Of a DNA stretch of 64,000 nt, positions 1 through 64,000 are shown one piece after another. The DNA is taken from assembly GCF_001194135.2 (NCBI RefSeq), contig NC_068986.1, positions 77,221,637 through 77,285,636 of the forward strand, given 5' to 3'. Made by a program: the position numbers and the translations under genes. Position 1 is the stretch's first letter, and each line of letters starts with the position of its first letter. The notes beneath the pieces are model-generated. The model was not told the DNA's origin. It saw only the letters and a list, made by a program, of their open reading frames with translations, and made no database searches. The stretch comes from Octopus bimaculoides (lineage: Eukaryota).

Positions 1-420
1 CTATGCTGGATCATAGATATAGCATGCCCCGCTGACAACAAGGTATGCGATAAGGAAGAAAGAAAAGTCGAGAGACATGACAGGCTAGCTTGGAAAGTTA
101 AGCAGTTATGGTCGCTGAAAAGGTTGAAGTAGTACCAAATAATTGTCGGAGCCTTGGGAACAGTGAGCAAAAATCTCGAGAAGTTCGTGGAACAAATAGG
201 GGCTGCAATAAGGGTGGAGCACTTGCAGAAAACAGTACTGCTTGGAATCACTCGAATACTCCGGAAGGTGCTCGAAAAATAAGAGGTGTTACCTTAGTTC
301 ACTATTAGTGAACAGTTGACACTGTAGTACATCTCCAGCGTTAGAAGCTGTGCAAAGCAATAATAATGGTGGTAATAATAACAACAACAACAATAATAAT
401 TATAATAACAATAATAATAA
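1..420 (+). mobile_element. 3' end of an R4/Dong-clade (RLE-type) non-LTR retrotransposon with (TAA/CAA)n tail
   Basis: Frameshifted translation IIDIACPADNKVCDKEERKVERHDRLAWKVKQLW..VPIIVGALGTVSKNLEK..LQKTVLLGITRILRKVL* resembles the restriction-like endonuclease C-terminus; short 3' UTR, then a TAA-rich tail at ~360-420. Confidence 0.7.
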
Positions 421-444
421 TGAAATTGTTGTTTATAGCGCTCA

Positions 445-1532
445 GGTGCACTACAATAAATAAATAAATAAAAAGCATTAGGCTTACAGTTAGCGAATTT
501 CAGGAAGCATGGAAGTTTTAAAGGATATAGTGTCTCGACAGCTAACAACCGATGCAGGTAGTTTATTCCATGTTTCAGCAATTCTGAGCGTGAAAAAAAT
601 GTATAACGGAGAAAGGGGACGTGAACGAATAGATTTAGATAAGTTGAATAAGCGACTATTGCTAAAAGAGAATGCCGATCATATTACAGTCTGGGACAAG
701 GATTTAAATGATTTCAGTTCTGCTGGGTCTGTTGATGTTGCTGTAGTCTGCTGTCTGTTGCGGTAACGATGAAGACCGGAGAAGGCTGGTTGAAGAAAGC
801 TGTGAGACAGGCTGGATTTCTGGTTTATCGACGCTGGTCCAAAGAGACGTGATGTGTGTGGTCAATAGCTGCTGCCAAAGACCAAGAGAGGTAGAATACA
901 AGGGTTTTTATAACCCTGGGTAGGCTCCAGATACAAAGTGATCTTTTCCGCGTTGAAAACAAACTGTTGCAAACACGCGATTGAACTGTTAGTAACCGAT
1001 AATACATGCAACTAGTTTGGCAAGCGACTAGGTTATGTGACTCAATGGAAAGAAAAGCTTTGTTGAGCCTATTCTGTAGTATTTAAGCTTAAACAATCAA
1101 ATGTAATAAAAGCATTACACATTTCTGCTACAAATGTTTCCGGGTGCTGTGTTTTTGATTTTGGAAGCATGTTCACGAATGTTTGACATATAGAATTCAA
1201 AAAGGTGCCCAAGGCTGTTGTTGGAAAGATGGTGGATAATCTTGTGGGTGTCTACCAAGTCAGTTGCCAGATGTACAAGCTTTAATGTGTCCATGTACAG
1301 GAAAGCAAGACATTCAGAGTATGGTAGATGCCTAACGACGGGTATCCGTTTGGTTGCACGTTTCTGAACAGTTTCCAAGAAATTGATATACTGAGCTAGA
1401 TAGGGATTCCAGACTGGTGATGCAAGCTCTAAGTGTGGACGTACCACAGTCATATACAGTTTTAAAAAGATAGCTGGAGAGCGGCTGACAAAGGTCTTAC
1501 TGAGTGATGCTAAGACACCCTCAGCCTTCTTG
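445..1532 (-). mobile_element. CR1-clade LINE RT C-terminus and 3' end, split by a 533-bp insertion
   Basis: 1133-1532 gives KKAEGVLASLSKTFVSRSPAIFLKLYMTVVRPHLELASPVWNPY..LETVQKRATKRIP; 445-599 continues with FFTLRIAETWNKLPASVVSCRDTISFK, the typical CR1 terminus. Confidence 0.75.
600..1132 (+). mobile_element. Candidate solo LTR
   Basis: TGTA...TACA termini, AATAAA ~25 nt before the 3' end, non-coding, interrupts a contiguous CR1 coding motif. TSD is ambiguous. Confidence 0.5.
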
Positions 1533-1633
1533 ANNNNNNNNNNNNNNNNNNNNNNNNNNNNNNNNNNNNNNNNNNNNNNNNNNNNNNNNNNNNNNNNNNN
1601 NNNNNNNNNNNNNNNNNNNNNNNNNNNNNNNNN

Positions 1634-3060
1634 GCCTTCATCATCTTGCCTACTGCTGCTGTCTTCATCATCCTGCTCACTGCAGCTGGTTCCATCCTCT
1701 GAAGCCCTGACAATCTTCCGCACATCCAAAACATGGCGTGGCATACCATCGACTGAGACGTTGTTCTTCGAATTGATGGAGGTTATAGTTCCTTTCCCCC
1801 ATTGTGATGTGCACCGTGCATTTGGGGGTTTTACCCAAACTTCTTCCCCGATCTGCACGAAGCCGTGCTCTTCTTCTCCCCGGAGTCGCATTGATGCAAT
1901 ACACGGGTGCCTCCACTCGTACCTGAATATTGCCCTGTGTGGGACCGACTCCTCAGCCTATCCTGACCTGGGCGACATATTGTACCAAAATACGGCCTCG
2001 ATTGGCGAAATGCGACCCCTCTCTGCCATGGTCTTGATGGTACGATGATGCCTTTCCACCACTCCATTTCCACTTGGCCGGTATGCCGCCCTGAAGAAGC
2101 GGCTGATCTNNNNNNNNNNNNNNNNNNNNNNNNNNNNNNNNNNNNNNNNNNNNNNNNNNNNNNNNNNNNNNNNNNNNNNNNNNNNNNNNNNNNNNNNNNN
2201 NNNNNNNNNNNNNNNNNNNNNNNNNNNNNNNNNNNNNNNNNNNNNNNNNNNNNNNNNNNNNNNNNNNNNNNNNNNNNNNNNNNNNNNNNNNNNNNNNNNN
2301 NNNNNNNNNNNNNNNNNNNNNNNNNNNNNNNNNNNNNNNNNNNNNNNNNNNNNNNNNNNNNNNNNNNNNNNNNNNNNNNNNNNNNNNNNNNNNNNNNNNN
2401 NNNNNNNNNNNNNNNNNNNNNNNNNNNNNNNNNNNNNNNNNNNNNNNNNNNNNNNNNNNNNNNNNNNNNNNNNNNNNNNNNNNNNNNNNNNNNNNNNNNN
2501 NNNNNNNNNNNNNNNNNNNNNNNNNNNNNNNNNNNNNNNNNNNNNNNNNNNNNNNNNNNNNNNNNNNNNNNNNNNNNNNNNNNNNNNNNNNNNNNNNNNN
2601 NNNNNNNNNNNNNNNNNNNNNNNNNNNNNNNNNNNNNNNNNNNNNNNNNNNNNNNNNNNNNNNNNNNNNNNNNNNNNNNNNNNNNNNNNNNNNNNNNNNN
2701 NNNNNNNNNNNNNNNNNNNNNNNNNNNNNNNNNNNNNNNNNNNNNNNNNNNNNNNNNNNNNNNNNNNNNNNNNNNNNNNNNNNNNNNNNNNNNNNNNNNN
2801 NNNNNNNNNNNNNNNNNNNNNNNNNNNNNNNNNNNNNNNNNNNNNNNNNNNNNNNNNNNNNNNNAGCCCCCACTTCAAGGCCAGGTTCACCCCCTTCAAC
2901 ACGGCATCCAACTCCGCCACGTTGATATGGTTGCAGTCATCCATCTTCCACCACGGTGCCTCCCATTTCCAAGACGACCCCTATTGCGATGCTACTGGCG
3001 TCACATCAAACGATCCCACTCTTTGATTTGAGAACATACCAACTGCCCCTCACTGGATCC
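1634..3060 (-). mobile_element. Ty3/Gypsy pol fragment (RNase H, gap, integrase core and C-terminus)
   Basis: DDCNHINVAELDAVLKGVNLALKWG (RNase H-like); FRAAYRPSGNGVVERHHRTIKTMAER..AVFWYN (integrase G..ER motif); IGEEVWVKPPNARCTSQWGKG (C-terminal GPY/F-like region). Middle part is N. Confidence 0.8.
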
Positions 3061-3247
3061 TCTGCTCTCACTCTGACCAAGACTTCCTGCATTATGTCGG
3101 TCGTTTTCTCCCAAGTGTTTTTCTTTTTTTTTTAAGACGGTAGGGAGTGATTTGACGGAGATATTTGACGCTAGCAGAGTCGAGTTTTGTAGAACCAGCC
3201 CTAGCTAGTTCCAGCTTTTCTAAAACTGCTTTAATGTTAATCTATAC

Positions 3248-3392
3248 CAGTCATGGGCAAACTATGGCCCGCGAAACTTTCTGAATGCCTAACAAACGGA
3301 AAATTACCTTGAAATTTTTTTAGTAGTTCGGCTCGCCTGATGATGTTCCATATCTCATGTGGACCGCATCCCAAAAAAGCTACCCATGCTTG
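3248..3392. mobile_element. hAT (Charlie-type) MITE, 145 bp
   Basis: TIR-like ends CAGTCATGGGCAAACT / AGCTACCCATGCTTG; 8-bp TSD ATCTATAC (3240-3247) / ATCTGTAC (3393-3400). Confidence 0.65.
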
Positions 3393-4132
3393 ATCTGTAC
3401 TATTCCTATTTTTTATTTGTGTGAACTATTACCATAGTGCCATCTTAAGGCATGGGCTCACAGGTCAGTTGCCTAGGGACCTTACAGATCTACGGGCTCT
3501 ATATATGCTGTGATTTGCTGTCAATAAATATATACCACAGGGCCCAGGGATTCATTTGCTCGAAGGCCTATAATACTTCTAAGGCAGCTCTGTAATGTAC
3601 ATGGAGACGTTCTATTTCGAATCCTTTGTAGATCCACATTTGTTAGCGAAGACGTCTGAGATAGAGCGCTGGACTAAATACTTTACTATAATCTAGTTTG
3701 TCCCATCGGTATCCTGTTCAAACCATCCTGTTGTTGATTTGTCTTTGATACTTCAAGATTCAGTAACATAATACAAGAAATAGGCTGTATCAATCGCGTC
3801 ACTCCCGCTTGTATAGATTTGTGATTTTATGTCTAAAAGGAGAAATTTATTATTGTTATTGAAATTGTTTACTTAGTGTAGACTGAACCTTTGGGTTCAT
3901 TTGTATCATCTTTCGAATATCAGCTACTTTTCTCAAATCATTCTTTTAAAAGCATTTCAAAATTCTAATATAAATATAGGGGACTTTTTCCCCCCTGATA
4001 TATAAATATCATGAGGAAGATATTGTTCGCGAGAAGTGTCAACAACAGATTGAAGGGAAATATATATGCGTGTGTACGTGTGCTGTGCGCGCGCATGTGT
4101 GTGTGTACATGTGGTGCGTATGTGTATGTAAA

Positions 4133-4290
4133 ATTTAATGTACACAATATAAAATAGGAGCTTATAACACTTTCTTGCCGTGGAGATACTGTAATTAGGT
4201 ATGCCCTGTGCCTAAAGATTGCTTGCCTAATTACGGTGTCACCATGGCAAGAAACTATTAGTAGCTCTTATAATATTGTGTATATTAAAT
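4133..4290 (+). repeat. 158-nt imperfect palindrome / RNA hairpin
   Basis: 4171-4201 pairs with 4224-4254 (26 WC, 4 G-U, 1 A-A; 22-nt loop). Outer stems 4154-4162/4263-4271 and 4133-4150/4273-4290 each have one G-U. Confidence 0.85.
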
Positions 4291-4659
4291 GATATTTATC
4301 TTTCACTGGATAGAGAACCTTTTTTATGATCCTACCCTAACGGAACAGTAAACTATANNNNNNNNNNNNNNNNNNNNNNNNNNNNNNNNNNNNNNNNNNN
4401 NNNNNNNNNNNNNNNNNNNNNNNNNNNNNNNNNNNNNNNNNNNNNNNNNNNNNNNNNNNNNNNNNNNNNNNNNNNNNNNNNNNNNNNNNNNNNNNNNNNN
4501 NNNNNNNNNNNNNNNNNNNNNNATATATATATTCAATTATGTAATGTGATGTTCTGGAATTATTAAATGACTCAAGGTTAATCCCGACTACAGTACTTGG
4601 GATTGTCTTTTCACTGAATAAATTAGAACATCTTTTGCATTAATGTCAGCTGGTGAGTG

Positions 4660-4869
4660 CCCGCCCACGTGCCCGGCATATAAACATTATCGTTTAGCTA
4701 CGTCTGCTATGCACAGAATAGCTGATGTGTGTATATTAGTTTTGTCTGTCCACCTACGCTTATACATGACGTCAGCAAACATGGTGGATATGGGATGTCT
4801 GTTTGTTTACCGGTGACACTTGAGTCCAACTAAATTCTTCCATTTCTCAAACCTCCCCAACGCCCAACC
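4660..4869 (+). promoter_or_regulatory. Probable STX16 proximal promoter / 5' UTR
   Basis: Locally CpG-richer. E-box CCACGTG 4665-4671, perfect CRE TGACGTCA 4767-4774 and YY1-like CAAACATGGTGG just after it, 100-200 nt upstream of the ATG (context CCAACCATGG). Confidence 0.55.
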
Positions 4870-4950
4870 ATGGCTACTCGGAGTTTAACTGAAGTTTTTA
4901 TATTAATGCGGAATAATGCACTTCAAAGTCGACATATATTTTCCGAACAA
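4870..4950 (+). CDS. STX16: Syntaxin-16 exon 1 (N-peptide)
   Basis: MATRSLTEVFILMRNNALQSRHIFSEQ matches the STX16 N-peptide (human MATRRLTDAFLLLRNN..AEQ, recalled); donor GTGAGT at 4951, phase 0. Not in the ORF track. Confidence 0.92.
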
Positions 4951-5416
4951 GTGAGTAATTCAACCTCCAGTTCTTGCTGCTTATGATAAAGTGATGATTT
5001 CCAACTACTCTAGTTCTCTCATTGATGACAACACGCTTGAACTTAATTTAATAGTTTCCCTCACCCACTTACCTCCCTATCATACACTCAGCAACCATTA
5101 GTTGCTGTTGCTGCCTGCAGTGAATGCATCTTGATCATTGCAGTTACATATTACATGCAACTTTATAATCCGTACTTGTCACTTTACAACAGGCTTGTAA
5201 CTGTTTTTGTACCAACATAACACTCACTAGCATTTTCCTTATAATTCTCTCCTTTTATAGCTTATCCATATGGTTTTTTAGAATATATTTTTACATTAAT
5301 TAAATGTTCATATGCGTTGGACCCATTACAATATTTCTAATTGCATGAATAAATTTGGTCAGTAATAAAAATAAATAATATTTAATTGTAAATCATAGTA
5401 ATAATTGTTTCTAATG

Positions 5417-5930
5417 TAGGCGCAAGGCTAGAAATTTGGGAGGAGGGTCAGTCCAATAAATGGACCCAGTACGAGACTGGTACTTAATGTTATTACCCAC
5501 GAAAGGGGGCGTTGACCTCTGCGGGATTGGAACGTAAAAGGCCGTAATAATTGTAAGGCATTTCGTCCGATTCCTTTAACTAGTCTGCGAAGGGTGGAAG
5601 TTAGTCGATTAAATTGCCTCAGTATTTGACTTATTTTATTTCATCAACCCTCCAAAATTGAGAGGTAAAGTTCACCTCGTTGAGATTTCATTTCAGAGTT
5701 TAGGGAGCTAATAAACTAAAAACCGACGTCCTAATGATTGTGCCAATCCATTCTAGTATAAGGCCATATATTTGAAAGGATCAGTTAGATGATTAACTGC
5801 CTGGTACTTCATATGATCGACCGTGGAAAGGTGAAAGGCAAAGTTGACTTCAGCGAGATTTGAACTTAAAACGTAAAGAGCTGGAGCAAATATCGCTATG
5901 TATTTTGACTATTAATTAATCTTCCACCTA
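5417..5930 (-). mobile_element. Three tandem tRNA-derived SINE copies (Meta-domain-like core)
   Basis: Reverse complements of the core GAGTTCAAATT..GTCGACTTTGCCTTTCATCCTT..GGGGTCGATAAATTAAGTACCAG seen many times in the window. Confidence 0.7.
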
Positions 5931-6882
5931 ACAATAATGATCATAACAGATTAATTGTGAAGTTTACATGATTTTCTAGGGTTTTAAAAATATTCCAACG
6001 CAGGGACAGGGCTACAAATTTGAATAAACTTTCTGGGGAAAAAAAAAATTAATCATTTTGAGAAAGTCGAAGAGGTGTGTCGATAACATAGCATAAAATT
6101 GATGATTTTTTGTAACCTACTTCTAAGCCAGTTTTATAGGTAAAATATTATAGCCGATTGCATTATGGATTCAAAATGTTATTGATATTGAAAGTATAAA
6201 AAGCAATGTCTAATCCAGCGAACTTGTTTTTCCTTAAATTTATTTGATCCATTGATAAGATTAAAACAGACCGTCAAGTTTGCTTTCTTTTACTTCCATG
6301 ATTACCAAACATATAATAAATACATTGTATTTAAATCAAACATGTTTCTATTCTCCTCGTCGAACGCTTGAATTTTCCTTGGCATGTGTGACGTTCTGAT
6401 ATTCTAAGCTGCAACACTTGTTCTAATCAAACAGCTTTGTTATTTCTTCAAATAAAGATTAGTAAAATAATTTATTAAAAATTACCCATATATATATATA
6501 TATANNNNNNNNNNNNNNNNNNNNNNNNNNNNNNNNNNNNNNNNNNNNNNNNNNNNNNNNNNNNNNNNNNNNNNNNNNNNNNNNNNNNNNNNNNNNNNNN
6601 NNNNNNNNNNNNNNNNNNNNNNNNNNNNNNNNNNNNNNNNNNNNNNNNNNNNNNNNNNNNNNNNNNNNNNNNNNNNNNNNNNNNNNNNNNNNNNNNTTTT
6701 AGATTTTGTAATGGAAATTTACCTGGATTTTAAGAACTGCGTAGAGATGATATTTCCCTGGATATCATTCTTGCCTAAATACCATTTATTTCCTTGTTTT
6801 CAATGTTATCGTTACTCTAAAAAAAAAAAAAAGAAATTTTGTTATAGACGAATCTTCAGTGGCAACGAATCTCCTACGTGTG

Positions 6883-6922
<40 letters not shown>

Positions 6923-7633
6923 AATACGGATATGTGATAATTAAAAAAAACACTACATATTTAAAATCGCAGAACTCTTTAAAACAGCTTGTTGCAATTA
7001 GCCCTTAAACAAATTATATTTACAAGTGTGACTAGATTTGTTTAACCTATTCCACACACGATAGTAAATAACCTAAGTCGTATGTTGAGTCGTAAGACAT
7101 AAAAAATTCTCTTTTTTTTTAAACCCTCTATCAAACAGTTGTTTAGCCCACAATCAACTCTGATCAAACAACTACGATATGAGGAAGGGCATTTTTGCCA
7201 TGACCATCATGTTTTTTTAAGGATATGTAGGACTACATTATTTAATGTTACCTATTATTTATTCATTTTATTTTTTATTATTTTATTTTTCTAGGTAGTG
7301 TTTCATTTGGAGAGTTTGACTGTTTTTTTCAAAAGCTTAAGCGACCACGTAGAGGCACTGTGTTATAAACATTTGTTATATATTATAACGAATCTGATGA
7401 ATATTTCTATTGCTCACATATGCGCATTAGTATTTGTGTATGTTCTTTTTTTTTTTTATCTTGGTTTGAAAAGAAATATTTCTTATATCTTTCTTATTTT
7501 ATGATCTAAATTACATTAGTCAACAATAATTCCAGGAATCAAAGAGCTGCATTTTTGTTGCGCTTGCCATGTTAAATCTCTTCATGTTATTTAATCAATA
7601 TTTGATATTTTCAAAGGTTATGTTACCCTCAAG

Positions 7634-7675
<42 letters not shown>

Positions 7676-8299
7676 NNNNNNNNNNNNNNNNNNNNNNNNN
7701 NNNNNNNNNNNNNNNNNNNNNNNNNNNNNNNNNNNNNNNNNNNNNNNNNNNNNNNNNNNNNNNNNNNNNNNNNNNNNNNNNNNNNNNNNNNNNNNNNNNN
7801 NNNNNNNNNNNNNNNNNNNNNNNNNNNNNNNNNNNNNNNNNNNNNNNNNNNNNNNNNNNNNNNNNNNNNNNNNNNNNNNNNNNNNNNNNNNNNNNNNNNN
7901 NNNNNNNNNNNNNNNNNNNNNNNNNNNNNNNNNNNNNNNNNNNNNNNNNNNNNNNNNNNNNNNNNNNNNNNNNNNNNNNNNNNNNNNNNNNNNNNNNNNN
8001 NNNNNNNNNNNNNNNNNNNNNNNNNNNNNNNNNNNNNNNNNNNNNNNNNNNNNNNNNNNNNNNNNNNNNNNNNNNNNNNNNNNNNNNNNNNNNNNNNNNN
8101 NNNNNNNNNNNNNNNNNNNNNNNNNNNNNNNNNNNNNNNNNNNNNNNNNNNNNNNNNNNNNNNNNNNNNNNNNNNNNNNNNNNNNNNNNNNNNNNNNNNN
8201 NNNNNNNNNNNNNNNNNNNNNNNNNNNNNNNNNNNNNNNNNNNNNNNNNNNNNNNNNNNNNNNNNNNNNNNNNNNNNNNNNNNNATATATGTGTTGTGT

Positions 8300-8865
8300 G
8301 TGCTCCTTTATTTGTTTGTCATTTGACTGCGGCCATGCTGGAGCACCGCCTTTAGTTGAACAAATCGACCTCAGGACATATTCTTTGTAACCTAGTACTT
8401 ATTCTATCGGAACTTTTTGCTGAACCGCTAAGTTACGGGGAGGTAAACACACCAACTTCGGTTGTCAAGCAATGGTGGTGGGGACAAACACACACGAGCA
8501 TATACAGACATATATATGTAGGATCTTCCAGGCATGGAGTGGATTCGATCCACCATAGCCAAATTTAAATAGCACAGTAACAGAACTTTTCCCACGGTGG
8601 AACAGCAGTTTTACATTTGCCAGATTGCCTTAGCTAGGCCGAAATAATGTCTTCACTTGCTGACTTCTTTCAGTTTCCTTCTACCAAATCCACTCACAAG
8701 GCTTTGGTGGGCCCAAGGCCATAGTAGAAGACACTCGCCCAAGGCGCAACGGTTATATATATTATATATATAAATATATACACGTATATATATATATATA
8801 TATTATATATAATATATATTATGTATAGGCACAGGAGTGGCTGTATGGTAAGAAGTAGCTTACGG
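8300..8865 (-). mobile_element. SINE fragments (Meta-like copy 8300-8500; CORE-like pieces 8640-8865)
   Basis: Similar to the copies at 36060-36425 and 14588-14925. Confidence 0.55.
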
Positions 8866-9885
8866 AAAGACTTCCGCCCCCCCCCTTTTCTTTCATATTT
8901 GTTTATTTAAAAAAAGTTTTTGCCAAAAATCCCCGTTTTCAGATACGAAGGTTCCGGAAAATTGCCAAAAATCGGCATTGTGAANNNNNNNNNNNNNNNN
9001 NNNNNNNNNNNNNNNNNNNNNNNNNNNNNNNNNNNNNNNNNNNNNNNNNNNNNNNNNNNNNNNNNNNNNNNNNNNNNNNNNNNNNNNNNNNNNNNNNNNN
9101 NNNNNNNNNNNNNNNNNNNNNNNNNNNNNNNNNNNNNNNNNNNNNNNNNNNNNNNNNNNNNNNNNNNNNNNNNNNNNNNNNNNNNNNNNNNNNNNNNNNN
9201 NNNNNNNNNNNNNNNNNNNNNNNNNNNNNNNNNNNNNNNNNNNNNNNNNNNNNNNNNNNNNNNNNNNNNNNNNNNNNNNNNNNNNNNNNNNNNNNNNNNN
9301 NNNNNNNNNNNNNNNNNNNNNNNNNNNNNNNNNNNNNNNNNNNNNNNNNNNNNNNNNNNNNNNNNNNNNNNNNNNNNNNNNNNNNNNNNNNNNNNNNNNN
9401 NNNNNNNNNNNNNNNNNNNNNNNNNNNNNNNNNNNNNNNNNNNNNNNNNNNNNNNNNNNNNNNNNNNNNNNNNNNNNNNNNNNNNNNNNNNNNNNNNNNN
9501 NNNNNNNNNNNNNNNNNNNNNNNNNNNNNNNNNNNNNNNNNNNNNNNNNNNNNNNNNNNNNNNNNNNNNNNNNNNNNNNNNNNNNNNNNNNNNNNNNNNN
9601 NNNNNNNNNNNNNNNNNNNNNNNNNNNNNNNNNNNNNNNNNNNNNNNNNNNNNNNNNNNNNNNNNNNNNNNNNNNNNNNNNNNNNNNNNNNNNNNNNNNN
9701 NNNNNNNNNNNNNNNNNNNNNNNNNNNNNNNNNNNNNNNNNNNNNNNNNNNNNNNNNNNNNNNNNNNNNNNNNNNNNNNNNNNNNNNNNNNNNNNNNNNN
9801 NNNNNNNNNNNNNNNNNNNNNNNNNNNNNNNNNNNNNNNNNNNNNNNNNNNNNNNNNNNNNNNNNNNNNNNNNNNNNNNNNNNNN

Positions 9886-10690
9886 NTGCCTTGCCGGGTC
9901 TTCTCACGTACTGCATATTTCCAAAGGTTCCGGTCACTGGTCATTGCCTCGGTGAAGCCTAAAGTTCGAAGGTTGTGCTTCACTACCTCATCCCAGGTCT
10001 TCCTGGGTCTACCTCTTTCACAGGTTCCCTCAACTGCTAGGGCGTGGCGCTTTTTCACACAGCTATCCTCATCCATTCTTGCCACATGTCCATACCAGCG
10101 CAATCGTCTCTCTTGCACACCACAACTGATTCTTCTTAGGTCTAACTTTTCTCTCAAGGTACTTACACTCTGTCGAGTATGCACACTGACATTATACATC
10201 CATTAGAACATACAGGCTTCGTTTCTTGCGAACTTACGCATGTCCTCAGCAGTCACGGCCCATGTTTCACTGCCATGTAGCATGGCAGTTAGTACACATG
10301 CATCATACAGTCTGCTTTTTACTCTGAGCCAGAGGCCCTTTGTCATCAGCAGAGGTAAGTGCTCTCTGAACATTGCCCAGGCTATTCTTATTCTAGCAGC
10401 TACACTTTCAGCGCACCCTCCCCTGCTACTGACTTGGTCACCTAGATAGCAGAAGCTATCAACTATTCTAGTTTTTCTTTCTGGAGTGTGGCAAAGTTTG
10501 TTTTCTGCACATTTTCAGTGTTTATTGCTCCTGAGCATCTGCCACATACAAAAACTATCTTGCTAGTTAACCTTCCTTTGATATTACTGCACCTCTTATG
10601 TGTCCATAGCTTACACTGGGTACATTTTATGGAGTTTCTACCTATGCCTTTTCTACAGATCGAGCAGGGCTATCTACCTGAAGGGTTTTG
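9886..10690 (-). mobile_element. RTE-clade LINE, RT C-terminal fragment
   Basis: YLGDQVSSRGGCAESVAARIRIAW..RVKSRLYDACVLTAM..RRLRWYGHVARMDEDSCVKK..GTCERGRPRKTWDEVV; same family as 44290-45536. Confidence 0.9.
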
Positions 10691-10759
10691 TGTTTTGTCT
10701 AACTTCCTATTTATATAATATATAATATATATATATAATATATATATAAGTATATATAA

Positions 10760-10982
10760 ATATCATCATCGTTTAACATCCGCTTTCCATACTAGCATGG
10801 GTTGGACGATTTGACTGAGGACTGGTGAACCAGATGGCTACACCAGGCTCCAAATCTCCTAATGCCAACCACTCCAAGAGTGTAGTGGGTGCTTTTACAT
10901 GCCACTGGCACGAAGGCCAGTCAGGTGGTACTGGCAACAGCCACACTCAAAATGGTGCATTTTACATGCCACATGCACACAC

Positions 10983-11014
<32 letters not shown>

Positions 11015-11440
11015 NNNNNNNNNNNNNNNNNNNNNNNNNNNNNNNNNNNNNNNNNNNNNNNNNNNNNNNNNNNNNNNNNNNNNNNNNNNNNNNNNNNNNN
11101 NNNNNNNNNNNNNNNNNNNNNNNNNNNNNNNNNAGCATGGGTTGAACGATTTGACTGAGGACTGATGAACCAGATGGCTGCACCAGGCTCCAATCTGATC
11201 TGGCAGAGTTTCTACAGCTGGATGTCCTTCCTAATGCCAACCACTCCGAGAGTGTAGTGGGTGCTTTTACGTGCCACTGGCACGAAGGCCAGTCAGGCGG
11301 TACTGGCAACGGCCATGCTCAAAATGGTGTATTTTACGTGCCACCTGCACAGGAGCCAGTCCAGCGGCACTGGCAATGATCTTGCTTGAATGTCTTTACA
11401 AGTGCCAGGAAGGTGATGCTGGGCACAGATGCCATCACAA
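10760..11440 (-). mobile_element. Two RTE 3'-tail fragments either side of an N gap
   Basis: Reverse complement of the RTE 3' UTR and (GAT)n tail seen intact at 45350-45536. Confidence 0.8.
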
Positions 11441-11459
11441 TTTCGCTTAATATATCAAA

Positions 11460-12140
11460 CTTAAACTCCATGGATTTGGGGAAGTCTATTTAACTTCAGA
11501 CTCTGTATTTAGTGTGAAATCCAGAAGCCAAGGCAACTGGTGATGATCTGTGTTAGTAACAATTGAAACATTGAAGAGTGCTCTTGTGTATGATGGCAAT
11601 GAAGGTAGAACAAGTCATTAGTCAAGAAAAAAGAAAACAGTGTCTTCAATTTTTGAAGGTCTTCTAAATATAATGAAGTTTATATTGTTCATGTCCTGTT
11701 TGAACAATTGCAAATTCCAGTGCATTGTAGTCCTGGGGAGAAAGGACTGGCTAAAATTTTTGGTGCTGGATCTGAGTAAAGTTGACTGGAGGAGTAGGAG
11801 AGTAAGATGATATTTGTTGGAGATAGTTTAGCAGATAGCTATTTCAGAAAAACAGAGGCTGCAGTAATAGAGTAACAGGCAGAGATGAAGCTGTGCCTCT
11901 TGAACCAGTCATTGAAGAGTATTATTGATGAGAGATTCATTGTCAATTAGTTGATGACCTTATTTGGGGGTGCAGTATTGGATGTTTGTGTTTGTGATGG
12001 TTCACTACTTGTTAAATGTGAACAAGACTCCAGTGGATATCTTATGTGAGCTTTGTAGAAAATAACAACTGATCAAGGATGAAATATTTTGTGGCCCTAA
12101 AGAAGAACCTTAGTTTTTCTGATAGTCTTGGTCAATTGTC
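11460..12140 (-). mobile_element. Degenerate CR1-like LINE fragment
   Basis: Broken minus-strand frames resembling the CR1 endonuclease-RT linker and RT start; heavily decayed. Confidence 0.4.
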
Positions 12141-12677
12141 ACCCATCTGGCAATTCCCAGTCCCCTTCTCCAAATATTAATAAAATTTATTGCTACCTCT
12201 TTTTCATTTATAAGTAGACAAAATAGATTTTATTTAATCCTTCTTCCTTCATTTGGTGTTATACAAGCTCTGAAATTTTATGGTGATATTAATTTTATTA
12301 AATACTGCAATTTGTCCTTTCTTTGTATCAAGCTGCATACACTCTCTTTCAAGTAACATTGGTAGTATTGCCATGTGAGAACATCAGAGATTGTGAGGCC
12401 TAGTACTTATAAAAATTTTGAGAATTTTAATTGTTTTTTTTTTACATGCATGTAGATGAGAGCATGTTAGAAAATGTTTCCTTGCTTTGAATGAAAAATA
12501 TCCTGTCTCTCTCTCTCTCTTTTCTTTCCTCCCTCCCCTTCTCTACATTTTGTTTTCATTCCATTTCTCTATTCTCATCCATTTTCTCTCTTTTTATTTC
12601 CCAATCACCTCTCTATCCTGTTCTTCATCTTTTGTTCCTGTTAATTATTTTTAATATTTGAAAATGTCTTTTTACAG

Positions 12678-12772
12678 GTTGCTGATGACCGAATGGCCCT
12701 TGTGGCCAATTCCCAAATGGATTTGGAGTTGGGTCTCAACAGCACTAAGGCAGCACGACTGCCTCCAGTATG
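12678..12772 (+). CDS. STX16: Syntaxin-16 exon 2
   Basis: TTTTTACAG| VADDRMALVANSQMDLELGLNSTKAARLPPV(W) |GTAAAC; 95 nt, phase 0 to 2; ADDRMALV is the STX16 signature. Confidence 0.95.
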
Positions 12773-12849
12773 GTAAACATATCTATCTTTTTGTGTGTGT
12801 GTCTGTGGCTATTATTAGGTCAATCAAAGATACAGAAATCAGTAATATT

Positions 12850-13180
12850 GCTATTACTGCTCAAAATCTGCCAGTGTGAATATTTGTCTTTCATCCTTCC
12901 AGGGCCAATAAAATTTAGTAGTAATCAAATATTGGCTCACTGTATACTCTTCCTCGCAAATTTGTCACATTGTGTCTGTTATAAATCATTATTATATAGA
13001 GAATTGATAGAGTGCTGGACCTTGTGGTATAATAGTTAAAGCTCTTTACTTTCTGAGTTCAAATCTTATTGACATCAGTAATGCCTTTTGTCCTTCCAGG
13101 GTCAATAAAATAAACTATTAGTCAAGAATTGAGGTCAGTATAATTTCACAGTTTTGAGAACTTTTGCCTATGTTAGATAA
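12850..13180 (+). mobile_element. SINE copies, + orientation
   Basis: CTTTCATCCTTCCAGGGCCAATAAAA and GAGTTCAAATC..CCTTCCAGGGTCAATAAAATAA cores. Confidence 0.6.
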
Positions 13181-13199
13181 CATTATTACAAGAGTAATG

Positions 13200-14580
13200 A
13201 ATGGCAGAAAATGTAGAGCTGGAGCAAATATCCAACAAAAGATTCTGCCAATCTTTCCCCTAAATAATGATAATAGTAATAGTTTCTGATTTAGGCATAA
13301 GACCAGTAACTTTAAGGAGAGGAGATTAGTTGATACCATTGACCTGAGTACTTGACTGATACTCAATTTTATTGACCCTCAAAAGATGAGAAGCAAAGCA
13401 GAATTTGAACTTTTAATGTAAAGAACTGGAACAAATACTGAAAGGCATATTTTCCAATGCTCTAATGATTCTATCAGCTCTAATAATAAGTTTTTCTGAT
13501 TTTCGCATAAGGCCAGCAATTTTGAGGGGAGTGGAGTCAGTTGGTTACCCCCTCTCCCCCAATTTTCAACTGGTACTTATTTTTATCAGCCCTGAAAGGA
13601 TGAAAGGCAAAGTCGACCCCACAAGACAAAAGGTCTGAAATTTGAGGGAGTGGATTATTCAATACTGTCAATCTAGTATTTGACTTGTACAAACACAAAA
13701 GGATTAAAGGAAAGGGATCTTTTGTAAAACGGGGGCCACATTTTTCATTAATGAAACACTTTGAAACTTGGAACACTGGTAGAATGTGTCATATAAAATA
13801 TCTTTTTCTCTTAGTCTTCTTAAAAAAAAAAGAAATCCATAAGTTATTCCATGTTAAAGTTGTCATATTTCTGTAATTTCAACCAATCACTGACGTCCAT
13901 TCAGCCGATATACATTAAGTGCCGACTACATAAACAAACGATTCTGAAACAATTAACCCTAACCCTAGGGTTAAGGTTAGGGTTAAAGCAAATTTAAAAT
14001 GAAAAAAGCAAATAAAACGAAAGTATGGAGATTAAATACGCTTTACACCGCTTAATCAGCCAAAGGAGTAAATGTAAACAACTGAATACTTGTCAGTGTT
14101 TGTTTGAAATTATCGAAATAAGACAATTTTTTACATGAAATAAATTCGAATCCAAAAATATTTTTCTGTTCTATAACACAAAATAGATAAGTATACGAAG
14201 TTTGAAAGTCTTTCCGTACCAAAAACACTACGTAAAACATTAATGAAAAATGTGGCCCCCGTTTTAAAATAGATCCAAGGAAAGTTCACTTCAGTGGAAT
14301 TTGGACTCGGAAGATATCAGCTAAGATAAATACCATAAGATTGCCCAACATTCTAACAATTCTGCCAATCCACCCATCCCATTTAATATCAAACATAGAC
14401 ACAAGGCCAGAAATTTGTTGGTGGGAGAGTTGGTTTAACCAACCCAGTTACATGTTTGGTACTTTATCAATCCTGAAATGAAAGGCAGTGTTTGCTTCAG
14501 ATGGATTTGAACTCTGTGCATAATAAATACTGCAAGGTATTCGATACTGTACCGTTGCTATTCTGTCAATTCATTGCCTT
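13200..14580 (-). mobile_element. Array of about five SINE copies, - orientation (one split by a MITE)
   Basis: Repeated GGCCAGCAATTTTG..TGGTACTTATTTT..GAAAGGATGAAAGGCAAAGTCGACC..GAATTTGAACT units separated by TAA-rich linkers. Confidence 0.7.
13715..14276. mobile_element. 562-bp MITE with ~39-bp TIRs and perfect 8-bp TSD (Merlin-like)
   Basis: TIRs GGATCTTTTGTAAAACGGGGGCCACATTTTTCATTAATG and its near-perfect reverse complement ending at 14276; TSD AAGGAAAG at 13707-13714 and 14277-14284. GG-start TIR plus 8-bp TSD fits Merlin (recalled). Confidence 0.75.
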
Positions 14581-14587
14581 AATAATA

Positions 14588-14925
14588 GGGTAAAGGCCCC
14601 CTTCAGTCATGAAGGACCATGAGATGCACCTAGAAAATTCCCCTCCGAGGCACAAGTCTGGGCAAGGTTATTTATAGAAGACTAGCAGTCACCCATGCAT
14701 ACTAGCCTCCCCTCTCCACACCACCGATGTTATCCAAGGGAAAAGCAAAAGCCAATACAGCTTGGTACCAGTGATGTCACAATTCATTTCTACAGCTGAG
14801 TGAATTGGAACAACGCAAAATAAAGTGTCTTGCTCAAGAACACAACATAGAGCCCAGTCTGAGAATCAAACTCACTACATCATGATTGTAAGCTTGACAC
14901 TCTAACCACTGAGCCATGCACCTTA
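14588..14925 (-). mobile_element. tRNA-headed CORE-type SINE
   Basis: Minus strand has A-box-like GGCTCAGTGGTTAGAG, B-box-like GAGTTTGATTC and CORE-like TGTGTTCTTGAGCAAGACACTTTA..CACTCAGCTGTAGAAATG. Confidence 0.7.
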
Positions 14926-15479
14926 ATCATCTTTTCAAAGACTTAACTCATTGTTTAGTTTAACATCACTGCCTGAGTACTTTTAGTCCACTCTGTCTGT
15001 TGAAAACATTTAACCAAGTCTCTATAATGAAGATGACTAGATAGCTTGATGTGATGATGCCTGCTTCCTACTGCAGCAACCTGTTTGTTGTGGTTTCTTT
15101 CCTTTCTGGCCTAATCTCTTGGCCAATTTAACACCACCACTTGCCTTTGTTGAGTACTTATAGCAGATTTAATCAAGTTGCAACAATTCAGAGCAACTCT
15201 CTTTTCTGAGGATGACACAAAGATCTTAGACTGTGGCTAGAGAATAGCCACTTGACTGATTGGCATAAGATCACTCACAGCCATACTCTACCCATTGGCA
15301 TGCTGTCCCTACTTATTCTATTGCTACTATAATCGTCTCTGTAAATAATCATAGGTTTTTGGACTAAACTGTTAAAAGAAAGTTTGTATATATGTATCAG
15401 ACCAGTATTGTGGTTGGTTTCCCAAATGTGTAACTTTAGAATGTTATTATTAGGAAAGGATATCAGAAAAAGTAGAATA

Positions 15480-15994
15480 TTAAACAACATAATGCCCTAC
15501 AGTATTTAATTTGTGTTTGATATTCAAATCTTAGCAAGGTCATACTTGTTTCTCATCTTTCCAAGGTCAATAAAATAAGTGCCACTTATATATGGAGTCA
15601 ATTTAATCAACTGTTCTCTCTTGCAGAATGTGTGGTCTTACACCTATATTATGATTATTATTTCCCATGCTATGTTATAACTTATTATTTTCCGCTCTGG
15701 GTGATAGAATTGGTAGAGTGATGACAGAACTGCCTTGCAATATTTATATGCTACAATGATGATGATGATGGTGATTTACATTCTGAGTTAAAGTTGCACT
15801 GGATTTGACTTTACATTTCCTTCTACTCAGATTGACTAAATAAGCACCAGTCAATTACTGGGGGCATGAGCTGATTAAATTGACTGCTCTGTCTTCACAA
15901 ATGTGTGGCTGTTTGGCTATATAAGAAGTCATTATATATTTTTCATACAATTAAATCAGTGTTTTAGCACAGATATATGAAAGACATATCTCAG

Positions 15995-16038
<44 letters not shown>

Positions 16039-16650
16039 CATTACTAGGGCAGCTAGCTGTCAGAATTGTTAGCATGCCAAGTGAAATGCATAGTGGTATT
16101 TCGTTCATCTTCATGTTGTGAGTTCAAATTCCACTGAGATCAACTTTGCCTTTCATCCTTTCAGGGTCAATAAATTAAGTACCAACGAAACACTGGAGTT
16201 GATGTAATTGACTAATCCCTTCCCCCAAAATTTCAGGCTTTGTGTCATTAGTAGAAAGGATTGTTATTATTAATAGTAATAATAACAATGAAAATAGGTT
16301 GGTAAACTGGAAGAATCATTAGCATGCCTGACAAAATGCTTAGCAGCATTTCTTCCAGCTTTATGTTCTGAGTTCAAATTCCACCAAGGTTGACTTTGCC
16401 TTTCATCCTTTCACAGTCAATAAAATAAGTACCAGTTGACACTGGGTTTGATATTATTGATTATCCCCCTTTCCACAAAATTTTAGGTTTTGTACCTATA
16501 GTAGAAAGAATTATTATTAAGGCAATAAGTTGGCAGAATTGTTAGCACATTAGACAAAATGTTTTGTGACATTTTTTCTGGCTCTTTATGTTCTGAGTTC
16601 AAATTTCACTGTGGTCAACTTTACCTTTCATCCTTTTAAGGTTGATGAAA
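15480..16650 (+). mobile_element. Array of five SINE copies, + orientation, with (TAT)n spacers
   Basis: Heads GGCAG..TGGCAGAATTGTTAGCA and cores TTCTGAGTTCAAATTCCAC.GAGGTCAACTTTGCCTTTCATCCTTT at ~15480, 15700, 16045, 16300 and 16515; (ATT)n at ~15995-16040. Confidence 0.75.
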
Positions 16651-16679
16651 TGTGACACAGTACACATCTCAGACATGAC

Positions 16680-18180
16680 CAACTGACAGCACATCTATGC
16701 TTGTAGAGTTTATCTCAAATCATTAATGCCCCTAGTAGCACTGCCAGTTGAGGGATTTCTGATAGTTATCTATAATTTTTGGGTTCAAAGTTCTCTGCAA
16801 CAGACCAACCAGTTGTTTCTCAACAATGCTCAGTTTTCCCAAGAATCTCATTGTCTTTCCAATAGTTCCATACAGCAAGCTAACATAGAAGTTCCACTAG
16901 CTACATTCCCCAATTGGCTGAGAGCTGGAGCAATTGGTGACGTTTCAGATGTCAGATCTTGGTCTTCATTTGACCCATGACTTCAGCCCTGTCAAAGAGA
17001 CAAGCTGAGGGAAAACAGACCTTACAAAAGATGACCACATCTGTTCATTGTCCAGCGCACTCTGCTAGTGCTGTAGCATCGGCACATGTCTGTATTAGCC
17101 ATGACATTAGATGTTGGCATTAGATGGACTGCTTGGCCAGTGAAAGACATCCCTTCCACAAGATGTAAAAGAAAAGATGCCCCACTCTGGTCATATGAAA
17201 ACTGAGTCAAAGAATGATGATCAGGTGGCAATATATGACAGAGATGATGTATACACTCATGACCTTTACCCTACTTTTCAGGGATAGTTTCTTCTTAGCC
17301 CATTTCTGGGAAGACTAGCCACACTATTCATAACCTAGTCCCATTTTCTATCCCACTAGATGTCAGAACTACACCAAACTTCTCGCAACTTTACCAGTTC
17401 ATTGGGCCAACACTCTTTGACACTGGCAACAGCATGGGCTTGCCTCTCCTGATGCCAAGCTGCAAGCCCACTGACATTTCAATAAGTTTTTGCTCCTGTC
17501 ACTGTATCAACCTCCAAGATGTCTGATACTGTAGCATCATCTACATATCCTGACACTGCTCTTCTGTATTCCAGTCTAAATTAAATACTCCTCAACTCCT
17601 ACAATTTCTGCAACAGTTACTCCTGAGTTTGTGCATACAAAAGAGATGTGGGAAGACATTTTTGATGGACCGGGCATATGGTTTGAAACAGTTCTGATTG
17701 GTGACCATATAATCTGACCAAGCAGAATGCCACTGAAAATGAAACTTAGGGGGCAGTTACCATGTAGTGACACTTGACCCCTATCAAAAGCTTTTGATGA
17801 ATCCAAACTGCTCTAAGCCTACCACAGCCAAGTTGGTTATCCATTCCCTTTATGATGTATTGCATGGTTATGGTTGCCATGGGTAGATCACACAATCGCA
17901 CAAGTTTGCACTTTCTGACCATACAACTAATGACCAACACCAACTTCTTTCTTAGCACCTTGGTCAAAATCTTAAACTCTGCATTCAACAGAAATTGTGA
18001 GTCAAAAATATTAATGTTCCCCTCAGTTGCATGTTTCTTCAGCAACACTGCCACTTACTGTTCTGCTGCTAGCTGCCAGACATCTTCTGAAAGCTCTTGG
18101 ACAAGTCTGGCATATTAATGTAAAGTTCTTTCCGAATCTGTCTTTTCAGCTGTGTCTTGGGAGATGAGCTCCTCAAAGTC
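16680..18180 (-). mobile_element. Tx1/L1-clade LINE ORF2 fragment
   Basis: LLNAEFKILTKVLRKKLVLV (RT domain 1), DSSKAFDR (domain 3), LFFYILWKGCLSLAKQSI further 3'; many stops and frameshifts. Confidence 0.75.
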
Positions 18181-18444
18181 ACTTCCTTTGTATTTTTTTT
18201 TTGTGCCCTTTCTTCTATGACCCTCATCAACTCACTGTTGTTTCTATTTTCAGCAGTGTTATTTATTTATTTATTTTGTATTTTGTAATGTTACTGTTGT
18301 TTTTGTTGCTTTTTTTATGTTTTTACTGTGGTTGTTTTGTTTGTGTTTTAATTTTTATTGTTGGTGTTATTGCCAGTTTGGCTGCGACTGTTGTTATCAT
18401 TGGTAGTGGTGTAGCTTAAATATTCTATCGCAGACTCTTACTAC

Positions 18445-18830
18445 CTCGATTACCTTATCAACCCATTTCTCCGCAAGAAATATACTCCCCGACCCCATCA
18501 GTGTTCCCAGCCCAGAAAATCTTGTACCTATGTTCTTGGCCTATGAGGAACCTTGCGAAACCTCCTCTCCACCTTACTTCTTGGATGCAGCACAGATCTA
18601 CATATCTCTGTTCAAGCATCTCAACAATCTCACCAGACCTACTTTTCAGTGTGCCCACATTGAGTGTGCCAACCCTGATGGTGTGGGAGGTGTGGGCCTG
18701 TGTGACCCTGGGATGGGGGACAGCAGCATCATGTACCTGAAAAAAAAAGCTCACATTTGGCAGAATTCATATACAAACAATAGCCTTCAACCTGCATACA
18801 CTGCATCATCATTTTTATGCTCTACATGAT
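18445..18830 (-). mobile_element. RTE LINE 5' / AP-endonuclease fragment
   Basis: RVGTLNVGTLKSRSGEIVEMLEQRYVDLCCIQEVRWRGG (APE motifs N and QE). Confidence 0.85.
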
Positions 18831-19578
18831 CACTACCCTACGTAGGAGATAAACCCTAAGTAGGGGTGGGGATGATGTTAAGCCTTTAGAAGTGTTCATG
18901 GGAGACAATCAAAAGATGTGTATACGTGCATATATATAAAGATTCTGGTGAGGTACCAGTGTTATCTGCACAGCTCAAAGTTAGGTGAAGAAAACTAATA
19001 ATTAACAAGTATGTCCAGGTATTAGTGCAATAGTCATTTCAGGCAGCTCCATTTAATCTATGAATGTAAGCATTACATCAATTTGTAAAACACCACCTTC
19101 CTCAGATGCATAAGACCATGTAGTTTTTTTAACGTACAGGACACTCCATTGTAAGTTCTTTGTTCTTAGCAAATTTTTAGAACTAGGGAATAAAGGAATT
19201 ACATGCTTGTTGCTATTATTGTAGCAGAATGAACTTTGGGAGAAAATATCACAACTATAATTTGTAGTGGCAGAAGAGCATAACGAAGGGGTTCAAGGGA
19301 TGATAATATAGCTACATATATCTTTCTCCTTATCACAACCAACAGTTCTAATGCAGCTAGTATTCTACATCCACTTAGAATTACAACCACTGGGAATTGA
19401 CAGTTAAGTTCTAGCTGCTGGTGATAAATTATTTTATGTCAGGTACAGTTCCCTACCCATTTTTTTACTGTGACTATAAATTTGCTATGACTACATAAAA
19501 GAACATGTCTCAGAAAATGTCAAAGATAATGGTATGTGTCCAGAAAAAGGTGGGGTAGGGGTGACAAACTATTTTATA

Positions 19579-20508
19579 ACTAGCTGACGTACACCACGTA
19601 CACCACGGTAATTCCCGGGAAAGTGGGGCTTATCCCTTGGTTCCGTTCTCATAATTGTTTCGCTAATCCAATAATAACAATACAAAGTATGTAGCCTTTA
19701 AAACGGGTTTTGTGCATTTACAGAGAATACCGAACTGTCTTACACAGGATCTTGTTTTTAGGAAATCCCAATAAGCTAGAAATACCCAAATTGTGAAGTC
19801 AGTTATGTAATAACATAGAATTAGTTACCCGATAGTAAGAATTCAAATAAAGTAGCCCCGAAAAGGGTTTTAATGCATTCCCAGAGTATATAGAACATAA
19901 GAGGAAATATTTAGAAGGTATGTATACTAAAATTGTGAAGCATGTTATGTAATAACAGGCTAATCAGATGTAAGATAATAACAATTCAAAGTAAATAACT
20001 CTGAAAAGGGCTTTTGTGCGTTCCCAGAGAATATTATCCTCAGGGACACTAGTGTTGGTATATTCGTGAATAAGTCACTAACTGAAATAAGTGGATCTAT
20101 TGTTTAGGAAAATACTATTTACCTGTTCAAGGGTTGTACTGGATAAATTGCAAAAATAACTAACAGTTCAAATACTAAGAAATAAGCATACTCAATTTCA
20201 TTTTTACCAAATAATTTAGGAAACTAAATGGGTTATTTCCCTTGGCTATATATAAGGATCCCTTCCAGGGCGAATGGGTTATTTCCCTTGGGTTTTAAAA
20301 TAAAATATATTAGATATATATAAGGATCCCTTCCAGGGAGGCTATTATCGATTTTTTTTCAACAATCTGAGTATGCCATGAGGTTTCCAGACATGAGTTT
20401 TGCTCATGTGTCAAGTTGCATCAAAATCGATAAACTGATGTAGGAGGAATTAGCTAACAACTCCACAAACACACCTACAGACAGAATTTCCCACATATGT
20501 TGTAGATT
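19579..20508 (+). mobile_element. Non-autonomous Helitron/Helentron-like element with internal direct repeats
   Basis: Starts ACTAGCTGACGTACACC..CCCGGG; ends TGTCAAGTTGCATCAAAATCGAT..ACAAACAC..ACAGACAGAATTT..TGTAGATT, resembling DINE/HINE-type ends. Three ~150-bp-spaced repeats (~19684, 19846, 19988) and a duplicated unit at 20226-20340. Confidence 0.5.
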
Positions 20509-21649
20509 ATCAGTTTAAAGGGGCCTTAAATAGAAAACAAAAGATGTCACAATGAGATCTAAATGGGCATTAAGGGTACAGGGGAATCCAAATTTACCAA
20601 AATTTATATATTATTATATTTTGTATCATAAATGATAAAAATTTAAAAATTCAGAATGAGATTTAAGGACCAAGTAAGAGAAGAAGGATATATAAACCAA
20701 TTTCAGTTCTAAAAATGTAGACACTTTTATATAAAATAGAAACCTCATAATGCTCATGGAGGAAGATGAAGAGCTTCTGAAATGACTGAAATGCAATTTC
20801 TACCTGCAACCAGAAATTTGTGTATGTGTGTATTATGATTAACAGAAAACTACCCAGCAAATAGGTTCTCTAGTAGTTATTTTTAAAAAAATTCTAAAAT
20901 CAATGCTACTCTTATCTTTTCTGAAAGATGTACATATAGCAGTATTTCTGAAAATACAGATCTCCAATGCTTGTATTGAAAATCATAAATAGTTGGTCAT
21001 TAGATAATCAATAAGTCACTCAATCTTCTGCTATTTACTTTTTGCATGGTTTTGTGAATAGCAGTCTCTTCTGTAACAATCAAAGTATGTTTAGGTCTCA
21101 GCATCCAATAGATATCCACTCTTAGCTTAGATAGAATCAGAATATTTGCAATAAGGTTGCTTCATAGCTACTCCACTTGTTTCCTTTACAGTCTCTGTAA
21201 AGGCTTGCTCTTTAGTACTCAATGTTTTCTCCCCATTGAAGTGGAAATTAAAAGGCAGAATTAGTACTTCTCCATCTATTAGAATCAATTAAATGAAGTA
21301 GTGATATATACATAGTTATATGTTTAAAGACTTTCTCCTTTTGGTTTGGTTAAACTAAGATATATTTTTTTGTTTCTGCCACCCTTCTATCCAGTTTTTC
21401 CATTCAAAATACATTCAATCTGAATTTAAAATTCATTTAAACTCTGTTAGGTGTAACTTCCAAACAGCAGTAAGTGTTCTATATTTTGATAGGAGAGGAG
21501 GAAAAAGAGAACCATGACACAGATGAGAGCTGGTTGCAAATACTAGATAGCCCACTGCAAGCCATTAACCAATTTTGTGAATGTAGTAAGGGCCCAATCA
21601 GGCAGTAGGCAATATTGTGTTATAAGAACTATGTGCAAGGCATAGCAAA

Positions 21650-22395
21650 AGGAAAGGAGGAGAGCAATTAACTCCTGGGTCAAGTGTGAAGAGACACAAA
21701 ATTTTCTCCAGATTTTCATACCAGAAAATACTTTTACCCCTGTATCTGACAATCCTTGCTATGCTAGAGGCAAACTGACATTTCTGGAAGAAAGCTTGAC
21801 AAAGCACAATATGTCAGATATATTTAACTAGGATAGAAGCTAAGAGTAAGAGGTTTACTAAAGTTCTATGACATGAAATTGAGAAGCATGAACTGTTCCA
21901 AAATTCCAAAGCAGAGTTATCATATAAATCAGAATGTCAGTAGGGAAAAATGTATTTGCAATGAAGGTAGTAAACTTACTTTCAGTGATTGTGAAAATAG
22001 ATATGGAAAGTGCTACAATAAGAGGTTGTTGAATGAAGAGTTAAAGTGGAAATATAAAAGGGATTACAAAAGAATGTTGAATGTAGAGTAAGGCTACTCC
22101 GTATTGGACTAACAAACAGACCAGCTTCTGAGGCTAACTTCATTATAATTAGTAAGGCTTTAAGGATATGAAGATTTAGAAAACAGCAAGTTCAGGTTTA
22201 GTTGCTGAAATGTTAAAGCTATCAACTAATATTATAGTAGTTACTTTCTTAGTAAATCGAGTATTGTTGGAAGGTGCTATCATTGCTGACTGGCATAGCA
22301 TCAACAACATCAAAGATGAAAGAGGTGCACTAGGAGACAATTACAGAGGCCTCAAACTGATAAATCAGTTGTTGAAACTAATTGGTGAGTTTTAG
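21650..22395 (+). mobile_element. RTE LINE RT N-terminal fragment
   Basis: SGLVAEMLK..VTFLVNRVLLEGAIIADWHS..RGALGDNYRGLKLINQLLK. Confidence 0.7.
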
Positions 22396-22997
22396 TAAAT
22401 GCTAAAATGAAATAGTTTTGTATTAAGATAAAGAGTCAAAACTAGGATACATCTTTAAACTGCTGCCAAATATTTAACTGTTTTCTCTCTGTCACAAGTT
22501 TGACTAGTTACAGCTTACCTGGGAATTTCTTATGATTTCTTTGCTCTTCATGCTTTTAGCAATAAATAAACACTAATTTCCATCAGATCAAGAATGTTCA
22601 GGTAACATGAAGAATCATACCTTATATTTATATCAATACTTGTTTAGAGAAATTGTTTTGAGTAATTCTGTTGAAATTTCAGTCAAGTCAGATTCCATCT
22701 TTTCTGTTACATATAGAGCATTACATATTTTTACCTGGCCTCCTCTATTAATTTTTTGGAAATAGTTAAATACCACAGTTTCATATCTGTACTCCATGTT
22801 TTTTCTCAAAACGTTTCTTCAGAATAACCTTTTAACTTAAATTTACCATCTAATTTCTTACTGAAAATTATACAAATTAAATATTAATTGAACCAGTCTT
22901 ATCTAAATACATCTAATTATTTCTTTCTATCATACTAGATTATGGATGCTATCTCCCACTTCAAATTATCAATTATTTTAAATTTCTCATTCATCAG

Positions 22998-23050
22998 GGT
23001 TGATGGTGTTGAAGAAGTACAATATGAAATATCTCGGATTAAACAAAAAA
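22998..23050 (+). CDS. STX16: Syntaxin-16 exon 3
   Basis: TCATTCATCAG| (W)VDGVEEVQYEISRIKQK(M) |GTAAGT; 53 nt, phase 2 to 1. Not in the ORF track. Confidence 0.95.
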
Positions 23051-24773
23051 GTAAGTCCAAACATTGATGACATACGTTGTGATTAAAAAGAGAAGCTATA
23101 TTGTTTTAGAATCAGATGATGTGTTCACTTGTATAACTTGTCTCTCTTAAGTTTCTTCTTTGAATCAGTTCTACCAGCTACCTATACTACTTTTAGCTTC
23201 TGTGTTGTTATATTCATATCCATTTGTGTAATTTTTTTGCCATTAGTTTAAGTTATTGGTATTTTGCCCATGTGGAATTATCTTTATTATTTTTTTTATC
23301 ATTCATGTATTTTTATTAGGTAAAGTCTGTTGAAAGGTAATTTATTGACTTACAACACTACATTACAAATATTACATCAAAGTCAATAAATTATTGTATG
23401 TATGCTGTTGAATAATTTGCAAAAATAAATATTGTTTCTAACCTGAATAGTCCATTTAAGCTTCACTAATTTATTCAGTAGAATCTTGTACCTCAATAGC
23501 AATGTTTCTGTGCTTATTAAATGAAAGCTCTTTTTTTAACAAAGTTGTATATATAATCTTCATGTTTTTCATCATCCCTCTGGTAATTACACACCTCCCC
23601 AACATAGCCATAAAGAGCAGAAATTGCAATCACAATAAAATAAAATGCAGAATGAGAACACAGCATGATGGTAAATAGTCTGGAAGTTAAAGAGACTTTT
23701 TATACTTGCACCAGCAAGTCTCTTTTTAGCCACTTAGTCTGCTGATCATACATGTATATGGCCTTCTCATTAACAGCCTAAAAAGGACCTTGCATCTTGC
23801 TGTGCCTTATAGGCACAGTAAACATAGAAGATTTAGTTAACTCTGACATTCCCTGAGAGAATTTGTTTGTGACATATTTATAGCTTGAAATAAAAATTCA
23901 TACAAGAATCATCATCTTTGTGACATTCATCCCACTCTCACCTCTCTGACTACAGTACTATTGCTCAACTGCTGTAGTTATATGAGAGCTGAACTATACA
24001 TATGCCTTCTTTTTTGTGTTAGCAATAATTCCTCTTCTTGGAACTACCCCCTTGCCACCCATCCCACACTCTCAATGTCATCCCTTATCACTGTATATCC
24101 ATTGAACTCCTATTTCACCTGAATGCCCTCTCATCTTTACTATTGACACCCCTTTTTTTTGTAACTAACTATATCCACCCTTATGTACACTTCTGTCTCC
24201 CAACATTTCACCTCGTCCCACCTACCTACTCATCAGCCATCCTTGATTCTCTGCCCTATCTTTTCTTATTCTTTCTTTATCCACTTCTTGTACTTTGAGG
24301 GTACACTCTGATATCTCATCTCCACCATCCTTTCTCTCTTTCCTGCTGAGCTATCCACGTATCTCCTCTACAGCAAGACACCTGTTCCTGTCCCTCTTTT
24401 CTACACCTGGCACAATGCCACTTCCCTCAATACTGTACCCCCACTCTGTGTAGGGGTTGTGTCTTGCATGTTACTAGTGCTAGCCAGATCATGTGGAATC
24501 CAATCCATAGCAGCATGGAAGATGGACATTGGTGAACAGGAGGAGGAGGAAGACAATGACAACAACGTTGATCTCTGGCTTCCAGCAGAAATTTTAATTC
24601 ATGTAACTCTTTGGTTTCAAATATGCATCATAATTGAATCTAGAAATATTTCCAAAATTATTTATTTTACTTACTGTATCTTTAAGACTTCTTTTATTTG
24701 TTGACTGATATCTGTGGCTCAGAATGTTCTAAAGTAGAGATTTCACCTTCACCTTTTCTGTTTTCTATTGTAG

Positions 24774-24880
24774 TGAAGGAACTGACAGTTCTTCAGGTCA
24801 GACACTTGAACCTACCCACCATGGATGACAGTATTGATGAGGAGCATGTCATACAAATCCAAACGCAGGAAATCACCCAG
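24774..24880 (+). CDS. STX16: Syntaxin-16 exon 4
   Basis: TTCTATTGTAG| (M)[35 protein letters not shown] |GTCTGT; 107 nt, phase 1 to 0. Confidence 0.95.
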
Positions 24881-25039
24881 GTCTGTTTTTTGATTTTCCC
24901 AGTCTTCATGTTGCTATATTTACTTCTTATCTAACCTAATTGTTTATATGGTTGTTAATCATTTCCCTAACAGGGAATCATGTGTACACACTACATACAT
25001 GTAAACACATGCATACATACGCATACATGATCTTTTTGT

Positions 25040-25795
25040 AGTCACATGACCTACTAGAAATAGCAACCAAAATCTCTCAAATCACACCCTAACCAGCTTT
25101 AAAAAAAAAGTCATAGATGATATAATCCTGAAAAACATTATTCCTGAAAAACTAGCTATGATAATTGTTACTGGAATGCTTTTAATCAAAGACCTGCTCA
25201 ATCAGAGCCAAAAAATGGTGATCTCACTACTTCCAATGCTACAAAAAATGCACCCAATACACTGTAAACTGATTGGCATTTGGTAGAGCATCCAACCATT
25301 GAAACCATGACAAAGCAAGCATTGGAGCTTGACACAGCACTTGCAAGATCCTGTCAAATTGTTCAACCCTTGTCAGCACGGAAGATGGATGTTAAATGAT
25401 AATGATAGCAGTGGCGACAGCACTGAATCAGTTCTAAATTCTTGGTTTGAGTCCAAAGTAATCTCTACATAGAGTTTAAAAATGGAATGAAAAATGGGAG
25501 AGCTAGTAAGTATGAAGAAGCAAAGCAGTTGTAGCAAGAGAGACTCACACTGATGTTGGTGACAAAAGTAGATGAGACTATTTCAGGAAAGGGAGTTGTT
25601 GTTTAGTCCCAATTAAGCAAACTTATGATTAAAAGCATTTCAGTTGTGATCATCCCACTCTTTTAGGGAGGCATACTGCACTACATTACCTAATGCATCC
25701 TTTTCTTGTTTTAAACAGTAGGGTGTGATACAAAGGAGATTTGGTTGCTATTTCTATTACATCAGGCTACCATGTAGAGGCTCCCTTGTATTATA
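25040..25795. mobile_element. Inverted pair of a further SINE-like family (25040-25210 and 25575-25795)
   Basis: CTAGAAATAGCAACCAAAATCTCTCAAATCACACCCTA vs TAGGGTGTGATACAAAGGAGATTTGGTTGCTATTTCTA; other copies near 3120, 7290, 38720, 56520 and 61270. Confidence 0.65.
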
Positions 25796-26423
25796 TAGTG
25801 AGGTTTGTGAGCTGTAATTACATTGGACTAAAAATTAAGCCATTTTTTTCTTCTTGATATTTAATGATCAAATGACAGGAATTTAACAAAAGCAGTCAAT
25901 CACCTGACTAATTGCTTTACAGTATTCAATTTTATTGTTTTGTACTCTGGGTTCTACTTCTAATGCAAGTTTTCTTTCAAAATCATTGAAATAAGAACTA
26001 GGATATACTATGGCTGATTCAAAAGACTATATCTCATTGGCAAACATTGGCTTCTTACCTAATTCAAAATTAAATCACAGTTTCTTTGGAGTGAGCCTCT
26101 AAGTAGCCACTCCACCTGTTAGATAATGCAAACAAATTTCCTTCAAACAACAACTAACCACCTTAGGAAAAATAGAGCCATTTGAATTATACAGTTCTAG
26201 AAACAGTGTTTGGAAAGAAAACGGGATGGTCATGGCTGAAACACTTTGGTCATAGAACTGCTTGATCAGTGCTAACCTGTAGTTAAATAACAAGATTATG
26301 AACATGTGAAAGACCTCAACTGAAATGTCAGATAAAGAGGATTCTGTAGGCAGTTTATTAAATATAGTGTGTGTTTCTATCAGCTCTATACATTTTTAAA
26401 CTTTTTTTTTTCCTAATTTGCAG

Positions 26424-26586
26424 ATTTTCACTCATTGTCAGAATCTGATTCATCAAATTAGCCGGCGCAGTAAAAGTGGAACACCACAAGAGATTAAACT
26501 GTGCAAAAATATTGTTTCTTCTTTAGCCAGAACTATTCAAGAAATGTCAACCAACTTTAAAAGGTGTCAGTCGTCATATTTGCAGC
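26424..26586 (+). CDS. STX16: Syntaxin-16 exon 5 (Habc)
   Basis: TTTGCAG| IFTHCQNLIHQISRRSKSGTPQEIKLCKNIVSSLARTIQEMSTNFKRCQSSYLQ(R) |GTAAGT; 163 nt, phase 0 to 1. Confidence 0.95.
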
Positions 26587-27968
26587 GTAAGTTTGTTTTC
26601 TTTCTCTCGTTCTTTATTTATTTACATTTCATATTTATTTACATTTTTTCATGAGAAAGCATGGCCAGTATGCATGTGTGTCTGTGAGTATGTCTGTCTG
26701 TGTGTACTCCAGTTATTAAATGTGGCATTGAAATTGCTTACTATTTTTCTTTCATGTTTTAAAATCTCTTAATAGAGGGCTTTTGCTGATTTTTTTAAAA
26801 CTACATGAGAGAGAGGGACACACCTCTCTCTTTCTCTCCTATTACTCTCTCTTTTATCAACCTGCCTCACTTTTATTGCTCTTTCTTGGCCTCTCTGCTA
26901 TCTCTGTTCTTTTCATCCTATCTTTCTCCTATTTTACACTCTCTTCATTACTTTCCCTCTATCTCCCACCTACTCTTTTCACTCTGACTCTCCTAACACA
27001 CATTCTCTCTCCTGCATTACCCTTTCTTCTTTCTCCTTTTATTCAGGCCCAATTCTTTTACTCTCTCTTCTATCACTCTCTCACTCCGGGTATTTTTTCC
27101 TGTCACTCTTTCTTTTTCTCCACTACACCATGTGATAACAGCATATGGTGATACAAGTGATAGAAACTATCCTTTCCATACATCCACTTATGGGAAAAGA
27201 CAGGGACAAATTAACACAAACAACACAAGAGAGGACTATAGTCTTGTCAAGGATGAAACAACTGCTCTGTGCCTCATGTGTATGAGGCACCAGAGATAGC
27301 TGCATCTGATGCCTCTAACCTACAACGTTTCTATATGAACAGAGATATTATAGACTAGAGAACACTCTTTAAGCTTGCTAGGAACAAACCAGTTCCTTTG
27401 GTGCTGATGCAACAAAAAATATCTATAAAATAGTAGACAATAAGAGGAAGGGCTTCCAGCCATAAAAACTATGCCAAAAATGGAATGTATGAGTGTGTGT
27501 GTGTGTGTGCATGTGTATGTGTGTCTGTGTGTATGTATGTGCATGTGTTTTATGCACTCTTCTGTTCAGAATTAGCACGTTAATAGCCAATTATTCAATC
27601 AACTGAATGACCTTTTCATGGAATTAACATGAAAAGTGGCTGAGTACTCCACAGACACGTGTACCCTTAATTTAATTCTCAAGTAAAATCAGGGTCAATC
27701 AGGTGACATGACTGGACCTTTGAATTACAGGTATGTGATGGCTTCTGCACAGTTATATATCATTTTCATCGTTTAATGTCCACTTTTCCATGCTTGCAAG
27801 GAACTTGCTAAGGCAGGTTTTTCTACAGTTAGATGCCCTTTCTATTGTTGGCCCTCACTTGTCTCCAAGCAATTAAGTATTTTCCCATAGCCAGACAATT
27901 TTTGTATTACAGTGACGCTTGTTTACAGTTATCATATGATATCAAGATAAGAGAACTCAAAAACAGTT

Positions 27969-28111
<143 letters not shown>

Positions 28112-28176
28112 TACCTGTTGAATGTTTTGCTGCAACTATGTTACACTAGTAATTATCATATTTTCACAAATGGCAG

Positions 28177-28286
28177 GGCTAAAGATGAGAGAGGACCGAT
28201 CTCAGCAGTACTTTGATGCCAATATCAATGCTGATTCTGGCCTTTTTAATGATGATCTGTTACTAGAGGAAGAGATTTATGATAAG
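28177..28286 (+). CDS. STX16: Syntaxin-16 exon 6
   Basis: AAATGGCAG| (R)LKMREDRSQQYFDANINADSGLFNDDLLLEEEIYDK |GTAAGA; 110 nt, phase 1 to 0. Confidence 0.93.
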
Positions 28287-29672
28287 GTAAGAAACTCTCA
28301 TATATTTCAGTTATACTTATTTTGATGAGTCATGATTTTTTTTTTTTTTTTACATAAAAGTGGTCTGTTGACATCTTCATTTATAGGTAATGCAAATATA
28401 AATGGTCTATTCTGATTGACGGCTTAACAGACAGTAATACATCATCATCATCATTGCTTAACATCCACTTTTTACATTCTCATATGGGTCAGATGGAATT
28501 TGTTAAAGCAGATTTTCTATGGCCATATGCAGTTCCTGTCACCAACCCTCACCTGGAAAAGCAGGAAATGTAGCTTAGACCTGGTTAGATCAGATTACTT
28601 ATTATAAATATAATTTAAAATCATTTTAAGAAACAAAAATATTTTATATATATTATATATACTGTACATTAGTATTGAATTCACACCTATATGATATCAA
28701 GATTCAGTGATTATTTGCTAGATAAAATCAAAGTTCACAAGACTAAAAAGTCCTGTTACTTGGAAGGAAGATTAGGAGCTAGAATGGCTGCTTTATGCAA
28801 GATGTTGAGAGGAGAAATTATGATGGGAGGAGAAAGGACAGATTTGTTGTAGGGGTGGGGGTCATGGACAGCTCATACTTTACATGGGTGGGAGTGGTGT
28901 CTGGAGTAGTACCAGAAAGAGAAGTGAATATAGTGGTGATGAATTATCAGACTGTACCCTCAAGGTAACTTGTCCAAGAAGGTGAATGAAAAAGAGGAGA
29001 ATCCACAGGGTTGAGTGTGGAGTGAGAGAGAGAGAGAGCAATATAAACCTGAGGTGGAGGTGGTCAATGCTAAATATGAATGGGAGGAATGATGATAAAA
29101 ATGATGAGTGTCTGTCAATAGGGAAAAGCTTGAGGAGGGTGGATATGATATGGATTTTAGTTAGATTCTAATTTAATTATTTACTGCTGCAGAATGGAAC
29201 AGTAGTTAGGAAATTACTGAAGGGATAAATGATATGAGACATGAAGGGTAGGGTTAAGGATTTCAAGTGTAGAGAGAGATGGGTAAAATAAGAGTGAGGG
29301 TGAACAATGATAATAATTATGGTGAACGAGGGTAGAGGTGATAATAGTAAGAATGTGGAATGGATGTCTATAAAAAGTACACTGATGGTCCAAGGTTGTG
29401 ATATGTAAAAACAATATCTTCAGCTGGTAAAAACAATATCTTAATGACTTCTGTTCTTGTTTCTTAGTGCAATCTTAATAAATGCAGAACAATGAGTGCA
29501 TTAACAATTAACAGGTTGATATATATTGTCATTAAAATGCTTCTTAAATATTTGGATAAAAAATAAATTGGAACAAGTCGAAAATTATGTAATGTTTGTA
29601 ACTCCTTAAAACTTCATCATTTTTTTAAATATTAAATTACCTTCTCATTTAATATAATGTCAATATTTGTAG

Positions 29673-29816
29673 AGTTTCACAAGTGCCCAGAAGCAGCTTG
29701 TTGAAGACAACAGTGTTTTAATCCAACAAAGAGAGAACGAAATCATCAAAATTGTCTCATCCATCCAAGACTTGAATGAAATTTTCAAAGATTTATCCAC
29801 TATGATAGTGGATCAG
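29673..29816 (+). CDS. STX16: Syntaxin-16 exon 7 (Qa-SNARE motif, N-half)
   Basis: TTTGTAG| SFTSAQKQLVEDNSVLIQQRENEIIKIVSSIQDLNEIFKDLSTMIVDQ |GTCAGT; 144 nt, phase 0; ends with the zero-layer Q. Not in the ORF track. Confidence 0.95.
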
Positions 29817-30415
29817 GTCAGTTAAATTCCACTTTTTTTATAGCTTGATATTTATTGTAATCAGAATAATAATTGATTGCTTAAGATATTCTATTAAGGG
29901 CTCTGTTTTATTCTAATGGTCTTGTGTGCTTGTGTAAGGTATTCACTTCTCTCTATGGCTTTTGCTATCAATCTTCAGTGTTAGGCAAGTTAAAAAGAAA
30001 TATTCCAAGAATGCAGAACAAATGTCTGAATTAAAAAAATGATAAAACCTATTAAATTCATAACACAAAAAAAAAATTCTATATGAAAATGTTGTGGAAA
30101 AGCTTCAGTGAATTCTAATGAAACATTTCTATAATCTAGTGGGGAATGACTAAATGTCAAGTCAAACTTGAATGGTGACTTAACTATGCAGCTTTGCAGT
30201 TCTTTGTTTAATGCAGTGTAAATGTGGTAAGATTAGAACCTGATGTTATGAACTATCAAGGCTCATTAACTGTTAATTGTATACCATTGCAATGTTTTTC
30301 TTTTTTTTGGGGGGGGGGGGGTCATATTACTGACAGTCATACAAGATGTCATTTCTGTTTTGCATTACTGTCATGTCTGAATTTCTGATTCATGTTTGTT
30401 TGTTTCTTATTTCAG

Positions 30416-30598
30416 GGTACTATATTAGATCGTATTGACTACAATGTAGAAATGGCCAATGTTCAGGTGGAAAAAGGTTTGGTACAACTAAAGAAGGCTG
30501 AGACACATCAAAAGAAGAGCAGAAAAATGCTAATAATAACTGTTCTTTCAATTATCATTATCATTCTCATCATTATATTGATTGCCGTTAAACATTAA
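30416..30598 (+). CDS. STX16: Syntaxin-16 exon 8 (SNARE C-half and C-terminal transmembrane anchor)
   Basis: TTATTTCAG| [60 protein letters not shown]; spliced CDS totals 936 nt. Confidence 0.96.
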
Positions 30599-31990
30599 GG
30601 TAATGCTGCAGACAATCACATTGCTGAACTCACTCCATACAGACACTGATTTATTTTCTACTATATATCTTTTACTCTACATTACAAGGCACCATTTACT
30701 GCTGTGTGTCTTTCTAATTCATACCCTTTCCTTCAATAATAGTTAAATCCTATTATATCTGCTTAAGCAATTAGCTATGTTCAGCATAAACTGAGGTTAA
30801 TATCAGTGAGTTAGCCAGAAACATTGTCTTCCCACTGGGTACACAGATCTCATTGTCATATTAAAACAAGCCAGTTGCCAGTCAGTGGGATGGAAAATTA
30901 AAGTCAGTTGAAATAACACTTTAACTGTATGTATGTGCATGCACATCTGACAAAGCAACAGTGAAAAATATTTTTAAATAAATGTGAAGGGAATATCCAC
31001 AACAGTTTGATTCCACCAGGCTTCACATTGTAAGCACAGCAAAAAGGCATGATTATTGAAACAAGTGTATATAATATATACTTCTGGCTTTCTGTATCAT
31101 CTCAAAGATTATTGCCTTTTATATTATTTAAACTTTATTCTATTTAATCCAATATTTCTCAAATATAAGGTAATTTATTTATTAATTTATAGTATAGTAT
31201 TGTTACATTTCAAATGCGAAATTTTCTACAAAAATGCTAACATTTTATCAGCTAAAATATATGTGCTAAATTTCTTGCATAAAATGTAGAAAAATCTGAA
31301 GATTTTGAAAATGAATTTAAAAAGCAACTGCTTGAATATACAGATACTCTTTTGTTATTCTACTAAAAAAAAAAGATAAAAATGGTGCACCAACATGCTG
31401 GTTTGGGGGACCAACAGTTTATTTATTATACATATGTGTCACCTAAAAAATACTGTAAAGGTGAAATACTGGCTGGATGAACAATTTACTGAATCACCAA
31501 TTTCATGCTTACATTTTTGTGAATTAGAAATTTTTGTTCTTTTTATATTTGAGAAATTTTATTATAGAGAAAGGCTGTGGTTCTGTGCATGAAGCAAGAA
31601 TGTTGTTATGTACTTGTGTGTGAAGTGAGAGTGTTGTTTACTTGTGTATAAGGTAAAGTGTACATGTGAAGAATTAGCAAAAACTTTTGACATTTCCAGA
31701 CACATTTTTTTTAAAACTTGTTTTTAATTTTTCTAGTATTGTGAAAGTGTAATTAGATAGCAGCTAGTAAATGTTACCACGCCTTAGTGGCATTGCATTC
31801 TGGTTAGATACCAACTGATAAACTCTACCACTTATTGGTATAAGCAGTATTGTTACACAACAACAAGTAAACTGCTTTGCTTGTGTAGAAAATATTAACT
31901 ACCATCTAGTAAACAACACAACTTTAGATTGGTGAACTGTATTCCTCTATACTGGTAAGAGCAATGTGATAACAACAGCTGGCATTTACT

Positions 31991-32029
<39 letters not shown>

Positions 32030-33246
32030 CATTATTGTAGAGTAAATGTCTCTTTTCTGATTTTTTTTTCCAGTCAGCTAATTACTGATCTACTTAAGAC
32101 TTTGAGTACACCAACCTGGTGAATTCAGATTGATTACAGTGATGTTTTTTTTTATTTTAAAAAGAAACTTGTTGAATATCCTGAATAGCAGCCTTCTCCC
32201 AAAACTGAGGGAATTAGTGTAAGATTAGTGTTTGTTTTCCTCTTCTACTGGATAAAACTTTGAGCTAGAGAAATATCTTGATGTTGTGCATCTAAATTTG
32301 CACATGTAATCAAGTACTTTAGCATAGCGAATGTGAGTGGGTGTTATTTTGAAAAAAATCTTCATCGTTTCTCTATATTTTTGTATATAATTGTCATGGG
32401 TGATGTACCATATTTAATAATGAAGATTTTATGAAAATGAAGAATTTTAAATCTTAATCATAGATTTTGTTGTTTTGTTTTTTTCTCTTTCTTTAAAAAA
32501 ATAATGATGACAGTATCAAACATATTGTAAAATATATATTGTATTTCAGATTTACCTGCACTTTGTTTTAGCTTGATTTTATTTTTGGACAGAACAGTGA
32601 GACAAAGATTCTTTAACTAAAGCAGTATAAATTGTTACAATATTCTTTTCTCTGTCTTTTGACACATGCACATATGTTTATGTATTTGGGAATACATTCC
32701 ATAAATCAAGCTGACCTCAAGCAGAGAACAAAAGCTTAAAACCGGGTAGAGTTGGGAGATTCAACTGCATTTTTTTTTTTGCAAAATAATCAGAGGACTC
32801 AGAAGAAATTATTGTTAATGAAAGCTGAGTAATAACAGAAATTCATTTTGTTCCAAGTGTTGTTCATGTACACAAACATACACTTTCTTTTTTTTTTTTT
32901 TTCAAAATAGAAGAAATAGTTTGCATTTTAAAGCTGGAAATATATTTTCTGACTTTTCAGAAATATTTTATACCAAGACAACATTCATGAGCAATTTTAG
33001 ATTTCATTGAACTTAGTTTTATGTCAATCATCAAAAATGTAGCATTTATTAGTAGTGTAGGACTACATGTCCCTGTCCTCAATTGATTCCATGTGGATTG
33101 GTGTCAGTTGTAAACTCTGTGTGTGTGTGTAAAACCTGCTTAATTTTACAATGGTTACAAAATGGAACAGCTGTCACTATACATTTGACAGGTTGAAGCT
33201 TTTATCAATTTTCAACAGATTAACACGGCCGGACTTAAAAAATAAA
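30599..33246 (+). other. Candidate STX16 3' UTR
   Basis: About 2.6 kb with no recognisable transposon fragment; AATAAA at 30977 and 33241; SINEs resume at ~33345. Confidence 0.4.
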
Positions 33247-33499
33247 CAACTATTGATTTAATAATCAGTCGGGAACAATTGCTTCTAATTTGTTTTTTTT
33301 CTGTTTTAGTAATTAATCTCTTTAAAGACCAATATATGATAATGATTTCTAACATTGACACTCAGCCTGAAATTCTGGGGATGAATATTATCGATTGATT
33401 ATAATTGACCCTAGTATTTGGTTGGTACTTATTTTATTGTCCCTTCCTACTTTCAGGAAGTTGAATAATAAAGTCAGTCCCAGTAGGAATATAGTTCAA

Positions 33500-34870
33500 T
33501 ATAGTTACTTAGTAAATCAAGAATTTCTCAGCATTCCTGACATGTCATCCATGACATTTTAAAACTCTTGTATTGTGCATCCTGTGTCTTCTAGTAATTG
33601 GTTGATGTAGATTTTTGATAGTCTATGTCTTCCCTGTTTACCATGAGAAGATTGTCACAGAAGAACTTCAACTATTAGCTTCTTCTTGTTACATTAACTG
33701 TGACCAATAGATCTCAGCCTGTGTTTTTGTATTGTCCCTGAGATATATGGAATGTCTTGGTATAGCTCTTTGTCAGTCATGTATTGACACCAAGCAACAT
33801 TTAGAACAGTATGGAGCATTCTGATGTACATGTCATTCAGAATTTTCTTCATAGGAGCTGTAAGTATCCATGTTATTGAACCATAAGTTAAAGTAGATTC
33901 AACTGCAACTCTGAAAAAGTCTATTTTAGTTCTTTGCTGAAAATCAAATTTCTATATCTTATCCAAAAAATGTTAAGCACTCCTCATGCTTTACTGATTT
34001 TCATATTACACTTGGATTTGGAAATATGACTGCCAAGGTATTTGTAATTCTCTGCCTTTTTTAATTTCCTCTCTATTCACAGAGTGCAAGATTTCTGTTT
34101 TATTCTGATTGTGAGGCCTATATGCTATTTTAGCAGCACTAATAAATAGTCCACTTTCACTGGTATTTTTCTCCAGATCATATAAGAGGACATTGTTCAC
34201 TGATTATTACCAGATTGCCACACAATCTGCATCCATAATTTTCTTGGTAGGATATCTATTACTTTTTCTCTGCAAAAGAGTCAAACCAGGTAATTTGTTT
34301 GAGTCCAGTGCTTTCTTTAGTACATAGTTAAGGCATATGATGAAAAAGAATAATGCAACTGTCTCTATCTGCTGAATGAAATTTAGCTTTAATGTTCTGA
34401 TATAACATTTGCAATTACTTTAGGAATGCCATAAGGTAGCAATATCTCTCATTTCCCTCTATGAATTGAACCATAGGCTTTTGTGAAATCAATGAAAAGT
34501 AGAACAGCCGATATATTCTCTTTCACATCTTCAATGGGGGCAATATTGATCTTGTCTTTCCTGAAGAACTCAACATAAAGAAGGGTTCTTTCACCATCGA
34601 TGAATTGCAAGACACCCTCAAATCAATCCAGTATGGTAAAGCATGCAGTCTGGATGGAATCCCTGTAGAGGTGTGGAAACTGGTAAAATTCAACAATATG
34701 CTCTTAGAGGCCTGCAATGCTGTATACCAGCAAAGAGCAATAGTTAGCTGTAGAGAAGGTTGTATCATACCAGTGCTCAGAAAAGAGACTTAGGTTTTAT
34801 GAATAACTACCATGACTCAACATTGCTAATATCTACAACTTAATGCTACTGAAAAGAATCACATCCAAGT
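33500..34870 (-). mobile_element. RTE-X-like LINE fragment with inverted 5' segment
   Basis: Minus 34510 to 33500: AVLLFIDFTKAYGSIHRGK..DFFRVAVESTLTYGSITWILT..LNDMYIRMLHTVLNVAW. Plus 34510-34870: ELQDTLKSIQYGKACSLDGIPVEVWK..IIPV..IYNLMLLKRI. Confidence 0.7.
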
Positions 34871-36059
34871 TTGAAATAAATCAATGATAGGTAATGACTT
34901 AGTTAAAGGAAAATGGGCAGCACTCTTTTCTTTTGGCAAGATATCAAATTTTGAAGCAGCGTGAATTGATTCAGTATGTATTTTTTAAATAATTTTTTTG
35001 CTGATGATTTTGTTAGAGTTCATCTATCTGGTTTGTTTCTTGTAAGTGTCTAGGTTTATCAGCATTTTTCAAATGATTCCTAAGGAAATTATAACTAGCA
35101 AAAGTTTGTCAGAGATATGCACCCTCTCATAGAGGCATCTATTCTTGAGCTACATACTAATTTGCAGTGTTTTCATAACCTATTATATCTCATTTGATTT
35201 GTTATAATATTTAAATTTATAATTGCTCAAATGTAAGTTATTAATTATCAATTTCAGAAAAGATGTAGTGTAGTCAAATAAAGCAGAGCTGTCCTCCCAA
35301 TGTTGGCAGAAATGATGAAGCAATTCACTATATGCTTTACAATATTTATTTCTGTCACTGTAGGTTCTGCATTTAAATTCAGCTGAAATTAACTTTGCCT
35401 TTTATCCTTTCATGGTTGAAACCAAATATATCTATTTCGTTCCTTGTATAAAACTAAGTATATCTATCTCCTTCCTCGAAAATAATCAGTTTTTTGCCAA
35501 GTCAAAGAAATCATTATTTAAGAATTTACACTTTTCTTAAATAACTGTTTAATATTGGGTGTAATGCATTCAAAGGCTAAAATTGTTGGCAATTTTTGTA
35601 ATCTTTTGTAAATTATATTTGCAACAGATTTTATAGTAAATTTCCTCATCATATATACTATAGATGTGGTCAAGTAATTTTACTTGAATAATTCTATAAA
35701 TACTGATGAATTCTATGGTATCTGTTTCTTTCAATATCAGATGGCAGCTGAGATTTTATTGCAGTGTTTATTCAATGTTCTTGTTAAATAGCTCCAGCTT
35801 GTTCTACATAAGTAGATCAGTGGTAGTCAATCACACACTTAAGAATAGTGAGAGATTCAGTACCCTACACATGTAGATATATGTAACATGTAAAATTGGT
35901 TTGGACTTCAGTGTTCTAGCTGTGGCCATTTCATTAACACTTTAGTATGAATAGAAATCATATCTTAAAAACGGTAGTGTGTTATGGGAGGAGTATATCA
36001 AGTGGTTGCAATGGAGCTCATTCATTAAATTGATTTATTTGAAAGAAGTTAATGTAAAA

Positions 36060-36222
36060 TATCTTTTATCTTTTATTTGTTTCAGTCATTGGACTGTGGC
36101 CATAATGGGGCACTACCTTGAAGGGTTTAGTTGAACAAATTGACTGCAGTACTTATTTTGTCATACTCTTTTGCCAAACTGTAAAGTTACTGGGACATAA
36201 ACAAACACACACACACATACAT

Positions 36223-36264
<42 letters not shown>

Positions 36265-36425
36265 ACAGATTTCTACACAGTTTCCATCTACCAAATTCCT
36301 TCACAAGGCATTGGTCAACCCAGGGCTACAGTAGAAGACATTTGCCCAAGTTTCCACATAGTGAGACTGAACCAGAAACCATGGTTGCAAAGTGTGCTTC
36401 TTAACCACATGGCTGTACATGCACT
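36060..36425 (-). mobile_element. Meta-like and CORE-like SINE fragments around a (TA)n tract
   Basis: Similar to the copies at 8300-8865. Confidence 0.6.
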
Positions 36426-36790
36426 TATACTGTAAGCTTATCATTTTAAAGGTCTAAATTTTTTTTAATGTAAAGGAGAGTCTAGAACAATTAGCAACAA
36501 ATTCTTTTCCTTCTTTCTGTGATTCTTTGCATTTTAATTCCTTGGTGAGAGGATTTAATTCATTATATCATGATATATGTGAAAATATAAACAACATGGC
36601 TACAGACAGCATCTGTAGGACATAATAAGTAATAACAAAACTGTTAAAGTCTATATTATAACCACCCCTCCTCTTCCTTTATACTTAAACAACAGTCTTT
36701 ATGATTGCCTTAAATAATACCTTGCTGTGGCTGTTGTGTTCCTTTTATTATTTCTTTCTCTACCCTTTAGATGTCTTGTTGGTCTTTTAA

Positions 36791-37005
36791 CTCTTTATCA
36801 TTCAGCTTTCTTTATTGAATGTAATGCTTGTTTATTCACATTGTTTTGAATTAATCATGCATTATCTCATGACTTTGAGATTTCAATGATGTGATTGTTT
36901 AATTTTACAATAACCAAGTAGGGTAGATTGAGAAACTGGACATGTTCAGTTTGAAGATAAAACAGATTATTTGGGCCAGATATGGCTGGTTTAAAAGCTA
37001 ATGAG
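36791..37005. mobile_element. piggyBac-type MITE (degenerate)
   Basis: TTAA|CTCTTTATCATT..AAAGCTAATGAG|TTAT: TTAA target site with CCCTTT-like TIR. Confidence 0.5.
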
Positions 37006-37364
37006 TTATTGCATTGTCATTGTTTCTTTAATAAGGATTTATTATCATTATCATTGCATTTTAGAACTTATCTATATGAAACCGTTGTTTTATTAAACTG
37101 GCTGCTTGTTTATTCTTTGCAAAAGAAATAGATAAAAGAATAGGGAACAAATTAAGTTAAATGACTACAGCTGAAATCTTTGCTTTGAAATATAATTTCA
37201 AACTTCATAAAAAATGTTGGTATAATTTTATCTAAAATTATTACATTAGTGTTTTGGCTCAAAGTGGTGGTAGAAAATTTCATGAAAATCTTGAATATAA
37301 TGCCAGAAATCCAGTCCTCACAATCAATAAGATATTGTTTTTTTAAACTACTTTCAGAAAGCAA

Positions 37365-37463
37365 TGTATACATACATCCTGAACAGTGTATATATATATA
37401 TACATCCTGAACAGTGTATATATATATATATATATCCTGAACAGTATATATACATCCTGAACA

Positions 37464-37517
<54 letters not shown>

Positions 37518-37527
37518 NNNNNNNNNN

Positions 37528-37570
<43 letters not shown>
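37365..37570 (+). repeat. Four ATACATCCTGAACAGTG units separated by (TA)n, then (CT)n
   Basis: Read directly. Confidence 0.9.
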
Positions 37571-37573
<3 letters not shown>

Positions 37574-38379
37574 TGCATGCATGCACACAAAACTATCAGA
37601 TAACGTATTGCACGTCTAATATTTCTCTAGAGATTTTACATAAACTTGTCTGGGATACTTTGAAAAAATTTTTTTTTTTTCGACATTTCATATATTTTTT
37701 TCACTTCAGTCTTATTTATTGTTAAGAATTCTTTGTTATTTATTTCAATCCCTTCCTATTTGTTGTTATTAATTCCATGTTTGAGATGAAGGAAAAAGAA
37801 GTGTTGTGAGAATGTCTCTATTGGAACAAATTACCAATGTTACAAGAATGAAAAAAAAAAAATCAATGTCATTCTAACTAGAGCCAATAAATATACTATT
37901 TTTAATGACTATTAGACTAACATTGTTCATTTTCATTAATTTGCCAATTCGTGACATATTAATATAGCTATCTACTTATAAAATTAAAACAGCATCATAG
38001 TTCATTCTAGTCAAGATACTGTCAGTAGTTATAACTGAAATAATCAATTAAAAATGTAGGCCAACTGCATAATTTAACAAGATAGTCACCATCATTGTAT
38101 ACTGATATAATCAGACTAACATGTTCATCTTGGTTGTTATTGTCATGCTTTAGTTATTGTACCATCCAATCTTCTTAAGATGTCTGTCATATTTAGCAAT
38201 GTTTTCAGAATTTCGAACTGAATTAAATATTTGTGGGTAGATTTTTCTCATTCCATTGTCTATATCCGGGATATTCTCTGTCCCATTGAGATATTGCATA
38301 TAAGTGTTGATTACCTTGTAGGCATGTGTTCAAATTCCTAGGTCAGTCTTTCTACATGTAATTTTATGTCAGAGCGAGC

Positions 38380-38610
38380 AAGCAACATTGCAAGTAGGAG
38401 AATAACTGATATGAACAATAGAATAAAAACAATCTGTGGATTTAATAAAGAGTTTAGTTCAAAATTCTGAGAATGTTACTGAATAAGACAGGCACTTGAA
38501 GAAGGCCAGAGAATATGATAGTCAAAACAGACTACAACAACCAAGGAGAGAACACTAGTCTGAATATGTCAGTGTATAATAATTATAATTCATTATCTCA
38601 GAAATTCAGA
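38380..38610 (+). mobile_element. Possible Penelope-like element 3' remnant
   Basis: TTGAAGAAGGCCAGAG..GTCAAAAC..ACAACAA..GAGAACACTAGTC resembles the GAAGAAG..CGAAAC terminal motif of Penelope-like elements; weak. Confidence 0.3.
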
Positions 38611-39254
38611 TAAAAAGATAGTCACAATTTATCAATATCTTGAGATTAATAAACTAAGGATTAGTTACATAAGTGGGATAAGGATTCAAATATGAGTCCA
38701 TATTTGACATTGAGTTTTTTATTACCACGAAAGGTTTTATTGATTAATTGAGCTAATAGAGGGGGTTTCTATGTGGTTAGTCATAGAGACTGGATAATGT
38801 TACCCTGGCTATAAAAAAAGATGGAGTGGTCAAGGCTAGAATATCATTGATTACAGGTTTGCTCAATAAAGACTAACCTACAGTGAAACTTTCGCAATAC
38901 CAATTGGTCTATATGATTGACTGAAATGTTATCTAGCTTTATATTCACAGGAAAAATCTAAAACATTCATAACATTCTAAAATATTTTATTTTTTAAGTT
39001 TATAATTTACAAATTACTATGTCATATGTTTTTGTTAACTTTATGGCTTGCCTTTATAAATGAATCCCCTATTTCACCATCAAACTGACTATTCAGTTGC
39101 AAACCTTTTTTAATTTCCTTACATTTCATTTAACTCCGATTACTTTAGTACTTAAAAGAATCAGACTTATTGTCATACAGACAATGCGTCTTAATTTATG
39201 CAGTGAGCTAAATTTTTATACTGGCTCTGATTTGTAATATTATTTTCTACTCTA

Positions 39255-39452
39255 GGCAGAAGGCCTGAAAATTTTGGGGGAGGGGGCCAGTCGATTAGAT
39301 TGACCCCAGTATGCAACTGGTACTTAATTTATCAACACCGAAAGGATGAAAGGTAAAGTTGACCTCGATGGAATTTGAACTCAGGACGTAAAGACAGACA
39401 AAATACCGCTAAGCATTTCGCCCAACGTGCTAACGTTTTTGTCAGCTCGCCT
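39255..39452 (-). mobile_element. Best-preserved tRNA-derived SINE copy
   Basis: Minus strand: GGCGAGCTGACAAAAACGTTAGCACGTTGGGCGAAATGCTTAGCGGTATTTG..GAGTTCAAATTCCATCGAGGTCAACTTTACCTTTCATCCTTTCGGTGTTGATAAATTAAGTACCAG. Confidence 0.85.
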
Positions 39453-39789
39453 GATTTGTAATATTCCATATAATATTTCAGTCAGCCAACTTAGGATTTT
39501 AAAACACTGATACAAAATGATTGTGTATGTTACTGTCTATTTGCCTTGACATTGTGTGATAGTTGTAAGCAAATGTTATCATCATGCAAGTGGCTTCCCT
39601 CATTTCCAATCTTCTGAAACATGTCTGGTCATGGAGAAATAATACCTGATTTGGAAACAAGTGAAGGTTGGCAATAAGGACATCTGGCTGTGGAAAATCT
39701 GCCTCAACAAATTCCATCCTTTGTATGTGAGCATGGAAAAATGAACATTAAAAGGATAATGATGATTAGCTAAGAGTCAGCTTTTCTAC

Positions 39790-40085
39790 CTTTGCATTTG
39801 TTGATTGACAGAAAACTTTTGACAAGCTTTCACTATCTGTAGTTTGTTAATCACTAAGAAAACTAGGTGTAGATAAATGACTTGTGAAAGCAGTGCAAGA
39901 AATGTATAGAGATGCAGTCAGCGAAATGAGAGTTGGTGATGAGATCAGTGTTTAAGTAGGTGTCCATAAAGGTTCAGCTATCAGCATACTTATTTATTAT
40001 AATTCTCCAAACCATAAAGGGATTCTAAGACTGGCTGTCCATTGCAATTCCTGTATGCTGATGACATAGTTTTTATAGTAGATTT
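39790..40085 (+). mobile_element. RTE RT core fragment
   Basis: AFVD..KTFD..LRKLGVDK*LVKAVQEMYRDA..VGVHKGS..FLYADDIV. Confidence 0.7.
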
Positions 40086-41330
40086 TGTAGTGAATTTATA
40101 AAGACATTTCAAATGATATTGCTTTGGTATGAAGTATAGCTTTTCCTGCACCTGATAAATCCCTAAAATTTCTCAATTGTGGAAGTTCAAAACTCCATAA
40201 TTTCTTCCATATACAGACAGTTGATGTAAAATTTTGGCCATTTCATGGTCTTAAAATACATTGCTGTTTTTGAAGCAACCAAGTCAATAACTCTTAAGAA
40301 ATTTGGCATTAAGTTGAATGCAATGAAACAAAATTTCAAATTCCTGACAGATATGGTTTTACTGGAAATAGTGACTTTTCCCATTAGAAAACAAAACATC
40401 TCTTGTAACAAATGCAGAATCTATTAGCAAAATATTTCAGCATGTTTCAGTGCAACAAAAAAAAATAAATTAAATAAATAAAAAAATAAACCTGCAATAA
40501 TTCCCAATATATTTGAAACTTTCTGAGTTAATGACCAGTTATGGTTTGTCATGCAGTAAGAATTACAAAATTTTGCTTTGTCATAAAGTTGAAATTTATT
40601 TAGTCTAACAAGTGCAGAAACTCTTCCTTACAATATTACTGCTACTTTTGGAGTAGCTAAGTCAATTCTTATGAAGAAATTGATATTACTGTGGATGGAA
40701 TCAGGCAAAAATTATCATTTCTTACAGGTATAAGCACCAATGGAGATGGTGACTTTTCACAATAGGAAAATTTGGAAAGTTATCTCACAAATGAAAAATT
40801 TGTAATCAAAATATGTTTGAGTGCAATAAAGTGAATAATTATCCCTCCACACCTGTTCCCCTGTCTCAGACTTTCATTAGTTTATTCCATGTGTTTGGCC
40901 GTTTGATGACACTCGAAAATATGCACAGCTAAGCTAAGAATTTCTCTTGTTTTTAATCGCCTCATTTTCTCAGTCATTTTCTCTAAAATAATTCTTTTTT
41001 GTTTGCTCTGCTCCCTAAAATGACTGACATTGTTCATGGTTGCACCCAACCCCACCACCAATATCAGAAATTACGTTTTATTTACTGGACATCCTGTTGC
41101 CCTTCCCCTCTCTCTTTTTATATTGGTTATCTCACTGCCCTTTCCTTTTTACGCTCTCTCTGGACTATATTTTCAAACACCCCAAGCACTTTATATACAC
41201 TGCTTCCTTACTCCCACCCCCCAGTAGAGGCAACAACCTTAACAATTCTAACATGTTTGAATGACAATAGGTTAAAAGCAAGAATAACTATTGTGACGTC
41301 TGTTACCTAACAATCATGGGAACCTTTTTT

Positions 41331-41795
41331 TCAGGTGCTGGATAACATCTCTCCTTCCAGTGTTTCTTTCCATATCTCTTTCCCAGTTTTCAAAGTTGGT
41401 ACTGTAAATGTAAGCACATTGAAAGGTAGGTCTAGCGAGATTGTAGAGATACTTGAAAGGAGACATGTTGATGCATGTTGCATACAAGAGGTAAGGTGGA
41501 GAGAAGCTTCAGCCAGAGTCCTCACAGGCAAAGCACATGGGTGAATTAGTGGGTGTGGGCATATTTCCTGCAGAGAAATGGGTGGATAAGGTCATAGAGG
41601 TAGTGAGGGGGTGCAATAGAATACTTAAACTCAGGCTAGTCTTGCAGAATGGTACAGCTACAATTATCTCTGCTTACGCCCCACAAGCGGGCCTACCAAA
41701 TGAACAGAAGGATCACTTTTATGATATTCTTCTGCAGGCTATCTCAAAGACAAGTGGCAATGACCTCATCCTTGTGGCTGGAGATTTTAATGAAG
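41331..41795 (+). mobile_element. RTE AP-endonuclease fragment
   Basis: VGTVNVSTLKGRSSEIVEILERRHVDACCIQEVRW..TIISAYAPQAGLPNEQKDHFYD..LVAGDFN. Confidence 0.88.
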
Positions 41796-41804
41796 ACTTG
41801 TTTT

Positions 41805-43200
41805 TAATGGGACAACCATTTATGTTATTGCAGTAAAGTGGTGCCATAAATCAAATAGTTCTAATCAATCTGTGCCAAACTGATTGATTATATTATCCAC
41901 AATGAATAATTTTGCTTCACATGTCTCTCCTGAAAATGATACATGTTTTGCCCATGTAATGTAATATATTGCCCATTATACCATGTGCTATTTTTGCTGT
42001 TTTACGTAATCTTGGTTTACCAATTTTTTTCCCCAAGTATCCGCATTTATAATCAAGATGTCACTACCTGTGTCTAACTGTAATTTGGTATTTACATCAT
42101 TTATTTTTACATGTACTCTCCACTGAAAATACCTTTTTGTGTTTGAGCCTCAAGTTTGTTCTACAATAAGAACTCCTGTGGCCCAGCTTCTGACAACTAT
42201 AGAACTTTTTGTTTTTAAATGGACAATCCTTTTTGTAGTGTAGGTCTCCACAACCACAACATGGATTGAGGCCTGACACTTTTTTTTTATTGTGCTTCCT
42301 GGAATAACACATTTGAATTTTTTACACATTATGTTTAAGATTTACCATAGTCAGACATTCTTCTGCAATGGTCTGTAGGGATAAATCCTGATTTGCTTGC
42401 ACCATTTTCAAGAGAATTCTTGCCCAAATTTCTCTATCTTCAGTTGCTTATAAATCCTTGCACGAAGATAAGTGATTTGAACATATCCTGAGTGATATCC
42501 TGGAGTTTGAAATTTTCACACATATGGTTGACTATTCCAGTATAGGTGATAAAATCCTCCTCCTCATTTTTTGTTAAGTTCCAACACTCCATTCTGGTGT
42601 TGAATAATGAACTTGTATCACAAAAATTTTTGAAAGCAGTTCTATGGTTTCTTGGAAGCCAATCTCACTTGACCTTTCAGGCAGGATAAAGTTATGGTAA
42701 CACACGTGTTCGGCAGGAACTACCTTGCGTAGTACAAGCCTTACTTTTTGCTCCTCTGACCATGATTTGCACTTGTTAAAAATTCCAACGTATCTTTTAT
42801 AATACGTGGGAAATGTAATGCTCTCCTCCAGATTATACATAAATTCAGAAATTGCATTTGCTATGCTGTCTGGTGTAAACAAACTTGCTGGATTTTCGGA
42901 CTTCGCCGACTGTAACTCAGTTAATTGTTGTTGTTGTAGTATTTGTTTTTGCAACTCCTGTAGTTGTTTCTCTTGAAGCTGTACTACTACAGTTTTCTAT
43001 GATGCAGAAATTGTCAAATACTAATGTGAGTTTCGAATGATCCTCGTCACCAGATGTTATATCCTTATAGATAAACGAATACACTGCAACAGTGTAATAA
43101 CAATATAATTGAAACAAATAGCAGTAACCACACAGAACATAACAACAATCTTTTAAGAACCAACATTCCAACACTGTAAACTTTGAACTGGGGAACAAGC
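41805..43200 (-). mobile_element. Ty3/Gypsy 5' fragment: LTR end, PBS, gag, Zn knuckles, protease
   Basis: LTR end ..ATAACA at 43055; PBS TGGTGACGAGGAT 43040-43052; gag ITFPTYYKRYVGIF..WSEEQKVRLVLRK..HNFILP; CxxCxxxHxxxxC knuckles; protease LQLDTGSD near 42070. Confidence 0.85.
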
Positions 43201-43659
43201 ATGAACTACCTAACTTACTCAGACCGCTACTATGTATATGTAGGGGTCCAGTCCATTCTTGCCAGGAGGCATTGTACTGTTGCACAATACTTACATTTCC
43301 TCCTCATACGCTATGATTATTTCCCACTCTCCATCCCTGCTCTCATTGCCTCACTCATTGTATCGCTGCTTTTCCCATCCTCCTTTTTAAACCCAGATTC
43401 TCACTAGTCACTGCAATCTCCTCCCTCACTCCCTACTCATGCCTTCTTGGCAAAACCTGGCCACATGTATTTTGATCCTGTATCTTGAGGGCATGCCCTG
43501 GCAATTTCCACAATTTGTCTCTCTCTTCCTTACTCTACCATCCCATCTATGCTCTAAACCCCATTCCTTGTGAATATATCCTGGCCCTTCACCATCATCT
43601 TTCTCCTGCTTTCTCTTGCATTCTTGCTGTTTCCTTCTCTCTCTTTCCCTTACTCTTCC

Positions 43660-43890
43660 CTCTGACTGGGTGACCATGTATTTCCTCTACAGCAGCAAAC
43701 CTGTTTCTGCACCTCATTCTTGGTCACTTTCTTTCTCTCTCCTTCTGGCTAGGTAACCAAGTCTCTCCTTTACAGCAGCACATCTATTTCTGTTCTCTTT
43801 CTTGTTACCTCTCTCTCCCTCTCTTTTTTTCCCCTCTCTCTCTTGGCTGGGTAACCATGTACCTCCTCTATAACAAAATACCTGTTTTTG
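43660..43890 (+). repeat. Three ~90-bp-spaced copies of GGGTAACCATGTA.CTCCTCTACAGCA..ACCTGTTTCTG
   Basis: Read directly; a related copy lies at ~24345-24400, so this is probably part of a dispersed pyrimidine-rich repeat. Confidence 0.6.
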
Positions 43891-44289
43891 CCTCTCTGTC
43901 ACACTCAAATCTTTCTTCATCTGACACAAGATCACCTCCTCAAACTTTGTCTTGCAAGTTACTTGGTGACCCTACTGGTGCTGGTGCTATGTAAAAAGTA
44001 TCCAGTCCACACTGGGAAGTGGTTGGCATTTAGAAGGGCATCCAGCTGTAAAAACCATGCCAAAACTGACCTTGCTTGTGCTGATGCCACGTAAAAAGTA
44101 CTCAGTCTAGTCTGCTGGGTATTAGGAAGGGCAACCAACCAAAAAAATCATGCCAAAACAGACATAGTAGCCTTGTGTAGTCTTCTACCTGGCCAGCTCC
44201 CGTCAAACCATTCAACCCATTTAGTTTCCTACTACTCAGCAGGCACTTACCTGGGGTGAATTCAAAACCACATGGTTTGAAAATGCACA

Positions 44290-45536
44290 CACAGATTATA
44301 TATACATATGCACATACAGATTATATATGTGGCAGATGTTCAGGTGCAATAAAGACTGTAAACAAACAGGAAACAACTTCTATCTCATTCCAGGGAGAAA
44401 AACTAGAGGTAGTCGATAGCTTCCGCTATCTGGGTGACCAAGTTAGTAGTGGGGGTGGGTGCGCTGAAAGTGTAACTGCTAGAATAAGAATAGCCTGGGC
44501 CAAGCTTAGAGAGCTCTTACCTCTGCTGGCGACAAAGGGACTCTCACTCAGGGTAAAAGGCAGACTGTATGACGCATGTGTACGAACAGCCATGCNNNNN
44601 NNNNNNNNNNNNNNNNNNNNNNNNNNNNNNNNNNNNNNNNNNNNNNNNNNNNNNNNNNNNNNNNNNNNNNNNNNNNNNNNNNNNNNNNNNNNNNNNNNNN
44701 NNNNNNNNNNNNNNNNNNNNNNNNNNNNNNNNNNNNNNNNNNNNNNNNNNNNNNNNNNNNNNNNNNNNNNNNNNNNNNNNNNNNNNNNNNNNNNNNNNNN
44801 NNNNNNNNNNNNNNNNNNNNNNNNNNNNNNNNNNNNNNNNNNNNNNNNNNNNNNNNNNNNNNNNNNNNNNNNNNNNNNNNNNNNNNNNNNNNNNNNNNNN
44901 NNNNNNNNNNNNNNNNNNNNNNNNNNNNNNNNNNNNNNNNNNNNNNNNNNNNNNNNNNNNNNNNNNNNNNNNNNNNNNNNNNNNNNNNNNNNNNNNNNNN
45001 NNNNNNNNNNNNNNNNNNNNNNNNNNNNNNNNNNNNNNNNNNNNNNNNNNNNNNNNNNNNNNNNNNNNNNNNNNNNNNNNNNNNNNNNNNNNNNNNNNNN
45101 NNNNNNNNNNNNNNNNNNNNNNNNNNNNNNNNNNNNNNNNNNNNNNNNNNNNNNNNNNNNNNNNNNNNNNNNNNNNNNNNNNNNNNNNNNNNNNNNNNNN
45201 NNNNNNNNNNNNNNNNNNNNNNNNNNNNNNNNNNNNNNNNNNNNNNNNNNNNNNNNNNNNNNNNNNNNNNNNNNNNNNNNNNNNNCTTGTGCGGGTGGCA
45301 CATAAAAGACACCATTTCGAGCGTGGCCGTTTTCGTGCGGGTGACACGTAAAAGCACCCACTACACTCTCTGAGTGGTTGGCGTTAGGAAGGGCATCCAG
45401 CTGTAGAAACTCTGCCAAATTAGATTGGAGCCTGGTGTAGCCATCCAGTTGCACCAGTCCTCAGTCAAATCGTCCAACCCATGCTAGCATGGAAAGCGGA
45501 CGTTAAACGATGATGATGATGATGATGATGATGATG
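44290..45536 (+). mobile_element. RTE LINE 3' part with intact 3' UTR and (GAT)n tail
   Basis: FRYLGDQVSSGGGCAESVTARIRIAWAKLRELLPLLATKGLSLRVKGRLYDACVRTAM, N gap, then a 3' UTR ending GCATGGAAAGCGGACGTTAAAC(GAT)n. Confidence 0.9.
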
Positions 45537-45544
45537 GTAGCATC

Positions 45545-45800
45545 ATTGAAGAAGAGGTCCCAAACTGAACATGACTAACTATCATCCTTATCACCAAAGT
45601 TTGATCTCAATAATGTTTGAACTAGATGGTAGGCCAATGCCAGATGGCACACTAAGAAAGTGCTGCTCGAGACTACAACCAATTTGGTAGCAGTCCATTG
45701 CAATTTCATCATAAAAACCATTTGGTATGTAACTCGGGGGTAGACAGTCGACTGACTGCCGACACCACAGATCTCCTCAAAGATTTGTGTGGATGAATTT
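45545..45800 (+). mobile_element. Decayed CR1/L2-like RT fragment
   Basis: Frameshifted KRGPKLNMTNYHP..LETTTNLV..IW..RG*TVD, matching RT domains 1-3. Confidence 0.45.
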
Positions 45801-46800
45801 GGGTTTTTTTTTGGATTGATCACACGATGTCACTCAGTTTTCTTTATTTTCAGAGCAGTTTTTCTCTCCTCCCATTTGGCAATTATTAATATAGTTCATT
45901 GAAATTTGTCAACACCAAATACCATCATATCCAGCAATAAATATTACAGATAAATGTTCGTGAGTTTACTTCAATTATTATTCACGTAAGAAGCAATGAC
46001 ATCTACACATACATCACAACTAAGTTAATAAAGCCATTCACTTCTGCATTGGCAACTCATACTTTTGAAGTATATCTTCACTGACCAGTGACAAGCAAAC
46101 CCACACAACAGTTTCACCAAAAGGATGAGTCAAAATTGGTTTGATGATAACAATTAAATCATTCAATACATCATTAAAAAGTAAAATATTCAGATATCAT
46201 TTGAACAAGACCCAAGGTCAAGACTTAAAAAGATTTGCTGTTAAAAGTTCAAGCACTAAAGTCAAACCATACTTAGAGAAATACTAAAGAATTAGTTGTA
46301 ACACAAAGCAACAGAGTTTAAAATTAATGCAGATGCCCACAATCTTTGAAAGTTTCTCTACTGTTCAAAACACAAAGACCGAAAGATGTTTTTTTTTTTT
46401 AAGACAAAAAAATTAAAAGTCAGGCCTGAAAATGTCAGTTAATGAACAATAAATTTAAAACATTTCATTTAAATTTATGGAGTTTTTTTCAGTTCAGAAG
46501 TCCTTAATAAGTTTCAGAAACTCAAGAAACTATATGAATTGATTCATTCGAAAAATAAACAAAAAACACCCATGTACAAATATCGGCGAGTGAAGAGCTT
46601 CCCATACAGATAGCCTTCGCTTGTCAATGGAATAGTATGAATAAGTGTTTCTCAGGCGAGGTTTCAAGTATATTCTTCCATAATTATCTCCCCTATATAT
46701 ATANNNNNNNNNNNNNNNNNNNNNNNNNNNNNNNNNNNNNNNNNNNNNNNNNNNNNNNNNNNNNNNNNNNNNNNNTATATAGCTATATAAAAAGTGTTGA

Positions 46801-46846
46801 CTCCCGTCCTATTTGAACGCTTCCTGTTGGATTGGCGGTTTTGAAT
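46801..46846 (+). promoter_or_regulatory. Candidate cell-cycle-type promoter (CHR, inverted CCAAT, E2F-like)
   Basis: TTTGAA 46812-46817 and 46840-46845; ATTGG 46831-46835; TTGGCGG 46832-46838; CTCCCG 46801-46806; ETS-like CTTCCTG 46820-46826. Confidence 0.5.
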
Positions 46847-46903
46847 GAAACGTCTTGGAAGTTTATGGAATTATGAACGTTGCTTGAAAATATACCTGTG
46901 CTT

Positions 46904-46918
46904 ATGGAGAAAGAAGAG
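46904..46918 (+). CDS. PALB2: PALB2-like gene, candidate coding exon 1 (MEKEE)
   Basis: ATGGAGAAAGAAGAG|GTACGT, phase 0, just downstream of the promoter motifs; resembles human ..EEKEK| exon-1 end (recalled). An alternative start at ATG 46845 gives phase 2. Confidence 0.5.
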
Positions 46919-48157
46919 GTACGTCACTTTAGATAAGGAAATTCATTTTCAGAATTCTTCTCGTCTTTCAGATTTTTTTAAGATTTGTAGATTTTTCTTC
47001 ATTTTTATAAAGTTTTGTTTTTACCACTTGTTTCATTAACGCACGTTGTCACAATATTGACTTTTAATAAAACTCGTGTATCATTGAAAAACTCTGACAG
47101 TTATTTTGTTTTGTTAACTTTGTCAGTAGTTTCTACATAACTATTAATATAAATTCTTTTTTTTTTAATCGTAGCATTTGGTGAATTGTAATAATTTAAA
47201 AATATCGTCTGGCTCTCAATATCTAGTCTGCTTTTCAGTTTGTGACAATAAACATAAATAATAAAAACGAAGAAAATGTAATTAGCGAAAAAGTTAAATA
47301 TTTAAAAAAAAATTCAATTTAAAGAATAGTAAGTATTCCAGGAGACTTAATATTTATATACTAAAACATTTTTTTTTAAATGTCAAAATTTTCTTAATTG
47401 ATTTACCCAGCTTGCAAAAACAAAACATAGTCGAACTAGACCATGTTCATCTTACGAAGAATATGTAGAAATTCGAAATAGTCTGAACTGAACGAATCTT
47501 GTTGCACAAGATTACTTCTGATATACATTAAGTAATTTTTGTGTATTTGTGTGTGGGTGGTTGGGTTAGAAAACACGAAAAAATATCAATAAATGAACGA
47601 ACGCAAGTACATGCTTGTTAGAGTTTGTAATGAGTTTGATAGACTTGTATTAACAGTTCTCAGTAAGTTTAATTCTTTAGGAATTTGTAGCTCTGCATTA
47701 TCAAGAAAACTTTTTGCTTTGTTCTGAAATATCGCTTATAGTTATTTAAGTTTTAATTATTTGTATATAATTAGAAGCAAGAGCCGAATTCTGCTTTACG
47801 CACGTCATATAGTCCCTCATAACTTAAAAATAAAAAATTAATTTTCAGAGTTCACACGACTATGAAAAATTATTTAAAAGTTTTTCGAAACTTAAAATAA
47901 TTTTTTGGTTAGTTTCTCGAATTTTTCTTTTTAAATCATACAGTCCGACGGCAATAAATGTGTTTATGGGGAGAGACAAGCGAGGAGAATCTGAGATGGT
48001 CGAGCGCTCTGACACGTTTAGTGTAAAATGTAGATGTGTAACCTTAGGTCATCTTTGCTTGAAAAAAATTATAATTAAGGAACTCATCCGTGACCATCTC
48101 TTCCAAAGGCAGAGTGCACTTGTGGCCACATTATGTTTATGCTTATCCACTTTAAGT

Positions 48158-48483
48158 CATTGGTTCTTAACCTACTGGGGGAGGGGGCTCAGAAATTTCT
48201 TAGTGGGACGTGAGCCCTTGAAAAATAGCAGGAACTTCCCCAATTATATTTGTTATTCTCTTAACGAGAGCATGGTTAAATAAGTTTATGAAAAAATGCA
48301 TAAGTATCGCCTTATACTTTGAGTTTTCTTATTCTGCTATCTTAGAGCCGCTTACCATTTTCTATACTTATTGACCCTCCCCTTCATATCTCACAAAACC
48401 CTCACTAATTCTGAACTGTAGCTTTAACATTTGCTTTTATTTTGTAATTTTTTTTATTACAAGACCGAGGTTAAGAACTACGG
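48158..48483. mobile_element. hAT/Charlie-type MITE or left end of the adjacent hAT element
   Basis: CATTGGTTCTTAACCT..AGGTTAAGAACTACGG TIR-like ends; no clean TSD. Confidence 0.45.
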
Positions 48484-49169
48484 TATAAAGCTTAGGTATT
48501 ATCGTATAAAGACAAACATCTTTTTCGGTTAAATAGATTATAAACAAGTTTGATCCACAGTTTTCATATATATGATATAAAGTGATTCTTAAAAATCAAG
48601 AGACGTGCTGAAACATTATCAGATCATTATTGTAACATACTAAGAAATATTAACTTAATTTAATAAATGGAAAACTATTCTTAAATTTTAGGAAGATAAA
48701 AAGCATGATATATTTAAAAATCTGAAATAAAGCAAGAAGTATGTAATAGGTTCTACTATTGCTCAATTTAATAAAGTCTCAAAAATATTAAAACCTAGAT
48801 TGGAAAAATGAAAAATTTTAACAATAAAACCAGAATTTTCAATATTAAATGTTTGTTAAAAATATAGTAAATTTTTTTTTGTTAGCAAAAAAATAATAAT
48901 AATAATAATGTTAAACTAAAATTCAGATTTAAATATTACAGAAAGCACTAGGTAAAAATCTAAAGCTATGCAAAATCTTTTCTTTTTTAAAGAAACTTTC
49001 TTTCATATTTCATACAAATAAATACCATATTTTATTGTACAAATTTTTCATATAACTTTTTAACTTTTATTCTAAATTAAAAATTTTTTGGGGCTAGCAT
49101 TCTAACTTCGGCCTTGACATTACTTTACATGTGCCTTAGCTTTTGTTCACATATTTGTGTTGTCTACTG

Positions 49170-50830
49170 CACTAATTCGCAATGAGTACAAAGAAATGCA
49201 AGTATCTTGAATATATTCAATTTGGATTCGTGTGCCCCCAAAAGGGTGACACAGAAGTCCCCCAGTGTGTGATATGTTACAAAAATTTGAGCAATGATGG
49301 AATGCGACCCTCACGCTTGGAATGCCACTTGAAGACAACACCTCCTGCTCTTGTAGACAAGCCCAAGGCATTCGTTGAAAGAAAAAGACATTCCTTGAAG
49401 CAAGCTAACTTGGACAGTAGTGGGGCATTTCAGCAACAAACTTCAATGGTTGTTGAGACTTCTTATGAGATCACCATGTTGACTGCAAAGAGCAAGAAGA
49501 GCCATAACACAAGAGTCTCTCATAAAACCAAGTCTACTCTGTGTAGCAGAACTTGTTCTGGGGAAAGGTAGTGCAAAGAAGCTTTCTCAGATTTTGCTAT
49601 TAAATGATACAGTCCAGGGAAGGATAGATGACTTATCTCAAGACATAAAAGATCTAATTCTCGACCAAGTAAGAGATCCTCCTGTTTTTGCTATCCAGTG
49701 TGACGAAATGACTGACATTGCTCAGTGTTTTAGGCTACTGGTATATGCTCGTTTGGTGTCAGGCAACTGCATAAAAGAGGAAATGTTGTCCTGTCACCCT
49801 ATGGATAGTTGTGCAACAGCTATTTTTCATGATGTATGAAACTTCTTTCAGGAAAACCAACTTTTGTGGGATTCACTGGTAGGGGTGTGCTCTGATGGAG
49901 TCTAGGGTGAAAGAAAAAGAATCCATCTGTTGTAGGTAAACACTGCATACTTCATCATGAAGCCTCAAAATCCAGAACCTTACCCACTGAGATGAGAACT
50001 GTCCTGAATGTGTTATCAAGGTTGTCAACTTTGTTAAAGGTGGAGCCTTAAACAGTCATCTTTTCAAACTGTTGTGTAAAGATATGGATTCTGAACATAA
50101 ACATTTTCATGCACCACAACACCATTTGAACCTTCATGGCCAAACTCGACCTCTAGAAATGTTGAATTCAGCAGGGAAATACAGCCAGTTTTAGTTACTT
50201 GGATTCTGCTCTCATTCAAGGTAACCTTGATTCTGAATTGAAGAAACAATCGCTCATCTAACTGTTTTGTAAACGGAATTTATCAGATACTTCCCAGATA
50301 TAGATGAAAAGCGTGAAGCTTGGAAATTCATCAGGAACCCATTTTAGTTGTGAAGTGACTGATGTTTTGGATGAAGTGCAAGAGGAATTTCTTGAACTCA
50401 ACTCCTCATCTAAGGAAGACTTCAAAGAACTGGATCGTGAAACATTGTGGATTAACTAACTTCCTGTTTACCCTCTGATCTCACATCAGGCTCTTCAAAT
50501 TTTAGCTCTGTTTGGATCCAAGTATCTTTGTGAAGCTGCATTTTCCATGCTTGTTGCTGTCAAGACCAAGTACAGAAACAGGCTGAATGTTGAAAGCGAC
50601 TTACATTGATGCACTCTCTGGCATTCAACCATGCAGTCAAGATGTTGTCACTAAGAAGCAGTGTCCAGTATCTCACTAATAATGTGACTAAGTATCCCAC
50701 ATTTTGTATAATGTGATTATATATAAAATCCTACATATTTTGTATAATGTGACTAATTCATATTTAAAATCTGGAGGGAATTTTATTCATAGATGCAAGG
50801 GGGTGTGGAGAGAAGGGCAAAGAACCACTG
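49170..50830 (+). mobile_element. hAT (Buster/ZBED5-8/SCAND3-like) transposase fossil
   Basis: PQCVICYKNLSNDGMRPSRLECHLKT (BED-like), FAIQCDEMTD, HCILHHE, LFGSKYLCEAAFS..KTKYRNRL; many stops; right TIR AAGAACCACTG ends at 50830. Confidence 0.88.
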
Positions 50831-52188
50831 GTATAAGTTAAATATGTGGCTGCTCTTTCTAGCATGTTGATAGACCTCGTTAGGGGAACCCTTCTAACGT
50901 CATTAAGAGCACGCTCTTTGGTAAATTTTTACAATCAGACCCCCACACGTTTCACTAAAAAAAAAAACCTGAAACATATACTAATATTTTCATGATAAAA
51001 TTGGCGATTTACTGTGCTTGAGAATACCTGTCCATCTTGGTAAAAAGGAGGCCTAGGCACAACGTACATGTCTGTCCTCAGCAGTCCTTCAGTATTAGTA
51101 TCTGGTTAGTACAGATACAGAACCTAGTGTGTAGTGGACACAATATAGGTGGCAAGGAGAGGACAGGAAAATGAATTGGGAGTGCCCAAGTGGAGGTGAG
51201 CACAGTCGACCTCCTGTGGGGTTTTTTTTCCTTTGTGTGTAGAAATAGAAAATGCTGAAAGAAGACAGTACATCTATAGGTTACTTTACTTGAGTAACTT
51301 TTTGCCTTTCTTTAGTCTGTCGTGTCATAATTAAACATTAATCAAATACATTAAATTTCAGTTTCTCTTGCTAGTATTTTACTTACCCCAAACTTTTCTT
51401 GCTGCATATAATAATTAACTACACTATTTTGATTTTAAAAATAATCAAGAATTTGGAGGAATTTTACAAAGAAAGAAAATGCTTTTTGGGACAGTTTAAC
51501 AAAAAGTTCTCAAAATTATGCTGGAAAGTTTTAATTTAAAATACTATTTTAAAATGAGAGGTTTTGTATCCCAGAACTAGAGGTTGGTCATGGATAGGTT
51601 GGTATTGAAAAGGTTAATATGTGTTAATTTACTGTGTTCATTGTCAAATATCTTGTTTCTGAATATGTAATTGGTTCCTGTCTGATATTGTGTATAATAT
51701 CTATGAAGAGGACACCTAATGATGGAAATTTTTCATAAAGTTGAGCTTAATAGACCAATTATAATCTTAACTCATCACAGAGATTTACATTGTACTTGAA
51801 TTTTTTGTTCAATCTGCACTGCATACTATCAACTTGTAGCACTTTTTTCTAGCACATATTGTCACTAATATCCAAGATGTGATAATTTCTTCTCTAATTT
51901 AAATTTTAAAGTTACTTGGCAGAGGAAGGGCAGTGCCTCCAAACCTTTTTGGGTACTGCTAGATGGCTAATAGACAGCCAGGTTAATATGGTTATTCAGT
52001 TAGGACTTCTCTTAACTACCCTAATTCGCAGTTGACTCTTTGGAGCTCTTCTGTTATGCAATGAATCACATTCAAATCCATCTTCCTTGCTCTCACTACC
52101 AGTTAGGAAAAAGTGTTTCCGTTAACATTGTTTTCTTTCGTTATCTATGAATCTGTTTCAAATCCTGCAATGCTTTTTCTTGTTGCAG

Positions 52189-52249
52189 CTTTATAAACAG
52201 CTATTACTTATGAAAAAGGAGTATGCCCGTAAGAAAAAGAAACTTGAAG
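52189..52249 (+). CDS. PALB2: PALB2-like exon 2 (coiled coil), 61 nt, apparent +1 frameshift
   Basis: TTCTTGTTGCAG|..|GTAAGC. Removing one T from CTTTATG gives LYKQLLLMKKEYARKKKKLE, aligning with human exon 2 [20 protein letters not shown] (60 nt, recalled). Confidence 0.65.
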
Positions 52250-52899
52250 TAAGCAAGCAGAAAGCTGTTTCTTTTTATTTATATTTTGGCTGATTTTTTT
52301 AAAAAATTGATTTTTAATACATTTATGTTTATGATTATATGATGATGATAGTTTCTTTCTGTCAAAAGATCATAAGAGCAGCACACTTTTAAGTGCCTAT
52401 GTAACCCAATCATTGATGTTGTATTCCTTTTCTTTCTACCTGCACTTAAAGCGAGTCAGTCTATGCAATTTGTTCCCACTCTTTAAACTTGGAGATCTAA
52501 CCACAGTGGTTCAGCAAGCTATGACTGCTGCAGTGACCAGCAAGCTGTAGATTTTACATTGGAGTGTCCTTCTTGGTGAGTTGCCATACAGGGCTAGAAA
52601 GCTTCACATAACCTGGAATTGCTGGAAGAGTGTCAGAGGGCACAGGACTATCTGAAGGATTCTCCACTCCTTGATTTGCTATTGAGGTTAACTCCCTTTT
52701 TCCTTTCCCAAGGCACTCGTAACACAGGGACAATTTGTGTTCAGAGATTTTTTCATAACATGCTAATTATTCTAGAGTTGGGATCCTGGCAGTGCTACTA
52801 CTCCAGGTCGGAATAGACCTGGGAACAATCATGGCTAAAAAGTTGTTCTACATTCATCAAGACCCTGGATACAGTTTAGTCATCCCTATAATTGTTGAA

Positions 52900-53260
52900 A
52901 TCTAATATAATAAATGCAAGAACTAATTTTTGTGTGTCTGTGTGTCGCACTTAGACCCCCCCCCACTATTTAATGACCCTTCTATTCCTCATGATGGGAT
53001 GAGAGTAATAGTAGGCATAGACGGTGAGGGCAGTGGTGAAAACAGATAAAGGAAAAGGAGAGTTGTTTTTTATTAAAAGTAGTATATTGATGGTGGCAGT
53101 GGGAGGAATAATAAAAGAGGAGTGGGTATGTGAGAGAGAGGGAGATGACGTACAACTTTAAGTATGTCTCTTTGACAAAGTCCTGTTGCCAATATACTGA
53201 ACACTATCCTTTTTGTTTTATCTTTTGCTTTCTTTAATACACACACTCACACACTGAAAT
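52900..53260 (+). mobile_element. Possible Helitron-derived non-autonomous fragment
   Basis: TCTAATATAATAAATGCAAG..TGTGTGTCTGTGTGTC start resembles Helitron 5' ends; weak. Confidence 0.3.
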
Positions 53261-54044
53261 AAGTTTCCCCCAAATTAAACATATCTAATATAACAAATGT
53301 GAATTTCAGTGTGTAACACTTTTTCAACATTAATAAATGTTATTGGATCTAAAGGTGCATGTGTGTATATGTGAATATGTGTGTGGGTTTTTTTACACGG
53401 GAGCAGAGGATGGAAGATGAAAAATAAAATTTAATGATATTCATGGATTTCTTTATCAGCAAAAATGTACATGTACTTCTTTCTAATATTTGTGGTTAAT
53501 AGAAAACACTTGGTCCATAAAATGTTTGAATCTATAGTTTAACTAACTTAACAGTTAGGCTAAATAAGACCTTTTGATATTTAAGTACTCAATTTGATTT
53601 TTACTTAAGAGCACTTAACTCTGTTTACGATCACTAATACTCCTAGAAAGACATCATTGCCACAAAATCACATGCTCCCACATCTAAACACGAAAATATT
53701 CACTTGTCAACAAAATATAAACAAGAAACAACTAATTTGTACTAGCTTTAAAGCTGCCTGATAAGGTGGCTTTTAAGCTAGTGGGATATAATTCTTACAA
53801 GAAACCCTTGCTGTGATTCACTTTATCTCTGCTCAAAATACTTGTTTCATCATCATTTAAGGAGTTAGCTTTTTTCTAACTTTTTACATTTTGCATTCAA
53901 ATCCAGCTGGCGTCAATGATGCTTGTCATCCTTTCAAGGCTGATAAAGTACCAGTGAAATACTGGGGTCAATATAAGACTTGCCCCCTCCACTCAAACTG
54001 CTAGCCTTGTGCCAAAATTAAGATTTATTTTTATTATTACAGTG

Positions 54045-55037
54045 AACCTCATTTCGAGGTTCTGCCAGTTTTTGTCAAATACAGTCTCACACTCAAGGCA
54101 GTGTACACAGGTGCATTGTTGTGATGAAATCACCACTCCCCACTTTGCCACTGATTGGGGCGTTTTCATATCACCTCATCTTGCAGACACTTCAGAACTG
54201 CCAAGTAAAATGTCTGGTTAATAGTTTGACCTGAACAAACAAATTCTGTGTGAACAATTCCTTTTGTATTGATAAAACAAATCAGCATTGTCTTGACATT
54301 GGACTTCACTTGACACACTTTTTTGGGGTATGGTGACATTAAGTGTTTCCATTGGCTTGATTGCTGCTTTGTTTCTGGATCGTATCTGTAGCACCAGCTT
54401 TCGTCACCACTGATAACTTTCAAAAAATGGTTCAGATCAACTTCCAACTGTTCTTTCAGTTTGTGACCTGCATTTAGTTGTGAGCAAGCAAGGCACAAAT
54501 TTTGCTGCAACTCTTTTCATTTGAAATTCCTTGCTCAAAATTCATTGGCAGGAGCTCCAAGACACACCAGTCGTATCAACAAGTTTGTCAGTTGTTCAGT
54601 GACAGTCTTCCAAGATGAGTTCATGAATTTTCATGATGTTTTCGTTTATTTAGGAAGTTGATGGTTGTCCTAAACCGGGTTGGTCTTCAAGTGGCCATTC
54701 CTAAAGTGTGAAAACCACTTGTAAGCTTGTTTTGCTCATGACAACATCCTTATAAGCTGTTTGAAGCATGACAACTGTTTTGGCTGCCATTTTCCCCAGC
54801 AGGAAACAGAATTTCATGGAAGCATGCAATCCCTTCCTTTCAGCCATCGCCAAAATTCAACAGGCGAGAATCACTGCCAAACAGATGCACCATGTGGCAG
54901 TATGACGACACATGATGCCACTGGTTGGCAGATTGATGCCTGAAGGTCGCATCAAGTGGCTTCTAGCTGTGGGAGCCTGAACTACAACGGGCTTGTCTCA
55001 TAGAACATTTCCAGTTACTTTTAGGTACCTCTTCATA
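54045..55037 (-). mobile_element. Mariner (DD34D-type) transposase fossil, 3'-truncated
   Basis: VISGDESWCYRYDPETKQQSSQWKH..PKKVCQVKSNVKTMLICF..GQTINQTFYLAVLKCL; TIR-like TATGAAGAGGTACCTAAAAAGTAACTGGAA at 55037. Confidence 0.88.
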
Positions 55038-55255
55038 GTTGATTACATTGATCCCTGTGCTCAATTGGTACTTTATCAAGGATGAAAGGGAAAGTCAACC
55101 TGTTAGGAATTTGGACTCAGAACGTTAAGCTTATAATAATAAAAAATAAAGTAAGAAGGTTCCAGCAATTATTGCATAACCTAGACTTAGTAATGGAATT
55201 CCTTTTGTATTTTAATGATGACTAAAATACTTTTTCTTTTATATTTCTTTTGCAG

Positions 55256-56401
55256 CTTGCGATCCAAGCCAAGAATTCTCAAGAAGTACCATGCAGGGAA
55301 AGAATATCAACACAATTAAAAACACACCCTGCCACCTGTGAAATGGGAAATAAAGAATTCTGTTATAAAAAAGATAAAATTAATAGTTCCCAGGTTGAAA
55401 AGATAAATAATATTTGTGTTTCTGAGGACAGTCTAAAACTTTCATGTAAAACTAAAAAATTACTGAACATTCCTTCCAATTCTATTGAGCAAAAAACTGA
55501 TCCCATTAAAACTGAAATTGCTTCTGATTTCAAAACTAGCTTTCCCTTACCCACAAACTCATTTCAAATGGTTGAAAGTGATTGTCAAACATCTGGGAAT
55601 TCTGATTGTTCATCTGTATCTTTAAATACCTCTAAAATCTTATTAAAAACTAGTAATGACACTCAACATAAATGGAAAACATGTTTATCTAATTCCTTTG
55701 CTTCTGGTGAATCTACAAAGAAAATGACTCCCAATGAAACTAGTGAAACAATGGAACCACAAATAACCATTTCTACAAATGTAAGGGAAAGTTCTGATTT
55801 AGTATGTTCCTCAAAACGAGTTAATGAAGAAAGATTGGCAGTTCCTTTATTACAAGAATCATCACATATTGAAAAACAAAATGATTTCAAACATAATCAA
55901 CTTGAAATCGATAACAGTTTAAAACGTTCTAATGAAAATCCTTTTGACTCCAACCATATTTCAAAATCTGATGAGGAACTAATTTCAAGTGAAGCATTGC
56001 GTTGTGCTATGGTCAATATTCCACTTAAGTGTCAGGAAGTAAGTAGTAGTTTACAGACTGGTGATGACTGCATAAAGAATCAAACAGCTTTATTGAATCG
56101 GAAAGAGGTAAATAATGATACAGATTCCCTCCAGATAATTAACTCTTCAGCTTCTCTCTTCAACTCAGATCAGAAAATTTCATCCCAGTCTTTGCAATGT
56201 TGTCACTTAAATCAAAGTAGTAAGAATCAGCCTATTGAAATAATGGGTAGTTTATCTTCAGATCATACTAAAAACTCTGATGCTAAAGAAAAGCAAACTG
56301 AGATTCTGGATAAACTAGTTGTAAGACAGTTTCAAAAAGATCCTTTTTCTGTATGTGATTTTCAAACAATCTGTGATTTAAAATTAACAAGAACTGAAAA
56401 G
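55256..56401 (+). CDS. PALB2: PALB2-like exon 3 (1146 nt, low-complexity linker)
   Basis: Strong acceptor TTTCTTTTGCAG; 382 open codons in AT-rich DNA; phase 0/0; donor AAG|GTAAAT; FPLPTNSF at 55541-55564; ends CDLKLTRTEK (human ..GNLQLVSELK before the WD40, recalled). Confidence 0.8.
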
Positions 56402-57025
56402 GTAAATATATTTTTATTGCATGTATTATTTTCCCCTAAAATACACACATGATTATATACCAACTGAAACTTCAAAATGTTTGTAGCTCTCTTTCAAAAA
56501 CTTAATATCAAGTTTAAAAGATTCTTGTTTAGCCCTGACCAAGCAGATCTATCATCAAAAGGATTCCAGCCATGACTGTCCCCATTGCTCTTTGTATTGA
56601 GATAGTAGTGTAAAATTTGGCTGCTAACAAGTTGTGTGACAACGTAGAGCTTCCTCATTGACTCGATATGGAAATATAATGCCATAATTGTGGAATACAA
56701 TTTCTTTTTAATAAAATGATGACTTAGTTCATTTGTTGAGAAAATATCTCAATTGGTGTATTGGTTCCTTGAAATGTTTCAAATCATATTTTATCCTATC
56801 AAATACAATGTAAAGCTTTCTTACTTTAACTGCAGTTTAGTTCTGTACAAAGCCATTAATTAGTTTAGTAGTCACTTTTCATTATCAGTCAAAAGTAGTG
56901 TTTGAAGCATGATTACAATTATAAACTCCATTTAAAAAAAAAGAAACCTGGATATTTTCATTTCATAAAAAGCATGTTTCTTTTAAGATGTGTATGTTGA
57001 TTTTCATATTGTTTCACTTTTACAG

Positions 57026-57205
57026 ATTCCTGATAACAATGAAGTTGTCAGTCTTTTGAACACAAGTTGTAGTGTTTCCATTCATAGAGACTTTACTGTA
57101 TGTGAGAATTATTTAGTGGGTGTCACCAAATCGGAAATTCTATTCTGGACATATACTAAAAATGAAGACTGGCACATAATTTATCAGTGGAAAGTTTCTG
57201 ATTAT
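57026..57205 (+). CDS. PALB2: PALB2-like exon 4 (WD40 blade 1)
   Basis: TTTTACAG| IPDNNEVVSLLNTSCSVSIHRDFTVCENYLVGVTKSEILFWTYTKNEDWHIIYQWKVSDY |GTAAGT; W/W/Y-x-W spacing matches human [35 protein letters not shown]| (recalled), same phase-0 end. Confidence 0.78.
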
Positions 57206-57599
57206 GTAAGTGTTATTTTTATTAAGTTTAAGAAGCTGGAAGAGAAGTCTTTCAGTTTACACAGGTTTGCCTTTAAAATGACATATTTATTTTCTGAAAC
57301 ATTATCATTGACTTGCTGTAATACTTTCATTCACTTTTAAAGTATCTGTAATGCAAGGTTATTTAAATATAAGGGAAATATTTCGAAATATGTCTCATTA
57401 TCATAGGCAGTCTGTTGGTGGTTGATGATTATTTGCCATGTGAAATATCACTAGTTGTATTAAAAGGAAATTGTTCTCTCCTGGTCTCTGTCCTCAGCTG
57501 CAGATATTAATGTTCAATCTCTTTGTGTTATATTTATCCACTTGCTTCTTAGTCAGTGGTTGGTTGGGTGTAGCCCAATTTACTCCTTTCTTTCTATGA

Positions 57600-57795
57600 T
57601 ACTGGTTGTTCAAAGATCAACTATATTGATGTTATATATTTCCAGCTCCGATGCCATAAGTGTAGTATGCTCCTCTAATGTTCTAACATAACATTGAGCT
57701 ATATAAAGGTTTGATGTCTTGCATCCAAGTGAATTTTTTTGCTGTTGTTCAGAGCAGGAGACAGCTGGTGAAATCCTTGTTAACCGAGGTTGCAA
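57600..57795 (-). mobile_element. RTE/BovB-like endonuclease N-terminal fragment
   Basis: IAQCYVRTLEEHTTLMASELEIYNINIVDL resembles IATWNVRTL..ALVARELARYNIDIAAL. Confidence 0.55.
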
Positions 57796-57847
57796 TAGAT
57801 CTAATATACTTTTGACTTATCGGCATTATTTCATAGGATTCCTTTAA

Positions 57848-58066
57848 CCCATTTGATATCAACCTGCCTGAAATTGCCTCTGACTCTGTAGTACAAATGT
57901 CTTGTTTTCAAAAGTTTTGAATTAAAATCTTCCATTAAACCTTAGTTACAATTTATGTTCCTAACACTAGCTTAATGATAACTAAGTTATTTTACTAAAT
58001 TTGTTATATTTAAAATTAATTGAAAGAAACTTAGAGCATCTCAACAGAAATATGGTAACAAAAAGG
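57848..58066. mobile_element. piggyBac-type MITE, 219 bp
   Basis: TTAA (57844-57847)|CCCATTTGATATC..GGTAACAAAAAGG|TTAA (58067-58070). Confidence 0.7.
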
Positions 58067-58654
58067 TTAAGTACTAGTTTCTTTTGCAATTAGTAGCAAT
58101 GCTTTCTCAGCTATAGTATACAAAACTGACAAGGATAGGCCAAGTCATTGATTCTACAACCACTAGTGATGGGCTAGTAGATACATGGTGACACAGCTGT
58201 TGACTCGCCTGAATTCATTTGTTCCCTTTTGACAAGTTTTGATTTTTATCCTGCAGGGTGTCCCAAAACCACCCTCCTACCAAGCAAGCATGATGGGGCT
58301 GCCAGTTTTTTCCTCAACAGTTTGACTATACACATTGTATTGGCTTGCAGGAAACATATCTAATAGCCTATTAAAACAAATATTTTTAGAAAGTTTTGGT
58401 ATTCAAAATGCTATTAAGATTGAGTGGTAAGAAATCTGTTGTGATGTAAGTACAGTTTGCTGCATCAAACAACTTAATACATGTTCTATTAGAAATTTTT
58501 TTAAATTCAGTATTTTTATATAGTACTTATTGATTCATTTATATGTAATTGGGTAGTAATTCAAGACCAATTCCCATTTAATTTTATATTGTATTTTGAG
58601 TTAAATGGTATTGCAAACTTATCACTTTCCATCAAGAAACTTCCTTTTCATTGT

Positions 58655-58850
58655 CCTTTAACGTCTGTTTTCCATGCTGGTATGGGTTGGACGGTTTGAC
58701 CAGAACTGGAAAGCTGCACCAGGTTCCAGTCTTATTTGGTTAGGTTTCTATGGCTGATGCCCTTCCTAATGCCAACCACTTTACAATCTGTGCTAGGTGT
58801 TTTTAACATGACAGCACTTAGACGTGGCACCAGCACGAATGCTGGCACAG
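58655..58850 (-). mobile_element. RTE 3'-tail / SINE tail fragment
   Basis: TTTAACGTCTGTTTTCCATGCTGGTATGGGTTGGACG..GCCCTTCCTAATGCCAACCAC. Confidence 0.7.
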
Positions 58851-59112
58851 GACTCTAGTAGGCCAATCCTCTTCACAAGGGGGAGCAGCCCTAACACTTC
58901 TGCTGTGGAGGATAGGTCCTGAGTACAGCAAAGTGACGGTATCTTGGTCCTTTGTCATCTTGTCTGGTGGTTTGTTAATCCATAAAAGTACATACTAATC
59001 CTTGAAATAAGATATTCTGATAGTTTTGTTTTTTACGGAGAAGTCATATCACAGAGTAAGTAAATGTTGGTTTTTAAATTCATGTTTTAGGGATTGTATC
59101 TCTTCACACAAA

Positions 59113-62100
59113 ATGAGTAGTGCAAGTAAAAAAAAAAGTTTGTCAATATTCAGAGGCATATTTAAAATTTGGATTTATACCCGCTATCCATGATAAACGG
59201 TCACCTTTCTGCCTCTTATGCTAACAATGCTTGACCAACGAATCAGTGAAACCAAATCGTCTTGAGTTGCATTTGAAGACAAAACATAGTGCGTATGTAA
59301 ATTCAGTTTTGAATTAGTCTTTGAAGAAGTTTGCAAAAAGAACAACTGTAATGTCTCTGTTTACTACACAAACTGGTGTTAACACCTGTTGTACTCTTGA
59401 GGCTAGTTATGAAATTTCATTACTCATTGCTAAATGTGGAAAAAATCATACTATTGGAGAGGATTTAATTAAACCATCAATATCAGCATTTTTTAAAACA
59501 GTCCTGGAAAAAGATAAGTTGTTCAAGCCATGCTACTCGGTAACAATACTGTTAGAAGAATAGATGAAATGAGTGAAGATATTGAAGTACAACTTATGGA
59601 AAAGCTGAAATCAAAAAAATTCTCATTACAAATGGATGAGTCAACTCTGAGACAGCGAGGTCGTATTGCTAACCTATGCAAAATATATTGATAAAGGTGA
59701 ATTTGCTGGAGAAATCATATTCTGCGAATCATTAACAAATATCTTTGAAAAACTGAATATGTTAAATAAACAACTTCAAGGATCAAATAAAACTCTTATT
59801 GATGCTAAGATGAAGATATTTGGCTTTGTTACATTCATTGAGTTATGTCAAAAGAATATTTTTGCCAAAATTTTTAACCAGTTTCATTGGCTAAAAAAAA
59901 TGTGTGGTGACCGATACTGCTGTACTTGTCATTGTGGATCATATGAAAATATTGGCCTCTGATTCGAAAGAAAAATTTTCTGATTTAAAACAAATTGATT
60001 TTCCAACTTGGGTGCTGCTGCCAATGCTAGTGGATATATGATGTTTCGATACAGTACCAAGAAGAACTCTCGGAAATGCAAAATGATGAGGCAGTGAAAA
60101 CTTTATTCAATATAAAAGGAGTGATGTCATGGCTTTGTGATGAGACAAGAACTAAATGCCCAAATTCAACCAACTTTGCAAAAAAATTGTTGTTACCGTT
60201 CCCATCTTCATATTTAGCTGAATGTGGCTTTAGTGCTGTAAATGATTTGTTATTGAAGAAAAAAAAAATCAACTGGATATCACTAAATGAGAAGACTTGA
60301 GACTAAAGCTGACTAAATTGGTGCCTAATCTAAAATCTCTCTGTAGCAGGCATGAAGCACAAGGATCTCCCTAACTTTAGTATACTTATTTTATATATCT
60401 GCATTTCAGTTTTCTTGCTCGACACTGTTCTGTTTGGTATTATGATAGCGTACTTTGTCGTCGGCCCGACTGGATGAGTGACTGAACTGTGTGCCTCACC
60501 AACTGCCCCACTCATTATGTCTGTTAACTATTTATTTGTAGTGAAACAGCCCACTTCTCTGGCTTGGAGGTGTCCTCCACAACACCTCCAACTTGAGATT
60601 TTTTTCTACACAGTATATTTTTTTTCTCCCTCTATCACATAGAACAAAATCTTTTTTCAATCTCTTATCACAGAGAAATTTCATACAGTTCTTCGATATA
60701 CACCTGTCAACAATTATTTTTTTTCAACCCTATCTATTACACAGAACAAAATCCTTTTTTTAATTTCTAATCACAGAAGCATTAAATTATTACATAGTTC
60801 TCTGACACACATCCATTGGCAATTATTATTATTCTTATTTTTCAACTCTATTACACATTCAAACCACGCTATTCGGATATATTCCACATACTAACACATG
60901 AGCTACCTGACTGAATTCCTTCATCAGACTTGTATTATTATGAAAGAAATATGTAATCAATCTGCCCATTTTCAGTTCCACAAATACACAATGTTTTGTT
61001 CTGGTCAAATGATTCTCTTTAATTTCACTTTGTCACAGTATTTCTTTGCTATTTTTACTTTTCTTTTTTCAAAGGAGTTTGCTGTTATTTCTGCACTCCT
61101 ATTTTTTGTAACTTTCAAAGCTAAACGCAAAACAACAAAAAATGAATACTTTAATTTCACATAAATTACTTAGTCATATTACTGCAGGAAATTACTCTGA
61201 AAGAAATTTTTGCAGAAAGGTGAATAGATTGATTACATATTTCTTTCGTTATGTTATCGCAGTTTTGTGAGATTTGGCTGTTATTTCTAGCATATGGATA
61301 GCCTGCTTGAAGGGCAAGGACGTAGAATTGGGAGGAGAGGGTGTTAGGNNNNNNNNNNNNNNNNNNNNNNNNNNNNNNNNNNNNNNNNNNNNNNNNNNNN
61401 NNNNNNNNNNNNNNNNNNNNNNNNNNNNNNNNNNNNNNNNNNNNNNNNNNNNNNNNNNNNNNNNNNNNNNNNNNNNNNNNNNNNNNNNNNNNNNNNNNNN
61501 NNNNNNNNNNNNNNNNNNNNNNNNNNNNNNNNNNNNNNNNNNNNNNNNNNNNNNNNNNNNNNNNNNNNNNNNNNNNNNNNNNNNNNNNNNNNNNNNNNNN
61601 NNNNNNNNNNNNNNNNNNNNNNNNNNNNNNNNNNNNNNNNNNNNNNNNNNNNNNNNNNNNNNNNNNNNNNNNNNNNNNNNNNNNNNTCTAAGTTATGGGT
61701 GAAAACCTCGGATCTTGTGAATTTTCCAAAGTCCTTTCCCCACCCCTTCGGAAAAGATTTTCCCCTCAAATTTCTTTATTACTGTAACGTTTGTTGTTTG
61801 AAAGGCATTTATATGAAATTTCATTAAAAAACCATTTTCCTAAAAGTTTTGAGAGAAAAACTTGGATCTTGTAAATTTTCTGAAGTCCTCTCCCCACCGC
61901 CCCTATTACTTCCTGCGCATTTTTGTTTTCATATTCGTTTCCTACACATTTTTTACACCCGTTGCACTATTTTTTTTTTTTTTTTCGTTTCTGGGTAATA
62001 TTGTAAACATTTCTCTTTAATTTTTAATTCATCACCAAATTTTTCCTTGTATTCTGCGGTCATTGTTGTATCCTGCATATTTTTGAATTCTTGTCACCAA

Positions 62101-62672
62101 ATTTCTTCTTGTATCCTGCGATCATTGTTGTATCCTGCGTATCTTCGAAGACTCATCGCCACTGTTGTGTCTTGCGTGTTTTTGAATTCTTGTCACCACT
62201 TTTACAAAGTGTTATGATTTTAAATATTTTCCCCTACATGTTGTTTAAATCCTTGTCGCCACTGTTGTCTTGCTTGACCCTGTTCTGTGTGGTATTATGA
62301 CGACTTATTTCGTTGTTGGCCTGACTGGCCCAAACTGTGAGTGGCCAAACGGCGTGCCTCGCCGACTGCCCCACTCATTATGTCTGTCAACAATTTAATT
62401 GTAGTGGAACCGCCCACTTCTCTGGCTCGGGGCTGTCCTCCACAACAATGTTTTTGAAATTATGTTTAACTGCCCTTTTGTGTTTTTTATTTTTCTCTTT
62501 CATCAGTGCTATGTTCTTTGGATGCTTGTTTAGAGACCAAATTAATAGCTTTTTAAGCTTCCTCCAAGTGAATCATCATCGTAGTAAAATTTTGAATAGC
62601 AAAAATTAGATATCACAAGCATCAGGATTTTAGAAATGTTTCGATGGGGCATGGCCAAAAATCGGTTTAACC
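59113..62672 (+). mobile_element. hAT (Buster-type) transposase fossil, internally deleted, with an LTR element nested in its 3' UTR
   Basis: MSSASKKK..YLKFGF..SPFCLLC..KPNRLELHLKTKH, EASYEISLLIAKCGKNHTIGEDLIKP, FSLQMDESTL, FPSSYLAECGFSAV (59113-60373); hAT-like right end GGGGCATGGCCAAAAATCGGTTTAACCTTAG at ~62645-62675. Confidence 0.8.
60408..62447 (-). mobile_element. Non-autonomous LTR retroelement (TRIM/LARD-like) with PBS-like array
   Basis: Direct repeats 62263-62447 (TGTTG..CAACA) and 60408-60584, roughly 80% identical by eye; PBS TGGCGACAAGGAT 1 nt inside the 5' LTR (62249-62261); purine-rich AAGTTGGAGG before the 3' LTR; no coding signal in the visible interior (61349-61686 is N). 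Confidence 0.75.
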
Positions 62673-62937
62673 TTAGAAGAATGACAGGTAGTCCTCAGTT
62701 TTGCACAAGGCTACCAATTTTTTAGGGTGTTGTTGGTGAATCAATTCACTTTACTGGTACTTTTTGGGGACCTGGAAGGATGAATAACAGTCAGCCCTGA
62801 TGGATTTGAAATTAGAACATAGAAAAAGGCATAACTAAATATTGTATAGTGTTTAATCCAGCACTTCACCATTTCTCCCATTCCATTTGCTTTTTCATTT
62901 TATTTAGTTATTACTGAAAAACCTCTTCTGTTTTCAG

Positions 62938-63110
62938 CTTGAGGAATGTTCCACTGCAAGTCTTCATCCTTATGAAAGTGCTGTGTGTGTTGCTGTTCTA
63001 GGGTTGAAGGCTCAAATGCATCACAGTCTAATACTTTCTACATTCCAAGGCCTCAGTAAAAGAAGCATATCTGTAGTAGTTACATCTGTTGTCTCCCTTC
63101 CAACCAATCA
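62938..63110 (+). CDS. PALB2: PALB2-like exon 5 (WD40, gene continues beyond window)
   Basis: CTTCTGTTTTCAG| LEECSTASLHPYESAVCVAVLGLKAQMHHSLILSTFQGLSKRSISVVVTSVVSLPTN |GTATGT; 173 nt, phase 0 to 2; VCVAVLG vs human VCVALG (recalled). Not in the ORF track. Confidence 0.72.
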
Positions 63111-64000
63111 GTATGTTACTAATATTTTCTTTTTAATCTATCAATTTTTTATATTCTGGTAGTTTTTGATCTAATAGGTAAGAAAAAAAACTATAAAGTA
63201 GATGATGCAATAGTTTATTAAATATCATAACCTATTAATTTATTTCAGATATTAGTGAGCTCAATTATTTTCTATTCATCTTTCGTAGGTAGGTCATCAT
63301 CATCAAAGAAACTATCAAATACTGGTGGGTTTTTTTTAATTTTTTTTAATCCACAATACCCTCTCTGAAAACTGATGTCCTTGTCCCAATGTTAGAAATC
63401 AATAATTTATTAAATATATAAAACAGAAAATTAAAAAGCTTATTCTGGGTTAGTTGCACAAGTTAAACTAAATGATCACATAAACCAAAAGGGAGTCTAT
63501 TGGTTTGTTATCGAATTTTTCTTTTTAATGACACTAGGCAATATGTATATTTTGGTAACAGTTGAATTTTGTAGAGGGTTAGTGGTGGGCAAGGGTAACG
63601 ATTTAATAGGGAGACTTTGGGCATTGAAATTTAACTGAACAATCTATTTTGGTAGACTTTCAGCCTAGGGACAGTTTCCAGAAACTTCTCTTCTGGAAAA
63701 TGTTGGGGTAAAAAGCATTTCTACAGACATGGTAGAACTGCAGCTGAGCAACAAAACCTTTTGTTTATGCAGTTGTTCAATGTCCAAGTATTGTTGACTT
63801 GTGGAGTTGTGTAACAAATCTTTCAATTTGTTGGGTCTTTTGTGAAGATCACCTGCTGCCTTCCTTGAGAAGGGACAAGCAGTTTTCCTCTGTCTTAAGG
63901 CTATAACAAAAGAGTTTGTATGGTGGACAAGACTGAAAGGATTGAGGGCAGTTTCTTCTTTGGCCAAGCCTTCATAAACTTCAAATTCTACTTGGAGACG

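Follow-up and report, generated by a model that had tools for sequence, protein, structure and literature searches.

A compact and highly diverged PALB2 homologue in Octopus bimaculoides

Exons of LOC106884335 in the window

The window, i.e. the whole stretch of 64,000 nucleotides of Octopus bimaculoides DNA that we analysed (contig NC_068986.1), contains at positions 46904-63110 what are very probably exons 1-5 of 9 of the single orthologue of PALB2/FANCN in this species, LOC106884335; PALB2 is a DNA-repair protein that connects BRCA1 with BRCA2. We are highly confident that this part represents the 5' 70% of the gene, namely residues 1-524 of 740. The exons, and the intron that requires discussion, are as follows:

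46904-46918, plus strand: coding exon 1, 15 nt, MEKEE, phase 0, with the ATG and the donor gtacgt; start of the coiled coil
52189-52248, plus strand: coding exon 2, 60 nt, phase 0/0, LYKQLLLMKKEYARKKKKLE; core of the coiled coil
55256-56401, plus strand: coding exon 3, 1146 nt, exactly 382 aa; polar, fast-evolving linker, ending after K407
57026-57205, plus strand: coding exon 4, 180 nt, 60 aa, phase 0/0; first strands of the WD40 propeller (…ILFWTYTKNEDWHIIYQWKVSDY)
57206-62937, plus strand: intron 4, enclosing an assembly gap (61349-61686), with decayed transposon-like ORFs at about 59117-60300
62938-63110, plus strand: coding exon 5, 173 nt, ending in phase 2 within codon Q525; propeller, VCVAVLG strand

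The AG acceptors and GT donors of the exons are canonical and all lie on the plus strand. Splicing of exons 1-5 gave an open frame of 524 aa, which matched residues 1-524 of the 740-aa protein entitled "uncharacterized protein LOC106884335 [Octopus bimaculoides]" at NCBI with 100% identity over 100% of the length, confirming the five exons with canonical splice sites proposed in the preliminary description of this DNA. Exon 1 encodes residues 1-5 of the NCBI model; upstream of its ATG there is an in-frame stop, and another ATG, at 46845, is out of frame. A gap at 46704-46775, 129 nt before the ATG, leaves the 5' UTR and promoter incomplete. We were able to rebuild exactly the full nine-exon structure of LOC106884335. 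The four further exons are found just beyond the window, exon 6 starting at window-equivalent 64351, as anticipated when the 3' exons were placed outside, and the propeller portion inside the window (exons 4-5) amounts to about the first third. Window positions 36904-64000, the stretch covered by the locus that we retrieved, are identical to CM046606.1 of assembly GCA_001194135.2.

Introns 1, 2 and 4 carry transposon remnants, and Pfam searches of the transposon-like ORF fragments, intronic and upstream, were mostly negative. The 338-nt gap at 61349-61686 is wholly contained in intron 4. The gap-free locus of Argonauta hians shows the same junction between exons 4 and 5, and its intron 4 (789 nt, no N) has stop codons in all frames and no exon. 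Moreover, alignments to human PALB2 cross this junction with one 1-residue gap only. With no exon in the Argonauta intron and an unbroken protein alignment, the gap of octopus intron 4 conceals no coding sequence. As to the surroundings, the 10 kb on either side of the octopus locus contain no called gene, and an ABC transporter about 7 kb downstream was the sole neighbour called at the Argonauta locus, with none upstream; the genes around the two loci thus provided no usable synteny.

The transposon remnants in three introns, the assembly gap in one of them and an exon 1 of just 15 nt could suggest that the exons do not form one functional transcript and belong to a decaying pseudogene, or to a gene-prediction chimera of unrelated ORFs. 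However, the gap-free Argonauta hians assembly contains the nine exons with the same phases and an uninterrupted frame, their lengths being identical to those of octopus or different by one codon (exons 1 and 5 are of the same length, 173 nt for exon 5), and identity to the protein of Octopus vulgaris is 90% from end to end. Both terminal domains have dN/dS ratios well below 1 (0.06 for the coil and 0.19-0.25 for the propeller), seven intron positions are common with human PALB2, and the pairing of an N-terminal coil with a C-terminal propeller recurs in many molluscs and one nemertean. We therefore hold a pseudogene or a chimera to be very improbable.

Sequence, fold and intron evidence for PALB2

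The WD40 blades claimed previously were recovered when the full-length protein was compared to Pfam: PALB2_WD40 (PF16756) was the only family above cut-off, with E=1.2e-7 and 31.4 bits for a gathering score of 27 bits, and the match spans residues 428-738 and profile positions 40-346 of 347. The score stands just 4 bits over the cut-off, and that of the Argonauta orthologue, 25.2 bits, is just below it. The proposed search with PALB2_WD40 thus succeeds with the full-length protein and fails with the in-window part: the 524 aa encoded in the window, or the last 139 of them, gave no PALB2 match in Pfam or the PDB, and the homology is not statistically detectable from this part alone. The only match, to SSrecog in the linker, was below threshold (17 bits vs 22.2) and was dismissed as chance.

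Searching all PDB chains with the full protein (phmmer) returned only human PALB2 (2w18/3eu7, E=5.2e-7), and likewise for an octopod profile. We also ran the octopod WD40 profile against 1.84 billion proteins and obtained 18 matches, 17 of them non-self and one a mammalian PALB2; 14 of the 17 fit PF16756 best, three have no Pfam match, and none is best fitted by another WD40 family. The best match by sequence is therefore PALB2 in both the PDB and the protein scan, as the preliminary description had predicted for a reciprocal comparison. Identity between the octopus and human propellers is about 19-20%. The IWN and NP motifs (human W1038/N1039 and N1096/P1097) are invariant, and the VCVA(V)LG motif pointed out earlier is indeed VCVAVLG in octopus, aligned with human VCVALGN.

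The fold was modelled with AlphaFold. With the three octopod sequences alone the model was unusable (pLDDT 33.8), a problem that was fixed by a 20-sequence alignment, giving a propeller with pLDDT 86.4 and pTM 0.84. Foldseek placed the PALB2 structures first (2w18, E=4.6e-18, TM 0.81; 3eu7_A, E=1.4e-17), ahead of any other WD40 by about 10^7-fold, the next matches being at about 1e-10; here too the closest relative is PALB2 and not another WD40 family, with the limit that the structural match is not fully independent, because the input alignment held one mammalian PALB2 row and AlphaFold training included 2w18. Generic WD40 propellers such as G-beta, Ski8, Tup1, WDR5 and Sec12 share the seven-bladed fold (E~1e-10, TM 0.5-0.66) but have no sequence match, Pfam assignment or gene structure in common with the octopus protein.

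These results bear on whether we are dealing with an unrelated WD40-repeat protein, whose likeness to PALB2 would be due to chance and to the generic beta-propeller fold. Its low identity to human PALB2 (about 19%), the marginal Pfam score and the more than 1500 WD40 chains found by Foldseek at E<=0.001 would fit such a protein. Nevertheless, PALB2 is the sole sequence match among all WD40 chains of the PDB, it is ahead of the next fold match by about seven orders of magnitude, and no homologue is best fitted by another WD40 Pfam family. In addition, the N-terminal coil matches PALB2 independently and five propeller introns match human PALB2 in column and phase, as described below. An unrelated protein is already effectively refuted, and we give it almost no chance of being right.

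The N-terminal coiled coil was analysed separately from the propeller. A single octopus coil sequence compared to the PDB had the PALB2 coil as its sole match (E=0.26). A profile built from mollusc N-termini only retrieved 6e4h/7k3s (E=3.1e-6) and 8yap (E=4.4e-4) as the top two, followed by generic coils at E>0.03, so that the short coiled coil proposed at this end is that of PALB2 by its first match. The coil core occupies the same positions as in human PALB2/FANCN (2W18, 3EU7 and 8YAP; mouse coil 6E4H/7K3S), with human L17/L21/L24/Y28/L35 corresponding to octopus L6/L10/M13/Y17/L24, and these heptad core residues are conservatively kept across molluscs. Mutation of the human residues abolishes homologous recombination (HR).

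Gene structure provides a further line of evidence. Human exon ends were taken from PMC9306493, in which exon 2 is 60 nt (c.49-108), and introns were mapped through the 20-sequence alignment, in whose construction gene structure played no part. Of the eight octopus introns, seven share their alignment column and phase with a human intron (1, 2, 6, 7, 10, 11 and 12), including the five in the propeller. Exon 1 ends where human exon 1 does (K16/L17), the end of exon 3 at K407 is that of human exon 6 (K862), and exon 4 corresponds to human exon 7, both borders sharing columns and phases with human introns 6 and 7. The intron 3' of exon 5, at Q525, is the only one specific to octopus, while human introns 3, 4, 5, 8 and 9 are absent from it. 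In pairwise phmmer alignments, octopus intron 3 is ten residues off human intron 6 and intron 7 three off human intron 11; these two matches depend on the alignment, for which the multiple one is the better guide. The exon boundaries that had been proposed from the human gene, i.e. a 60-nt coil exon, a K end before the propeller and a boundary after W..Y.W, coincide with human introns 1, 2, 6 and 7 in position and phase. The last one was correctly matched to the human boundary but was drawn too early: exon 4 does not end directly at the W, but five codons past the last W (YQWKVSDY, donor gtaagt).

Finally, we looked at the residues that form the BRCA2 pocket of human PALB2. V1019/M1022/A1025/I1037/L1046/L1070/P1097 correspond to octopus I580/L583/G586/I598/L607/V632/P652, in columns kept across the family. 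Compared with human PALB2, the hydrophobic positions of the pocket are conservatively kept, but octopus has I and T where the human pocket has the lysines K1047 and K1098. The pocket, between blades 4 and 5, is encoded by exons 6-8, all of its residues beyond the window. Pfam, PDB, fold, coil profile and introns agree, at a propeller identity of about 19-20%, with the highly diverged PALB2 homologue claimed at the outset, and the identification as PALB2 is sound.

Compact architecture, relatives and proposed role

In all likelihood, the octopus protein is built like PALB2, but more compactly, with a short coil, one long polar linker exon and a seven-bladed WD40 propeller. As in human PALB2, the propeller reaches the C-terminus of the protein, the total length being 740 aa in octopus vs 1186 aa in human, and the linker is made of one exon of 382 aa vs about 800 aa over human exons 3-6. 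The linker had been described as a low-complexity segment of 382 aa; the length is right, but a sequence that is S/K/N-rich, with 67% polar residues and an entropy of 3.94 bits, is not of strictly low complexity. The linker exon of Argonauta also measures 1146 nt, with 46% amino acid identity. Its dN/dS is 0.67, while the coil and the propeller are under purifying selection. A ChAM-like core and the [DE]xTGE motif (ETGE of KEAP1 binding) were searched for in the octopus protein and all the mollusc homologues and none was found, although this is a weak test. On the same weak pattern test, the octopus protein differs from human PALB2 in having no recognisable ChAM, MRG15-binding or KEAP1 elements. 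The ChAM, MRG15 and KEAP1 modules are accessory, and membership of the family does not depend on them.

Relatives, all unnamed at NCBI, were found across molluscs and in one nemertean. These "uncharacterized" lophotrochozoan PALB2_WD40 proteins come from cuttlefish, Haliotis, Gigantopelta, Patella, Aplysia, Dreissena, Mya, Sinanodonta, Saccostrea, the nemertean Lineus and others, and have the same three-part layout with a C-terminal PF16756 propeller as in octopus. Their N-terminal consensus is L..L..MKKEYARK.KKLE.A.RA, followed in most by KAHV..KL.E. Among those that look complete, the octopod proteins are the shortest (740 aa vs 814-2181 aa in the others); the basic KAHVxxK helix that follows the coil has been lost from them, and they carry G, not A, at the position of human A1025.

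By analogy with mammalian PALB2, the octopus protein would bind both BRCA1 and BRCA2. Its coiled coil may pair with that of BRCA1 or with itself, and the hydrophobic pocket at propeller blades 4/5 may grip an N-terminal BRCA2 helix. BRCA2-RAD51 would thus be brought to resected double-strand breaks for homologous recombination.

It could be argued that the protein derives from PALB2, and is an orthologue in terms of ancestry, but has ceased to act as a bridge between BRCA1 and BRCA2; it might for example be restricted to RAD51/RAD51C binding or self-association, as the vertebrate linker modules are absent. The fast linker (dN/dS 0.67 and 46% identity between two octopods), the failure to find a ChAM-like or ETGE motif, the replacement of pocket K1047 and K1098 by I and T, and a length of 740 aa vs 1186 aa in human are in line with such a change. 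However, the two parts that make the bridge are those under the strongest purifying selection, and the hydrophobic pocket and heptad core residues are conservatively kept across molluscs. We judge a change of function to be unlikely, though not as improbable as the alternatives considered above, and retain the reading of a PALB2 orthologue that would make the bridge.

Age of the family and value of the octopod form

The UniRef name of the octopus protein already refers to the PALB2 WD40 domain. The identification is therefore not new at the database level, UniProt/Pfam attaching the PALB2 domain to this protein, and the protein is an ordinary, though diverged, orthologue. Our literature search yielded no description of PALB2 from a mollusc or cephalopod. 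A comparative study dated the origin of PALB2 just before vertebrates emerged (PMC3969565), and PALB2 is absent from flies and mosquitoes (PMC13571142). We favour, with moderate confidence, the view that lophotrochozoans keep a true minimal PALB2, without the ChAM/MRG15/KEAP1 modules, and that the BRCA1-PALB2-BRCA2 bridge is at least as old as the bilaterian ancestor. If so, the minimal PALB2 would consist of a coiled coil, a spacer and a propeller with the BRCA2 pocket, the bridge would predate the published pre-vertebrate date (PMC3969565), the absence from flies and mosquitoes (PMC13571142) would be a loss, and the octopod protein would show, as a scaffold trimmed in nature, what the smallest functional PALB2 consists of.

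The seven of eight introns that octopus has in common with human add gene-structure evidence for a PALB2 older than vertebrates. Conservation extends across molluscs for both the coil consensus and the pocket residues, and to the nemertean for the coil, and the 740-aa octopod form points to the core of the coil, the hydrophobic pocket for BRCA2 and the IWN and NP motifs as the indispensable parts, leaving the long linker free to vary. The analysis fixes the identity of a gene that NCBI calls uncharacterized, and provides useful context for PALB2 variant interpretation and the evolution of the HR pathway, opening no new question. It also illustrates that an orthologue of about 20% identity can be recognised from motifs and exon borders alone, as was done in the first call, which was right.

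The octopus gene model

The window is AT-rich (35% GC, 11 runs of N), and its plus strand contains, between 46904 and 63110, five open segments that all have canonical AG acceptor and GT donor borders and that, once spliced, give an uninterrupted frame of 524 aa. The product is 100% identical, across its entire length, to a 740-aa O. bimaculoides protein in NCBI (P0001), and the complete coding structure was rebuilt as nine exons.

Coding exons of LOC106884335 (window coordinates; window-equivalent coordinates for E6 to E9, rebuilt past the window end)
E1, 46904-46918, plus strand, 15 nt: ATG GAG AAA GAA GAG, then gtacgt
E2, 52189-52248, plus strand, 60 nt: core of the coiled coil
E3, 55256-56401, plus strand, 1146 nt, 382 aa: linker
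E4, 57026-57205, plus strand, 180 nt: beginning of the propeller
E5, 62938-63110, plus strand, 173 nt: 3' end in phase 2
E6, 64351-64572, plus strand
E7, 65671-65761, plus strand
E8, 66959-67086, plus strand
E9, 67455-67662, plus strand

The coordinates of the preliminary description, its 382-aa figure and its KKEY, W..W..Y.W and VCVAVLG strings were all found in the sequence, and the 3' exons that it placed beyond the window lie just outside it, the first at window-equivalent 64351. Two details needed correction: E4 does carry W..W..Y.W near its end but continues for five more codons after its final tryptophan before reaching a strong gtaagt donor, and the linker, said to be of low complexity, has the length claimed but is polar in composition (S 15%, K 10%, N 8%) rather than strictly low-complexity.

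Intron 4 (57206-62937) contains an assembly gap (61349-61686). Because the octopus assembly GCA_001194135.2 has the identical gap, we turned to the orthologous locus of Argonauta hians (L002), which contains no N. Its E1 to E5 measure 15, 60, 1146, 183 and 173 nt and use the splice-site types seen in octopus, and its intron 4 is 789 nt long with stop codons in all frames. The O. vulgaris and Argonauta proteins are unbroken over the E4/E5 junction, where human PALB2 alignments show one single-residue gap. By these comparisons, the octopus gap conceals no coding sequence. A second gap of 72 nt (46704-46775) is located just 129 nt 5' of the start codon, so the 5' UTR and core promoter are incomplete in the assembly. 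The O. vulgaris model (P0002) is longer by 20 residues at its N-terminus, where MKRLGSLWNYELCLKNIPVL precedes MEKEE; the matching O. bimaculoides ATG (46845), 59 nt 5', is out of frame (46845-46906), and a stop interrupts the MEKEE frame shortly 5' of the start codon. Either a 1-nt indel makes the two species differ here, or the longer O. vulgaris start is a gene-model artefact.

The window from 36904 to 64000, the coverage of the fetched locus, shows zero mismatches with CM046606.1 (GCA_001194135.2). NCBI names the 740-aa protein "uncharacterized protein LOC106884335 [Octopus bimaculoides]", and the UniRef entry of the same protein is named after the PALB2 WD40 domain. Since public databases carry the PALB2_WD40 label together with the protein sequence and gene model, the identification is already known at the database level; our literature search found no paper on mollusc PALB2. 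The additions made here are coil homology, intron conservation and pocket conservation. The product is an ordinary, diverged PALB2 family orthologue, domain-annotated beforehand, and the preliminary description was right in both its observation and its interpretation. A comparative study dates PALB2 to "before vertebrates emerged" (PMC3969565), and the gene is reported missing in Drosophila and Aedes (PMC13571142).

Kinship of the propeller and the coiled coil

Searched by themselves, the in-window 524 aa matched PALB2 in neither Pfam nor PDB. The full-length protein matched Pfam PALB2_WD40 (PF16756, E=1.2e-7) over residues 428-738, almost the entire profile, with 31.4 bits for a cut-off of 27 bits, a check that the preliminary description had proposed. 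It had also raised the alternative of another WD40 family. A phmmer search against all PDB chains returned human PALB2 only (2w18/3eu7, E=5.2e-7), as did a WD40 profile of three octopods. Over 1.84 billion representative proteins, this profile matched 18 at E<=1e-3, from cuttlefish, many gastropods and bivalves and a nemertean, all these invertebrate homologues being without a name at NCBI, together with mammalian PALB2. PF16756 is the best Pfam family in 14 of the 17 non-query matches and the other three have no Pfam match, so that none (0/17) best fits another WD40 family; PALB2 is the best sequence match. An AlphaFold model of the propeller, computed from a 20-sequence alignment of these propellers, is all-beta and confident (pLDDT 86.4, pTM 0.84), and Foldseek ranked 2w18 first among PDB structures (E=4.6e-18, TM 0.81), followed by 3eu7_A (E=1.4e-17), with every other WD40 at about 1e-10 or worse. 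PALB2 is also the structure nearest to the predicted fold, a supportive likeness that is not fully independent because one row of the alignment is mammalian PALB2.

Concerning the coil, octopus residues 1-47 alone matched only the mouse PALB2 coiled coil in PDB (6e4h/7k3s), with an E-value (0.26) that is non-significant by itself. Mollusc and nemertean homologues have the N-terminal consensus L..L..MKKEYARK.KKLE.A.RA in common, and a profile built from them, with zero vertebrate sequences, retrieved 6e4h/7k3s (E=3.1e-6) and human 8yap (E=4.4e-4) ahead of NEMO, GCN4 and other generic coils (E>0.03). Human L17, L21, L24, Y28 and L35, whose mutation abolishes recombination, correspond to octopus L6, L10, M13, Y17 and L24.

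Some homologues have unusual gene models. The Acanthosepion pharaonis protein (P0005, 646 aa) has a repetitive stretch ahead of the propeller (…AIRSLSYPLPSVHCPSVAIRSLS…) and diverges from the family beyond blade 5; its model is probably faulty or truncated. The gene models of two Rhynchocyon petersi PALB2-like isoforms (P0016 and P0023, 363 and 383 aa) skip the entire linker, exon 1 or exons 1-2 (coiled coil) being joined straight onto the WD40 region; they may be genuine isoforms or products of the annotation.

Intron positions shared with human PALB2

Human exon ends were taken from a splice-variant study (c.48, 108, 211, 1684, 2514, 2586, 2748, 2834, 2996, 3113, 3201 and 3350; PMC9306493), and octopus I3 to I8 were mapped through the 20-sequence alignment, made without regard to exons.

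Octopus introns and their human counterparts
I3, after K407: human intron 6, after K862, phase 0
I4, after Y467: human intron 7, after E916, phase 0
I6, within W599: human intron 10, within W1038, phase 2
I7, after E629: human intron 11, after M1067, phase 0
I8, within S672: human intron 12, within R1117, phase 2

I1, between E5 and L6, equals human intron 1 (between K16 and L17), and octopus exon 2 (60 nt, phase 0/0) has the size of human exon 2. Only I5 (in Q525) is without a human counterpart, while human introns 3, 4, 5, 8 and 9 have none in octopus. Seven of the eight octopus introns match, the matches of I3 and I7 resting on the multiple alignment, as the phmmer pairwise alignment displaces them by 10 and 3 residues. 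Such sharing cannot be chance, and it is evidence independent of residue similarity.

Constraint, candidate BRCA2 pocket and surroundings of the gene

A comparison of O. bimaculoides with A. hians gives dN/dS values of 0.06 for the coil, 0.19-0.25 for the propeller and 0.67 for the linker. In both species, the linker exon has precisely the same length of 1146 nt (window 55256-56401; L002 12743-13888), with 46% residue identity and about ten gap positions per side in the alignment; in these sequences, the linker is conserved in length and not in sequence. For the BRCA2 pocket, we used the human lining residues listed in bioRxiv 10.1101/2020.08.27.270553, citing Oliver et al. 2009. Human V1019, M1022, A1025, I1037, L1046, L1070 and P1097 correspond to octopus I580, L583, G586, I598, L607, V632 and P652, in columns conserved throughout the family, whereas K1047 and K1098 are not retained. 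The pocket residues are encoded by E6 to E8, all outside the window. A pattern search for ChAM-like or ETGE motifs, a weak test, found none.

The comparisons show both homology of the octopus protein to PALB2 and constraint on its coil and propeller, and because of these the mammalian working model most likely applies to it. The coil would pair with BRCA1 or itself, the propeller pocket would hold the BRCA2 N-terminal helix, and BRCA2-RAD51 would then be delivered to breaks; we infer binding to these partners by analogy.

Several introns contain transposon remnants. A mariner-type transposase ORF fragment in intron 2 (54166-54510, minus strand) matches Pfam PF01359 Transposase_1 (E=9.4e-10, 38.7 bits) and is a decayed DNA transposon. 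Two broken, mutually alike ORF sets on the plus strand, in intron 1 (49176-50606) and intron 4 (59117-60300), resemble, by eye, a pair of decayed copies from a single hAT-like transposon family ('YLEYIQFGFVCP…VPQCVICYKNLSNDGMRPSRLECHLKT' vs 'YSEAYLKFGFIPA…PFCLLC.QCLTNESVKPNRLELHLKTKH', and C-terminal pieces 'KYLCEAAFSMLVAVKTKYRNRL' vs 'SYLAECGFSAVNDLLLKKK'); their fragments gave no Pfam match. Upstream, 1-46700 holds nine of the 11 assembly gaps, microsatellites read as IYIYIY/THTHTH in ORFs (7569-8390, 10825-11309, 27833-28216, 36118-36435) and ORF fragments with a retroelement-derived look, among which the sole Pfam match is DUF7083 (42574-42954, minus strand, E=1.4e-13); no host gene neighbour was recognised there. 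No gene is called within the 10 kb following the octopus gene. Downstream of Argonauta PALB2 lies an ABCC/MRP-type ABC transporter (L002 27250-30391, minus strand) with TMD0_ABC, ABC_membrane and ABC_tran domains.
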